Positions 1 to 64,000 of a DNA stretch of 64,000 nucleotides are shown in pieces. The DNA is from Rhizophagus irregularis. Its lineage: Eukaryota. The notes below the pieces were generated by a model. It worked only from the letters and a program-made list of their open reading frames with translations, made no database searches and was not told where the DNA came from. The position numbers were made by a program, and so were the translations under genes. Within the stretch, counting starts at the first letter, position 1; each line of letters begins with the position of its first letter. Location: positions 5,022,001 to 5,086,000 of the forward strand of contig NC_089434.1 of assembly GCF_026210795.1 (NCBI RefSeq), read 5' to 3'.

Positions 1-838
1 CGTCATAACAAGAAGTTGATGAACCATTATTTGATGAAGTGAACATTCCCTTTCATTTTCCATTATCAATATAGTATTGTTTAAATGACTTAAATCTCCT
101 CCTTCGGAAGAAGTTCTTGAAGTTTCAGTAGCGTGACTTGTTATATCTGATTCGATCTCTCGTAATATTTCTGCCAATAAATTCCATTTCTGAAGTTTGT
201 ATACCCTGAGGTAATTTTGATGTCGGATATGTCGGATAGGAATTTTTTTAGAGTATTATCTGTAGGATTTGTAGTTGATGTACGAACGAATACACGTCTT
301 TTCGCACCTAAATAAAGTAAACCCCGATAAATTTGTATAAACAGTCAAACGTAAACTTTGTAAAAAATATATCTATGAATATAATTACACTAAAAATCGT
401 ATTTCCAGCATCCAAAGATAACCAAGGAGATTATTGTTGTTGTGATAAAGCAGAAATGGGAGTTTGACTTGTAATAATGGTTTCTAAAAAACTATTAAAT
501 GATACGCAATCATAACTAACCAAGTAACTATAATATTAAAAGTTGATCCAGTTAAACTCAAAAAAAAAAGAACTCCAAAAAAGAAATTAACGAAAAAACT
601 TAATCAAATACATACTTTCTTAGAGTAGTTAAATCATTAACTATCAACTTAGTTTTTGAGCTGACACGATACCAGACAGGTTCTAATTGTTGTTTTATTA
701 ATATATCGAATGATCTAAAAATGAATTTTCTACTGATAAATCATCAACGTTGAATAAATCACAAGCTTTCGGTTAAAATAAAAATACTGGAAATTTTATA
801 ACTGGTTACCCAATTTCCATTCCTTTTTTTGTTTCACT

Positions 839-3570
839 TAAAGATGGTCGATTTGCTCGTCATCGACGATGGCGCTACTTTGCCCTAAATTCATTAATGA
901 AACGCAGAGCATCATCAGAAGGTCGACAAATTTAGAGGAAGGGCAACTCACAGTGGACGATACTAGATTTAATGCAAAACGATACTCACATAGCAAAGTA
1001 TTACGGTATGATGAAGGATTGCGTGATACTATTCAATATTGGATGCGTCGTAGAGCTGAATTAGACAAGGTCTCAGAGAATGATTTTCTTTACATTTAGC
1101 GCAGATATGCATTGGCAAGACTTACATAATCTAATGCATAATGAGAAAATTCTGTAAACACAGAAACAGTCCAGGAAGCTGCCAGGCGCCGACGTAAAGA
1201 TCTCATAAATAATCTCCATATTGCTGCATGGTTCTTTGAAAAGCGATTTAAAGTTTTTTTGTTTGAGAAAGTGTTAATGTTAATTCCTAAATAGGGATTA
1301 GTTGACTGGTGGTATCGATTTGAGTGGCAATTCATGTTCATAGCATTGCCAAGCGAAAAGAAGCACCAGAAATCGATTGGGAAAACATGAAAAATAATGA
1401 TCTTTAGTTACAACAATCAATCCCGACCTGAATGCACCTCCTTCTGATCACCACCCATGCCAAAAGCACTCTGAAGACTTTAATGATAATAATGGTTACC
1501 TTACTTATCTAGAACTAACAACTGCCAGAAATGATCCACTTACAAATACAGGGATGGATGGCAAATGTTGATTTGATACCCATCTTTACCAAGCAGTATG
1601 TTTCGAAGTATGCTAGCGAAGCAGAACCACGGTACTTAGGGTCCTTAGCCTTCTCAGAAGTGTTGGACAAAGCTCTTCGTAATGATAACCCAATGATCCA
1701 GCTGTTAAAGCATTCCAAAAGTTGCTTATTCACACAGTCGGAGAACGTGATTTTTCGGCGCAAGAACTTGTCATCATCTTCAATTACCGCTCTATCATAG
1801 TAGCCGAAATTTTGTTAGTCTAAAACTTAACGAAGAGGCGAATCAACAGCTTCGTGATAGTAATGAAAATGTTCCAAATAATGAGAACAATGGAATTATG
1901 TAAACAGATGCCTTACCTCTACAAAGATATTGTAATAGACCTGCCGAACTTGAGGAACTTTCATTGTTCAAATTGGATCAGCAATATAAAAACATTGTAC
2001 GTATTTAGCCGCGTCCATCTCCCATTCGAAATGGTTCGTTATAGAGACCTTCTTAGCCTCACAGAGAATCACACTCTTTCATGGATTGATTTATATAACC
2101 AACATCTTGTAGAAATCAATGACGACCCTGATGATTTAATTGGACCTGCTGTGGATGATATTCAAGAAGTTGATGGTAACGATTCTAATGAAGAAGACGA
2201 CGACACACCACAGGAAGCGTATGAACTTCGAACTGACTGGATGTTACTGGCTGAAATGATGCCAAATAGACAGACGCGTAGCCTAGATGACTTTAGTGCC
2301 CGTGATATTGATAGAATCACGACCGGGTTAACGAAAGTTTGCTACGATATCATGAAATTGAAGAGGCAGAAAGCTTTATCCAGCAGGCAATTGGTAACAA
2401 CTAAGTAACTATAGTTGGAAATAATTCAGCTAGTATCGACTTTAGAACTCTAAGTGGGAAACAAAGGTTAATACGTGAAAGAGTAGAATCCATAGCACCT
2501 TTAAGAATTATTATCATGGGTACTGCTGGAACCGGCAAATCTTACCTTATTTATGCTATTCAGAGCACTATTCATTCGTCACTTTCTGTTCCAATATGCG
2601 GGGCAAACATTGAGAATCTTTGAAGAACTCCAAAGAAAACCAAAATATATAGAATATTTTATAATCGATGAAATGAGTATGGTAGGACGTCGTTTTCTTG
2701 CTATAATTGATTTACTAAGGCTGTGGTAAACATTTCCGGATCACTACAATATTCCCTTTGGTAGCCGATCCATAATTCTTGTTGGTGACTTTGGGCAGCT
2801 TTCCGGCATGTGATGTTCCCGGACTCTCTAGATCATATGGTCGTAGTGCCTATAGTCAACTTCAAGAAATTTATAAACTTGAGGCTATGCAAAGACAACA
2901 GGTAACTCGGATAAACAACAACAATTCAGAAATCTCTCATCACTTACGTGATGGAAGGTCTACACGATCCGACTGGGAATTATTTAATGACGTGAATTCC
3001 AGAAAATATTCCTGAATCAGAGAGAAAAACTTCAGATGCCATCAATGTTCTAACAACATGGGAAGAAGAGGATAAAATAAATTTGAATAAACTTCGATTA
3101 TTAAACCAACCCGTTGCTAAGATTCATGCGGTACATACGGGTGGATCTGAAGCTTCTAAGGTCTGCAGAATGCTGCTGGTCTTATAAATGGGGTAATAGG
3201 GACAATAACAGATATTTTATATAAAGAGAAGCCCGAGTACACCTCTTTACCTGAGTTTAATTTGACAGTATAACGGTCCAACTCTTAGGAATATAGAAGG
3301 GTCTATTGTTCTATAAGACGTATGTGGGAAGATAAAACCGGAAGTTGCTCTCGCTTGCAATTTCCACTTTCTCTTGCGTGGGCCATCACAGCTCATAAAT
3401 TGCAAGGTCTGACTGCAGTAATAGACCTTGGGAACAAGGAATTTGTGGCTGGCTTGTCATTTGTAACAATTTTCCGTGTTCGTTCTCTAGATGATATTCT
3501 TTTCAAACACTTTAGTTTAAACAGACTTGAGCGTAAAAAGGTTGAAAGAGCGGTTAACGAAAGAAACTAG
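839..3570 (+). pseudogene. Degenerate Helitron-like RepHel (HUH Rep + PIF1 helicase), 5'-truncated
   Basis: Fragmented motifs across frames: DGRFARH..RWRYFALN, WWYRFEWQ (Rep), YVSKYAS, GTAGTGKSYLI (Walker A ~2520), IIDEMSMVG, LVGDFGQL, QFPLSLAWAITAHKLQG, SFVTIFRVR; many frameshifts and deletions. Confidence 0.85.
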
Positions 3571-3954
3571 ATTAAGTGGAATACAACGATTTAAATTTTT
3601 CTCGTTTTTTTAATAACCAAATTTTTATTTTTGGCTTTTTCGTTGAAAAAAGATTATCAGAATATCTGTGTTACCTGTGTTACAAAAAAAAAGGCTTTTT
3701 CTTATGGATAATACAAATAATTAAAGGTGATTCAAACGTTTTATAGCAGATTATAGCAGATTTATTCTTTATTCATATTTTTTTTTTGTTAATATTTGCT
3801 TCTTCTAAAGATCTTATACAAGTTCGACAAAATTCATATCAAGCATAGTAATTTAAACTCTGATAATATCATAATGGGTATAAATTTATTTCGAAAAAAA
3901 AAGAGTTTAAAATAAAAAAATATACAAGCAAAATTAAAAAAAAAAACATTTTCA

Positions 3955-4560
3955 TCTTTAGAAAAAAAAATCGAGGAGGAAGATGAAGAAAATCAGAGGG
4001 AAAGAAATCAGAAAATACAATTAAAAGAAGATATAATGCGTGTCATCACTGTCAAATAGGCTATCTAAACGTAAAAGAAGCTCATCTTATGAGATGGCGA
4101 AGATGAAATCTCAACGTAAAAAGAGTTCACCCAAATCGACACTGAAACATCTCTGCTTACAAATCTTAATAAAAGAAAGGAATGGTTTCTATAATAATAA
4201 AATAATAAAAAATAAATACACCAAGATTCGTACTTACAAATCTTGGCCGTTTGGGTAAGTTGAGATTTAATATTTGCAACTCATAAGATGAGATTCTTTT
4301 ACGCCTAGATAGCCTATTTGATGCCTAACAAAAGAAAAAGAAGTCATTGTTCTTTTAGTAAATAATCTTTTATCAAATTACCATGAGATGACATTTTAAA
4401 AGAAGTCATTGATAGTAAATAATTTTACCTTGAAGGACCGTAAGATTTTATAGGCGCGCGTTCCGCCCGCCAACATTAAATCTTTTTTTAATTGTGCCTT
4501 CCGGTTTCTTTCTCTCTGATTTTCTCCCGCTTCCTCTTCCCGATTTTTTTTTTTCAAGAG
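3955..4560. repeat. Foldback (imperfect inverted-repeat) segment; also present at ~51108-51685
   Basis: GAAAAAAAAATCGAGGAGGAAG..AAAATCAGAGGGAAAGAAA and TCAAATAGGCTATCTAAACGTAAAAGAAGCTCATCTTATGAG are mirrored by CTCATAAGATGAGATTCTTTTACGCCTAGATAGCCTATTTGA and TTTCTTTCTCTCTGATTTTCTC..CGATTTTTTTTTTTC. Confidence 0.75.
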
Positions 4561-5910
4561 GACGCGGTGAACATGGTATCTTCACAATAATATAATTCAA
4601 CCGTCCATAGAACATAAAATATTAGGTACACATAATAAGTATATTAAAAGAAACTTGAGAAAAAAAGATTTAACACAATTTTCTTATTATCATCTGCATT
4701 TTTTTTTAATTTGCAGTAGTGAATTTTTATTTGATTATTGTATAATTATAAGTTTAATTTTGCCTTCTTGGCCAATTTCAATTAAGGCATTCGTTATCTT
4801 CTCATATCTAAAGAGATATAAGTCTTATAAATAATATAATAAGTAAAATTATTTATGTTGTCGAAACTATTAGAAGTATTTAGGTACAGTTACTGTGAAT
4901 GATATTAGTCTTTCATTACCAGAAGAACTTGCGGCAAAATTAAAATTGCAATCGATATAAAAAATTTGAACAGTACACACGACTAACCTAGAATTTTCAG
5001 ACATGTGATTAAAGTTTTATTTTTTATTATCGAAAAAGAAAAGAAAAATTGATATGACTCATATGAGAAAAATGAAAATACTAAATTCAATAAATAGAAT
5101 GTATAAAGTTCTAATATCATTTATTCTAATAAATCTAATAAAACTAATAAAATATATAGGTTAATGAAAAATAGAAGTTACTATTTGCTCGATCGGATTC
5201 AAATCAGGTGATTGAACTGGCCATTCAATGCCATTTTCTTCACATTTTATAAAGGATAAGGTATTACAAAAATGTAATTGTGCACAGAAGATCATTCCAG
5301 GAACAATTAATTATTGCCTTAGGGTCATTATCTTGTTGACATTTAAATCAATCTTTTCTAAAATGTAGTTTGCTATAAAAGAAGTTAAATAACTTTTGTT
5401 ATAAGTCTTTGATGTTCAACAATGAATTACTGTAGATAAATGATTCTTTTTTATATGATATTCATCTTTTTTTATTTTCGAACCGCTCTTTGAGATAATT
5501 TTTGTGTTTCTTGACATTTCTTTTCCATTTCCATCTCGATCTTTAAAATAAAGTTCGACGATAATAAGCACAATAAGGAATCATATCTTCAATGGAAATA
5601 GAATTCATCCCATATGATACGGATATATCAAACCGTATCATTTGTAATTACAAATAACGAATGCCGCCATTTGTAATTACCGTTGTTGTGATAGAATCAA
5701 TCATCAACAACAGTTCTATCAAATGATATCATATCGAATGCCTTCATTTGTAATTACCGTTGTTGTAAGAGTACAACAACAATACCCTCATTTATAACCG
5801 TTGTTGTGAGTGTACAACGGTCAAGTGGTATATAATCAATCATCAACAACAGTTCTATCAAATGATGAGAGTCAGAATGTGCCCTCATTTGTAATTACCG
5901 TTGTTATGAG

Positions 5911-6150
5911 AGTACAACAACGATTCCATCATTTACAACCATTGTTGACTTTTTGTGAAGTACAACAACGATTCCATCATTTACAACCATTGTTGACTTG
6001 TTGTGAAGTACAACAACGATTCCATCATTTACAACCATTGTTGACTTGTTGTGAAAGTACAACAACGATTCCATCATTTACAACCATTGTTGACTTGTTG
6101 TGAAAGCACAACAACGATTCCATCATTTACAACCGTTGTTGTGAGAGTAC
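5911..6150. repeat. Tandem minisatellite, 48-49-bp unit, ~5 copies
   Basis: AGTACAACAACGATTCCATCATTTACAACCATTGTTGACTTGTTGTGA starts at 5911, 5959, 6007, 6056 and 6105; related degenerate units at 5660-5910. Confidence 0.95.
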
Positions 6151-7899
6151 AGGACTTAAATGAAGTTCTTCATCATCTAGTTTTAATCTTTCAAACAATG
6201 ATTTTAATTCATCGTCTTCTAATATCCACATTGTTGATGAAAAGTCCTGTGGTTTCAACCAATGGAAATCGTATCGAATACCATCATTTGTAATTACTGT
6301 AAACATTATGTGATATATAATGTACATCATCACATGATATTCCATGTATACCCGCCAATTAGTGTGGCAGAAGCTTAAAATCCGACAAAAAGGATGTGTG
6401 ATAAAATAATAGCTAAAATTTAATTAAAAAAAAAAATTAGCATGGAACGGTCTAACTGAAAGTGATTGTTGTTCATAACAGGATTAATAAATATATACCC
6501 TATATCAAAAAGTAAGTGTATATTTGTATATTACAATTTTATTTTTAATCCTGTAATCATAAAAAAATACGTTAGTTGAAATCAAAATTGGTTATAATCA
6601 ACATAACTTTATCTATTTTCTTACCAGGAAAAACTTGTAAAAAAAAGTATTTGGAAAGATTAAAAAATGTGTGTAATGTGTATTAATTTAAATAAGTTGA
6701 TAGAAAAATATAGTATAGATTTTTAGTATATGTTCAGATTCTTGTAATGGCTGGTATGAAAACCAACCTGTTTATATAACAAATAAATTGACCGTAATGA
6801 TAAAATGATAAGCCATTTTTAGAATTTCTTTTGTGAAAGGGGCTTGTCGTAAATGGGCTTGTGTGAAGTTTTTATTTGCTAAATATGGAAATAGGAATAG
6901 GAATTCCGGTATTAACGACTGCAGGACTTTACATTGACAAATAAAAAAAAAATGTACATGAAAATCAAAACCGGTGTCTATCTTTTTTATTTTAAAAAAG
7001 AATTCCTTTAAAATTTTAAGTAAATTTACTAGAACGAGTTATGGTCACATGTAAAATCTATACTCGTCTTTAAACTTGATTGAATTCAATTCTTTAAAAT
7101 TTAGAAAGTATTTATTAAATCCTACCATGCCCCAAAACGTCATATTTTTGGGAACAATAACAATTTTTGTAGTCACATGACTATGATTAGTGCAGTTGGT
7201 ATCATATATCACAGCTTATCAGCTATAGGCATTTATTGAATAGCTATATTTATTCTTTTACTATCGTGTCACTAAACATGCTAGAATTTTTTGTCTACCG
7301 ACGAATATATTGCTATTATTTTTATTTATGTATGATGTTATGAACAAAAATTATAATTTTAAATATTTATTTTTTGTATGACGACAAATACACGATAATA
7401 TTATTTTTAGATTGATAGCTATAATACTTATGATGGAATATTAGAACGGGTCAACGGGATTTTAAGCCTTTTTTTTGTATAAATTAGAAGTAATCCTTTT
7501 TATTATCAGAGGAATCGAAGAAATGCTTGTGAAGTTTTGATTGTGTTGATAAAAAGCCAAATTTTTTTTTGGTAGAACAACGGTATTAAATAATAATCCC
7601 CCAAGAAGCTCCAAAAACGTATAAATTAATTTTCGTTTAAATTACACTTTATCTACCTACTTATCTTGGAAACAATCACAATAATAAAAGGAAGTTAGTC
7701 CAACAACCGGTAGTACATTGACATCAGCTAAAATAAACCGGATAAAATTAACGTTTGCGATCCTATTGGCTGACGATCACGTAAGCACGTGAGTGGACCC
7801 GTGACCACAAATTTCATTGCTTCGTCAATGAGTTTCCTGCGAATTGCCCAATTCCTTGGATTGTCCCAACTGGCCAAAATCCGGACCTTCTTACTTCCA

Positions 7900-10800
7900 A
7901 TTTAATATCTGTTGAAGCGTTCTCTTAACCCTGCTTATAATATGGTACAAAATTTTTAAGTTATAGATCCTATTTGTTCATCTTGAGATCTTAAACTTAC
8001 TATCTGGAAATTTGTAAAGTATCGGCAGGTCCGCTTTTATCGGACGTGTTTTTTTGTGGCAGAATCATTGGAGTATGAATTTGAAAAAGCCTTATTTAAA
8101 GATATTCTAAATTACGCGAAAATTTAAATGTCTTTCGAACGAATTAAAGATACAACAGGCAGCCTGAACCAGCAAATCGGATCCGTATGTAGAGAGACGA
8201 AATTCTAAAGCAAAGGTGACTCGGGAGTCGGGACGAAACTTCGATGGCAACTAGTGGTTCTAAATTCTGGTTCTGAGGCAATCGGCTTCATGAATTTTTC
8301 TTCGAATGGATTTTCTGGTATAGCTACCGATTCTAATCCATTCTCGATATAGGGACACTTATGACTCGTCTGATATAATAGTAGATCAACCTGAATCAAG
8401 TGGAATTTGTGATTTATATGTGGACTTGAAAAAGCTCGATCTCGTCAAACGCCTCAGAAATTTGTAATCAAAATCTCGAAGATTTGGAAAGGCGGATTAA
8501 CAAATGAGATAAATTTAAGAGCAAGGAACGGATGGCTACATTGTCAATTGCTAGTTTTCCCGGAATTAGGAAGACATCGTTTGTGATGATAAAGCTTCAA
8601 GTATAAATGAGAGAATAAGGAACACATATCTTAATGGATAAAATCGATAGTATACCTGCTTGTGATAAGAGTGTCGTTTAATTAATTAAATTGGTCAGTA
8701 CCAATCGTTTTCTGCAATGACATCGATCCAAAACTCAAGCGTTAGGGTCCAATTGCCTATGAAGTGAAGTTCAACAAAACTTCGATCAGATCAAGAATTA
8801 TGAAAATCATATAAGGGAGGATTTAAAAGGATGTGAATGAAGCCGTAAGAGAAGTCAATCCGATATTTGTCAAGTTTTGAACTTTTTACCCATATCAACC
8901 ATGGTAGTATAAACTTTGATGTCCTAGAAAAACTTGCATTTCCAGCATCTTTTGTAAAAGCTGCTGATGCAGCGTCTTACGGTGATATAGTTGATAATGA
9001 ATCCTTGAGAATGGATTTCGCCTGCTGGTTATACAGTAATAAGTATTCACGTCAATGGGAAGGAATCCAATGCCGCACGATAACTTAAATTTCAAAGCGG
9101 AGTTCAAGAAGTCATAATCCTATTAAGCTATTATTAGCCTTTGATTGACCAAAAATCTGAAGACGTGAATGATACCATTTAACAATCGAATCAATGACAA
9201 AACGAATTCGTAATGGGATGTCATATATTAGATTATAAATAAAAGAAACAAAAAAATTACTTATTGATTACACATAAATTATGGATCTATACACGGCAAC
9301 CAAAGACCAATTCTGGAATTCAAAGACGAAAATCTTGCAAAGGATCGCCTCTTTAGTAGGTCGAGAAGGTAACTGAGGAAAAATTGCGGCGGGTATAGTG
9401 TAGTGGAAGTGAGGAAGATGACCGCAATTTCATTTAGATTTTTTCAATTAAAAAGACAATTTTTTTCCTTTTTACACCAATAAACTTTTACTATATTCCA
9501 ATAATTGATGATGAATTATTGACAATTAGTTCAACCGTTGGGACAAACAACTGGAATGACAAATGAATATTCGAGTTTAACAAAAAAAAAAAGGATTCAA
9601 ATTGGAAGAATAGGAATGTCAAATGGACAACATAACGATCAACTTTGTCACATAATAAGACAATACTCTTCGTGAATAGTCAAAATGATGAAATTAGCTG
9701 TCTAACGGTACTGGCTTAAATTCCTGTTGAGTGTTGACTCTTTACTTCACGCGATATATATGAACGGGCAGCGATTTCGGTACAGAAGAATAACATTGAA
9801 CTATTGGACGACTTACTCCCTCTATTATTAAATGAGATTGACAGGCAGAATAAGCTGATATGTTTGAGTGCTTATGGGTATTATTGCATTTATCGGTATA
9901 CAGTATGTCAATATTGTAGTAGATATTCTTGTATATACTCATCTGTTGGAATGTCTTTCTCCGTGTATCTTGATTCTTGAAAATCCATTGAAGGATTACA
10001 CGGACACACTTATTTGGGAGGAATTTTGTGAGCAACAAGGATCATTTTCTACCTCAGTTATAGTTTTAGTGTATATGCATTTTTCCTGCTCTCTTTTTGA
10101 TCCTACTACCAATTCTAATATTAGCAGAAAATTACAGTGTACATAAAAATTGGCCGAGATTCATCACAAAACTGCTGAATGCAAAGAACATAACGGAGCA
10201 ATAAAGGTCAAATTCTTAGAATTATATGATGAATTAACACAAGTCAAACACGACCACGAGAATATTGAACGAAAGAAATAATTTATTGTATTTAAAAAAT
10301 TTTCCATAAGATCTATTATATATATAATCCAGCAGTCCTATACCTGAAAAGCTTTAAAATGCCTAATGAATAGCCCAACGTAATAAATAGAGAAAACATT
10401 AGAATTCAGATAAGATGAACCCCAATTAAATATGAGAAAATCATGATAACTTGAATGTGGAAGAAACTATTCGAAAGGATTGTACAGTCGGCTCTTAGAT
10501 CTTAATGCGGAAGATATTATTAATGCTACAAAATACTCATCGTCTTCGCGGTCTTCGCAGCCTTCATTTCAGAAATCAAACGGGGACTAAAACAATTCGT
10601 AAAGCATGCAATAGCTTTACAATGCTTTCCCCCGACTTCAAAAGGGCCTACCCGAAGTAAGTGATGATGTCCGCACTCGTTTTCATCAAACGCTCTATTA
10701 CAAGGATCTGTATTTTAAACTTTCCATAGCGATAGATTGACTTAACATTCAAGTTTAATTCATTATATTCAAGAATTCTTGACTGAACATCAAATGTGAT

Positions 10801-11280
10801 AAAAAGAAAGAGATCAAATCGAACCGACTAACTTTGGGAGTATTTTGATGAAAGCGTACTTTTCAAGTTTCCACCGAGAGATTAGGACTTTGGCAAGCGC
10901 GAGTCAAGACGTCAACATACGAATGTGATCATATTCGATGAAAGTTTGGATCAAAAAGAAATTTATGCAATCAGCTATCGGTTGATACAATGTTTATATA
11001 TTTTGCATACGGACAAACGAGGTTCGGAAAAGCTTACGTGATGTGAACAGTCCAGAGAAGAAAGGAATCATTCTCAGGCCATTGATGAAGTTTTTGCAAA
11101 AACTTAGAGGTTCACGTTCAATATATTGAAATTTATAACGAGATAACTAATTCAAAACTTATAGATTAAGACATGACATTTAAAGATCACGAAACATCAT
11201 ACAGGGACCACAAGAAATTATATAAGAGCAAGGATTTATACAAAACTGTACAATGAAACCATCGCACGACAATCATGGAG
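7900..11280 (+). pseudogene. Heavily decayed coding-like region, product unidentified
   Basis: GC higher than flanks, with short protein-like frames (e.g. 8867-9088) broken by stops; no recognisable family motif. Confidence 0.3.
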
Positions 11281-12712
11281 AATATGTAAATAATTTTTAT
11301 TCGCTTTATTCCATTAGAAATATATATAGATTTATTTTTATTTTTATTACATATAAAAGTTAACCCAAGTTACTAGCAAACTTATTAAAAAACCTTATCT
11401 TTAATAAACTATTTTATAGACTTTCTTTTCTTTTTTTTAGTTATTTTGAATATCTCTAAATTTAAAATTTTTCATTACCATTCAGTTATTAGCAATATGC
11501 ATTAATTGAGCTTGATCTAACTGAAATTTTGATATACTACAAGTTTTAATCCTTTTAACTTCCTATTTCTATTAAGTCAAGAATTATATTAATTTGAATT
11601 AAAATTAATAAAATTAATGAATTCTTTTCTCCATTTCGAAAAAAAATCATTTAAAAAAAAGAAAAAAGAGTAAAATGGATTTAATTGTTAAAAATCATAA
11701 ATTATACAAACACGTTATCATAAAACTGAATAGTGAATAAATATTGATTTGATGTATTACTCATTAAACCAAAATACTCAAAATATCTTTCTTCACTACC
11801 GTCATCACATTCAATTACAGCTTCTATTGCTCCTGATATAATGATAACTTGAATTCTCCCATCCTACATGTACTTGCTATACTTGCTCTTAGTGGTCGAC
11901 GCTGTGATTACATCCGGAGTAGATTTCTTGATTCTCCCCTAACGAACTCTTCCAATAATTCCACTTAAAAGCTTTTATTTGGTTACTCCTTTTATTTTGC
12001 ACATAATAAGCCCTAATATGATCTAAAATTTTATCATAAATATTTTTAAAAGTTCTAGTCCTGAAATAGACTTTATGTTCGACCACCAAGTACAAACATC
12101 CATCGACCCATCACCAGCCGCCAAAATTCAATTTCGTCATCAAATATTATGTTCAACCCTTTAAATCATGATCTAGTTCCCTCTTGTACTCCGTGTAAAT
12201 TTACGAGCAGCGATTCCAACTATTTTTGTCTTCATTTCTAATTGTCATTCTCTTCTGGATGTTATGAAACTATAATTGAAAAAACAACGTCCGGTGTCCA
12301 AATGTCATTTCTCACGAAGTCGAACTATATTAGTTTTCACTCGTTCAATTTCTAAAAAAGAAAATTAACCATCTTTTCACGGGATTTATTTAATAGAAGT
12401 TTAATGAGCCCCTGATGTTGACTGATTTCCAATCGCGTATTACGTATCTTGTTGCACATGACATTAAAATAAGTATTTAACTACTTCCTCTACTTCCCTT
12501 GTATTTCTTGTATTTCCTTTCAAGTTACTTGCTCGTTGCTTTTCTCGTTTGGATTCACTTACCAGGTATAATTTATTATAATTTATAAGCGGTTAACATA
12601 AAAAGATTTATTCTAGTTAGTTAAGTTTAGGTCAGCTATTTAAACGAAATCAAACTTTTTTATCCATTCAGTTTTTTAAATCAAACCCCCGAAAAGAAGT
12701 TTGTCAACAAAA

Positions 12713-13098
12713 ATGCCTTCAACTCCTTCTCAGTGTCGACGCGCAATATTTAAAAAGCTCGTTAAATTACGCCAAGCTAACAGGAATACTGACTACTCAG
12801 TGCGTGTTTTTTTTATAAACTGCCGATTTTTTTTCTTTTAGGCAAACTTATCGATTTGTTAAGATTTACCGTCATTGCAAGTTATTTCTTCAAACATTGG
12901 CACAAGAAGCTAATAATGGAGCAGAAACCGACAATACAAATGTAGTTGAAGAAAAACACGCTCTGGAGGTTAGTCAAAATTGTGAACCAAACATCTCAAC
13001 TTCAATTATTTTACTCTAATATAATGATTTTATCTAAATAGAAAGTTTTACATGATTTCCAAGGAAATGCTAGGAAAGAAAATTATTTTCTATTTTGA
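12713..13098 (+). CDS. CENP-W/Wip1-like histone-fold kinetochore protein, 3 exons (12713-12799, 12864-12968, 13042-13098), 82 aa
   Basis: Phase-0 GT..AG introns give MPSTPSQCRRAIFKKLVKLRQANRNTDYS/IYRHCKLFLQTLAQEANNGAETDNTNVVEEKHALE/KVLHDFQG..., which follows the CENP-W pattern (R..LK+..K; L.C.LF+..LA+E; ++..+H; K.L...+G). May be a slightly decayed paralog. Confidence 0.6.
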
Positions 13099-14639
13099 AA
13101 TCATAACTAAGAATTTATTAATTCATCAGCGTGAAGTTTTTTTTTCCCAATAATAATTGTTTTTTCTCATGTCGTCCTATAATTTCCCTTTAACCATTTT
13201 TGTGAATAGTTAAATATTCTCTTCAAAGTAACAAGATCACTTACAATAATACAGTTTTGTATCATTCTTTTTGATAAATGAATTATTTTCGATTAAAACC
13301 TATGAAAATATTCAATTATACTTCGTTTTCGATAACATTCATAGCATTCTCCTAATCAACATTTCGTTGTGAAACAAATTTTATTTATTTATTTTTTTAT
13401 TTTTTCTTATTTAATTTTGCTCAATCTTTGTGAATCAAAAGTGAATCAAAACATTGTTTCTTCTGGAATAGATCATGTAGTGCAGTGAAAGAATGAGCAT
13501 TAAACAAACGATCACTGTCATTTACAAAGCTTTGAATACATTATGCAGGTGAAAGTTTAATCACACAATTGAATCATCAAGATTTTCATTTCGTTACGTT
13601 GAATCAGGATTTGATAAAATAAATAAATAAATAAATCAATAAACCATATATTATAAAATAAACACAAACAATAAAACCTGTATATATGAATTTTATATTA
13701 TGAATTTTATATACTGAGCCTTATTAATTCTATTAATTCTATCAACTTTATTAATTTTATTAAATTAAATTAAACTGAATTATAATTCAAAGACCTTTAA
13801 GTTGAAATTACTGAATCCCATCAGGTGATTTAATTTAATTTAGTTTAATTTGAATTTAACAATACTACTTTCATTTATTTTCTAATAATTACCTCTTCTA
13901 TTTATTATAATAATTTTTTTTAAATAAAAATAAAGGTTTAGTTTTATTTTTTTTATTTTTTATCTTTATTTTGTTTTTATAATTATTATTTTTATGGTTT
14001 TTTTTTATTTTTTTTATATAAAATTGATAATCCTTTTTAAAAGTTTTTTTTTAAAATTCTACTTTAATATTTAACCTATTAGTAAATTTTATATAATTAT
14101 ATGATATAATTTTGCCCAAATTTTCAAAATAAACGTCGTCTGTATCACGTGGCGTTACTCAAATCCAAAAAAGGAAATTGTGTTTCCCCGTAAAAAATGT
14201 GACTAAATTGGGTTATCCCATGTTACACAAAATTCAAAAAAAGGAAATTTTACGTCGATTTCATAATTCCGCCCGGAATTATCTCATTTTCTGTAAAATA
14301 CATTTTGTAACGCGTTTGCTTATCTATTATGTTACACGATATACAATTGTAATTTGTTTAATTGTTTACCAATGATCTTTTTTTTTAGACACGTATTTTT
14401 CTTTTATTTTTTCTCAATTTTTTTTTGAAATGTCGTTAATGCTACTCTTTACTTTGTTTTTTGTTGTTTATTTACTACTTTTTTGAAATGATATTACTGA
14501 CACTTTCTTTTCTTTTTCTTTACTTTTTTTATGAACTATTATTTCATTATTATTACTAGTTTTTTTTCCTTTTCTTCCTTTTCTTGATGCTTTGCTTTAT
14601 TTTTGTGGTCTCCTTTCATGCTATTTTGTTTTTTCATGG

Positions 14640-15390
14640 GGTATTTGTTTCATTTTCGTAGTGTATTTTGGTGTATTTAACTTATTTTTGTGGTGTATTT
14701 ATCTCTGTATTTGCTTATTTTTGTGGTGTATTTGTGTTCTATTTAACTCATTTTCGTGATGTATTTGTTATGTATTTAACTTATTTTTGTGGTGTATTTA
14801 TCTCATTTTTATGGTGTATTTGTGGTATATTTATCTCTGTATTTACTTATTTTTGTGGTGTATTTGTGGCCTATTTGACTTATTTTATGGTGTATTTGTG
14901 GTACTTTTGTGGTGTATTTATCTCTGTATTTGCTTATTTTTGTGGTGTATTTGTGTTCTATTTAACTTATTTTCGTGGTGTATTTGTCTTATTTTTGTGG
15001 TCTACTTAACTCATTTCGTGGTGTATTTGTGTTCTATTTAACTCATTTTCGTGATGTATTTTTGTGGTGTATTCGTAACTCATTTCGTGGTGTATTTGTG
15101 GTCTATTTAACTCATTTTATGGTGTAGTTGTGGTGTATTTGTGGTGTATTTGTGGTACTTTTGTGGTGTATTTGTGGTTACTTTTGTGGTGTATTTGTGG
15201 TACTTTTTGTGGTGTATTTGTGGTACTTTTGTGGTACTTTTTGTGGTGTATTTGTGGTATTTTTGTGGTATTTTTGTGGTATATTGTATTTGTGGTATTT
15301 TTGTGATGTATTTATCTCTGTATTTGCTTATTTGTGGTGTATTTGTGGTCTATTTGACTCATTTTTGTGATGTATTTGTGGTACTTATTT
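14640..15390. repeat. GT-rich low-complexity satellite, (TTTGTGGTGTA)n-like 11-12-bp units
   Basis: Dozens of TGTGGTGTATT/TGTGGTACTTT variants with higher-order blocks (ATCTCTGTATTTGCTTA, CTATTTAACTCA). Confidence 0.9.
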
Positions 15391-16096
15391 ATCCACTTTT
15401 GTATTATATATATTTAAAAATTAATAAAATTTTTATTTTTGAATTTTTCTAACTATTATTGGGATGGTTATCACTAGTGCTTCGATCTGAATGGGATTTT
15501 AATGGATCAATCCGAGTTGGATATTAGTTTGGCCAAAATTAATAAAATTTGTAGAAGAATAATTTTTTTAAATCTGACAAAAATTATAGTTTGACAAAAA
15601 TAATAGAAAAATGTTGTGATGTTAATTAACAGATCAATCAATCCGGATTGATGCATTAGTTATCACTGGTGACTGAAATTATAATGATTGATTAGCATTA
15701 AAAAAATATAGTGCCAGTTAAAAATAACAAATCCTTTTACTAACAGATTAAATACTCAAGATAGGATAAATAATATTATATTTAAAGAAGAATAATTTAC
15801 TAGATTCACAGAAAAATTAAATTGTAGTACTTAATAATATTTTATTTGAATTGGATTCAATAAATCTAAAAACTTATTAAATGAAAATCTTATTTTATTA
15901 AAATACCATAATAAAATGTATATATTAACTAATTAGCAACAACTGGTAATATAGTTGGACTTATAAAAAGACAAAAATATTATTAACAATATTATAATAG
16001 ACCTAGTAACAACATAACTAATTTTATTTTAAATCAATTCTGAAAGAAAAAGGGAATAGTTAATATAAAAAAAAAATCAAACTAATAGATATAGTC

Positions 16097-16232
16097 GGGG
16101 TCTTCACAAAAAACGTGATTGAGATTGAGATTGAAATTTAGTATAGAATTTCAATCTTACTAACATATTAAAATTGAAAATTCTATATGAAATCACAATC
16201 TCAATCTCAATCACGTTTTTTGTGAAGACCCC
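16097..16232. mobile_element. Palindromic MITE, 136 bp
   Basis: GGGGTCTTCACAAAAAACGTGATTGAGATTGAGATTG ... CAATCTCAATCTCAATCACGTTTTTTGTGAAGACCCC, 37-bp perfect TIR; TSD ambiguous. Confidence 0.85.
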
Positions 16233-16479
16233 AGTATTATTTATTTTATTTTACTTTTATTTTTATTTGTATTTTAATGATTGCATCTTACTGGATGGAT
16301 ATTTATAATAATTTGTTTGTATAATATATAAACTTAATATTAATTAAGCATATATAAATCATTAAAAAAAAAAATAATAAATAATTATTGAAAATTTTTG
16401 GTAATATAATTTTATATTACTAATAATTAAAAATACTTATTTATTTAATATAATAAACTTATAAGTTTTTGCATAATAA

Positions 16480-16757
16480 GGCCATTCCAAATTAATAATT
16501 AGTTTAACGTTCTTTCCAGCCAAAAATTTTGAGGGGAGAGGAGGAGATAGTTTAAACAAACATGAAAATTAAACATATTAAAAATTTTGGAAATTTTTGG
16601 TAAAATCAGAAATTCTCAGTACTATTAAATTTTAGTAAAGGAAGGGTGTTTTAAGCATATTTAAACATATTAAACATATATATTTAAATCACTCTTAAAT
16701 TTTTTAAAAATAGAGGGTAGAGGAAGACGTTAAACTAAAGATTAAATTGGAACGGCC
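16480..16757. mobile_element. MITE with GGCC termini and TAA TSD (Zator- or PIF/Harbinger-type)
   Basis: TAA|GGCCATTCCAAATTAATAATTAGTTTAACGT ... ACGTTAAACTAAAGATTAAATTGGAACGGCC|TAA. Confidence 0.85.
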
Positions 16758-16849
16758 TAATAGTAGATAATAATATTATATTAATATTGTAAATGTATTT
16801 TTTTATTTTTATTAATACAATTAAACTTCTATAATTGAAACTATAATCA

Positions 16850-17510
16850 TACATTGCTGGCTGACTTCAAGAATTTAGAAATGAAATAAAATTTATCAAG
16901 AAAAGCTTTATAAAAAAGCAACATCTTCTGATTAAATTATTATTGATAAAGTTTTACCATTATTATATATTAAATGTCAAGTTATTCTTTTAAATATAAA
17001 TGAAACAGGGCTTTTTTACTGGTATGTTTTTATATTTTGTTTAATATTATATTAGCAATAATTAAATAAGGAATACTTTTTTTATAAATTAAAACTATAT
17101 CAAATACTAACTACAAAATATATTTCTGAATGAAAAAAAATAAATAATGTCTCCCAATTATTTATATATAAATGCTAATGAGTTGCATAAGCTGAGTTCT
17201 CCCAGTAAATAGTTTTTGTATAAATTTGTACTAAATGGGCTCATCCATATATAATTGGCTCTAGATTGGCTTAAATTTGGATTATTTTTTGCATAAATTT
17301 GAGCTAATTTCGAGCCAATGAGCCCGTTTGGTATAAATTTATACAAAAACTATTTACTGGGTCTTTAATAATTGAAAAATTTGCAAGTCTGTTTTAAAAA
17401 TATTAATTTTAATAATTTGCCAATAATATATCAAAATAATAATAAGACTTGAATGACTATTATTTTTTTTCAAGAGTAGCTTAAAAAATTTGATTATCAA
17501 GTAACTTAAA
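16850..17510 (+). pseudogene. Ancient pogo/Tigger transposase relic, interrupted by a MITE
   Basis: Eroded equivalents of NADETGLF (NINETGLF ~16993), NA..HKL, FKNIN..NLPIIYQNNNKT*MT. Confidence 0.55.
17201..17361. mobile_element. MITE with CCCAG termini and 3-bp TSD (CACTA/EnSpm-like)
   Basis: TCT|CCCAGTAAATAGTTTTTGTATAAATTT ... AAATTTATACAAAAACTATTTACTGGG|TCT; near-palindromic over its whole length. Confidence 0.88.
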
Positions 17511-17820
17511 AGCATAAAGATCAATATTATCATAAATGTTTATCAAAGTATTTATTAAATATTTATAAACAATACTTATTGAATATAAGATGTATTGAAA
17601 AAGTATTTATAAATATTAATAAATAATAAAATATTGCAGTATTTAAGAATTTAAATATTTATTTTTTTATTACTTAATAGATGCAAATTTTTCATACTTA
17701 TTAAATACTCTATTTTAAACTTCATGGTGATATTTTGCTACCATCAAAATATTAATAAAACATAAATAAATTTATTGATAAAAAACAGAAATTTTAATGT
17801 ATTAAATAATGTAGTAATTA

Positions 17821-20800
17821 GGCCGGACAAATTAAATTTTATGTTTCTCATTTTTCAAATCAAATGACTTGACCCGGAAGGCCGGTTTTTTTTTATAATT
17901 TATAGTTTTTTTTATGCAATTTTATTGGTCCAAAACATATTATTAATAATTTTTTGTCAATAAAAATGGGCGTACAAAATACTTATAAAAGATATCAGAT
18001 GTTCTATGATCCTTCCATTTTAATACATAGATGAACGTGGTATTAACGGTCCAAAAATATATAAAAAACCGCAGTTTTCACAGGTTCCGCAGGACCCTGA
18101 AGAATACATATACAACTCAGATCCAGATCCAAAATTTTAATATAACTTTATACACCTAATTTTATTAGAAGCTTTATACAAAATCATCACATAAGTTCAA
18201 ATTTTATTATAAATTATACAATTATAAATCTGAGTTTATATAAAAAAAAAATTTTTAAAGAAAAATTTCAAATAAATTTTATTGAAAATTTTAATAAATA
18301 TTATTAAAAGACTATTTCTATTTGTACACTACGTGTGTGAACACGGGTCACATGATTATTATCATTTTCGGTGATCTGCATAAAAAATTTCCTATTTTGG
18401 AAATTTGTGTAACGAATTTTCATTTTTACGGAGAAACAAAATTGCCTTTTTTGGGTTGTGTAACGTTACTCTAATATCCAAAATTGGAAATTATGGTAAT
18501 TTTTGGCTGGAATTATAAAATTTGGCTGAAATTAGTAGACGTGACATATAATATGTGACAAATAAGGGTTTTCCTACTGAAAAAATTCTAAGTCCCTAGA
18601 ATAAATAGTAAAAATGGAAAACTATAGGGGTGTGACATGGGTGACAAATTATTGTCACGTGATCCGTGTTTCGTACACTAGTGTATATTAAGAAATTATC
18701 TTATTAAAAATTCTAACAAATACTTAAAAATTTTTTTTAAAAAAAATTATTAAAAAATAACTTAAATAAAATTTTTAAACAAAATTGCATGTTAAAATTT
18801 TAAATACCTTATAGATATTGATGCCCAATATGTATAATATAGTAAGTTTTATGCAAAAATTTGGGTGTATATTACAAAATAAAAGAAAATACATTTTGTT
18901 ATATATCTCACCACCCAGTGATCGTAAAAAGATGAAACACAGCTCGTTGGATTCGTCTTGACAAGACGAATCGAATGGTAGTAGTTTCGTGTTTCTAGGT
19001 GTGATAGATGTTGAGCTATACCACACATCGGCACTTTGTATTTTCGTCTACTGTGCATTTTTACATTTTATCACATAACTCGGCATCTATCGCGCCTAGA
19101 AATATGAAACTACCACCATTCGACTCGTTGTATTGAGGCGAATCTAATAAGCTGTGTTTCATTTCTCTATGATCACTAGATGCCGAGATATGTAATAAAA
19201 TGTATTTTTTTTTTAATTTTGTAAATGAATTTTAAAAAAATTTCTTCATTTTTATTAAAAAAATGTCTTAAAACGAACCTTTAAAAACTTCTTAAACAAA
19301 AAACAATTTCTATTAAAAAATATTTCAAGTGTTTTTTAAAACAAATAAAAAAACTCTTTTTTAAAAAATATCTTAAAAATTTCTTAAACAAAAAATAAAA
19401 AAAAACTAAAAAATTTTAAACGTATATAAAAAAAATTCTAATATCCGTTATACAAAATGAAAATCTTACTTATTGTAAAAATCATTATTGTTATACAAAT
19501 AAAAATCTGACTTTTTGCGTAACTGCTATTTGGTTATACAATTTCAAACATATGACTTATTAAGAAATTACATAGTAAGTTTATACAAAATTGGATCCCA
19601 GTATTATATGTATTCTTCGGGGTCCTGGTTCCGCAGATTCTGCAGTTTTTTTTTAAAAATGGGCGTAATCAACATTTCTATAAAAAAAGGTCAAAAACAA
19701 ATATATGGATGAATGATCCATCTATTTAGTGTTACGGATAAACGTACAATTGAACAATTCTACAATGATTTACCTTTAGGCATTTTATTTGAAGAAAATC
19801 GAGAGTTGGAAGTTAAAGTTTTTTTGGGAGACAATATTCGTGATATCTCTAATGGAGTAGCTTTAAATTGTCCAATTGCTGATACTACCAAGAGTTTTGG
19901 TGAATGTATTGAACTCCGGTTGCAAGATATACCTACTATACAACCGTCAGCTGGAAAAAATGCTTTTAATATTTTATTACAAGAATCAAGTCAGCTTTAT
20001 TTACCAAATATGAAGGAGAATGGTAATGAAAAAGAGTGTATGAAATTTAATTTTGTTAATTATTTTCAAGAAAATAATGCAGGATGGGTTGGAAAGGATA
20101 CTGCTGAAAGTCTTGGACGTGAATTCATTAAACATATAATGGAAGCAATTTGGTATATTGATATGTGTGGTGTTAAAAAATTTAAAGATCGAGGATATAG
20201 CATTCCTACATCACTGAGTATTTTTTTTGAATATGCTAATCCAGCATACAAAAAAAAAAGACCTGATTTTAAAAAAAAAGTATTAAATGGGCATATAAGT
20301 AATTTAATAACTTATAAAGAAGCAAAATGGTTTAACAAATCCTCATTTAATTGGTTTAAAAAAACATTTATTGAGTTTTTAGATTCTTTAATATCATACG
20401 TATTGTATTTAGATAATCAGGCAAGGGTTATGAACGAAAATCATGCTTTGGATAAGCCAGTCCGCTCTATTGCAGGTTTATGAACAACTACAATTTATAA
20501 TGCTAATAAATTTCGCTCAGGGAGATATTATAAAAAAATATGAACCATTGGTTGATGTTTTACAAAAATTGGAAGATTGGGTTCCATTAGATATATTATC
20601 ATATTGTTTAGACAATCCTACGTAAGTAATTGATTTACTAAATAGTTAATAGAAATTTTCAATAAAAATTAATATACAATTAATTTTGTAGCAAACGATA
20701 TGTTTATCTTAATGGTTTTGAAAAAGCATTTCCTTTTAAAGTTGGTCATTATTCTTTCAATTTTGGCAATAATTCATTCAATGTTACTTGGGTATGGAAA

Positions 20801-23429
20801 GTTAATATATGTGTATCGAGAATCAGAAAGAATGAATGAATCACAAAAGCTTACTTCCGGTCTTGAAGAATTGGTACCACAATATCTTTCCAGGAAACAA
20901 AAATATGCATTTATTAATTCTGCTGAAACCCTTCTTGGCGCAAATACAGTAAAAAAATCAATCCTTCGAAATATCTACAAGACACTTACACAGGATAGTA
21001 CTGCAGCTAATTGTGAAAATGAAGCAGAGATTGATGCACGTGTAGTAAAAGCATTACATTTGGGTGATTCAAACATTATAATTGATTTACGTGAATTAAA
21101 CCTTGGTCGACCAGAAAAATATAATGTTTTTTGGGAATATTGTCAAAAATTTTTAGATGGTGCAGTAAAAAACTCAGTGGATTCTCTATTAGCTGTTGAT
21201 AAATGACGTCATGATACAATTGTTCATTTAGCAAAAGCAATTTCAGTTAAAGTTTTACGTATTCAAGTAGCTGCAATTTGTCCAGATGATACACCAATAC
21301 CTCATGAACAATGGATTCGTCTTCAATTCTGGCCAAAAAACCCCAAAATAATACAAGCCTCCAATATACAGGCCGCTTACAAGTAAAATTTATGGTGCAA
21401 ATTCGCCAACTACAAATTGAGCATGAAGATGCTCATTATGCATCTGCATTATTTAGATATCTTAAAGAACTGGCTGTTATACTTTCAGGCTTTAGCTGGT
21501 TGGTATTTCTTGATGATAAACATCGTTGTAAAGTTGGAGAGCCAGGATTTCCTGTGGCTGCAGTGGATAGAGGCAGATCTGTCTTGGTTTCTCAAGAGGA
21601 AAGTTTTGTGAAGCAGATCATGATTTTACGAAAACTGGTCTTATTCCTAGTGTTACAATGTTATGTGATATTCCATCTGATATGAAAGGTTCATTTTATC
21701 GTGGGCAAGTTAATATTGGGTTAAAAGATCCTATTTTTGAATCAAGTACACCTATGCGTCATGCTGCAGAATTATATGATATTCTTATAAATTCACAACA
21801 AGGACATCACTACTTGTTAGTTTATACAGATGGTGGTAGTGACCATCAATTAAGATTTCTTCAAGTTCAACTTTCATGGATATGTCTATTTTTAGCTTTA
21901 GATTTAGACTATTTTGTAGCAGTTAGAACTCCTCCTGGACATTCCTGAAAGAATCCTGTAGAAAGAATTATGTCCATTTTGAATCTGGGTTTACAATCAG
22001 TAGGATTGATGCGTCAAGAAATGGGACAGGAATTTGAACATTTAATTGAAGGATGTAATACTATGGAAGCAATACGTGAAGCTGCAATAAAGGAACCAAG
22101 ATTAAAGAAAGAGTTGAAGCAAAGCCTACAACCCACAATTGGTTTAGTTAATACAATTTTTTAACGGCAATTACTAAAAGATGAGCCATTTAAAACATTT
22201 GATGCTGCAACGGAACAGGAAATTGACAATTTGTGGGAATCAATTTTACAATTGGATCCTGATTTAAATAAAGATACTACTAGACAATTTAAGCATGTTA
22301 AAAATATGGTAAATATTTAATTTATTGACATATTAAAAATTTATAAACATAATTACTAATTTTATTCTTATATTTTACAGTCAAAATTTAATGAATTTTA
22401 CGATCATTGTTGCTGAAAACGCCACTATTTCTTTGAAATAAAAAAGTGTGGTAATGAGTTTTGCGAAATTTGTCAGCCACTTTCTGGGGATAAACAAATG
22501 TTTGAAAAATTAGCCAATTTTCCTGATCCAGTGCCCGGTAATAAAAATCACTACATGTCATTTAAAGAAATATATGGAAAGGAAACTAATGAAAAGCACC
22601 GACCATCACTCAAAAGCAAATCTAATAATAATACCACTAATTCTAATGATTTACAATTAAAACCAACACAACAATATGTTCGTAATGTGGGTCAATGTGT
22701 TTTGTGTATTAAATGCAATAGACCAAGAGTTTTATATTCTAAATGTAAAGTCAAACAGGAGATGATTCGAAAGTTGCATTCATTTTTAGAGACTGTTGAT
22801 TATAGTTGTGGTGCTACTTTTGTGGATCTTACGGATTTATCTTTTGCTATAAACTCAAAAGCAAGAGAAAATTTGAATACAAATAGGGAAGGTACAAGCA
22901 ATACGGAACAAAATCAAGAAAACGAAATGGTTAGAGATTTGTTTAAAGATATTTTTGTAAATGCAAAGTTGAGTTGTCAACAGGAAATGGAAAGAACTTA
23001 TTACTCTACCAAATGTTTCATGGCAGTATGCTTTAATTGTGGCATTGCTGACATTGAAATTCCAAGTAGCAATGATACCTATCCATACTGTAATGAATGT
23101 GAGATAGGTCCCGGATTTAAGCGAAAACGTGAAAAAGGTTTAAAGTTTGGCGGTGAAGAACATTAAAAGAAAAAAGCCAAAAAAGCTTAGCCAAACGGTA
23201 TATCTATGTCACAAAATTAAGATTAATGCAAATTTATATATAGTAATTACAGTGCAATTTTTGTAATTGATATTTTGCGTATTTGATATTAATATAATAT
23301 AAATATTAACCTGCTTCATAAAATTTTATTAGTATATTGATCACGTGATAAAAATAATAAAATTTTCGAGTTTTCAGATTTGAATCACACGGCCGGTGAT
23401 GAGAAACATGTAATTTTATTTGTCTCGCC
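17821..23429 (+). mobile_element. Zator-like DNA transposon, ~5.6 kb
   Basis: Imperfect 31-bp TIRs (GGCCGGACAAATTAAATTTTATGTTTCTCAT vs rc GGCGAGACAAATAAAATTACATGTTTCTCAT, 26/31) with GG termini, enclosing a DDE transposase; TSD not clean. Confidence 0.75.
19659..23190 (+). pseudogene. Zator-like DD43E transposase pseudogene, introns 20622-20691 and 22309-22380
   Basis: FLDDKHRCKVGEPG, ADHDFTK..LIPSV, YTDGGSDH, RTPPGHS*KNPVERIMS (43 aa between second D and E); C-terminal Cys clusters; at least 6 in-frame stops plus frameshifts. Confidence 0.75.
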
Positions 23430-24123
23430 AATATTACTATTTAAATATTGAGCAATCTGTTAATTATTTAAGCATTATTTATTAAATATCTTGTTTATTA
23501 GATCAAATAATTTCATTAATGATTATTTTGTTGTTCAACATTTTGTTAGCAAATTTTATATTTATAAAAAAATTTTTCTGTTATTTATTTTGTAAATATA
23601 TTTTTAATATAAATATTAAGAAATTATTAGTTTAAGAAAATATTTTTTTTATAAATTTACCATTTACATTTATAAATGGCTTATGTTTTATATCTAATTA
23701 CATTATATTTTTTAAAACATAAATAAATTTATAAAATACTTGTTAGATTTACCAAATTACTAAAAATGGTAATAATTTTAAAATACTACTAAAATATATT
23801 TTAATACATCAAAATATTTTTATTATACTTTTATTATTATTTTGTAATTATATTGTATTTAAATCTATAAAAATAACTTAAAATAATATCACAATAATTT
23901 TTTAATGCTTTTATTTCAAAAATATCTTTAAATATATTTTGATATATTTTAAAATGATAATTATATTTTAACGCGCGTGCGTTATAACGCTAGTACCACA
24001 ATTTCATGTGATCTGATATCATAATTATATCATTTAAAATCATCAGTGATGTAATCATATTTATCAATAGTTTCTTCCAAACACCCCATTTGTTTTCAAA
24101 TCAAACTAATACACACTAATAAA

Positions 24124-26668
24124 ATGTCTGATGAAAATATTGAATTTTCTGAAGAAAATTTGTTACCCTATCCTTCCAATGAAGTTACGAATTCTGATCT
24201 GTTTAGTGGCAAGATTTTTTCATCCTGGGAAGAGTGCGACTCATTTTTTGATGGTTGGTCTAAAAAAAATGGATTCCATATAAAGAAAAATCGTGTATTA
24301 CGTGAAGAAGGCAATATCTGACGTCGAACATATTTATGTGTTCATGGTGGTTCATATGAGTCAAAATCCAAAAAAGATACTTCCACGAAAAAAACCAAAT
24401 GTCCATTTTTAGTCAATGTTTCATGTTCTAAAACCAAAAACCCGAGTTCAAATGTTGTTGTTAATAAGCTTATAAATGAACACAATCATTCTTTAAGTGT
24501 AGAAATGATAACTTTCGAAGAACAAAAGAAATTTACAACTGAAATGATGGAAGACATCAAGTTTCTAACATCTCATTGTAAATTTGGTGCGACAGCTCAA
24601 AGAAAATTCTTGGAAGGAAAGTATCCTTCACAACCAATATATTCTAAAGATTTATACGCAGCTATTCAGAAATTTCGTCCAACTTCTAAATCACTATTAA
24701 ATGATGCTGCTTTGATGTCCAATTGGTTGGACCATCAAAAAGAATGTGATTCACGCTGGGTGATTGTTAGAGGATGGGATGATGATAATACGCTTACCAG
24801 GTTATTATAGATGACCCCTGAACAAGTTGATAATTGGATACAATTTTCGGACTGTGTATTAAATGATGTTACACATAAGACAAACCGCTACGGTATGGCG
24901 TTATCATTATTTGTAGGATTCAATTGTCATCGAAATAATATTCTTCTTGCTCAAGCCCTACTTTCTGATGAAAGTATGGAATCACACCTTTGGGTTTTTC
25001 ATGAAATATTAAAGGCAACAGGAAGGCAACCGTCAGTAATAATGACTGATGCCGACCCTGCAGTTGATTCTGCAATTCGACAAGTTTTTTCACAAACCTA
25101 TCCAATTCATTGTGCATTTCATATGACGCAAAATATTAATAAAAACCTGAGAAAAATTCTTGGAGACTCTTATCCAAAGTTTTTAGATGCATTTTATATA
25201 TGCAGAAATAGCCTTGCAAATGAAACATTTGAAAAACGGTTTGAGAATCTTTTTCAGGATTTTCCCGATGCTAAGCCATATTTGAAAACGCTATATCAAA
25301 CTAAAACTTATTGGGCTCATTGTTTCACAAGTTTTAAGTTTACAGCTGGCATGATTGCAACTTCCCGGGTAGAAGCTGTTAATGCTTGTTTGAAACGATT
25401 ATTGTATAATTCAAACATTTCTTTATGTGATTTAATGACAGAAATACATAGACTTTTAGATATGCAAGATAAAAAAGAGCAATATAACTTCTGGAAACTT
25501 GCTATTCCTTGTATAAGAAACCAAGAAAAGTCTAACTTTCTTTTTAGAAAATTAGATAATTATTTGGAAAAATTTCTTACTCCTATAATGCTTCAAAGAC
25601 AGCGTGATGAAATAAACCAATCAGTTTATTATACTGCTACAAAATTACCTGATAACGATATAGAAACTATTATTGAAGTAAGTTTTTGCTTTAGTTAGGG
25701 TTAGGATTAGGGTGGGTTATTAGGGTTAGGATTAGGGTGAGGTATTAGGGTTAGGATTAGGGTGAGGTATTAGGGTGAGATTAGGGTGAGATTAGGATGA
25801 GATTAGAGTTAGGGTTAGGGTTAGGGTTAGGGAATAGGCTTAGAAAAAACTTTTTATACTAATTTATTTGTTTTAAAAACAGAGTTCCGACGATTGTAAC
25901 ATTGAAATTCGTGATGCATCAGAAGCAGAAGTTCAGCAAATAACATTAAAACAGATTATTGCTTTGGTGGATTTAATTAACATCACTGAAATATGGTCTA
26001 TAATTGTTAACAACACTACAGCCATAAAACATTACATTGTCTTATTGAAGAATAATTCTCATATTTGTTCATGTCTTTCTACTATTCAGCAAGGTGTTGT
26101 TTGTAGGCATTATTTTCAAGTAATGCTTACAACGAGTAATGCTAAATTTCATATTCGCCTTATTCCTTCTCGCTGGTATTATAAAGATCTAGATGGAAGT
26201 AATGAACCTTTTTTTACTGCAGATAAATTTTGCAAAGAAAATGATGGAATTATACAAGAATCACCTGTTCATATTGATTATCTATGTGCATATGGTCAAG
26301 ATAAAGATTTTCTTGAAGAAGGTCTTAATACATATCAGCAAAGGTTGGTTTATGGAGAATTACATGGAATGTACAAGAAAGCTCTTCATAAAGCACTTCA
26401 AAACAAGTCGAGTTCACAACAACTTATTGACCTATTGAAAGAATTTACAGAAGAAACTGATGAACCATCTGAAGATGAAAACTTTAGTGATAAAGAAAAT
26501 CAGGAGCATGTGCTTCACAATCCCAAGAAAAGACGTGGAAAAGGTCGACCATTAGGTACTAAACGGTTCAAATCATCACAAGAAACTAAAAATAAAGAAA
26601 AACATCAAAGACGTTGCAAAAAATGTGGAAATGTTGGGCATTATCAAAAAAATTGTAATAATGTTTAA
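24124..26668 (+). pseudogene. FAR1/MULE transposase with SWIM and C-terminal CCHC finger; intron 25678-25882; two in-frame stops
   Basis: F.SWEEC..F and CPF..HNH (FAR1 DNA-binding domain), DVTHKTNRYGM, IMTDAD, HCAFHM, TSRVE, CSC..CRH (SWIM), CKKCGNVGH..KNC. One frame, broken only by TGA 24319-21 and TAG 24808-10. Confidence 0.9.
25695..25835 (+). repeat. Interstitial telomere-like (TTAGGG and variants) array inside the MULE intron
   Basis: TTAGGG/TTAGGA/TGAGG(T)A units ending in four perfect TTAGGG. Confidence 0.95.
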
Positions 26669-27374
26669 TATCTAGTTTTTATTGAACTATGTAAGCATTA
26701 ATTACATTTATATTATCACTTGTTAATATTAATAAAATTCATTATCGGCGTCATGTGAATTTGTACAAAAAATCATGTGATATATTACCTGCGCTGTAAC
26801 GCCATTGCGTCAAATTATAAAATTCTTTTAAAATAATTGTATAATTGTTTTAAAAGCCATTATATCTAGGTCTATAAAAATATTTCAAAAAATTGGCAAT
26901 TTTAGTAAAGTAACTGAATTATTTTATAAGTTTTATACACCCTCTATTAATAGTAAAATTTCATATAATAGGAAAGTATAGCCAAACCTCTGAAAGTTGT
27001 GATACTGATCCATAATATAAAGTAATATATTTTTTTTTTTTTGTATATTTTATACTAGAGATAGGAGGATTTAGTAATATATCTAACAATCCAAATTATA
27101 ATTCTGGTCAAATTTTTTTAATTCTGGCTAAATTTATATTACCAGCCTAAATTTTATTAAAATCAAAAATTTAGGTTTAATATAGGTAATACTGCATTTA
27201 CATAATTATATCTAGTTCTTAAAAATACTTTATAAACTTTAAAATTAAAATTTTGCTTTATTTAGTTCAATTTGAACAAAGAAAGTTTATTACGTTCCTG
27301 ATTATAATTTTTGTAATTTTTAAATGTATTTCGAATTTACTTATGATCATCGTTTCTCAAATAAAAATGTTTTA

Positions 27375-28870
27375 TATATCGTACCTCCTCTTCTTTTTCG
27401 TATCTTTTCTTCTTGCTCGCTCACGTAAGTTTCTCTGTTCATCGTATATCTTACGTTTTTCAATACGTGCATCAATATGGAGATTGAATTTAACAACTTT
27501 TGTTAAAGGTTTAGCCTTAAATTTGAAAGGTTCAGTTTTCTTGACGCGCCCAGAATTGATATCACTTGAATCAACCGGGTTTGATTGTACCTTATCATTA
27601 TTAATTTCATTTCCCTTGTTCTACTTCCTATAGAAATTATTATAAATATTTAACATATAAAATGGAGAAGAACTCTTTATTTAATTAAGTTTACCTGGTT
27701 CTTTCAGCCCTTAATTTAGTGCGCAAGAATGGAGACTTCGTTTTTGTAGGAAGATTAACATAATTCGACGTAGACTATAAAATTTAAATTTTTTAGCTTA
27801 ATTTAATTATAACTATCAGAAATGACATGTTCACTTACTCTCATTGTCGCAAGCTTTGATTTGAATCTGTCTGGAGTTTTTCCAATGAAATAATGGCGAG
27901 TTTTGCGCAACAAAACTCTTCTTCATATGAAATCTTTTGATAGGTTGCCGTTTCTTAAAACATAAATAACAAAGGTATTGACTATTTGAATAAGGATGAT
28001 TAGGTATTATACGAATATTCATACCTGAATTCCTTGAGATTTACGACCAAGATGATTTTTTACTTGCTTAGCAGTATTAGTAGGTTGCGGAACTTGCGGA
28101 ACTTGTTGCAAAATCTATGGAATTTAGGAAACGTGTAGTTAACAAAGTTAATAACAAGACCATATTAATGCTTCGAAAAAAAATCCGCTCAATGTACCAA
28201 GAAAGGTGTCTCCCTCACCAAAAGTTATGTCGTTATTAAAGTCCCTATAATGTGGAGCAAGAAATGAAAATGTACCATGCTGTTCAACCGTTTGTCAAAT
28301 CCATCAAAACGTGTAATGATTCTACGATAAATGTAAGCAGATTCGTCTACAGGATTAACGATTGTCGATTGTCATTTCAGAACCAGATATTTGTCATCGT
28401 CGAGGCGAGGCCTGCCTAAGTTACCTTTCTAGAATTTTGGAAATTAAGAATATGCTTATAGTAAAACATTTCTTCTTTACTGTAAACGGATTCGATTTAC
28501 AGATCCAGACTGTAAGGCAAATTGCGTGAAATTGGTGTGATTTAATCCTTGTTAAGATTTCTTTTAGCAATTCTTCTCCATTAGGAAATATAGGACCCCA
28601 AATCCTGTTGTAAATATATTGAGTTGCGTCTTTAATTATTAAATCAAAGATCTAAAGAAGGAGTGTTTTCAAATTCAACTCCAGGTGATTTTGCCAAGCT
28701 CCTTTATGAAATTTCAGGCAATATAAGTCTTTTGGGATGGGATCTATTTGTTCTACAAACCATTTTATAAAATCAATAAAAATTGAATTGAAAAGTAAGT
28801 GCCCAGTAATTATAATGCGTACCAGTAAAACGGTAAAACTGTTATCATTTCCATGATCAATATTCATGAA
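27375..28870 (-). pseudogene. Multi-exon pseudogene, probably TPX2-like spindle assembly factor
   Basis: Exon peptides IGKTPDRFKSK, PTKTKSPFLRTKLRAER and EPFKFKAKPLTKVVKFNLHIDARIEKRKIYDE resemble TPX2 motifs; GT-AG introns; in-frame TAG and frameshifts; 5' limit uncertain. Confidence 0.5.
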
Positions 28871-30710
28871 ATTCGTTCAACTGCTAAAGATCACTGTAAC
28901 TTTATCACTATAAATAACCGGTTGGCTTATGATCACGTGAACGAACATGACTCCAATTTCCGACGCGTGTATGGCCAATGAAATCAACGCAAAAGTATCA
29001 AGTTAGCATCGCGTAGTGGGTCAAGAACGATACATTGCAGCTTCAACAGCAATTGTTATAATCTACGTTTTTTCTTCTTTGAATTCTCATTCTTCTTGAT
29101 TCTCTCTATTTATTGCTCAAGGAATTTATTTCCCTAATATGATTATAACCTTTATCATCAACAACACTATCTATTATCTAATAATTATAACTTTACTAAT
29201 GTTCAAGCTGAAATTCCGGAGAAATCTTTTGGAAAAGTATAATCGCGCACAATACTTGTGATTCGTCTATACTATGTGAGGAACTCTAGATTAGGTGAAA
29301 GCAGAGCCTACCCCAGTAGACAGTAGTTAAAGAAATTTCGTTATTATTAACTGTGTTGGGTTTGGGTGACGTTGAGATTTAATCTTTGCAATTTCACGTG
29401 ATGAACTCCGTTCTTGTCTTTTACTCTTAGAGTGTAGTCTATATAATATACTATATTATAAAGAACGTGAAAAGTGATGGATAAGAGAATCATTTGAAAA
29501 AGTTTGTTCAAGATTTTTACATAAAAAAGTTATCGTTATTTTATTGTCTAATTTAATCACATAATTAATCAATTATTAATCAATCGCATTTTAATAAATT
29601 CCTGTGTTCTAATTAACCGCGTTTCAGTCTCAGTCTTTGTTTCATTCTTACCATTAACTTTCCTTCCCAACAAAAAATAACCCTTACTTTTTAGGTAGTT
29701 CACGATGAAAAGATAAGGATAAATTAATTGATCACGTCTTCTACATCATAACCATAAATACCTTTCCTGCTTCTACTATTATTTACCGTCATCACCATCA
29801 TCACCTACTCTATTTTCATCATTGTTTTCACTTTGGAACATTAACATCTTTGATTATTAATTGTGTGAAAAATTAACAAATTTATCTATCCATACAAGTT
29901 CAATTACAAAATAACAGTTATCTTTTGGAATTTTTTGGCATTTGTGTATAAATTTGCAATTAAAATAAATTTAACGCAAAAATTTAAAAAAAAGATATAG
30001 AAGTGTTTATTACATATCCACCGAAGTCCACACATCCATGTGAGCTTCTACGTGTTTTAATTCTTCAATTGTTGAATGACTCATTAATTTCGATTTAGTA
30101 GACCATTCTTAAATATTGCTGTAGTCAAACAGTTATCTTCCATTACTTTAATATCAAATTATATTATTAGGCTGTAGCGTATAGTATCTCGTGTGACAAT
30201 AAAATTGATTGATCGTCATTTTTGTTCACATCATATCTGATCAAATTTTAATTACTTAATGCATGGTTTAGTGCCGTTATCTTGGAAGACATTCTTAATT
30301 TTACCGATATCAAACCACAAAACTTTAATTATAATATTAATAATACACGTCCTATTGCGCTTCTTGATTGTATCAGAAAAGCGATCGCCAACTTGGTATA
30401 GGCTTAGTTCAATTATTTCAGATAACAATGCCTTAAAAGGACTTAATTTCTGTGGATTAAAAGTCGAAAGTACTATCAATTCTTACCAGTATCATAAAAG
30501 ACTCCAGAGAAATAAAAAGAATTATGGATAGCGGCGTAAGATAAAAAAAAGTAATAAGGTCCTTGGCTACAATGGGATACCAGACAAGGTTTAGTGTTCA
30601 ACAGGCTGGACATCATGGAGTCCCTCAGAGTCGTAGACGATTATTTATATGGGGAGCAAAACGCGGGTCATACCTTCCAGATTTTCCTCAACCATCTACT
30701 TGTTTTAGAA

Positions 30711-30792
30711 CCCTATAAAAATTTTTTGGCAAATTGATCAAAACTAGAAAAATGATCATTTATCGGAATTTTCTCGGAAAATTTTTATAGGG
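30711..30792. mobile_element. Small MITE, CCCTATAAAAATTTT termini (internally deleted copy)
   Basis: CCCTATAAAAATTTT..AAAATTTTTATAGGG; empty site in the paralogous copy at ~31252-31270. Confidence 0.7.
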
Positions 30793-30991
30793 AAACAAGG
30801 TTCAATAAATGTATTACTACCAGATGGCACATCATTTACATATAACCATTGGAGAAAGCTTATGATTTTGGTAATAAGATCCTTGACTAGGTTTAGTGTT
30901 CAACCTCATGGTCGTAGACGATTATTTATATGGGAGCAAAACGCGGGTCATACCTTCCAGATTTTTCTCAACCATCTACTTGTTATCGAGC

Positions 30992-31184
30992 CCCTATAAA
31001 AATTTTTGGAAAATTGATCAATTTTCCTAAAACAGTTTCGATCCGACGAAGGATGTAAAACTGAATTGTTTTGCGGTACTGTTAAAGTTTCGCTAGAGAA
31101 GTTAACAACGCCTATAATGAAACTAGAAAAATGATCATTTATCGGAATTTTTCTCAGAAAATTTTTTAATATATATATATAGGG
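30992..31184. mobile_element. MITE, same CCCTATA family (longer copy)
   Basis: Same termini and internal AAACTAGAAAAATGATCATT as 30711-30792 and 39467-39575. Confidence 0.7.
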
Positions 31185-31369
31185 AAACAAGGTTCAATAA
31201 ATGTATTACTACTAGATGGTACATCATTTACATATAACTATTGGAGGAAGCTTGTTTTCGAAACAAGGTTCAATCAATGTTTACTACCAGATGGCACATC
31301 ATTCACATATAACCATTGAGAAAAGCATAGGATAAAAGGATTGTCCTTAGCACTTCGATAGAATTGACG

Positions 31370-32960
31370 TTCCTCCGCGATGTCCGAACTTGCTTTTATC
31401 AAACACTCTTCCGAAGAGTGGAAGAAGACACAAAATTTGAAACTCAAATTCGAGAAGATCCAAGATGTCTTCTATTGAATTATTCATCTTTTTATGTATA
31501 GAAAAATGAGTGTCCTCACTTATTATGGAACAAGTCCACAGTTTGTAGTCAACGATGAAATAGATCAGGGCGACACTCGATCACATGCCTACTCATCAAG
31601 AGTTAAAGTCATGTGGCAACTGACACTTGTATTTGGATAGATAGATAGAGAGACAATCCTCAACCTAAACAGGAGCTATTAACAGTACGAAACAAGTTGG
31701 ACATAGATTCACAATTAATTTTAATACAGATGGTTAATTGGCGTATAAAGAAATAGCATCACAAATGGGCGACATAGATTTAGAAACATAAATATCAATG
31801 GGCGCGGCTTTCATTGTTCAAGAAACTAATTAATCAGTTAACGCAAGTTTATCTTTATGGGCAACGTAGACTAGACCAGGATTAGTGGTTATATTTTTGG
31901 CATTATTAGCAGCTCCGTGCTCTTCACTACAGATAGTCAAGCGGCTATTCATGCGATCAATAACATTCAACAACTTTCCTCCCGTAAGTGGTTAAAAAGA
32001 AATAATTTTCTAATTCTCCTTAAAATATTATTGATCTTGTATAGAACTTAGATTAGTTAAAATTAAAGGACATAGTTGCATATAATTAAATGAGACAATT
32101 GATAGATCGACGAAGGAGGCAGGCAATTTGGATAAATTTTATCATAGTCATCCTAATATTCGTTATTCGTTATTTTCCTTATTGAGAAATTTGTTAAACG
32201 GACTTCCAAAACACGAAATGCAGCAGAACACTCATCGTTAAAGTTAACAGTGTACACATGAACTAACTGGAAACGATCTCGAATGGGATATTACCCGAAG
32301 CATCTTCAAACAATTCAGAGCTTCAAATGTGATTCAATGGCTAAACACAAAATTTTCATATTTGTTACTAAACTATCTTACAACCTCCTTCCTACTGCAT
32401 ATATGTTAAAAAGAAGGAAAGACGCGCTTTACGAAGATCTAACGTGTCCATCATGCAACTCAGCCACAGTTGAAACGACGGCAATTGCCTGATTTATAGT
32501 AATCAAAATCATGAAAACTGATGATGCTATAACACTAGTGTCTCGATTAATAAGTCCAAATGATTTCTCGAAAAATTCGAACCTTTTTTCAAACAAGACA
32601 CTAAAACGAGACTTCCGCGATCATATCAAAGCTGACGATGAGTAAAATCAGGATATCAAGATCTAAGGCGCTAGCGTATTTGACGCACTTCTAGTCACAC
32701 TTATTAAATTATTTAAAGAACTCGTATGGATTATGAGATGCAAAAATATGATCAATGGGGAGAAAGGATACAACATCGTGGTGCACGATAAAAGGGCCTC
32801 CTCATCACAATCTCCGAATATACATACGACCGAATCGAGCATGGAGACGAAATTCGAGATGTTATATTCTTGACGTGCATATAATATATTACATAGAGAT
32901 GAGTCAAGAAGGTAATTTTACTGTTTTAACATTACACATTTTAGGCCGTGGCCCATAATA
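31370..32960 (+). mobile_element. Decayed non-LTR retrotransposon (RT remnants, RNase H, zinc finger)
   Basis: IDQGD (RT, ~31560), TDSQAAI and VKIKGHS (RNase H), LPT..MLKRRK..LYEDLTCPSC (zf-RVT-like), VWI.RC. Confidence 0.7.
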
Positions 32961-34419
32961 TGAAAAAATATACATATATTATTGTCAATTTAATAAAATT
33001 TTTTTATATTGCTCAATTAAGTTTATAAAAAGAAAAAGAAGGTTGAGTACGATGAGTCGGCGATTCTATAACATTGTGTTATAGTGTTATTTTAGTAGTA
33101 AGATTTTTTTTTATTATATCATCAAATCAATTCATTAATTCATTATTTTTATTTTAATTTTAATTAAATTAAATTAATATTCCTTTTTTTTTGATTACAG
33201 GTAATCTTTAAAAAGAGATTATGTTATCGGTCATAGCGGTGATCCTATAACTCTAAATTTTAGTAAGAATTTTAAGGTTGGCAAAGATATTGTTATGGAG
33301 GAACTGGTTCGATTTTTAAATGAAAGAAGTAGCATGACCAACAATTGCAAAACGGGTAATTGTTACTGAATTATTAATATAATATTTTTGATTATAAAAT
33401 ATTCTTTGGTCGGCTTTAACAGACGTATAGAAAACCTTTATTAGATGACTAAAACTGATGCCAATCAGGCCAATCAGACCAATCAGACCAATCAGAAGAA
33501 AAGAGCAGTATATAAAGATTCTTACGCAAAAAAAAACTGATGGTCAATTAGGTCAATCAGGTCAATCAGGCCCGAAAGAACTGATTAGCTAAAACGTCAG
33601 GTCCAAATAGGAGGTCTGGGCTAATGAAGCTACCTTTTTTCGGTCGAAATTGGGTGCGGGCGAGTAGTGATCATTGGATAAAATAAGGGTGATGCGCCTG
33701 TCGGCCCTATTATTAGTGAGGTTAGTCCAGTACAAAACCAACAAGTAAATTAAAAAAGTTGATGGGAAGAAGGATAAGATTGAAGAAGCTGATGATAATG
33801 GCGAGATTCAATGTTTATTTTGGTAAGTTTATATTTTACTTGTACATATATTATTAAAAAAAAGATAATAAACGTCTTTTAGGATCGATAGATTTTGGGT
33901 CGGATCTTTTTGTATTTCTTCAGGTTGTAGGAAGGAATTTCTAGATTTTTGGGTATGTCATAAGCTATCTCACTCTTCCCCGATGATTTCGAATTACATT
34001 TTTAAACAATCTTTTTTTTTTCTTCGTATAGGATATATTTATTTGCATGATGCATAATGGACATTGTACACCAATTTGGATTGAAGACAGAATCTTCAAC
34101 ATCATCTTTGAAAGAATTACAGTAAATTTTGCCATTAGATTCATACATATTACACGATTAGATTAAAGTGATGATGTTATTTTCTCGTATGGAAAGACCG
34201 AAATATTTTATTGTTATACATTATATATATTAATTGATTAATTTTATTCGTTATTATTTATAATATTATAATATGGCATAATACTTTAGGTTTTGTTGAA
34301 AGAAAAGAATTAGTATTAGCAAAAATTGGAAACATTGCCAGAGAAGGAAAAATCAAAAAATCAAAAAGATGAATGGCGAAAAAAATTGATCAGGCTTTTA
34401 ATATAGAAATGTGGCCGCA

Positions 34420-34835
34420 CTAATCGCAACTTACAGTTCCCAACCATCTATATTTTTTACATAACTATAATTATGCAACCATTCAGAAAACAGTTGAGAC
34501 GTCAACTTTATTTTAGCAGCTGAATGTTTATCTCAAACGCAATTTTAAAAGAGAAAGCTGTTTTTTGCATATGGGTTAGAATTGTCTGAAAATACTTTTT
34601 TTTAAATGGCTGACTTATATATTTTTTTAAAAAAATGGCCTTCAACATCATAAACTTCATGGAAAATCAGCAAGTACTTCATTAGAAACTTTATATCAAG
34701 AAAGAAAATAACTTTGGCGCATCGTAAATCAATATAATCCTAATGATATCTATAATGCAGACAAGACAGAACTATTTTTTCGTATGTCTTCTAATAAAAC
34801 TCTTATATAAAGACCCATTAGTGAAATTAAAAAGG
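34420..34835 (+). pseudogene. pogo/Tigger transposase relic
   Basis: NG*LIYF..NGL and YNPNDIYNADKTELFFRMSSNKTL, equivalent to the NGW..RFK and DIYNADETGLFFRM motifs of the element at 48.3-50.9 kb. Confidence 0.7.
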
Positions 34836-35399
34836 GTTATTAGTTTTGATTTTTGATTTTGGGTTATTTCTTTTTACTTTCAGAGGAAGTTTTTAATATT
34901 TATTAATATTTTTTTTTATTGATAATATTAAAGATAAAAATTTTTTTTGCCTTTTTATTAGAAAATCAGAAAATTTGAAATTTTTTTTCATTCTATTTAT
35001 TTTAATTTTTTTTCTTTATTGATAAAACATTTTTACTGAAGTTTTTATATTTTTTTATCAATAAATAATAAACTTTTTTATCTTTTATTTTTTTTTATTG
35101 ATAAATATGAAAAAGAAATAAATGATAAAGCTTAAATATTATTTTTTGAGAAAAATCCCTGACACTTTTTTTTATAAATATCTTACCTAATAACCATTAA
35201 TGTTTTTTAAAAAAATTTTTATATCACAATTATCACATTCTTTTTTTATTGATAAATATTTTTTTTTTAATAAATAAATTAGTGAAAAAAAAAATTTTTT
35301 TTTTATTTAATTTTAAATTCCAGCATAAATTGTTTTTTTTTTATTGCAGTATATTTGCAGTTTTATTAAAGTAAAAAAAAACAAATTAAAAGAATCTAT

Positions 35400-36030
35400 A
35401 TACAAGATAAAGTTCTAATAATAGCTACTTTAATATAATTAAATTACAAATCACTCATCATATATATAGTACTTACGTGTGTACTAGCAAAGTAATTGTT
35501 TGACTTCACAGGTAGACTTCAATTAGAAATAGGTCATCTTAGCCATAAGGCTCTATTTTCAATATCAGGTAATTACAGGACCCACTACGCTGCATATTTA
35601 TCATTATTATTGTTATATTAATATTATTATTATTTGTAACTTTCTGTTTTCTGGACTTTCAAGAAACTGATATACCAGTTACAACTATATTAAACAAGTG
35701 ATCTTTACATCTTTGTAAACTGTTTTTGAATTTTGCAAGCTTGTATTCTTGATATATAGCTGAGATTATTCAATTTTAATCATGTTATATATCTATATTC
35801 TCTTTAGGTGTTCTTGAGATCTTAAGTTTATCTATTAGCTTAATATTTAAAGATATTTTGAGTTCAATCATCATGTTATAATGTGACTTCCAAACATGAT
35901 TTCTAAAAGCTATGTAAAAATATTTAATAATTTTTTGTGGTAAATTAAAAGCAATTTTTGTGATGTGAGCTTTCTGAATTTTTTTATAATAGTATAAGAA
36001 ATCAATTCTCATAGCAATTCCATCTTATTT
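35400..36030 (-). mobile_element. Possible 3' end relic of a non-LTR retrotransposon
   Basis: ORF 35785..36012 contains FRNHVWKSHYN, resembling the LINE ORF2 C-terminal F...IW..R motif, followed by a UTR-like tract. Confidence 0.35.
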
Positions 36031-36422
36031 CTTTGTTTAAGTTTTAGAAAGGTGAATTATTTTTTTTTTTTTTATTATAAATTAATAAAACTTTTAAGAT
36101 TATTATGATTTTTATTTTTATTTTTTAATATATTTAAATTTACATTTAATAATTAAAAAAATTAAATCATACATACCAGCAGTAAAATATTCAAAATCAT
36201 TCAAAATTTAAAAAATCTTACCAGATTTTTCAAAAACCTTTCAAAAAATCCAGCAAAATTTGAATAGATTTTATGCATTACATATAATATAATAGGATAA
36301 ATATCTTTATTTATTTTATCATAATTTTGCTAATCATTTTACCAATTATTAATTATTTATTCAATTTTATCTAATCAATTTTTTTGCAAAATTTACTTAA
36401 TAATCTATACTAAAATTTTAAT

Positions 36423-37132
36423 GGGTATTGCTAAATATCACCAGTGGTGATCATTTTCAAAAATTTTTGACTGAAATATTATTCTAATTATAATATAAAT
36501 ATTATTACTATATGTAAATTTATAGGTAAAACAAGTTTGCCTTAAATTATAAAGGCTGTTGTTTAGATAGTTTTTGAGAAAAATAGGAAAGTTTGATTTT
36601 ATAAGCAAAATACAATTTTTTGTTTTAAAAAAGATTTTTTTAGTCAAATTTTCAAAATTTTAGTGTGATTAGTATCTACTCAGGTTTGTTTTACACATTT
36701 ATTATTTAAATTGAAATTTTTGAAAAAAAATTTACAAAGGACCCCGGATATCTAATATAAAGGTCATAATGGACTTTTGGCCAAAAACACCCCTTTTTGC
36801 TGAAACTCAAAAAATCGTTTTTTGTAAATATCTCAGCATTCAGTAATTCAATTTTAATGAACTTTTTTTTATTTTGTAGCCCTCATTTAGCTCTACAATT
36901 TAAAAAAATGTTCATCAAAATTGGACCACTGGATGCCGAGATATTTACAAAAAACGATTTTTTGAGCCCCTGAAAAATGGGCCAATCTGCCGAAAGTGTG
37001 ACTTATGACCTGTTTTGGAGATATCCGGGGTCCTATTTACAATGTGTTTTTTAATTCTAGCCAAAATTATAATTTTCGGCCAGAATTAAGTGATATGGTA
37101 ACGATCACCACTGGTAATATTTAGCAATACCC
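36423..37132. mobile_element. Non-autonomous MULE-type element
   Basis: 30-bp TIR GGGTATTGCTAAATAT(C/T)ACCAGTGGTGATC; perfect 9-bp TSD AATTTTAAT (36414-36422 and 37133-37141). Confidence 0.9.
36738..37034. mobile_element. Nested MITE with 8-bp TSD
   Basis: ATTTACAA|AGGACCCCGGATATCT ... AGATATCCGGGGTCCT|ATTTACAA. Confidence 0.9.
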
Positions 37133-38885
37133 AATTTTAATTATACTAAAATTATAATATGATATTAATTTTTACTTAAATTGAAATATTATTAAGTAAC
37201 TTTACTAATGGCAATTTTTTATAATTTAATAAAAATAAGTATTAATCAAAAATAAAATAAAGGATTTTTATCTATTATATTATTTATATATTATTATAGT
37301 TTAACTTAGAAAAACTAGAGGATTAGCAAATTGATGTCTTGATAAAATATTAAAATAGCCAAAATTATGTAAAAGTCTTATTAAAAGTTAATGAAATTCT
37401 AAAGAAAAGTGAAATCTGATAAAATTTATTATAAATGTTGAAATTGTTAAAACTTTGCTAAAAGTCTAAAATTATAATAAAATTATAGTAAAATCTTAAA
37501 GAAATTAATTGTAAGATTTTGGAAAGGTTTAAATAAATTTAAATAAGCAACCTTATTAGTTTAACTATATATTGTATTTAAACTCTTTATTTTCTGAAAA
37601 TTCAGATATTTCATTATTTTTTAATGGTTTAGATAATCTTTTATTCAAAGTAGTAATATTTGTTACTGCTTCTATAACTTTATTAAAAAAATTTTTATGT
37701 ATTCTTTATTATTAAACTTTAATCTTTACTGAAAGTTGTTATATTTTTTAATATTAAAAATAATAAAAGATAAAAAAAACTTGAAATTTACCAGGGTTAG
37801 CAAGTTTTAAAATTTAAATAAAAATTAATAAAATATAGCATATTTTTTTTAAAGAAAAGTTTAACAAAAAGTTTTTATAATGAATATAATAAATATAAAG
37901 TTTAAATAATATATAAGTAAATGAATCTTTAGAATCTTTATTTGAATTAGATTTTAATATGCTTATAAATTCAAAAAAATTAGTTTAACAAAATATTTCA
38001 GAGAAAGAAAACAATTGGAAGAATTTAATTACTAAAGTACCAAATAATGAAAATTAATTCTATGTGTAATTAACATATTAGATAGTAAAATTCAGCATTA
38101 CAACTATAAAAAAAATTGAAATGGCTTTAGTAAATGATTGGAACTTAGCAAATTGATGATAAAGAAGTTAAAGCAAAAAATTTTTCAATTGAAGATTTAA
38201 ATGTTTATTATTCCCTTTTTTTATATAATCAAAATCAATTGCATTTATCAAATTTAAAACAAATTAAAGATTATGGAAAGTATTATTCATAGACATAGAT
38301 GTTTATTTTGTAATAAAAATAAATTTTTTTTTTAATTATGATTCTAATTGTAAAAAACACCCATATACAGTTATAGGTAAAAATATTCAGGTATCTTGTA
38401 TAAGGCAAATGAAATGTGGTTCCTTGCAAACAACCATTCTTTTGTAATTCCAACAAATTTGAGTAAACATGCATGATATATATGAATTGTTATAAAGAAA
38501 AGAGTGGGCATATTTATCAACATGTTGGATAAGATATAAAAAAAGAAGGCATTAGAAGTAATTGGATATTGGATTCTTAATATTGCTAATTCTGATAATT
38601 TAGCATTTCAAAAAAAAAGTTTTAGCACATTTAGCTCCTATTTTATGTATTATTAATACTCAAGAAAAATCTGGTACTACATCATCAACACTACTATCAG
38701 TACAAAATATAAAAAATGAAGTATCTTCTTTATTTAATAATTCTATTTTAGTAAAATTTAATTACAATTTGATAAAAATTAAAAATTAATCCTAAGAATC
38801 TATCATCAAAACATTTTTTGAATTTGGAGAAGCATTAGCACATACAATAATACTCGCAAAAAATGAATTAAAAATTTAAGATCAA

Positions 38886-39150
38886 TTGGGTTGGGAACAG
38901 GCTATAGTCGTGCTTGCGCCAACAGGAGTCGTAGCATTCAACATCAACGGGGGAACGATACATTCAAAGTTATCAATACCAATAATTAATGACGCAAAAC
39001 GTCAGGACGAACGGTTAAAGCAACTACAGAATAGTTTAAAAGAAGTGAGATATGTAATAATCGATGAGATAAGTATGGTGGTCACTGAATGCTTACTTCA
39101 ATTGACATGCGGCTTCGGCAAGCTTTTTCAGAGTATAAATATCCAGCAAA
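38886..39150 (+). pseudogene. PIF1-family helicase fragment (Helitron-like, different subfamily)
   Basis: LAPTGVVAFNINGGTIHSKL, YVIIDEISMV, IDMRLRQAF. Confidence 0.8.
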
Positions 39151-39466
39151 TTTTGTGACAATGGCCACCATTAAACCTATAGAATTATCGGAAGCCGCTG
39201 ATTTTACATCAGACTTCCAAAGCAGTATCCTTGCGTCACGAGCACTAAGAGATCGCCGTACCATCTTACACAATCCACAAATTTGCCTGTTGAAAATATA
39301 GGATAATGCACCGTTACTTTGATCCGATGAACAACAAGAGAAGATGAAATAAATTTTTCCTACTTGATTCCCCGTTGCAAGCATTCGATAGTCACACAAC
39401 ATTCTAAGTCGAAGGAACCAAAGATCACAATGCATGAATTCAAATTCACAAGCTTGATTGTTGCTA

Positions 39467-39575
39467 CCTTATAAAAAATTTTCTGGAAAAAAACTTCAAT
39501 GAATGATCATTTTTCTAGTTTTTACTCCATAAAAACTCAGACATGTGATCAATTTTCTAAAAAATTTTTATAGGG
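39467..39575. mobile_element. MITE of the CCCTATA family with 3-bp TSD CTA, inserted in the EED pseudogene
   Basis: CTA|CCTTATAAAAAATTTT ... AAAAATTTTTATAGGG|CTA. Confidence 0.75.
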
Positions 39576-40186
39576 CTAGAAAGTTAAATCCAAAGAAATC
39601 CATCAATTTACTAGAAAATTTAAAAAGTTATATCACTTAATCTTACCTTACTAGCAGCTGATTCACCTACAACTAGTACCGTTGTGAGGTTAGAATTATC
39701 AGAAGCCGCTGATTTTACATCAGGCTTCCAAAGCAGAATCCTTGGGTTATGAGCACATCTTGTCAGTAAGAGATCGCCGTATCATCTTATACAATCCACA
39801 AAGTTGCTGTGTACTTCGCCTGTTGACAATATAGGATAGTGCACCGCCACTGCGTGCCATCCAACGAACAACAAGAAAAGACGACGAAGGTTTTGGAATT
39901 GAAGAATATTGCATACTTCATTACTGGAGTACACAACGAACAGACTTTTATCGTATGATCCATTCCGGAAGATGCCAAGAAGTCTCCGAATAGATTGTAC
40001 ATCCTAAAGAATTAAATTATAATAAGCATACATCTAAAAAGAAGTGTTTTTCAATGATAAAGAAACATTACAATGCTCAACAGCGGCTCAGATGGTCGCA
40101 AGCATAGTCCTGAAATTCCACAAACGTATAGAGAGATAGAGAGATAGAGATCTTATTTGCCAAAAAAGTAGAGATGGGTCTCTGGG

Positions 40187-40300
40187 GCAAATGTATCGTT
40201 CTTATACGATCAGGTGCTATGTTCTTATACGACGTATATGTCACATAATATAGGTCGTATAAGATAGTATGTCGTACACGTATAAGAACGATACATTTGC
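40187..40300. mobile_element. 114-bp MITE with 9-bp TSD, interrupting an EED exon
   Basis: GTCTCTGGG|GCAAATGTATCGTTCTTATACG ... CGTATAAGAACGATACATTTGC|GTCTCTGGG; 22-bp perfect TIR. Confidence 0.92.
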
Positions 40301-41278
40301 GTCTCTGGGTGGAACTTCATCTCATGTATCTCCTATATATATTAAAATTTTAAATCTTTTAAATTTAATTATAAAAATTCATTATAATGTCAATCAACTT
40401 ATACCCCGTTCCCTTTAAGGGTAAAATTTAACGAAATATTTAGTCATACAGCAGTTTATCTTTAATTAAATCAATTCGTAATATAAATAAATTATTATAC
40501 CTTTATGAAAAGCCCAACCAACGTATTTATAATTTTAATAACGGCAGCGAATCCTGCCACGGTGAGTAACGGTGTAACAAAAAAAATACACAAGTAAATT
40601 TAAACAATTTACATTCTCGCCAACACATTATTGTGTAATGATTAAAGCTACCGGCTTATAGAACAATATAGAAAATAAAAAAACTATATAACATAGAAAG
40701 CTAATAAGGTTACTAAGGGACGTTACAATTTTTTTATTAAAATGATATACTTACATAACGACCTCCGACAACGGCAAATTCTGCATTATCTGTATCATAA
40801 TTGTTGATACAGGCACTATAAAAGCGGGTGGTTTGTTTTGCGGGTACTTTAGTGAATTACAGTATACACGTTTAAATAGTGTGAATAAATAATAAAAAAT
40901 ATTTGATGTGACATGCTTGAGTGTATGCAGTCAGTTGTTTCTTGAAGAATACGTTTGGTAGCAATTAGAAAAATTGAAAAAAGTTACAGCACAAGAATCA
41001 ATGAGATAATCACGGTGAGAAAATCGCAAATGAGAAATGAGAAATGAAAATCTATATCATAAAATCATGTTTCACAAGATTTATTATATCATTTTTACAA
41101 TGTAATTTGTTATTGAATATGGGAAACTATGCTTGTATCATTAGAATTGTGTATTGCCAGCATTATAAAATACTTTTGGACAATAAGATTGTTATTGTTA
41201 TATTATAAATTTTATTAATATTTTTCTTTACAATTAATCTTATGATATAAAATCTTATGATAAAAAAATTAAGCAAGC

Positions 41279-42106
41279 TTAATAAAAATAAAAGTCATAA
41301 TCAATTGGTAACTGCGGTTGTTCATGTTGTTCACTTGACTGCAGCTGAAATTCATCAACTGGTATATATGATTGCAGGAATTCTTCTTGTTGTGGTTGCA
41401 GTTGGAGAGGATATAATAGTAGATGAGGTTGCGATTGCTGTTGCGGTTGTTGCAGCTGTTGCGGTTGTTGCAGCTGTTGCGGTTGTGATAGCGGTTGCGG
41501 TTGTGGTTGGTCATATAGCTCATAAAATTCATTTGCCTCATATGGCTGAAATTGTAATTGTGGTTGCGTTGAGGATAGTTGTGGTTGGTAAGGTTGGTAA
41601 TATTCATAGGTTTCATAGGTTTGTGGTTGCGTTGAGGATGGTTGTGGTTGGTAAGGTTGGTAATATTCATAGGTTTCATGTAATTGTGGCTGCGTTGAGG
41701 ATGGTTGTGGTTGGTAAGGTTGGTAATATTCATATGTTTGCGTTGTTTGTGGTTGCGTTTGATATGATCGGGGTGAGGATAGTTGTGGTTGGTAATATTC
41801 ATAATATGGCATTTGCGATCTCAATTTAAACCGACGATTTCCTTCGATCGCTAGAATTTTAAAAAATTCTTTTATTTCGTTAGGCTCATTATGCCACATT
41901 CTAACTAATAATATTTTATAATTAATAGCATATGGTCCATCTAATCTAAGTTGTATCATTTTATTACGACGATATAAAGTGTATGGGTTGTTATTATAAA
42001 TATTTTGAAAAAGATCATCAAGGTCGATATTTAAGTCGCAAGGTGGGTTTTCCATAAAATTCAGGAATTTTTGATAATCCGTTAACTTTATTTCCTTTGC
42101 CTTCAT
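41279..42106 (-). CDS. Divergent MATA/SOX-type HMG-box protein with Q/P/Y-rich repeat tail, 275 aa
   Basis: NPYTLYRR...RMWHNEPNEIKEFFKILA fits the HMG-box N.F.LYR / W..EP...K..Y..LA pattern; intact single ORF, A-rich start context, TATATAAA ~130 bp upstream. Confidence 0.75.
   Translation of the reverse strand: MKAKEIKLTDYQKFLNFMENPPCDLNIDLDDLFQNIYNNNPYTLYRRNKMIQLRLDGPYAINYKILLVRMWHNEPNEIKEFFKILAIEGNRRFKLRSQMPYYEYYQPQLSSPRSYQTQPQTTQTYEYYQPYQPQPSSTQPQLHETYEYYQPYQPQPSSTQPQTYETYEYYQPYQPQLSSTQPQLQFQPYEANEFYELYDQPQPQPLSQPQQLQQPQQLQQPQQQSQPHLLLYPLQLQPQQEEFLQSYIPVDEFQLQSSEQHEQPQLPIDYDFYFY
41430..41810 (-). repeat. In-frame coding repeats (~60-63 bp x4; 18 bp x3)
   Basis: YEYYQPYQPQPSSTQPQ repeats and QPQQLQ repeats. 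Confidence 0.9.
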
Positions 42107-44235
42107 GATTTTTTTTTAAAAAAAAAAAAAAAATTTGAAAAAAAAACGAAAAAAAAGGAGGGAAAAAAAAGACTTTTTTTAAAAAAAAAAATTCGAAAAA
42201 AATTTGCTTTTTCCAATAATTGTTTTGATACCGTATTTATATATAATTATCACTAATCGTTTACGAGGTATGGGAGAGTACGGGAACTAGATGGACCGAA
42301 TATATTAGAAAATTAAATTACACATCATTGATTGTTTAGATTTTAACGGTAATCTTAATCTTTTTTACCATCTCCTCCCCGATTATGACAAAATAAATTA
42401 TATAAAAATATAAATATATAAACAATGAACATTTATTTATCTTTATCAATAATATAAATTATACAGTAAAGAGATACGATAGTTTTTTTTTATCATCGTT
42501 TGATCAATTGATCAAAACAAATGCGCTATCTAATAAATATGGACGTATCAAAGAAAAAAAAATAAATAAATTTTTTTCTAATAACATATTTATAACTTTA
42601 AAAAGAAATATATATATTATTGTGAAACAATATATGCATATATTCAAATTATTATTAATCCTTTTATTAGGAGTAATTTGAATAAAATGTATTTTATTAA
42701 TTAAATCATAATAAATCACCTTTTTTTTATCTTGAAAATTCCGAAATCCGCTGCAATAAATCGTGTTGAAATTTTCGATCAATAAAAAATAATTTTCTTT
42801 TTACAAAAATACGAAATTTTTAAGTATTACAAGAAGGTCAACTGATGCATTGAATGATTTTGAAATATGATAAATAACAATGCGCTTACTCATGTATTAA
42901 AAAAGGCATTTTCCGGAATCCGGATTTCGGTAAAACGAAAATGGAATAAAAATAAAAAATTATTTTTCTTTTTTCATAAACTAAATTATTAATATACGGG
43001 GGTGATTTGAAACAATGATTGATAACAAATGCGTTTAATTGATTCAACTTGTACTTTTCGGATTCCGGAGAAAAAAGAACCAGTCATTTCTTACAAAATT
43101 TGATAATTTGAGTGCTACTGCATTTAAAATTTACTTATAATGTGCATAATCAATAAACTTATATTTATTAAATTAAAAGTAGTCCCTGATCCAAAACAAT
43201 AACATCCTTTCTTTTAAATTATACAATCATGTAAATTTTTTCCAAAAAGGGAACGCGTCGAGTCCAAATTTATTCAGCTACCATCAATCAACCAATCACG
43301 TATTGCTGATTATGCACTGCGCAAATATAATGAAAGCGTTGTGTCTTGATTTGTAAATCATTAAAAATCCGTTCTTATGATCGTTTTTTATGCATTCTCC
43401 TATTTTCGAATTATAGATTCACCAAATTCGTTTGATTCATTAGCCTCAATCCTTCAATCAGAATATTGAATAAATATACAAGTTTATACAAATTCTATTT
43501 TGCGACAAATATTACTGCAGATAATTGTGATAAATTATTTAAAAGAATATAAAATTTATAAACTTTGATTACACGTATAATAAATATAACTTTAGGAATA
43601 ATGGACACGTACGTACATATCAAAGACAAAGAAAATTTTTCTTTTTTTAGATTGATTTGGCCCCCCTTTTCTCTCATTCGATTTAGAATTCGGAATGTAA
43701 GTTCCGATAATCAAAAAAAAAAAAAGAGAGAGAACAAAAGAACAAAAGAAAAAAAAAAGTCTATGATTACGCCAAAAAAATTTTTTTATTAATAAATAGG
43801 TGGGTTTTTTTATGAAATCTTTTTTTAAAAAAAAATAAAGGATCAAATATTTTATTAAAAAAAAAACACCACTAACAACATTAACTATTAATAACGATAT
43901 ATATTACCTTTATTTATCAATTATTAGAAAACATGTTTTGGTTTTTTTCTTATAAGTTGATGCAATTATTGTTAATTTCGATGAAGAAATTATGACACCG
44001 GTCTGACTTGTTTTGAAAAAGATTCCGGAACACAGCAAAAATGGTGGTAGCTTTTGGATAAATGATCGGTAATTTTAATTTAATAAATAAAGTCGGAAAA
44101 AAAAGGCAATTTGACTTTAATATTCTTTTTAATTTAGCTGTAGGAATGTTCTCGATCCACGTCGTAAGTAAACTACATCTTTTAGTATATATTTAAAAAG
44201 AGAAAGGAAAATAAATATGTTTCTCCATTTTCACT

Positions 44236-44481
44236 AATGTGTCACGAACAGTTAAGTCTACGAGAGAGATTTTATCGAGGAAGAGAATTCGGAAAATGAC
44301 ACGGCGATCGTAAGCTTAAATACCTTACTGGCATAAAGTGCAAAAAATACCAGTAAGAAATCACCGGGATCGCCAAGAAACCTGAATTTGTTCCAACCTT
44401 TAACCGATCTAATAAAGGGCAGTGGGGTGGGTAGGTGGGCTTACAGTACGTGAACATTGTTGTACTGTATATCACTGTCCT
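44236..44481. ncRNA. Candidate structured non-coding RNA, class unknown
   Basis: GC-rich island with several nested complementary helices containing G-U pairs; no TSD and no credible ORF. Confidence 0.3.
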
Positions 44482-46199
44482 ATTGATATATTATTATTCG
44501 ATTTTTTTTTTATACTTTTCGTTTTCGCATTTTTTTTTCGTAAAAATCTTGTTTTTTTTTTCGTAAATTCCCTTTTTTTATATGTGTTCGGTTCTTTCTA
44601 TTATGGCTTTTTTATACTTATATATGTTCGGTCCTTTCTATAATCTATGGTAGCTTTTTTTTTCTAAATTATTTTCGGTGACGAATTACGTAACTTTTCT
44701 TTTTTATCTATATTGCAAACTTATTCCCCCCCTCTCTAGTTTTTTTTGTTTAGACGAATTGTTCCATTTTTTTTTATTGTTTTTTTTTCCAATATTTTTC
44801 ATTTTTTTTATTTTTCATTTTATACATTTTACTAGGAAAATAAAATTATCGTAGTGCTTAAAAAATTGTTTATTTGGTATAAAAAAGCATTTTAAAATGT
44901 TTATTATTCATATTCAATATACTTCTAACAGATAATGTGTGGTATAAAGGCTGAAAGGTGTGATGGTTATTGTCGCATATACATGATCGTAGAAAAGGCT
45001 CATTGCATTTTGATTATAAAAACAACACTGCTTTTGATTTAAAAAGAAAATAACAAAAATTATAGTATTTTATTTGTAAGGCAAGTTTTGCCATCATACT
45101 CTTTGCAATTTCTACTAGTTAATTAATGAAATCAATTTTTGAAACGGAATGCATTTGTAACGAAGTACTAAAAAAAATTTTAATAGTCAAATTAAAAATA
45201 AAAAATTAATAATAGAAACATATCACGAAATTAAATTACTCAAAGATCAGCTCTAATATTTTAGGTAATCCATTTAGTATACCCAGATGATTGAACTTAC
45301 GATAATTCATCATTTATAATTATTATTAATCAAATGACAATATATTGACTTTTTCGTTAAAGGTTTAAAACTTTTATCATATGTTTATGATGTTTCATGT
45401 CCTTTGTTCAAAGGCTTTCATTTTAGTAATTCGTTAATTCGTGGAATAACCAAAAGGATCGCTGATCAATATAAATATTTGGTGGGAAATTTTCACCCTA
45501 CTCAGGATCTGCAAAGGATCCCAAATATGGTTTAGTAAGATAATAATTATCAGCCACGTAATTTTTTGTTTTAAAATTTTTTTTTTATTGTATGTAATAT
45601 ATATATATATATATATTTATTTATTTTTATAATTAATTGATTATATTCATTAATATGCCCTTGAATAAATTTTACGATAATTCATTCATTCATTATACAG
45701 TATACTTTAAAATATTTTACTTTTTTTACGTTAATTATTTCCGTATCTTCGTATCCATCCGTATCATTCAAACAATAATTATGTATGAAATTAAACACAC
45801 GATTATCTTTCTTTGAAAGGAACATAGAGGGTGTTATTATTTCGATTAATTTAGATTACAGGCTAAATGATTTCATATTTGTTTTTCTTAGTTGTTTCAT
45901 CTCATGATTTACACAAAGATGTTGAAATGGCACGATATTTCTTTATTTATAATATTTATAATTTATTTCCGTCTGCGATTTTCCGCGATTACGCGTTGTT
46001 CTTCTTTTTAATTAAGTTTTTTTTTGATTTGTATTATGTATCCTTATTCGTTTCATTTGCTGCGCAAGGTTTAAAATTAAATATAAAAGCAACCATAAAA
46101 CAGTCCTGGTCAAAAAATAAGAATATGAAAAGATATTCTAAAAAAACTTAAGATTTTAATTATGATTTTATTTCATTAACAAAAAAAAAAAAATTATTC

Positions 46200-46357
46200 C
46201 CCCCAAAACCATCAAAACCATCAAAACCGTCCTCCTAAACCATCCTCAAAACCGCCATCCTAACCATCCTAACCATCCTAACCGTCCTTACCGGCCTCAA
46301 AACCATCCTAATTGTCCTCAAAACCGCCATCAAAACCGCCATCAAAACCGTCCCCCG
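46200..46357. repeat. 9-12-bp degenerate tandem repeat (CCATCAAAA/CCATCCTAA)
   Basis: The minus strand reads GDGFDGGFDGGFE... with TAG stops; possibly a decayed Gly-rich exon. Confidence 0.8.
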
Positions 46358-48294
46358 AAAAAAAAAAAGAAAAAAAAAATTATGGTTAGTTAAGATGAAA
46401 TTAATTAAAAATGAATTTATCAAAATTACAATTCTCAACTAATTTTTAAAATCTTTTTGCAATCTATTGTATACGAAGTATCTGCATCATTCTTTTCCGT
46501 TTCCGTTTCACTTTTCCCATAAATAAGTTTATTAATTAAACAAAAAAAAATTATTTCACTTTTTTATATGTAAAATAAACTATCAATCAATCAATAAATA
46601 TTAATATGATTTTATTATAAAATGTGATGAATGTGACGTTCTTATCCATTGCTGTGACATTATCGTAATTACGAAATTAAATATCTGCTGCGCCATCTTA
46701 TAAAACTATTAGCTTATGTTTGTTGTCCAAAAATTAAACCGATAATTATCCTACACGAAAATTTTAAATATAATTTCATCATGATATACTCAAAAACTAA
46801 CATTCCTTATTCACGTTAAAACCTGAAAATACAAACCTAATCTAATCGTCGAATTTCCTTTGAAATTTTGTAGCAACAATATCTGATTCCTAAATTCATT
46901 TACCCATGCGAAAGTCGTTGTACTGCATCATTTATTGTCAGAGTTATTGTACAAAAAACTGAATTCAGGAACAATGAATAAACATATAAAAAATTTAATT
47001 GATTAGGAACATGATTATTTATCTTATTTTATATAACAGGGTATGCTCCTCTTTCTAAATTTTCGTTTCATTTTTTTTATTTGTATGAAACCTAGATAAT
47101 TAATTATTAGGCATAAAAATTAGTTTAATTTTGATCTATTTTTAGTAAATATTTACTGTATATTATCAATCTTTTCAAAAAGAAAAGGTCTATTGTTCCA
47201 TTTTGAAACATTAATTTTTCATCCCGTAAATATTCTATTTCGACTCAGGGATCAACTCTGAAGAATCAATTCAGGTTTTTTGCAGTCTGAATAACCGATA
47301 GGTTGAAAATATGGACGCATCGCTTATTACGGTACACAGCATCCCTATTTTCCTTTAAAAATTAAAATGGCTTGATTGTTCTCAATAGATTTCTCAATTG
47401 TTTCCTTTATTCTTTAATCTATATTGTAATACAAAGAGATTGTGAAATAAAATTGGGGAGAAAAATTATTTCACAACTAAGAATTCTTGACCTTGTTAAA
47501 GGCTTTTCTGCTTCTGAGAAAACAAAAAGCCGACCATATGATAATGTCAATGCGTGAATATCAACAAGAAATAAAAAAAAGGCTGAAAATTCTTTGAAAA
47601 GATTTAAATTATGCTGCTTATGGACTTTTCGTGACCGGGTAATTTATTTTCCCGGATATCCGGATGATTAAATATCCGAATTTTGACAGGAATCCGGAAT
47701 TCCTGATAAATTTAAATCCACCATTATAGTAGTAATTACGATATCCGGGATTACATAATTACTAATTTATGATTTAAATCTATTGAATTTTTTATTAATA
47801 TTATTTTTATGTTTAGTATAGTACTATACTTCGTTTTTTTTAAGTCATCTTTTGAGTGAAAGTGGAGAAGGTTAAAAAAAGTTGCATACGCGTCATGCGC
47901 GTCACGTCTAATGAATTTTACTAATTCATGACTTCGCGCAATTTGTTATTACATATTTACATGTATTACAAAGTATTATAGTATTACACGTGGGTTAAAG
48001 TCAGTTACGTATTAAGTCAGTTACATGCTTTCCTTTTACAGTTACAAACCAAAACAATCTAAAATTCTTCACAAACAAAACACGATAATTCCAACAAAAT
48101 ACGAAACACGATCCTAATTCAGAACACGATCCTAATGCAATGTTGAATATAAATAGAGGTCTTGGTCTAAACAGTTGTCTAAACAGTGGTTAAACTTAAA
48201 AACTTTTTCGAAAAAATTTTTTTTCACCAAAATTACCCGCACAATATACATTTTTATCATAACTACCCGCACAACCCACATTCTTTTAGAACTA

Positions 48295-50869
48295 CAGTCG
48301 TCCCCCTCTATAGTCACCCCCTATATAAGAACACCCCCTATTTAGTCATATCATTGTCAAGTCCCGTTTTTTTAAATATTAAAATGCCCCTTTTGTAGTC
48401 ACAAATCGATTATAGTCACTATCACACTAATAGTTAGTCCCGATATAATAATTAACATATGAAAATTTCCCCTTATATAGTCATATCACGTGATTAACAA
48501 TGTATTCGGAAAATATATCGCGCGTTTTGTGCATAAAATGAATTTTCCTTTTAAGTTGATAATCACCACATGTTTCGAACTTTTTCTTTACAATTTTTAT
48601 TTGAAAATGTTTTATTTTTCGATTTCAAACTTTTTTCATTACATAAATTCATCCTTTTACAAAAACTATCTTTTTCACTTTTTTTTATATCTAATATAAT
48701 GCCACCTATACGTTTACAAAAAGCAAGGAGAATTCGTTCTGCCATTAGTAATGAAATAAAAAAAGAAATATGTGAATATATAATGGCAAATAGTAATGTG
48801 AAACAGGAAGAAGTTGCACTTTACTTTAATACAAAATATAATGAATTAAACATTGATAGATCAACTGTATCAAAAATATGGCAAAATCGTGAAAAGTGGA
48901 TGGCAGTTCTTTCAACTTCACAGACTGCATGTACATTTCGTCATCGCTCAGTTCAGTATCCAGAACTTGATAAGGCCTTGCAAATTTGGACAGCACAAGC
49001 AGTGACCGCTGGACTTCCTTTAACTGATATGATTTTACAACAAAAAGGAATAGAACTTGCACAAATGTTAAATATTGGAGAAAATCAAATAAAATTTACT
49101 AATGGTTGGGTGTACAGATTCAAAAAACGGAATGGACTTCAAAGAGTTAAGTTTTCAGGTGAGGCTAATAGTGCCCCTATAGAAACTCTTCCAGAAGAAC
49201 GTGTACGTCTTCGTGCACTTTTAGCTAAGTATGACAAGGAAGATATTTATAATGCAGATGAAACTGGGCTTTTTTTCCGAATGGAGCCAAACCAAACATT
49301 GAGTACTGGTGCAGTTGCGGGGCGTAAAATGGTAATTTTTATTGTAATAATTTTTCGTTAAAATAACTCTTTAAATGTTTTTTATTTTTCTGTAATCACT
49401 TTTTGACAAAATAATTATTTTCTGTAGGACAAAAGCCGAGTTTCTGTTTTATTTTGTGCTAATGCTACAGGATCTCATAAAATTCGTCCTTTGGTAATTG
49501 GAAAATCATTAAATCCCCGATGTTTTAAAAATCTCAACAAGTCAACTCTTCCAGTCATTTATCGAGCCAATTCAAAAGCATGGATGAGATCTGATATTTT
49601 CATTGAATGGCTTAAACACCTTGACTATTACTTTCGCACAATGGATAGAAGAGTTTTACTTCTTATTGATAATGCAGGATCCCACTTTAATCCAAAAAGA
49701 TTTAAAAAAAATGATGATATGGATGATGAAGAAATTTCAGAATCTGATGACGAACAAGAATCTAAAAAACAAAAGAAAAAAGAAAAACCTGCTGTTGATC
49801 TTACTAATATTGAGCTTGTTTATCTTCCACCAAATACAACCGCTCATCTCCAACCTATGGATGCAGGTATTATCCATAGTTTTAAAGCTAAATATAAACA
49901 AGAATTTTGTAGACATTTAATTCGGCAGTTTGATTCTGGAGTTGATCATGTTAAGTAAGTTTAAAAAATTAACATTATTTTTCTATTAATGTTATTAATT
50001 TATTATTTTATTTAGAAATAAGTTAAACATTAAGGAGGCAATTGATTATATTGCTGAATCATGGAATAATGTCACTCCAACAACAATTCAAAATTGTTGG
50101 ATCAAAACAGGTATACTTCCATCTTGTGATGATGATAATACGGATGAAGAAGATTTAGATGATGATGAACTTGAAAATCTTCTTATTAATTTGCCGGAAG
50201 AAACTGCTGATGTATTGGAATATTTTCAGTTGCTTGATCGTGAAATTCCAACTGAAGAGCACCTTACTGAAGAGCAAATTATTGATATGGTGCGAAATGA
50301 AGAAAATCAAGTAGAAGAAAGTGAAGATGATGACGAAAATGAAGAAATTCCTCTGATATCAGTGAAAAAAGCAATTAATGGGTTGGAAACTTTTGTTAAT
50401 TATTTTGAACAACAAGAAGATTCGAGTTTAATATTGGTGATTTGCGTATTTTTAGAAAATACTTACGAGTAATTAGAGTTAGAGAGATCAATGCAAAAAA
50501 GCAAAGTACACTTGATGGTTTTTTTGATAGGTAAATAACATTAATATAATTTTTAATAATTGCGAGATGTAATACTTTTATTAGTTATAATAGTTATAAT
50601 AGTTATAATAGCGTAAAATAATAAAATCGGATTTGATATACATATTAGAAGGCAACGTGCTTTATTTTTATCATGTTATATAATTATATTTAATTTTAAA
50701 ATAAAGATTATTATATAAAAATAACAAATAAAAAAAAAATTTATAGTCACGCTAATACAAAAATTTTATATATATGTGACTATATTGTAAAAGTCTCATA
50801 TAAGCACACCTCTCTATAGTCACAGCATTGTGTGGTCCCAAGAGGTGTGACTATAGAGGGGGACGACTG
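48295..50869 (+). mobile_element. pogo/Tigger (Tc1-mariner) DNA transposon, 2575 bp
   Basis: TA|CAGTCGTCCCCCTCTATAGTCAC ... GTGACTATAGAGGGGGACGACTG|TA; perfect 23-bp TIR; several subterminal TATAGTCAC repeats. Confidence 0.96.
48699..50472 (+). CDS. pogo/Tigger transposase (CENP-B HTH + DDD); exons 48699-49331, 49428-49954, 50016-50472; ancestral stop probably 50534
   Basis: HTH domains, FTNGWVYRFKKR, NADETG, IDNAGSH, LPPNTTAHLQPMD, IQNCW..TG. Splicing restores one open frame; 1-bp frameshift near 50423. Confidence 0.9.
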
Positions 50870-51095
50870 TATACAAATTAAATAAAAGAATCATTTTGCT
50901 CAAGATTTTCTTGAGCAAGTCGTGAACGTTTTAATGCGCGCCATTTCAAGGTAAAAATTATTTATTATCAATGACTTCTTTTTCTTTGTTTCATGGTAAT
51001 TTGATAAAAAGCTATTTACTAAAAGATCAATGACTTCTTTTTCTTTTGTTAGAATTGCTCGGGTCTACAAAAAAAAATATCGGCGCTCCTCTCGC

Positions 51096-54000
51096 GTTCA
51101 CCGCGTCCTCTTGAAAAAAAAAAATCGAGAGAGGAAGCGGGAGAAAATCAGAGAGAAAGAAACCGGAAGGCACAATTAAAAAAAGATTAATGTTGGTGGG
51201 TGGAACGCGCGCCTATAAAAATCTTACGGTCCTTCAAGGTAATTTATGATAAAATGTCGTCTTTCATGGTAATTTGATAAAAAATTATTTACTAAAAGAA
51301 CTTTCTTTTGTTAGGCGTCAAATAGGCTATCTAGGCGTAAAAGAATCTCATCTTATGAGATTGCAAATATTAAATCTCAACTTACCCAAACGACCAAGAT
51401 TTGTAAGTACGAATCTTGGTTTATTTATTTTTGTTATTTTATTATTATAGAACGGTTTACTAACCATTCCTTTCTTTTTATTAAGATTTGTAAGCAGAGA
51501 TGTTTCAGTGTTGGTTTGGGTGAACTCTTTTTACGTTGAGATTTCATCTTCGCCATCTCATAAGATGAGCTTCTTTTACGTTTAGATAGCCTATTTGACG
51601 CATTATATCTTCTTTTAATTGTATTTTCTGTTTTCTTTCCCTCTGATTTTCTTCATCTTCCTCCTCGATTTTTTTTTCTAAAGATGAAAATGATTTTTTT
51701 TTTTAATTTTGCTTGTATTTTTTTTTATTTTAAACTCTTTTTTTTTTCGAAATAAATTTATACCCATTATGATATTATAAGAGTTTAAATTACTATACTT
51801 GACATGAATTTTGTCGAACCTGTATAAGATCTTTAGAAGAAGCAAATATTAATAAAAAAAATATGAATTCAGAATTTTAAAGAATAAATCTGCTATAAAA
51901 CGTTTGCCTTTAATCATTTGTATTTAAGGATGGTCATCGGTCCTACCGGTCCTACTCGGTCCTGGACCGGTCGGTCCCGGGACTTGTAGGACCGGACCGC
52001 GGTCTTGCATTATTTTGTGGCGCAGTAGGACCGGTCCCGAGGACCGACCAGTCCTCATATCGGTCTTCATATAATAAATGATTTTTATATTGAATAAATC
52101 TATTAATCTGATGAAGGTCTTTATAAAATAATATAAAGACCGACCAATTATAAACCAATAAACAATGACAATCACTTCTCCCCACTTGTAGAGTTGCCTG
52201 TCAAAACGCTAACTCCAAAAAAGCGTTTAAGCGGAATGTCTCGTCATCCAGTGATCATAAAACGATGAAACCACTACCATTCGAATCGTCTCAACGAGAC
52301 GCGTCGAATGGTGGCTAAAACATATTTCCAGGATCGATAGATAGCCGGCAATTATTGAATTTGTTATCAAATAGTTTTGCCGATGTAATTTTTTTTTCTA
52401 TCGATTATAAAATAATGATTTTGATACCATTCGACGCTTCTCATTGAGACGATTCGAATGGTGGTAGTTTCATATTTTTATATTCACTGGATGGCGAGAT
52501 ATCACGATTATTATCACCAATACAATAATAGTAAGTGCATGACGCATGTGATGATCATTTGTAAAAAAAAAATTTGTATATTTAAAAACATCCCGATTAG
52601 TGTTCATATTTATAAGACAAGGCTATTCCTAATAAAGTTAAGGAAAAAAATTTTTTTATTTGTAAAAAAAAAAGAAAAAAGACTGATCGGTCTTAAAAAG
52701 ACTGCGGTCCTTAAAAGACCGACGGTCTTATTATATGTGATACAGGACCGAAAGACCGCGGTCCTACACTAAGACGGACCGGTCCGTCTTTTTATGGTGT
52801 AGGACCGTAGGACCGCGGTCTTTTAGGACCGATGACCATCTTTATTTGTATTATAAGAAAAAGTTGATCCACTAATAACGTTTTATTTGTAACACAGATA
52901 CTCTGATAATCTTTTTTCAACGAAAAAGCCAAAATAAAAATTTTGGTTATTAAAAAAACGAGAAAAATTTCAATCGTTGTATTCCACTTAATCTAGTTTC
53001 TTCCGTTAATCGCTCTTTCAACCTTTTTACGCTCAAGTCTGTTTAAACTAAAGTGTTTGAAAAGAATATCATCAAGAGAACGAACGCGGAAAATTGTTAC
53101 AAATGACAAGCCAGCCACAAATTCCTTCTTCCCAAGGTCTATTACTGCTTTTGATAAAGTCAGACCTTGCAATTTATGAGCTGTGATGGCCCACGCAAGA
53201 GAAAGTGGAAATTGCAAGCGAGAGCAACTTCCGATTTTATCTTCCCACATACGTCTTATAGAACAATAGACCCTTCTATATTCCTAAGAGTTGGACCGTT
53301 ATACTGTCAAATGAAACTCAGGTAAAGAGGTATACTCGGGCTTCTCTTTATATAAAATATCTGTTATTGTCCCTATTACCCCATTTATAAGACCAGCAGC
53401 ATTCTGCAGACCTTAGAAGCTTCAGATCCACCCGTATGTACCGCATGAATCTTAGCAACGGGTTGGTTTAATAATCGAAGTTTATTTAAATTTATTTTAT
53501 CCACTTCTCCCCATGTTGTAGAACATTGATGGCATCTGAAGTTTTTCTCTCTGATTCAGGATTATTTTCTGGAATTCATTAATAATTCCCAGTCGGATCG
53601 TGTAGACCTTCCATCACGTAAGTGATATCTGAATTGTTGTTGTTTATCCGAGTTACCTGTTGTCTTTGCATAGCCTCAATTTTACAAATTTCTTGAAGTT
53701 GACTATAGGCACTACGACCATATGATCTAGAGAGTCCGGGAACATCACATGCCGGAGGAAGCTGCCCATAGTCACCAACAAGAATTATGGATCGGCTACC
53801 AAAGGGAATATTGTAGTGATCCGGAAATGTTTGCCACAGTCGTAAATCAATTATAGCAAGAAAACGACGTCCTACCATACTCATTTCATCGATTATAAAA
53901 TATTCTATATATTTTAGTTTTCTTTGGAGTTTCTTCAAAGATTCTCAATGTTTACCCCGCATATTGGAACAGAAAGTGACGAATGAATAGTGCTCCGGAT

Positions 54001-55561
54001 AGCATTAATAAGGTAAGATTTGCCGGTTCCAGCAGTACCCATGATAATAATTCTTAAAGGTGCCATGGATTCTACTCTTTCACGTATTAACCTTTGTTTC
54101 CCACTTAGAGTTCTAAGGTCGATACTAGCTGAATTATTTCCAACTTGAGTTACTTAGTTGTTACCAATTGCCTGCTGGATAAAGCTTTCTGCCTCTTCAA
54201 TTTCATGATATCGTAGCAAACTTTCGTTAACCCAGTCGTGATTCTATCAATATCGCTGGCACTAAAGTCATCTAGGCTACGCGTCTGTCTATTTGGCATC
54301 ATTTCAGTCAGTAACATCCAGTCAGTTCGAAGTTCATACGCTTCCTGTGGTGTGTCGTCGTCTTCTTCATCAGAATCGTTACCATCAACTTCTTGAATAT
54401 CATCCACAGCAGGTCCAATTAAGTCATCAGGGTCATCATTGATTTCTACAAGATGTTGGTTGTATAAATCAATCCATGAAAGGGTGTGATTCTCTGTGAG
54501 GCTAAGAAGGTCTCTATAACGAACCATTTCGAAGTGGGAGAGTCTATTACAATATCTTTGTAGAGGTGAGGCATCTGTTATATAATTCCATTGTTCTCAT
54601 TATTTGGATTATTTTCATTACTATCACGAAGCTGTTGATTCACCTCTTTGTTAAGTTTTAGACTAACAAAATTTCGGCTACTATGATAGAGCGGTAATTG
54701 AAGATGATGACAAGTTTCTTGCGCCGAAAATCACGTTCTCCGACTGTACTGTGTGAATGAGCAACTTTTGGAATGCTTTAACAGCTGGATCATTGGGTTA
54801 TCATTACGAAGAGCTTTCTGAGAAGGTTAAGGACCCTAAGAACCGTGGTTCCGCTTCACTAGCATACTTCGAAACATACTGCTTGGTAAAGATGGGTATC
54901 AAATCAACATTTGCCCTCCATTCCTGTATTTATAAGTGGATCATTTCTGGCAGTTGTTAGTTCTAGGTAATTAAGGTAACCATTATTATCATTAAAGTCT
55001 TCAGAGTGCTTTTGGCATGGAGGTGCATTCAGGTCGGGATTGATTGTTGTAACTAAAGAATCTTATTTTATCATTATTTTTCATGTTTTCCCAATCGATT
55101 TCTGGCGCTTCTTTTCGCTTGGCAATGCCATGAACATGAACACTACCATGATGTTGCCACTCAAATCAATACCATACCACCAGTCAACTAATCCCCATTT
55201 AGGAATTAACACTTTCTCAAGGGATTATTATTTATGAGATCTTTACGTCGGCGGTCTTGCCCATGCATATCTGCGCTAAATGTAAAGAAATCATTCTCTG
55301 AGACCTTATCTAATTCAGCTCTACGGCTCTACGACGCATCCAATATTGAATAGTACTACGCAATCTTTCATCATACCGTAATACTTTGCTATGTGAGTAT
55401 CGTTTTGCATTAAATCTAGTATCGTCTACTGTGAGTTGCCCTTCCTCTAAATTTTGTCGAACAAATACGCGACCTTACCTTCTGATGATGCTCTGCGTCT
55501 CATTAATGAATTTAGGGCAAAGTAACGCCACCGTCGATGTCGAGCAAATCGGCCATCTTTA
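51096..55561 (-). repeat. Copy 2 of the inverted duplication (partner 839-4572)
   Basis: See copy 1. Confidence 0.95.
51925..52844. mobile_element. Non-autonomous hAT element, 920 bp
   Basis: TTTGTATT|TAAGGATGGTCATCGGTCC ... GGACCGATGACCATCTTTA|TTTGTATT; 8-bp TSD; many subterminal GGACCG repeats; empty site at 3710-3717. Confidence 0.93.
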
Positions 55562-56170
55562 TAGACTAAAAGATGTTTAAAGTATTCCGACGGTTTTATT
55601 TCTTTATCCGGGTTCATTAAGGTCCACGACCCTCCAAGGATAAAATGTAGGAGATGCTCTTGCTATATATCTAGGGGTATGAAACTCATCAACCGGAGAA
55701 ACTTTGTTATGCTTCTGAAGATGGATCCAAATTTTTGGATTTTCTTATTCGTCAGGAAAAGTAATGCGAACTCTTCATTGGCTGAAGGCAAACAATAAAA
55801 TTCTATCGTGATATCGATATTGATGATGAAATATTACAAACTTTACCTGAAAGTGGTTCGATTGCGGAAAAACTTCCACAATTCACGAAGAAGAACCGGA
55901 CGATGAAGATGAGAACGAAAATGATGAAAACTTTTTCAACTCACAAACATTACCCACCAGACTTAATGAAGACAGGGTAATTAATGAAATTCTCAATTGA
56001 GCGCAACATGATCATGAGAGAATTGACTGGCCGAATGACGCCGAACAATAAGTAAATCCAACGATCATGGATCATGTAGAAGTCGTGCCGCGAACTCTTG
56101 CACATCTTGTGGAAAATTAATAATATTTCCACGATTTGCATACTGTCCTTCCTCCAGGAAGGGTGTATAC
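52993..56170 (-). pseudogene. Degenerate Helitron-like RepHel, longer copy including the N-terminal region
   Basis: GQYANRGNIINFPQDVQEF, PVDEFHTPRYIA, EYFKHLLVYKDGRFARH, Rep and PIF1 motifs (IIDEMSMVG, VGDYGQLPP, AWAITAHKLQGLTL); internal inversion at ~55725-56035. Confidence 0.85.
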
Positions 56171-57029
56171 CGGAGTACTTCCCGATCAGTATAAGAAATT
56201 TTATTTTTAGAAAAATGTTCTGATATTTAAGGAAAATTTGATCTGTATTCATAAAGTGTTTTGATTTTTATACCAATTAATAAATCAGATAGCAAAAGGT
56301 GTTCTTATAATATGATGTGTATTTGTAAAGTATTAAATATACTCTTTGTATTTCTCATTTGCCCAAAATAATTTTAATCAAAAAACAAATAAAAAAAAGT
56401 ATTTATAAAATATAAATAAAAAATACATTTCTATTAAATGTAAATTATCAAAGTTTAATCAATTATAATTTAAAATGTAGATGAGAATAACTATTATTAA
56501 AAATTAAAAGAAATATTAAAAGTAAATTATTGAAGAATTACAATACAATTAAGTATAATATAATAAAAAAATTACATAAAAAAGAATTTAAGAATTGAAT
56601 AAGTTGGCAAATCCATATATGAATTACACTTCACCAATAGTTTAATAAAAAAGAAAAGGGGGATATAGTAAGTGTTTTTTCTAAAATATTTGTTAATGTA
56701 AAATATAATAATTAATAAAGATTGCCAGAGATCTATATGATCCATATATATATGTGTATATGATGAATATTCTTTAAAATAATTGGTTTATATAAAATAT
56801 AATATTTTAATAAAGATGTATGAATTGCTTATATGGTGGGTATTCTCTCTAAATAAATTTGACTTTTATAAATTTATGAGTTTTAAAGCCATGAGAGTTA
56901 CTCTTGATTTAACATTAAAAAGAATAAAGAACTTGAATTATATTGAAAATTATATTATAATATTCTATCTATTTAAGTTGATAATTAAGCATCTTCATCT
57001 GCCTGTACAATTCTTTTCACATTTCTTGC

Positions 57030-57590
57030 CTACTTTCTCTCCAATGTTATTCTTGACTTAAAATAAAAAATATAAATATGAATAAAATACAATTAATTTA
57101 ATTCATTTCATAATAAAGAATATCCAATTTTAAAAAGATCATTTTTTTTCACATTTTTTACCTACTCACCTATTTTCTCTTCAATATTATTCTTGACTTA
57201 AATAAAAAATATAAATATAAATAAAATACAATTAATTTAACTCATTTCATAATAAAGAATATCCAGTTTTAAAAAAATCATTTTTTTTTCACATTTTTTA
57301 TCTACTCACCTACTTTCTCTCCAATGTTATTCTTGACTTAAAATAAAAAATATAAATATAAATAAAATACAATTAATTTAACTTATTTCATAATAAAGAA
57401 TATCCAGTTTTAAAAAAATCATTTTTTTTTCACATTTTTTATCTACTCACCTACTTTCTCTCCAATGTTATTCTTGACTTAAAATAAAAAATATAAATAT
57501 AAATAAAATACAATTAATTTAACTTATTTCATAATAAAGAATTTTCAGTTTAAAAAGGTCATCTTTTTTATATTTTTCACCTATTATATT
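57030..57590. repeat. Tandem repeat, 140-141-bp unit x4, within a larger duplication (56870-57170 ~ 57790-58095)
   Basis: CTACTTTCTCTCCAATGTTATTCTTGACTTAAAATAAAAAATATAAATA at 57030, 57170, 57310, 57451 and ~57945. Confidence 0.92.
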
Positions 57591-58559
57591 TTTCCTTTCA
57601 TTTGACTATTCAACTAATAGATAATATAAGAATAAATATATAAAATCTATTTTTAATAATAATAAAACAAATATTACTTATGTAATATCCATTATATCTT
57701 TTTTAAAAAAATGCTAATTGCTAAATTTCATTTATATCATTATATTTTAATAAAGATATGTGAATTACTTGTATGATAATATTCTTTTAAATTTTAGAGT
57801 CATAAAAGTTACTCTTGATTTAACATTAGAAAGAATAAAGATCTTGAATTATATTGAAAATCATAATATTCTATCTATTTAAGTGTAATTAGCTGATAAT
57901 TAAGTATCTTCATCTGCTTATACAATTCTTTTTACATTTCTCATCTACTTTCTCTTTAATGTTATTCTTGACTTAAAATAAAAAATATAAATATAAATAA
58001 AATAATTCATTTTATAATAAAGAATTTCCAGTTTTAAAAAGGACATCTTTTTCACATTTTTCACCTATTATGTTTTTTCTTCATTTGACTATTCAATCCA
58101 TTTCAGATAATAATATTATAATAATAGAAAGGTATGAAATAAAATAATATATCATATAAATCCTAATATATGTTAAGAATACCAGAATGATATTAAATAC
58201 TGGTATTTTGAAATTTTTCTAATAAATAAAAATAATGGCCATAAAAAAACTATAAAAGAGCCTGTTTTTTAAATAAAATTCTTCTTTAATAAATATATAT
58301 ACTGTATCTGGTAAAATGACTATATAAATTATTTTTATCATATAATTGAATTCATGCAATAATTGCAGTATACATTATTTTCATTTTCCATGTATTTTGT
58401 TGAAAATATTAGATGATATTTTTTTAGTAGTGTCTATATGTCTATTATTGTAGTGTCTTTATGTCTATTATTGTAGTGTCTATATGTTTATTATTATTTT
58501 ATTATTTTAATCTAATATATTATTTTCCACATATTTTATTCAAAATTCAGTATTATTTG

Positions 58560-59320
58560 ATCAGATTCTACTTTTTTATATAAATGAATCTATCAGTTAT
58601 TAAGTGACATTTTTTTTTAATAATGTCTATTATTATTTTAATATAATATATTATTTTAATTTAATATATATATATAAAGTATGCAATTGAAAATAATTGC
58701 CAATTTGCATAAGATTCTATTTTCTAAATAAATAAATCTATCCGCCGTAGTGGCTTTTTTCTTTATAGTACCTATCATTATTATATAAATGAATCCATCA
58801 GTTATTAGATATCATTTTTTTTTAATAATACCTATTATTATTTTAATAATATATTATTTAATTTAATATATATATAAAGTATGCAGTTGAAAATATTTGC
58901 CAATTTGCATAAGATTCCATTTTTAATATAAACAAATCTGTCTGCTGTAGTGGCTCTTTTCTTAATAATGTCTATCATCATTATATAAATGAATCTATCA
59001 GTTATTAAATGACATTTTTTTTTAATAATGCCTATTCTTATTTTAATATAACATATTATTTTAATCTAATTATATATAAAGTGTGCATTGCCAATTTGCA
59101 TAAAATCTACTTTTCATATAAATAAATCTGTCTGCTATGATGGCTTTTTTCTTGATAATGCTTATCATTATTTTAATCTAGTAATATATTATTTTAATCT
59201 ATAAAATATATAGTTGAAAATATTATAAAAATTTAGTATTATTTGATTGATCTGCATAAGAGTTTACTTTACCATATAGATAAGTCTATCAGTTATTTTT
59301 TCTAATAGTGTTTATTATTT
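58560..59320. repeat. Degenerate ~200-bp tandem repeat
   Basis: ATAAATGAATC(T/C)ATCAGTTATTA at ~58580, 58785 and 58985; TTGCCAATTTGCATAA x3. Confidence 0.8.
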
Positions 59321-61389
59321 TTTTAATCCAATATATCTAATATATAAAGTGCATCTAAAATTAGTAGGTTGTATATATAATGTACTTTATGTGTACAAGA
59401 ATTTTTTGAATTTATAATACTAGTTATTTGATCCAGTTATTGGGAAATATCCTTTAACCTAATTGTTAGGAAATGGCCTTTAACCAGTTAAATCAAGCTA
59501 TGGTATTGTTAAGTGTTGGAATAATAATGGCTAATAAATTGCTAAAATGGTTGATAACTGTAGTTAAATTAGAGGTTATGAAGTTTGTGCTATTTGAGAG
59601 GTTCATGAATTTGTTATAAGGTTTGAGATTTGAGAGGTTGAAAAGTTTGAAAGATTTTGAGAGGTTTGTGAGATTTTAGAGTTATATAAAATTATTATGA
59701 TTGTTATGATTGTGAGATATTTGATATTTGTAAGTTTTGTTAATGATTGTGAAAATTTTTGAAGGTTGTGAGTTTGTAAAGTTTTGTCATAAAGACTGAA
59801 AATCCCATTTTGTTTTGAAAGAATTTAAGGAAGAAATGAAGATGGAAAAAATTTAATACTTATAAATACTAAGGTACAGACAGTTATAGTAACACTAAAC
59901 CAAAATTATCACTTCAATTGTCCAATTTTATGTTTTCTTTCAAAAAAAAAAAAAAAAATGATTTTTTTTTCTTTTTTTCGCAGCAGTGTAAACAAACAAA
60001 CAAATAAATCAGTAAAATAAACAAACAATTTTTGCGCATTGTTTATTTTTTTTATCAGCCCAATCAATTAATATCATCTAAATCGAGATGACATTAATGA
60101 TTTACAGTATATAATAAAGGAAAAAGGTCAATTAATGATGTATGTTAAGCCCAAAATACATTAAAAGCCTTTAATCGATAACCAAAAAAAAAAACAAAAA
60201 TTTGAGGCAAAAATTCAAGAATCTAGGCTGAATATTTTTTTTTTAATTTAATTATAATTGTAATAAATATTTATTTAATTAAAAAATCAAAAATCAAAAT
60301 CAAAAAAAGCAAAAAAAAAAGCAGGCACAGTAATAAGGCTTTTTCAATAATAAAATAATAATATTTACGGATTCAATAATATTTACGGATAACTTTAACT
60401 TTTGAAAGGCTGAAAAGCACCAATCAATTCATGTAATTTTACTAGTGATATTAACGGTCCGACTTGAAGCCAAAGTCAAGGACCGGTAAAAAGTCAAGCT
60501 GAACCGATCGATATCGGAATTTTTTTGTGTACCTCGATGATCAGATTAAATAAATAATTTCCCAAAAGACAAGATTTTCTTTTGTAATGTTTTTTTTTTA
60601 AACCAAGTTTTTTACATTCTCTATACATTCTATATACTCGGTTTCATTTTTATAAACATTCCGTATAAATTGATTTCTTATTCAGTAAGTAGTTTAGAAA
60701 TTGTAAAGTGGAGCTTTCAAAATAAATAATTATTGGAACTATGCTCTCGGAAACTATTTTATATACATATATTTTTCTTTAAGAAATAATCATTATACTA
60801 GATCACTAACCATTTTTTCTTTTATTTTTTAGGACGCACCTATAAAAAAAAAATTACGTTTTATCATAAAAAAAAAATAATCTCATTAATTAAGCTCATT
60901 CATGATTTTTTCATGTTTAATATCACGATCATAATTTTTTTTACAAGATAATGCCTGTTTTTTTAATTAATAGGAATAATAGACATAACGAATTTTGAAA
61001 CTTGGAACTCAAACCTGTATGTAAAACAAAACATTTGCATTATTACGTAAAATTTGGTTGAAATTGCCAAATCCCGCACATCCTAATAAAGATAAAGAGT
61101 ACAATTTTGATATTTCGATATAAATCATAAAAAAGTGCCAATAAAAAATTCACTCGTTACTCGTTAACGAGCATCAGCGTAATTAATTTTTATTATAAAA
61201 TAAATGAATACACTATAAAATAAATGAATACACGAAATGAAATGAAAAATAATGTGAATTAATAATAATATATAAAATACAGATCAAAAATAAAAGAAAT
61301 AAAAAAAAAGTAAAACTAAGAAATCAAATAAAAAACAATTTAAAGGGATATTTGATAACAAAAAAAAATTATATAAAAAAGATTAACTA

Positions 61390-61850
61390 TTTTTTTCGTC
61401 TTCCGGGCCAGTCCAACTTGAGCCCGGCATGGTATACATTTATAAATTCATCCATTTTTTTCGTCTTTCGGGCGAATTATCAATCAGCTGGCATGACAAA
61501 TATTAATGAATTCATCCATTTTTTTCGTCTTCCGGGCCAGTCCAATTTGAATTATCAATCAGCCCGGAATTTATAAACTCATCTAATGGACATGAATTAT
61601 CAATCAGCCCGGAATTTATAAACTCATCTAATGGACATGAATTATCAATCAGCTGGCATGATAAATATTAATGAATTCATCCATTTTTTTCGTCTTTCGG
61701 GCCAGTCCCAATTTGAATTATCAATCAGCCCGGAATTTATAAACTCATCTAACGGATGATTTATAAACTCATCTAACGGATGATTTATAAACTCATCTAA
61801 TGGATGATTTATAAACTCATCTAATGGATGATTTATATGGATGATTCATA
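61390..61850. repeat. Compound tandem array (24-bp and 45-bp units, plus TTTTTTCGTCTT(C/T)CGGGC blocks)
   Basis: GATGATTTATAAACTCATCTAA(C/T)G x4; AATTATCAATCAGCCCGGAATTTATAAACTCATCTAATGGACATG x2-3. Confidence 0.9.
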
Positions 61851-64000
61851 TGACACTATAATGTAAATAGGCCATATATATATACCTATATGTTATAACT
61901 ATTTTCATCATGTGGACGACTCTAACAGTCAAGAGAATTCATGATGTATATAAATAATGAAATAATAATCTATTAGAATTAAATTTGTAATTCCATTAAA
62001 TCTTTTCTTCTTGATAATTTCATATTTACAATTTTTAACCGTCGAATTCGTCGGAATTCATGAATTTTGTGTCTTTTTTCATCAAAATTAATCTCTTTTT
62101 CTTGATAATCTATATTTACAATTTGCAATCCATCGAATTCGTCGGAATTCATACAAAATCCCAAATTTGGTTAAGGTAAACTTCGGGTTCAAAGCCTTGA
62201 GATGTGTAAGATTCTTGTGTTGTGTTCATAATCCTCGTTGTGATTCATATAAATGTTGCTCAAGTCGCGAGTTTTACTGAATCGTAGACATCACTAATGA
62301 TTCGCGATTGTGATTTTCATCATAAATGTTGCTCAAGTCACGAGTTTTACAGAATCACGAGTTAATCCAATTTTAGAATTTGAACTATTGAGCCATAAAT
62401 TAGCCATAGTGTAAACGAACCGTTGCTATGTAAATACCGAATCAGCCAACCTGACGCATTATCATTTATGTTATAAACATCTATGTTACCCTTGTTATGT
62501 TATTACCCTTGTTATGTTATTTATCTTAGGTAGAGTTTCTTGGTAGTAGAAAGAATAAGATTAAGCTGCCTATCCATTTGTGATGATCCATAGTAAATTC
62601 GGCGGTGCCATCATTTTGACATTTTTAGTTTTAAAATAAAATATATAATTTTTTTCAATTTCAAATAAAAAGAATTTGGGATACTTATTAATATTAACGT
62701 TTTAAAAGTACTTTTCTTTTGTGTTTTAAAACGATGATCTAGTGTAAAATGATCTCAGACATAAAATAATTTGAGAATCACAGTTAAAAAGTAGTCATAT
62801 TTAAAAAAGCAGTCGGGTTTAAGAAATAGTCCTATTTGAGAATATTTGAAGAATAGGCAAGCTTGAATAATAAGAAAATTTGAAGAATAGGCATGTTTGA
62901 AAAATAGCTATGATTAAAAAATAGCCGTCATGTTTGAAAAAATAGTCATAATTAAAAAAGTAGTAGTCAGATTTTTTGTCGCGTAATTTAAAAGAAATTT
63001 ATTAAGCGTGAATATGGCTGTATCAGGCTGTAAAGAAGTTATGCTTTTATCCGTATTTGGTGTCTGGAACCTTTAATATTTCTACATTTAGTAATTTTTG
63101 ATAACAATTTTGTTAATCATAATTGACGAGTTATTAATCTAGTTTGAATGATAAAATCAGTAATTATCAATCTACTGATCATCCAAGTAATGAAAAGTAA
63201 TGAGTTAAGCCAGTTAAGCCGCAAAAAAAACAGCAAATCGTAATTGTAAATCGATCGACAACTAGGCTTGTATACTGAATACGTTATTGTGGTAATTAAT
63301 CGGGGGGAAGATTTTAGAGGTTGTACAATACCATTTGTTTGCTTCGAAAAATGAAAGAAACCTATTAAGATAATTAATTTGTATCTTACTTAATGATTTT
63401 TAAGCAATTATTTTTTTTTTTTTACGAAAAAATTCAGTTCCCCTGAATTTCACAAATATAAAGTTGACAACGAAATCATTGAAACCAAAAAAAGAGTTAT
63501 TGAATAACCAATCATTCAAATCAACAGTATCAATTATTATAATTATTTCACCGATTTACAAATTTATTTACAATTTATTTACAACTTAATAAACCTGTAA
63601 TTTAGCCGGAGTATCGTATAACCCGAAACTATAATAATTAAGGAAAACTTAAACTTTAAATATTCACATATAATAAAAATAATTGTTTTCCGTATTTTAC
63701 CATTTTTTTTTAAAATTACAAAAATTTGTTTGTATTTTTTGTAACGAAGTACTAAAAAAATAAATAAATAAATAAATAAATTTTTTTAACAATCAGAGAA
63801 AAAATAAAAACAAAAATAACTATTTTTTTTTTAAATTTTAATTAAAATCTATTTCTAATTTTATTAAATCTATTTCTAATTTATTAAAACTATTTCTATT
63901 TTATTAAACCTATTTTTAAATTTAATAAAAAATAATATTTATAATAAAACTATATTTTTTCATATATTTTTTTGATTATTTTAATTTCTTTGTAGAAAAA

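What the first reader, a model, noticed from the sequence alone, without database searches (positions are those of the whole stretch)
18905..19189. Fixed-geometry ~113-bp palindromic module shared by three apparently unrelated transposons
Seen: five copies of a symmetric unit with dyad centres at 18961 and 19133 (inside the Zator-like element), 36886 (8-bp-TSD MITE), and 52294 and 52444 (hAT). Each has a central palindrome (e.g. GATTCGTCTTG-A-CAAGACGAATC; ACCATTCGAnnCGTCTC-n3-GAGACGnnTCGAATGGT; TTGTAG-n13-CTACAA). An outer (A/G)TCTCGnCATCCAGT-like box starts exactly 56 bp from the centre: 18905/19017, 19077/19189, 36830/36942, 52238 and 52500. Spacing is kept although the core sequence diverges and the host TIRs/TSDs differ. 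In two hosts the units come as inverted pairs. Inference: a conserved cis-acting protein-binding scaffold, such as a recombinase/resolvase-like site with accessory arms, a nucleosome-positioning or anti-silencing element, or a hitch-hiking module spreading between TE superfamilies.
Basis: partly seen in the sequence, partly recalled or inferred. Interest (0 to 1): 0.88.

Follow-up and report, generated by a model that had tools for sequence, protein, structure and literature searches.

The report
Nucleosome-sized palindrome shared across transposon superfamilies
A roughly 115-base symmetric DNA unit with rigid internal spacing sits inside many unrelated jumping-gene families of what is likely a mycorrhizal fungus, repeats mostly at 147-150 or 172-183 base intervals, has a look-alike (counted by hand) in oyster repeats, and likely marks where one nucleosome sits, which would make it a portable chromatin cassette that transposons pick up from one another.

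Summary
The five dyads are real and at the stated places. One detail is wrong: pair 1 lies not in the Zator-like element itself but in a nested 1,536-bp element with the same AGGACCC ends and 8-bp TSD as the 297-bp MITE, so the window holds two host kinds, not three. The larger claim survives an independent test. A metagenome scan with the box-to-core gap left free (25-55) gave 40 of 62 matches at exactly the window's spacing, all in AT-rich loci. Hosts there include a transposase-bearing hAT, a pogo derivative and several other end types. Units are about 62% identical, yet 86 of 95 show no net indel. They form arrays of 1-6 in any orientation; 34 of 38 neighbour distances are 147-150 or 172-183 bp, with a conserved 35-bp linker at 182. 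A hand count finds the same geometry in published oyster satellite monomers. Best reading (0.5): a nucleosome-centred module read by a dimeric factor and spread by capture between elements. The 10-bp periodicity test was weak (p 0.04-0.42) and no chromatin data were seen. Rivals: non-nucleosomal protein platform, recombinase site, passive satellite. Ten literature searches found no description.

The parts
18904..19018 (+). Unit 1, dyad centre 18961 (CGTCT-type core; outer arm with CCAGTGATC box, inner arm with CATCTATC box)
19019..19075 (.). Linker of pair 1 (centre-to-centre 172 bp); shortened form of the linker conserved in 182-bp arrays, holds the TGCCGAT motif
19076..19190 (-). Unit 2, dyad centre 19133, inverted relative to unit 1
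18091..19626 (.). True host of pair 1: 1,536-bp non-coding element, AGGACCC TIRs, 8-bp TSD GGTTCCGC; superfamily not assigned
   Evidence: relatives L007, L054, L025
18327..18683 (.). CACT..AGTG-ended insertion flanked by TA inside that host; without it the unit pair is central in the host
17821..17880 (+). Left end (GGCCGG) of the Zator-like element into which the host of pair 1 is inserted; its right end was not found
36829..36943 (.). Unit 3, dyad centre 36886 (TTGTAG-N13-CTACAA core, both arms of the outer type), exactly central in its MITE
36738..37034 (.). 297-bp fold-back MITE, AGGACCCC TIRs, 8-bp TSD ATTTACAA; 148 bp from each end to the dyad
36423..37132 (.). Outer MITE (GGGTATT TIR, 9-bp TSD AATTTTAAT) that received the 297-bp MITE
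52237..52351 (+). Unit 4, dyad centre 52294
52387..52501 (-). Unit 5, dyad centre 52444, 150 bp from unit 4, inverted
52189..52207 (+). Relic end (TAGAGTTGCCTGTCAAAAC) matching the TIR of another module-bearing family (L041); sign that the pair was captured from that lineage
51925..52844 (.). 920-bp non-autonomous hAT-like host (TAAGGATGG TIR, 8-bp TSD TTTGTATT), inserted in a Helitron-like repeat
48295..50869 (+). pogo-type element with transposase remains and no unit; its ends match the four-unit non-autonomous element in L053 (comparison only)

Best explanation
The unit is a rigidly spaced, roughly 115-bp dyad carried as cargo by many unrelated DNA-transposon families, and it likely marks the seat of one nucleosome, with its near-invariant centre likely read by a dimeric protein that would place or hold that nucleosome. 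Shown: shared sequence and spacing across hosts, arrays of 1-6 units in any orientation, neighbour distances of 147-150 or 172-183 bp, a conserved linker in the 182-bp class, mid-element position, truncated and relic pieces that point to capture from other elements. Inferred: that a nucleosome sits on the dyad; that a sequence-specific factor reads the core; that carriers gain from it, either because central wrapped DNA would bring the two ends together and leave them bare for transposase, or because it would set an ordered, permissive chromatin state upstream of the transposase gene. The module is not needed for transposition as such: relatives of two hosts lack it.
For: Geometry: symmetry is about a single base, as for the nucleosome dyad (established knowledge, recalled). 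Column conservation falls from 0.5-0.6 bits at 50-59 bp to about 0.2 beyond 60 bp on both sides, close to the roughly 120 bp held by histone folds (recalled). In the 181-183 class the symmetry runs on to about +/-73 (AAACGTCA) and is followed by a shared 35-bp linker with TGGCGCAGTA and ATGCCGA, in hosts with different ends (L008, L025, L017, L019/L050, L037/L049/L053, L042, L029). Spacing: 15 of 38 neighbour distances are 147-150, 19 are 172-183, 1 is below 147; 181-183 occurs in all four orientations. TA steps occur at +/-35.5 in 70% and +/-56.5 in 61% of arms, and A/T steps peak near 14, 25, 35, 47, 56 and 66. Constraint: median identity 0.62 among 45 units, 86 of 95 hits without net indel; 1 indel in 459 unit sites against 22 in 1,292 flanking sites of the same element pairs, p 0.015. 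Specific reading: CpGs at -7 and +6 are intact in 69% and 88% of the 26 units not selected by the scan pattern, against 31-58% at six other CpG sites. Capture. Position: array midpoint within 4% of element length from the centre in 10 of 10 elements with both ends placed; dyad 312-331 bp upstream of a long ORF in 3 loci. Oyster CgiSat02 shows the same box-core-box distances with boxes recurring at 148, 149 and 140 bp (hand count).
Against: No chromatin data were seen. The planned phase-locked test of 10-bp A/T periodicity was negative (p 0.42); free-phase versions gave p 0.092, 0.052, 0.036 and 0.113, best period 10.6-11.3, so one of five tests passed 0.05. A 147-bp step leaves no linker, and one pair is 137 bp apart (L056), too close for two whole nucleosomes. 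Histones alone do not need near-invariant bases. The spacings are not independent (several come from one array or family). Central position is built in for fold-back elements (about half of the ten). Only 293 of 990 unit pairs had a gap-free best alignment under my scoring. The indel contrast for the hAT pair alone is p 0.057 and flanks hold homopolymer runs. The fourth transposase locus (L019) has its three near units in a nested MITE.
Confidence: 0.5

Rival explanations
1. The unit is a binding platform for non-histone proteins (promoter, boundary or anti-silencing factor) whose own footprint sets the spacing; nucleosomes are excluded rather than centred.
For: Near-invariant core and boxes; retained CpGs, CpG o/e 1.55 in units against 1.02 in the window; similar distance upstream of three long ORFs; weak 10-bp signal.
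Against: Does not by itself explain a floor near 147 bp, the 147+35 layout or the drop of conservation near +/-58. Most carriers are non-coding elements with nothing to transcribe. A Pol III B-box reading fails because position -12 is C in only 6 of 26 units.
Confidence: 0.17
2. The unit is a tyrosine-recombinase site with accessory arms (7-bp overlap between inverted core elements), acted on by a Crypton-type enzyme, which inverts or deletes segments between units.
For: Odd-centred dyad with a variable centre; arrays in mixed orientation; about 1,800 DUF3504 recombinase copies in 72 Glomeromycota genomes, and DUF3504 also in animals (PMC13465315, abstract); a one-unit element with two outer-type arms (36886) could be a deletion product.
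Against: Only 10 of 38 neighbouring units share the central 7 bp in either orientation, while such enzymes need matching overlaps (recalled). No strand-changing joint is among the 15 joints listed for the hAT host (5 more not shown; contigs only). Hosts are TIR elements with TSDs. No recombinase gene was found in the ORFs scanned (20 window ORFs, 26 locus ORFs).
Confidence: 0.13
3. The unit is a passive satellite-like monomer from one old element, copied in tandem and by fold-back and spread by nesting and deletion, with no function; geometry reflects common descent.
For: Capture is directly visible (relic TIR at 52189, 89% shared block between L025 and L008, truncated unit in L029). Relatives without the module exist. 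TE-borne arrays of 138-181-bp monomers are known in oyster (PMC7492417, section 5).
Against: About 38% divergence with almost no length change, sharp position-specific conservation, indel depletion and the in-register oyster match (hand count) are hard to get without selection.
Confidence: 0.13
4. The unit acts as a single-strand hairpin or cruciform (DNA or RNA structure).
For: Seven of 8 units folded with z below -1.9, three below -4.7; arms of one unit match slightly better than arms of different units (0.573 against 0.534, 0 of 2,000 shuffles).
Against: Self-complementarity is 0.35-0.86, median about 0.58; the two arms keep different consensus boxes; one high-scoring unit folds no better than chance (z -0.7); no Rfam or tRNA match. 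The small excess could come from fold-back duplication or conversion.
Confidence: 0.05

Closest known systems
Satellite-like arrays inside non-autonomous Helentrons (Cg_HINE) of Crassostrea gigas (PMC7492417: passages and section 5 read; PMC8268682: passages and supplement parts 1-2 read)
   Same: Short arrays (mostly 2-5 monomers) in the middle of non-autonomous elements; monomers of 138-181 bp; the authors tie the size to nucleosomal periodicity. By hand count CgiSat02 carries the same box-core-box distances as unit 36886, and CgiSat05 one arm in the fungal register.
   Different: There the monomers are described as head-to-tail and element-specific and the carriers are Helitron/Helentron. 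Here one monomer family sits in TIR elements of several superfamilies, in all orientations, and each monomer is a dyad. In the passages I read the papers do not describe an internal dyad or a link to other kingdoms.
Tn3/gamma-delta res and Xer cer/psi sites (recalled, no call)
   Same: About 115 bp, symmetric core with outer boxes at fixed distance, inside a transposon.
   Different: res has three separate subsites and a 2-bp crossover (even symmetry); here one dyad is centred on a base, arrays run to six, and no recombinase gene is linked. The pattern shows no excess in 596 Gb of prokaryote genomes.
Phage Mu strong gyrase site; Stowaway MITE internal enhancer (recalled, no call)
   Same: Internal, centrally placed cis-sequence that helps the ends meet or raises excision; the Mu site has periodic arms that wrap a protein.
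   Different: Those are single and family-specific; this one is shared between superfamilies and arrayed. No effect on transposition has been measured here.
Transcription-factor motifs amplified by several MITE families in plants, such as E2F sites in Brassicaceae (recalled; search did not return the primary papers)
   Same: Unrelated MITE families carry and multiply one host-read motif.
   Different: Those motifs are about 8-10 bp; this is a 115-147-bp structure with fixed internal distances and a linker.
Zisupton (8-bp TSD; PMC12730594, passages read)
   Same: 8-bp TSD as in the AGGACCC-ended hosts.
   Different: No coding member of the AGGACCC family was found, so the host superfamily is unassigned.

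Membership tests
One ordinary MITE family nested in each host | Own TIRs and TSD at the borders of the unit or pair | tested here: not met
   TIR+TSD search finds none at the module borders; other copies share the core but have different arms in register.
One ordinary MITE family nested in each host | Same element ends around every copy | tested here: not met
   At least ten end types around arrays. Some arrays do travel in nested MITEs (L050 element inside L019), but in different ones.
TE-borne satellite-like arrays (Cg_HINE type) | Short arrays of 140-180-bp monomers central in non-autonomous elements | tested here: met
TE-borne satellite-like arrays (Cg_HINE type) | Head-to-tail monomers specific to one element | tested here: not met
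   All four orientations; best cross-host unit identities 0.50-0.90.
TE-borne satellite-like arrays (Cg_HINE type) | Helentron ends (subTIR, 3' hairpin) | tested here: not met
   Hosts with both ends seen are TIR elements, several with TSDs.
Serine-resolvase res site | 2-bp central overlap (even symmetry), three subsites, linked resolvase | tested here: not met
   Odd symmetry; no resolvase among 46 ORFs scanned; definition recalled.
Tyrosine-recombinase site | Inverted core elements around a 6-8-bp overlap | tested here: inconclusive
   Layout is compatible with a 7-bp overlap.
Tyrosine-recombinase site | Partner sites share the overlap | tested here: not met
   10 of 38 neighbours identical; copies are aged, so decay may lower this.
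Tyrosine-recombinase site | Recombination products (inversions, circles) | tested here: inconclusive
   None among the 15 listed joints of one host; contigs only, other hosts not examined.
Nucleosome-positioning element | Dyad on a base pair, span within 147 bp, neighbours at least about 147 bp apart | tested here: met
   37 of 38 distances are 147 or more.
Nucleosome-positioning element | About 10-bp periodic A/T steps in phase with the dyad | tested here: inconclusive
   p 0.42 phase-locked; p 0.036-0.113 free phase.
Nucleosome-positioning element | Nucleosome occupancy centred on the dyad in vivo or in vitro | not testable with these tools
   No MNase, ATAC or reconstitution data.
Structured RNA / tRNA-derived element | Match to Rfam or tRNA; conserved pairing | tested here: not met

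The most novel reading that the evidence does not exclude
An ancient, nucleosome-templated cis-element shared by fungi and animals (and, from recall only, possibly plants and insects) is captured again and again by unrelated transposons because it raises their success, and it is a common seed of nucleosome-length satellite DNA; a conserved host factor that reads the dyad has yet to be found.
Probability: 0.35. Interest if true: 0.93.

Novelty: categorically new. Interest (0 to 1): 0.8.

Why it matters
Transposon superfamilies are defined by their ends and enzymes, and their non-coding interiors are treated as family-specific filler. A shared interior module with fixed geometry says that something in the host selects for it. 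If the nucleosome reading holds, it gives a natural positioning sequence with a defined dyad, a concrete origin for the long-noted nucleosome-length monomers of TE-borne satellites, and a testable way for short non-autonomous elements to bring their ends together or escape silencing. The cross-kingdom match can be checked in a day with a profile scan of Repbase or Dfam. The label 'categorically new' rests on failing the membership tests above and on ten searches of an open-access library; subscription journals and Repbase Reports were not searched.

Tried and rejected
No whole genome is held for the window, so no genome-wide count or orientation survey was made. Earlier findings: three look-ups, nothing. 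Rfam and tRNA scans of the window: nothing. Viral contigs: 3 matches to the free-gap pattern, none at the window's spacing, and 0, 0, 0 for three other patterns. Prokaryote genomes: 10 matches, 1 at the window's spacing, in a 22.5%-GC fragment whose unit is almost that of L048, so likely mis-binned fungal DNA. The TTGTAG-N13-CTACAA core was found in none of the 34 outside loci screened, only at 36886, so in the fungus that class rests on one copy. Phase-locked periodicity test negative. A Pol III B-box reading was dropped. 'Upstream of the transposase' for the three units of L019 was dropped once they proved to lie in a nested MITE. The right end of the Zator-like element was not found and its ORFs have no Pfam match; 'Zator-like' rests on the GG end and recalled motifs. 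Literal motif search of papers returned two unrelated PLK4 papers. The right arm of oyster CgiSat05 lies beyond the 400 letters shown, so the prediction for it is open.

Full report
Setting. The window is AT-rich and packed with nested transposons. Its element families match contigs from soil and root metagenomes; the hAT transposase beside one outside unit has Rhizophagus, Gigaspora and other Glomeromycota proteins as its best named relatives, and another linked protein falls in Mucoromycota clusters. I infer an arbuscular mycorrhizal fungus; the species was not determined.

Observation. The outer box occurs exactly six times in 64 kb, each time 55-56 bp from a centre. Inner arms carry a second box type or have lost part of it. 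The outer arms of a pair resemble each other (0.75, 0.86) more than the two arms of one unit (0.56-0.61 in the four paired units), so the unit is a dyad with a polarity, not a perfect palindrome. The 36886 unit has a different core but its outer arms rank 5th and 7th of 127,926 window positions under a profile that did not include it.

Hosts in the window. A search for TIRs with TSDs shows that pair 1 lies in a 1,536-bp element, 18091-19626, with AGGACCC ends and TSD GGTTCCGC, itself inserted in the Zator-like element; the 297-bp MITE 36738-37034 has the same end type and an 8-bp TSD; the hAT-like host 51925-52844 has TAAGGATGG ends and an 8-bp TSD. So there are two host kinds here. Inside the hAT host, just outside the pair, lies a relic of the TIR of another module-bearing family (52189-52207). 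Contigs of four runs laid on the hAT host show relatives whose ends join without the module (joints 52077-52095 to 52644-52676, in one run) and many copies that share the core 52278-52314 but continue in other arms with the CCAGTGATC and ATCGATAGAT boxes in exact register. Variation among copies of the other two hosts was not examined at read level.

Independent test of spacing. I scanned JGI metagenomes with the box and the core fixed and the gap free from 25 to 55. Of 62 matches in 54 loci, 40 have the window's exact gap of 29; all 40, and one true copy with a 2-bp insertion, lie in 33 loci of 23-40% GC; the other 21 lie in loci of 46-71% GC at scattered gaps and were set aside as chance. 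The same pattern gave 3 matches in viral contigs, none at that gap, and 10 in prokaryote genomes, one at that gap in a likely mis-binned fragment. The scan fixes the bases of box and core, so their conservation in the first set is built in; but the 26 units found beside them that do not match the pattern give the same consensus.

Many hosts. Arrays are enclosed by at least ten end types. With protein evidence: L029, where a truncated unit, a linker and a whole unit lie between the subterminal repeats and the ATG of a DUF659 hAT transposase; L019, a hAT with BED, DUF659 and dimerisation domains that has one unit near its end and three more in a nested TA/GGGG-ended MITE equal to L050; L053, whose ends are 79-81% identical to those of the window's pogo element (Tc5 HTH and DDE_1), with four units in place of the transposase gene, while the window's pogo has none. 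L025 has the ends of the window's AGGACCC host (82-84%) but a different array, 89% identical over 511 bp to the L008 family. Unit lineages therefore do not follow host ends: the module moves by capture.

Constraint. Among 45 units below 85% identity, median ungapped identity is 0.62; of 95 profile hits of 30 bits or more over 70 or more model positions, 86 have no net indel. Against this, only 293 of 990 pairs had a gap-free optimal alignment under my scoring, which I put down to spurious gaps at low identity but did not test. Between related copies, indels are 1 in 459 unit sites and 22 in 1,292 flanking sites (p 0.015; hAT pair alone p 0.057). The CpGs at -7 and +6 survive far better than six other CpG sites, although C>T and G>A are the commonest changes among copies.

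Array geometry. Units come in arrays of 1 to 6, in all four relative orientations. After dropping six near-duplicate loci, units scoring under 50 and gaps over 260 bp, 38 neighbour distances remain: 137 once, 147-150 fifteen times, 172-183 nineteen times, 187, 209 and 245 once each. In the 181-183 class the symmetry extends to about +/-73 and a 35-bp linker with two conserved motifs follows, shared by hosts with different ends; the window's 172-bp pair holds a shortened form. The layout is thus 147+0 or 147+35. Conservation drops near +/-58. Array midpoints lie within 4% of element length from the element centre in 10 of 10 cases, in part by construction (one host corrected for a 360-bp insertion, two with an end at the contig edge).

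Beyond fungi. Oyster Helentrons carry short arrays with consensus monomers of 138-181 bp (PMC7492417, section 5). In Data S1 of PMC8268682 (53 sequences, each shown up to 400 letters) I counted by hand: CgiSat02 has TATCTC-N39-TTGTTA-N13-GAACAA-N40-GAGATA, against TATCTC-N39-TTGTAG-N13-CTACAA-N39-GAGATA at 36886; its right-hand boxes recur at 148, 149 and 140 bp, which sum to its 437-bp monomer, and the next centre carries TTGGATAC where the fungal consensus has TTNGAWTC. CgiSat05 has TATCTC at -57, TCCGATTTT at -39 and GTTAGATTC at -15, the fungal register; its right arm is not shown. CgiSat03 shows a weaker match. A rough chance figure for the CgiSat02 geometry is 2e-6 over all positions viewed and nine shifts, but the boxes were chosen after looking and nothing here was scored by a program. 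This is a strong lead, not a finished result. It also ties the 36886 core type to the others. I recall similar dyads in plant and insect elements; that comes from no call.

Mechanism. A dyad on one base, conservation to about +/-58, symmetry to +/-73, a floor near 147 bp and a second mode at 147+35 regardless of orientation are what one nucleosome per unit would give (nucleosome dimensions recalled). TA steps at +/-35.5 and +/-56.5 fit, but formal periodicity tests were weak: p 0.42 phase-locked, 0.036-0.113 free phase. The near-invariant centre asks for a sequence-specific, probably dimeric reader in addition. The gain to the carrier is inferred: wrapped central DNA would bring the ends of a short element together and leave them free (in the 297-bp MITE each end is 148 bp from the dyad), or ordered chromatin would favour the transposase promoter (dyads 312, 318 and 331 bp before an ATG in L048, L029, L045; only L029 has a Pfam-confirmed transposase). 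I give this 0.5. A non-nucleosomal protein platform (0.17), a tyrosine-recombinase site (0.13; DUF3504 recombinases are abundant in these fungi, PMC13465315 abstract and passages, but only 10 of 38 neighbours share the central 7 bp), a passive satellite relic (0.13) and a hairpin (0.05) are the rivals.

Novelty. Arrays of nucleosome-length monomers inside non-autonomous elements are known. One dyad module with fixed internal distances, shared by hAT, pogo and other TIR families and apparently by an animal, was not found in ten full-text searches (four papers opened, the rest seen as listings). The library lacks most subscription journals and Repbase Reports, and supplements of preprints are closed, so a prior note cannot be excluded. 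That the module is real, shared and constrained I put at about 0.9; its function is open to direct test. Interest 0.8.

Noticed in passing
window 839-4553 and 51114-55561: Two inverted copies (mostly 92-99% in the long arms) of a Helitron-like repeat with PIF1 helicase remains; the hAT host sits in the second, the first lacks it.
   Followed up: partly
window 48295-50869: pogo-type element with TA TSD and broken Tc5-HTH/DDE_1 ORFs; parent family of the four-unit element in L053, L037, L049.
   Followed up: partly
window 16097-16232, 17220-17341, 40187-40300: Three other small fold-back elements (the last with 9-bp TSD GTCTCTGGG); none scores as a unit.
   Followed up: partly
window 14630-15400: Tandem array built on an 11-bp period (TGTGGTGTATT-like), about one helical turn.
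   Followed up: no
window 24322-26668: Broken MULE transposase with FAR1-like and zinc-knuckle parts.
   Followed up: no
window 28592 and 35577: Two further AGGACCC starts without a partner end in the window; possibly chance or remnants.
   Followed up: partly
L048:28-3841; window 36312-36421, 37137-37303, 37588-37697: CAC-ended element with an intact 930-aa ORF (C-terminal RING-like finger, no transposase Pfam; Mucoromycota clusters without a family in the atlas) and one unit 312 bp upstream; a copy of its 3' part surrounds the MITEs at 36423-37132. Possibly an unclassified transposase.
   Followed up: partly
L007:1-840: GC-rich bacterial-type sequence with a TetR gene joined to a copy of the window's AGGACCC host: chimeric assembly or a real insertion into bacterial DNA.
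   Followed up: no
L062: A Bacteroidetes MAG contig holds a 22.5%-GC stretch with a unit nearly identical to that of L048; likely fungal DNA binned into the MAG.
   Followed up: partly
L042:196: A unit with standard outer boxes but a third core type (TTTGAAAGC..GCTTTCAGA), 150 bp from a standard unit: cores vary while arms and spacing hold.
   Followed up: partly
window 57061-57622: Four-copy direct repeat of about 141 bp; does not score as a unit.
   Followed up: no
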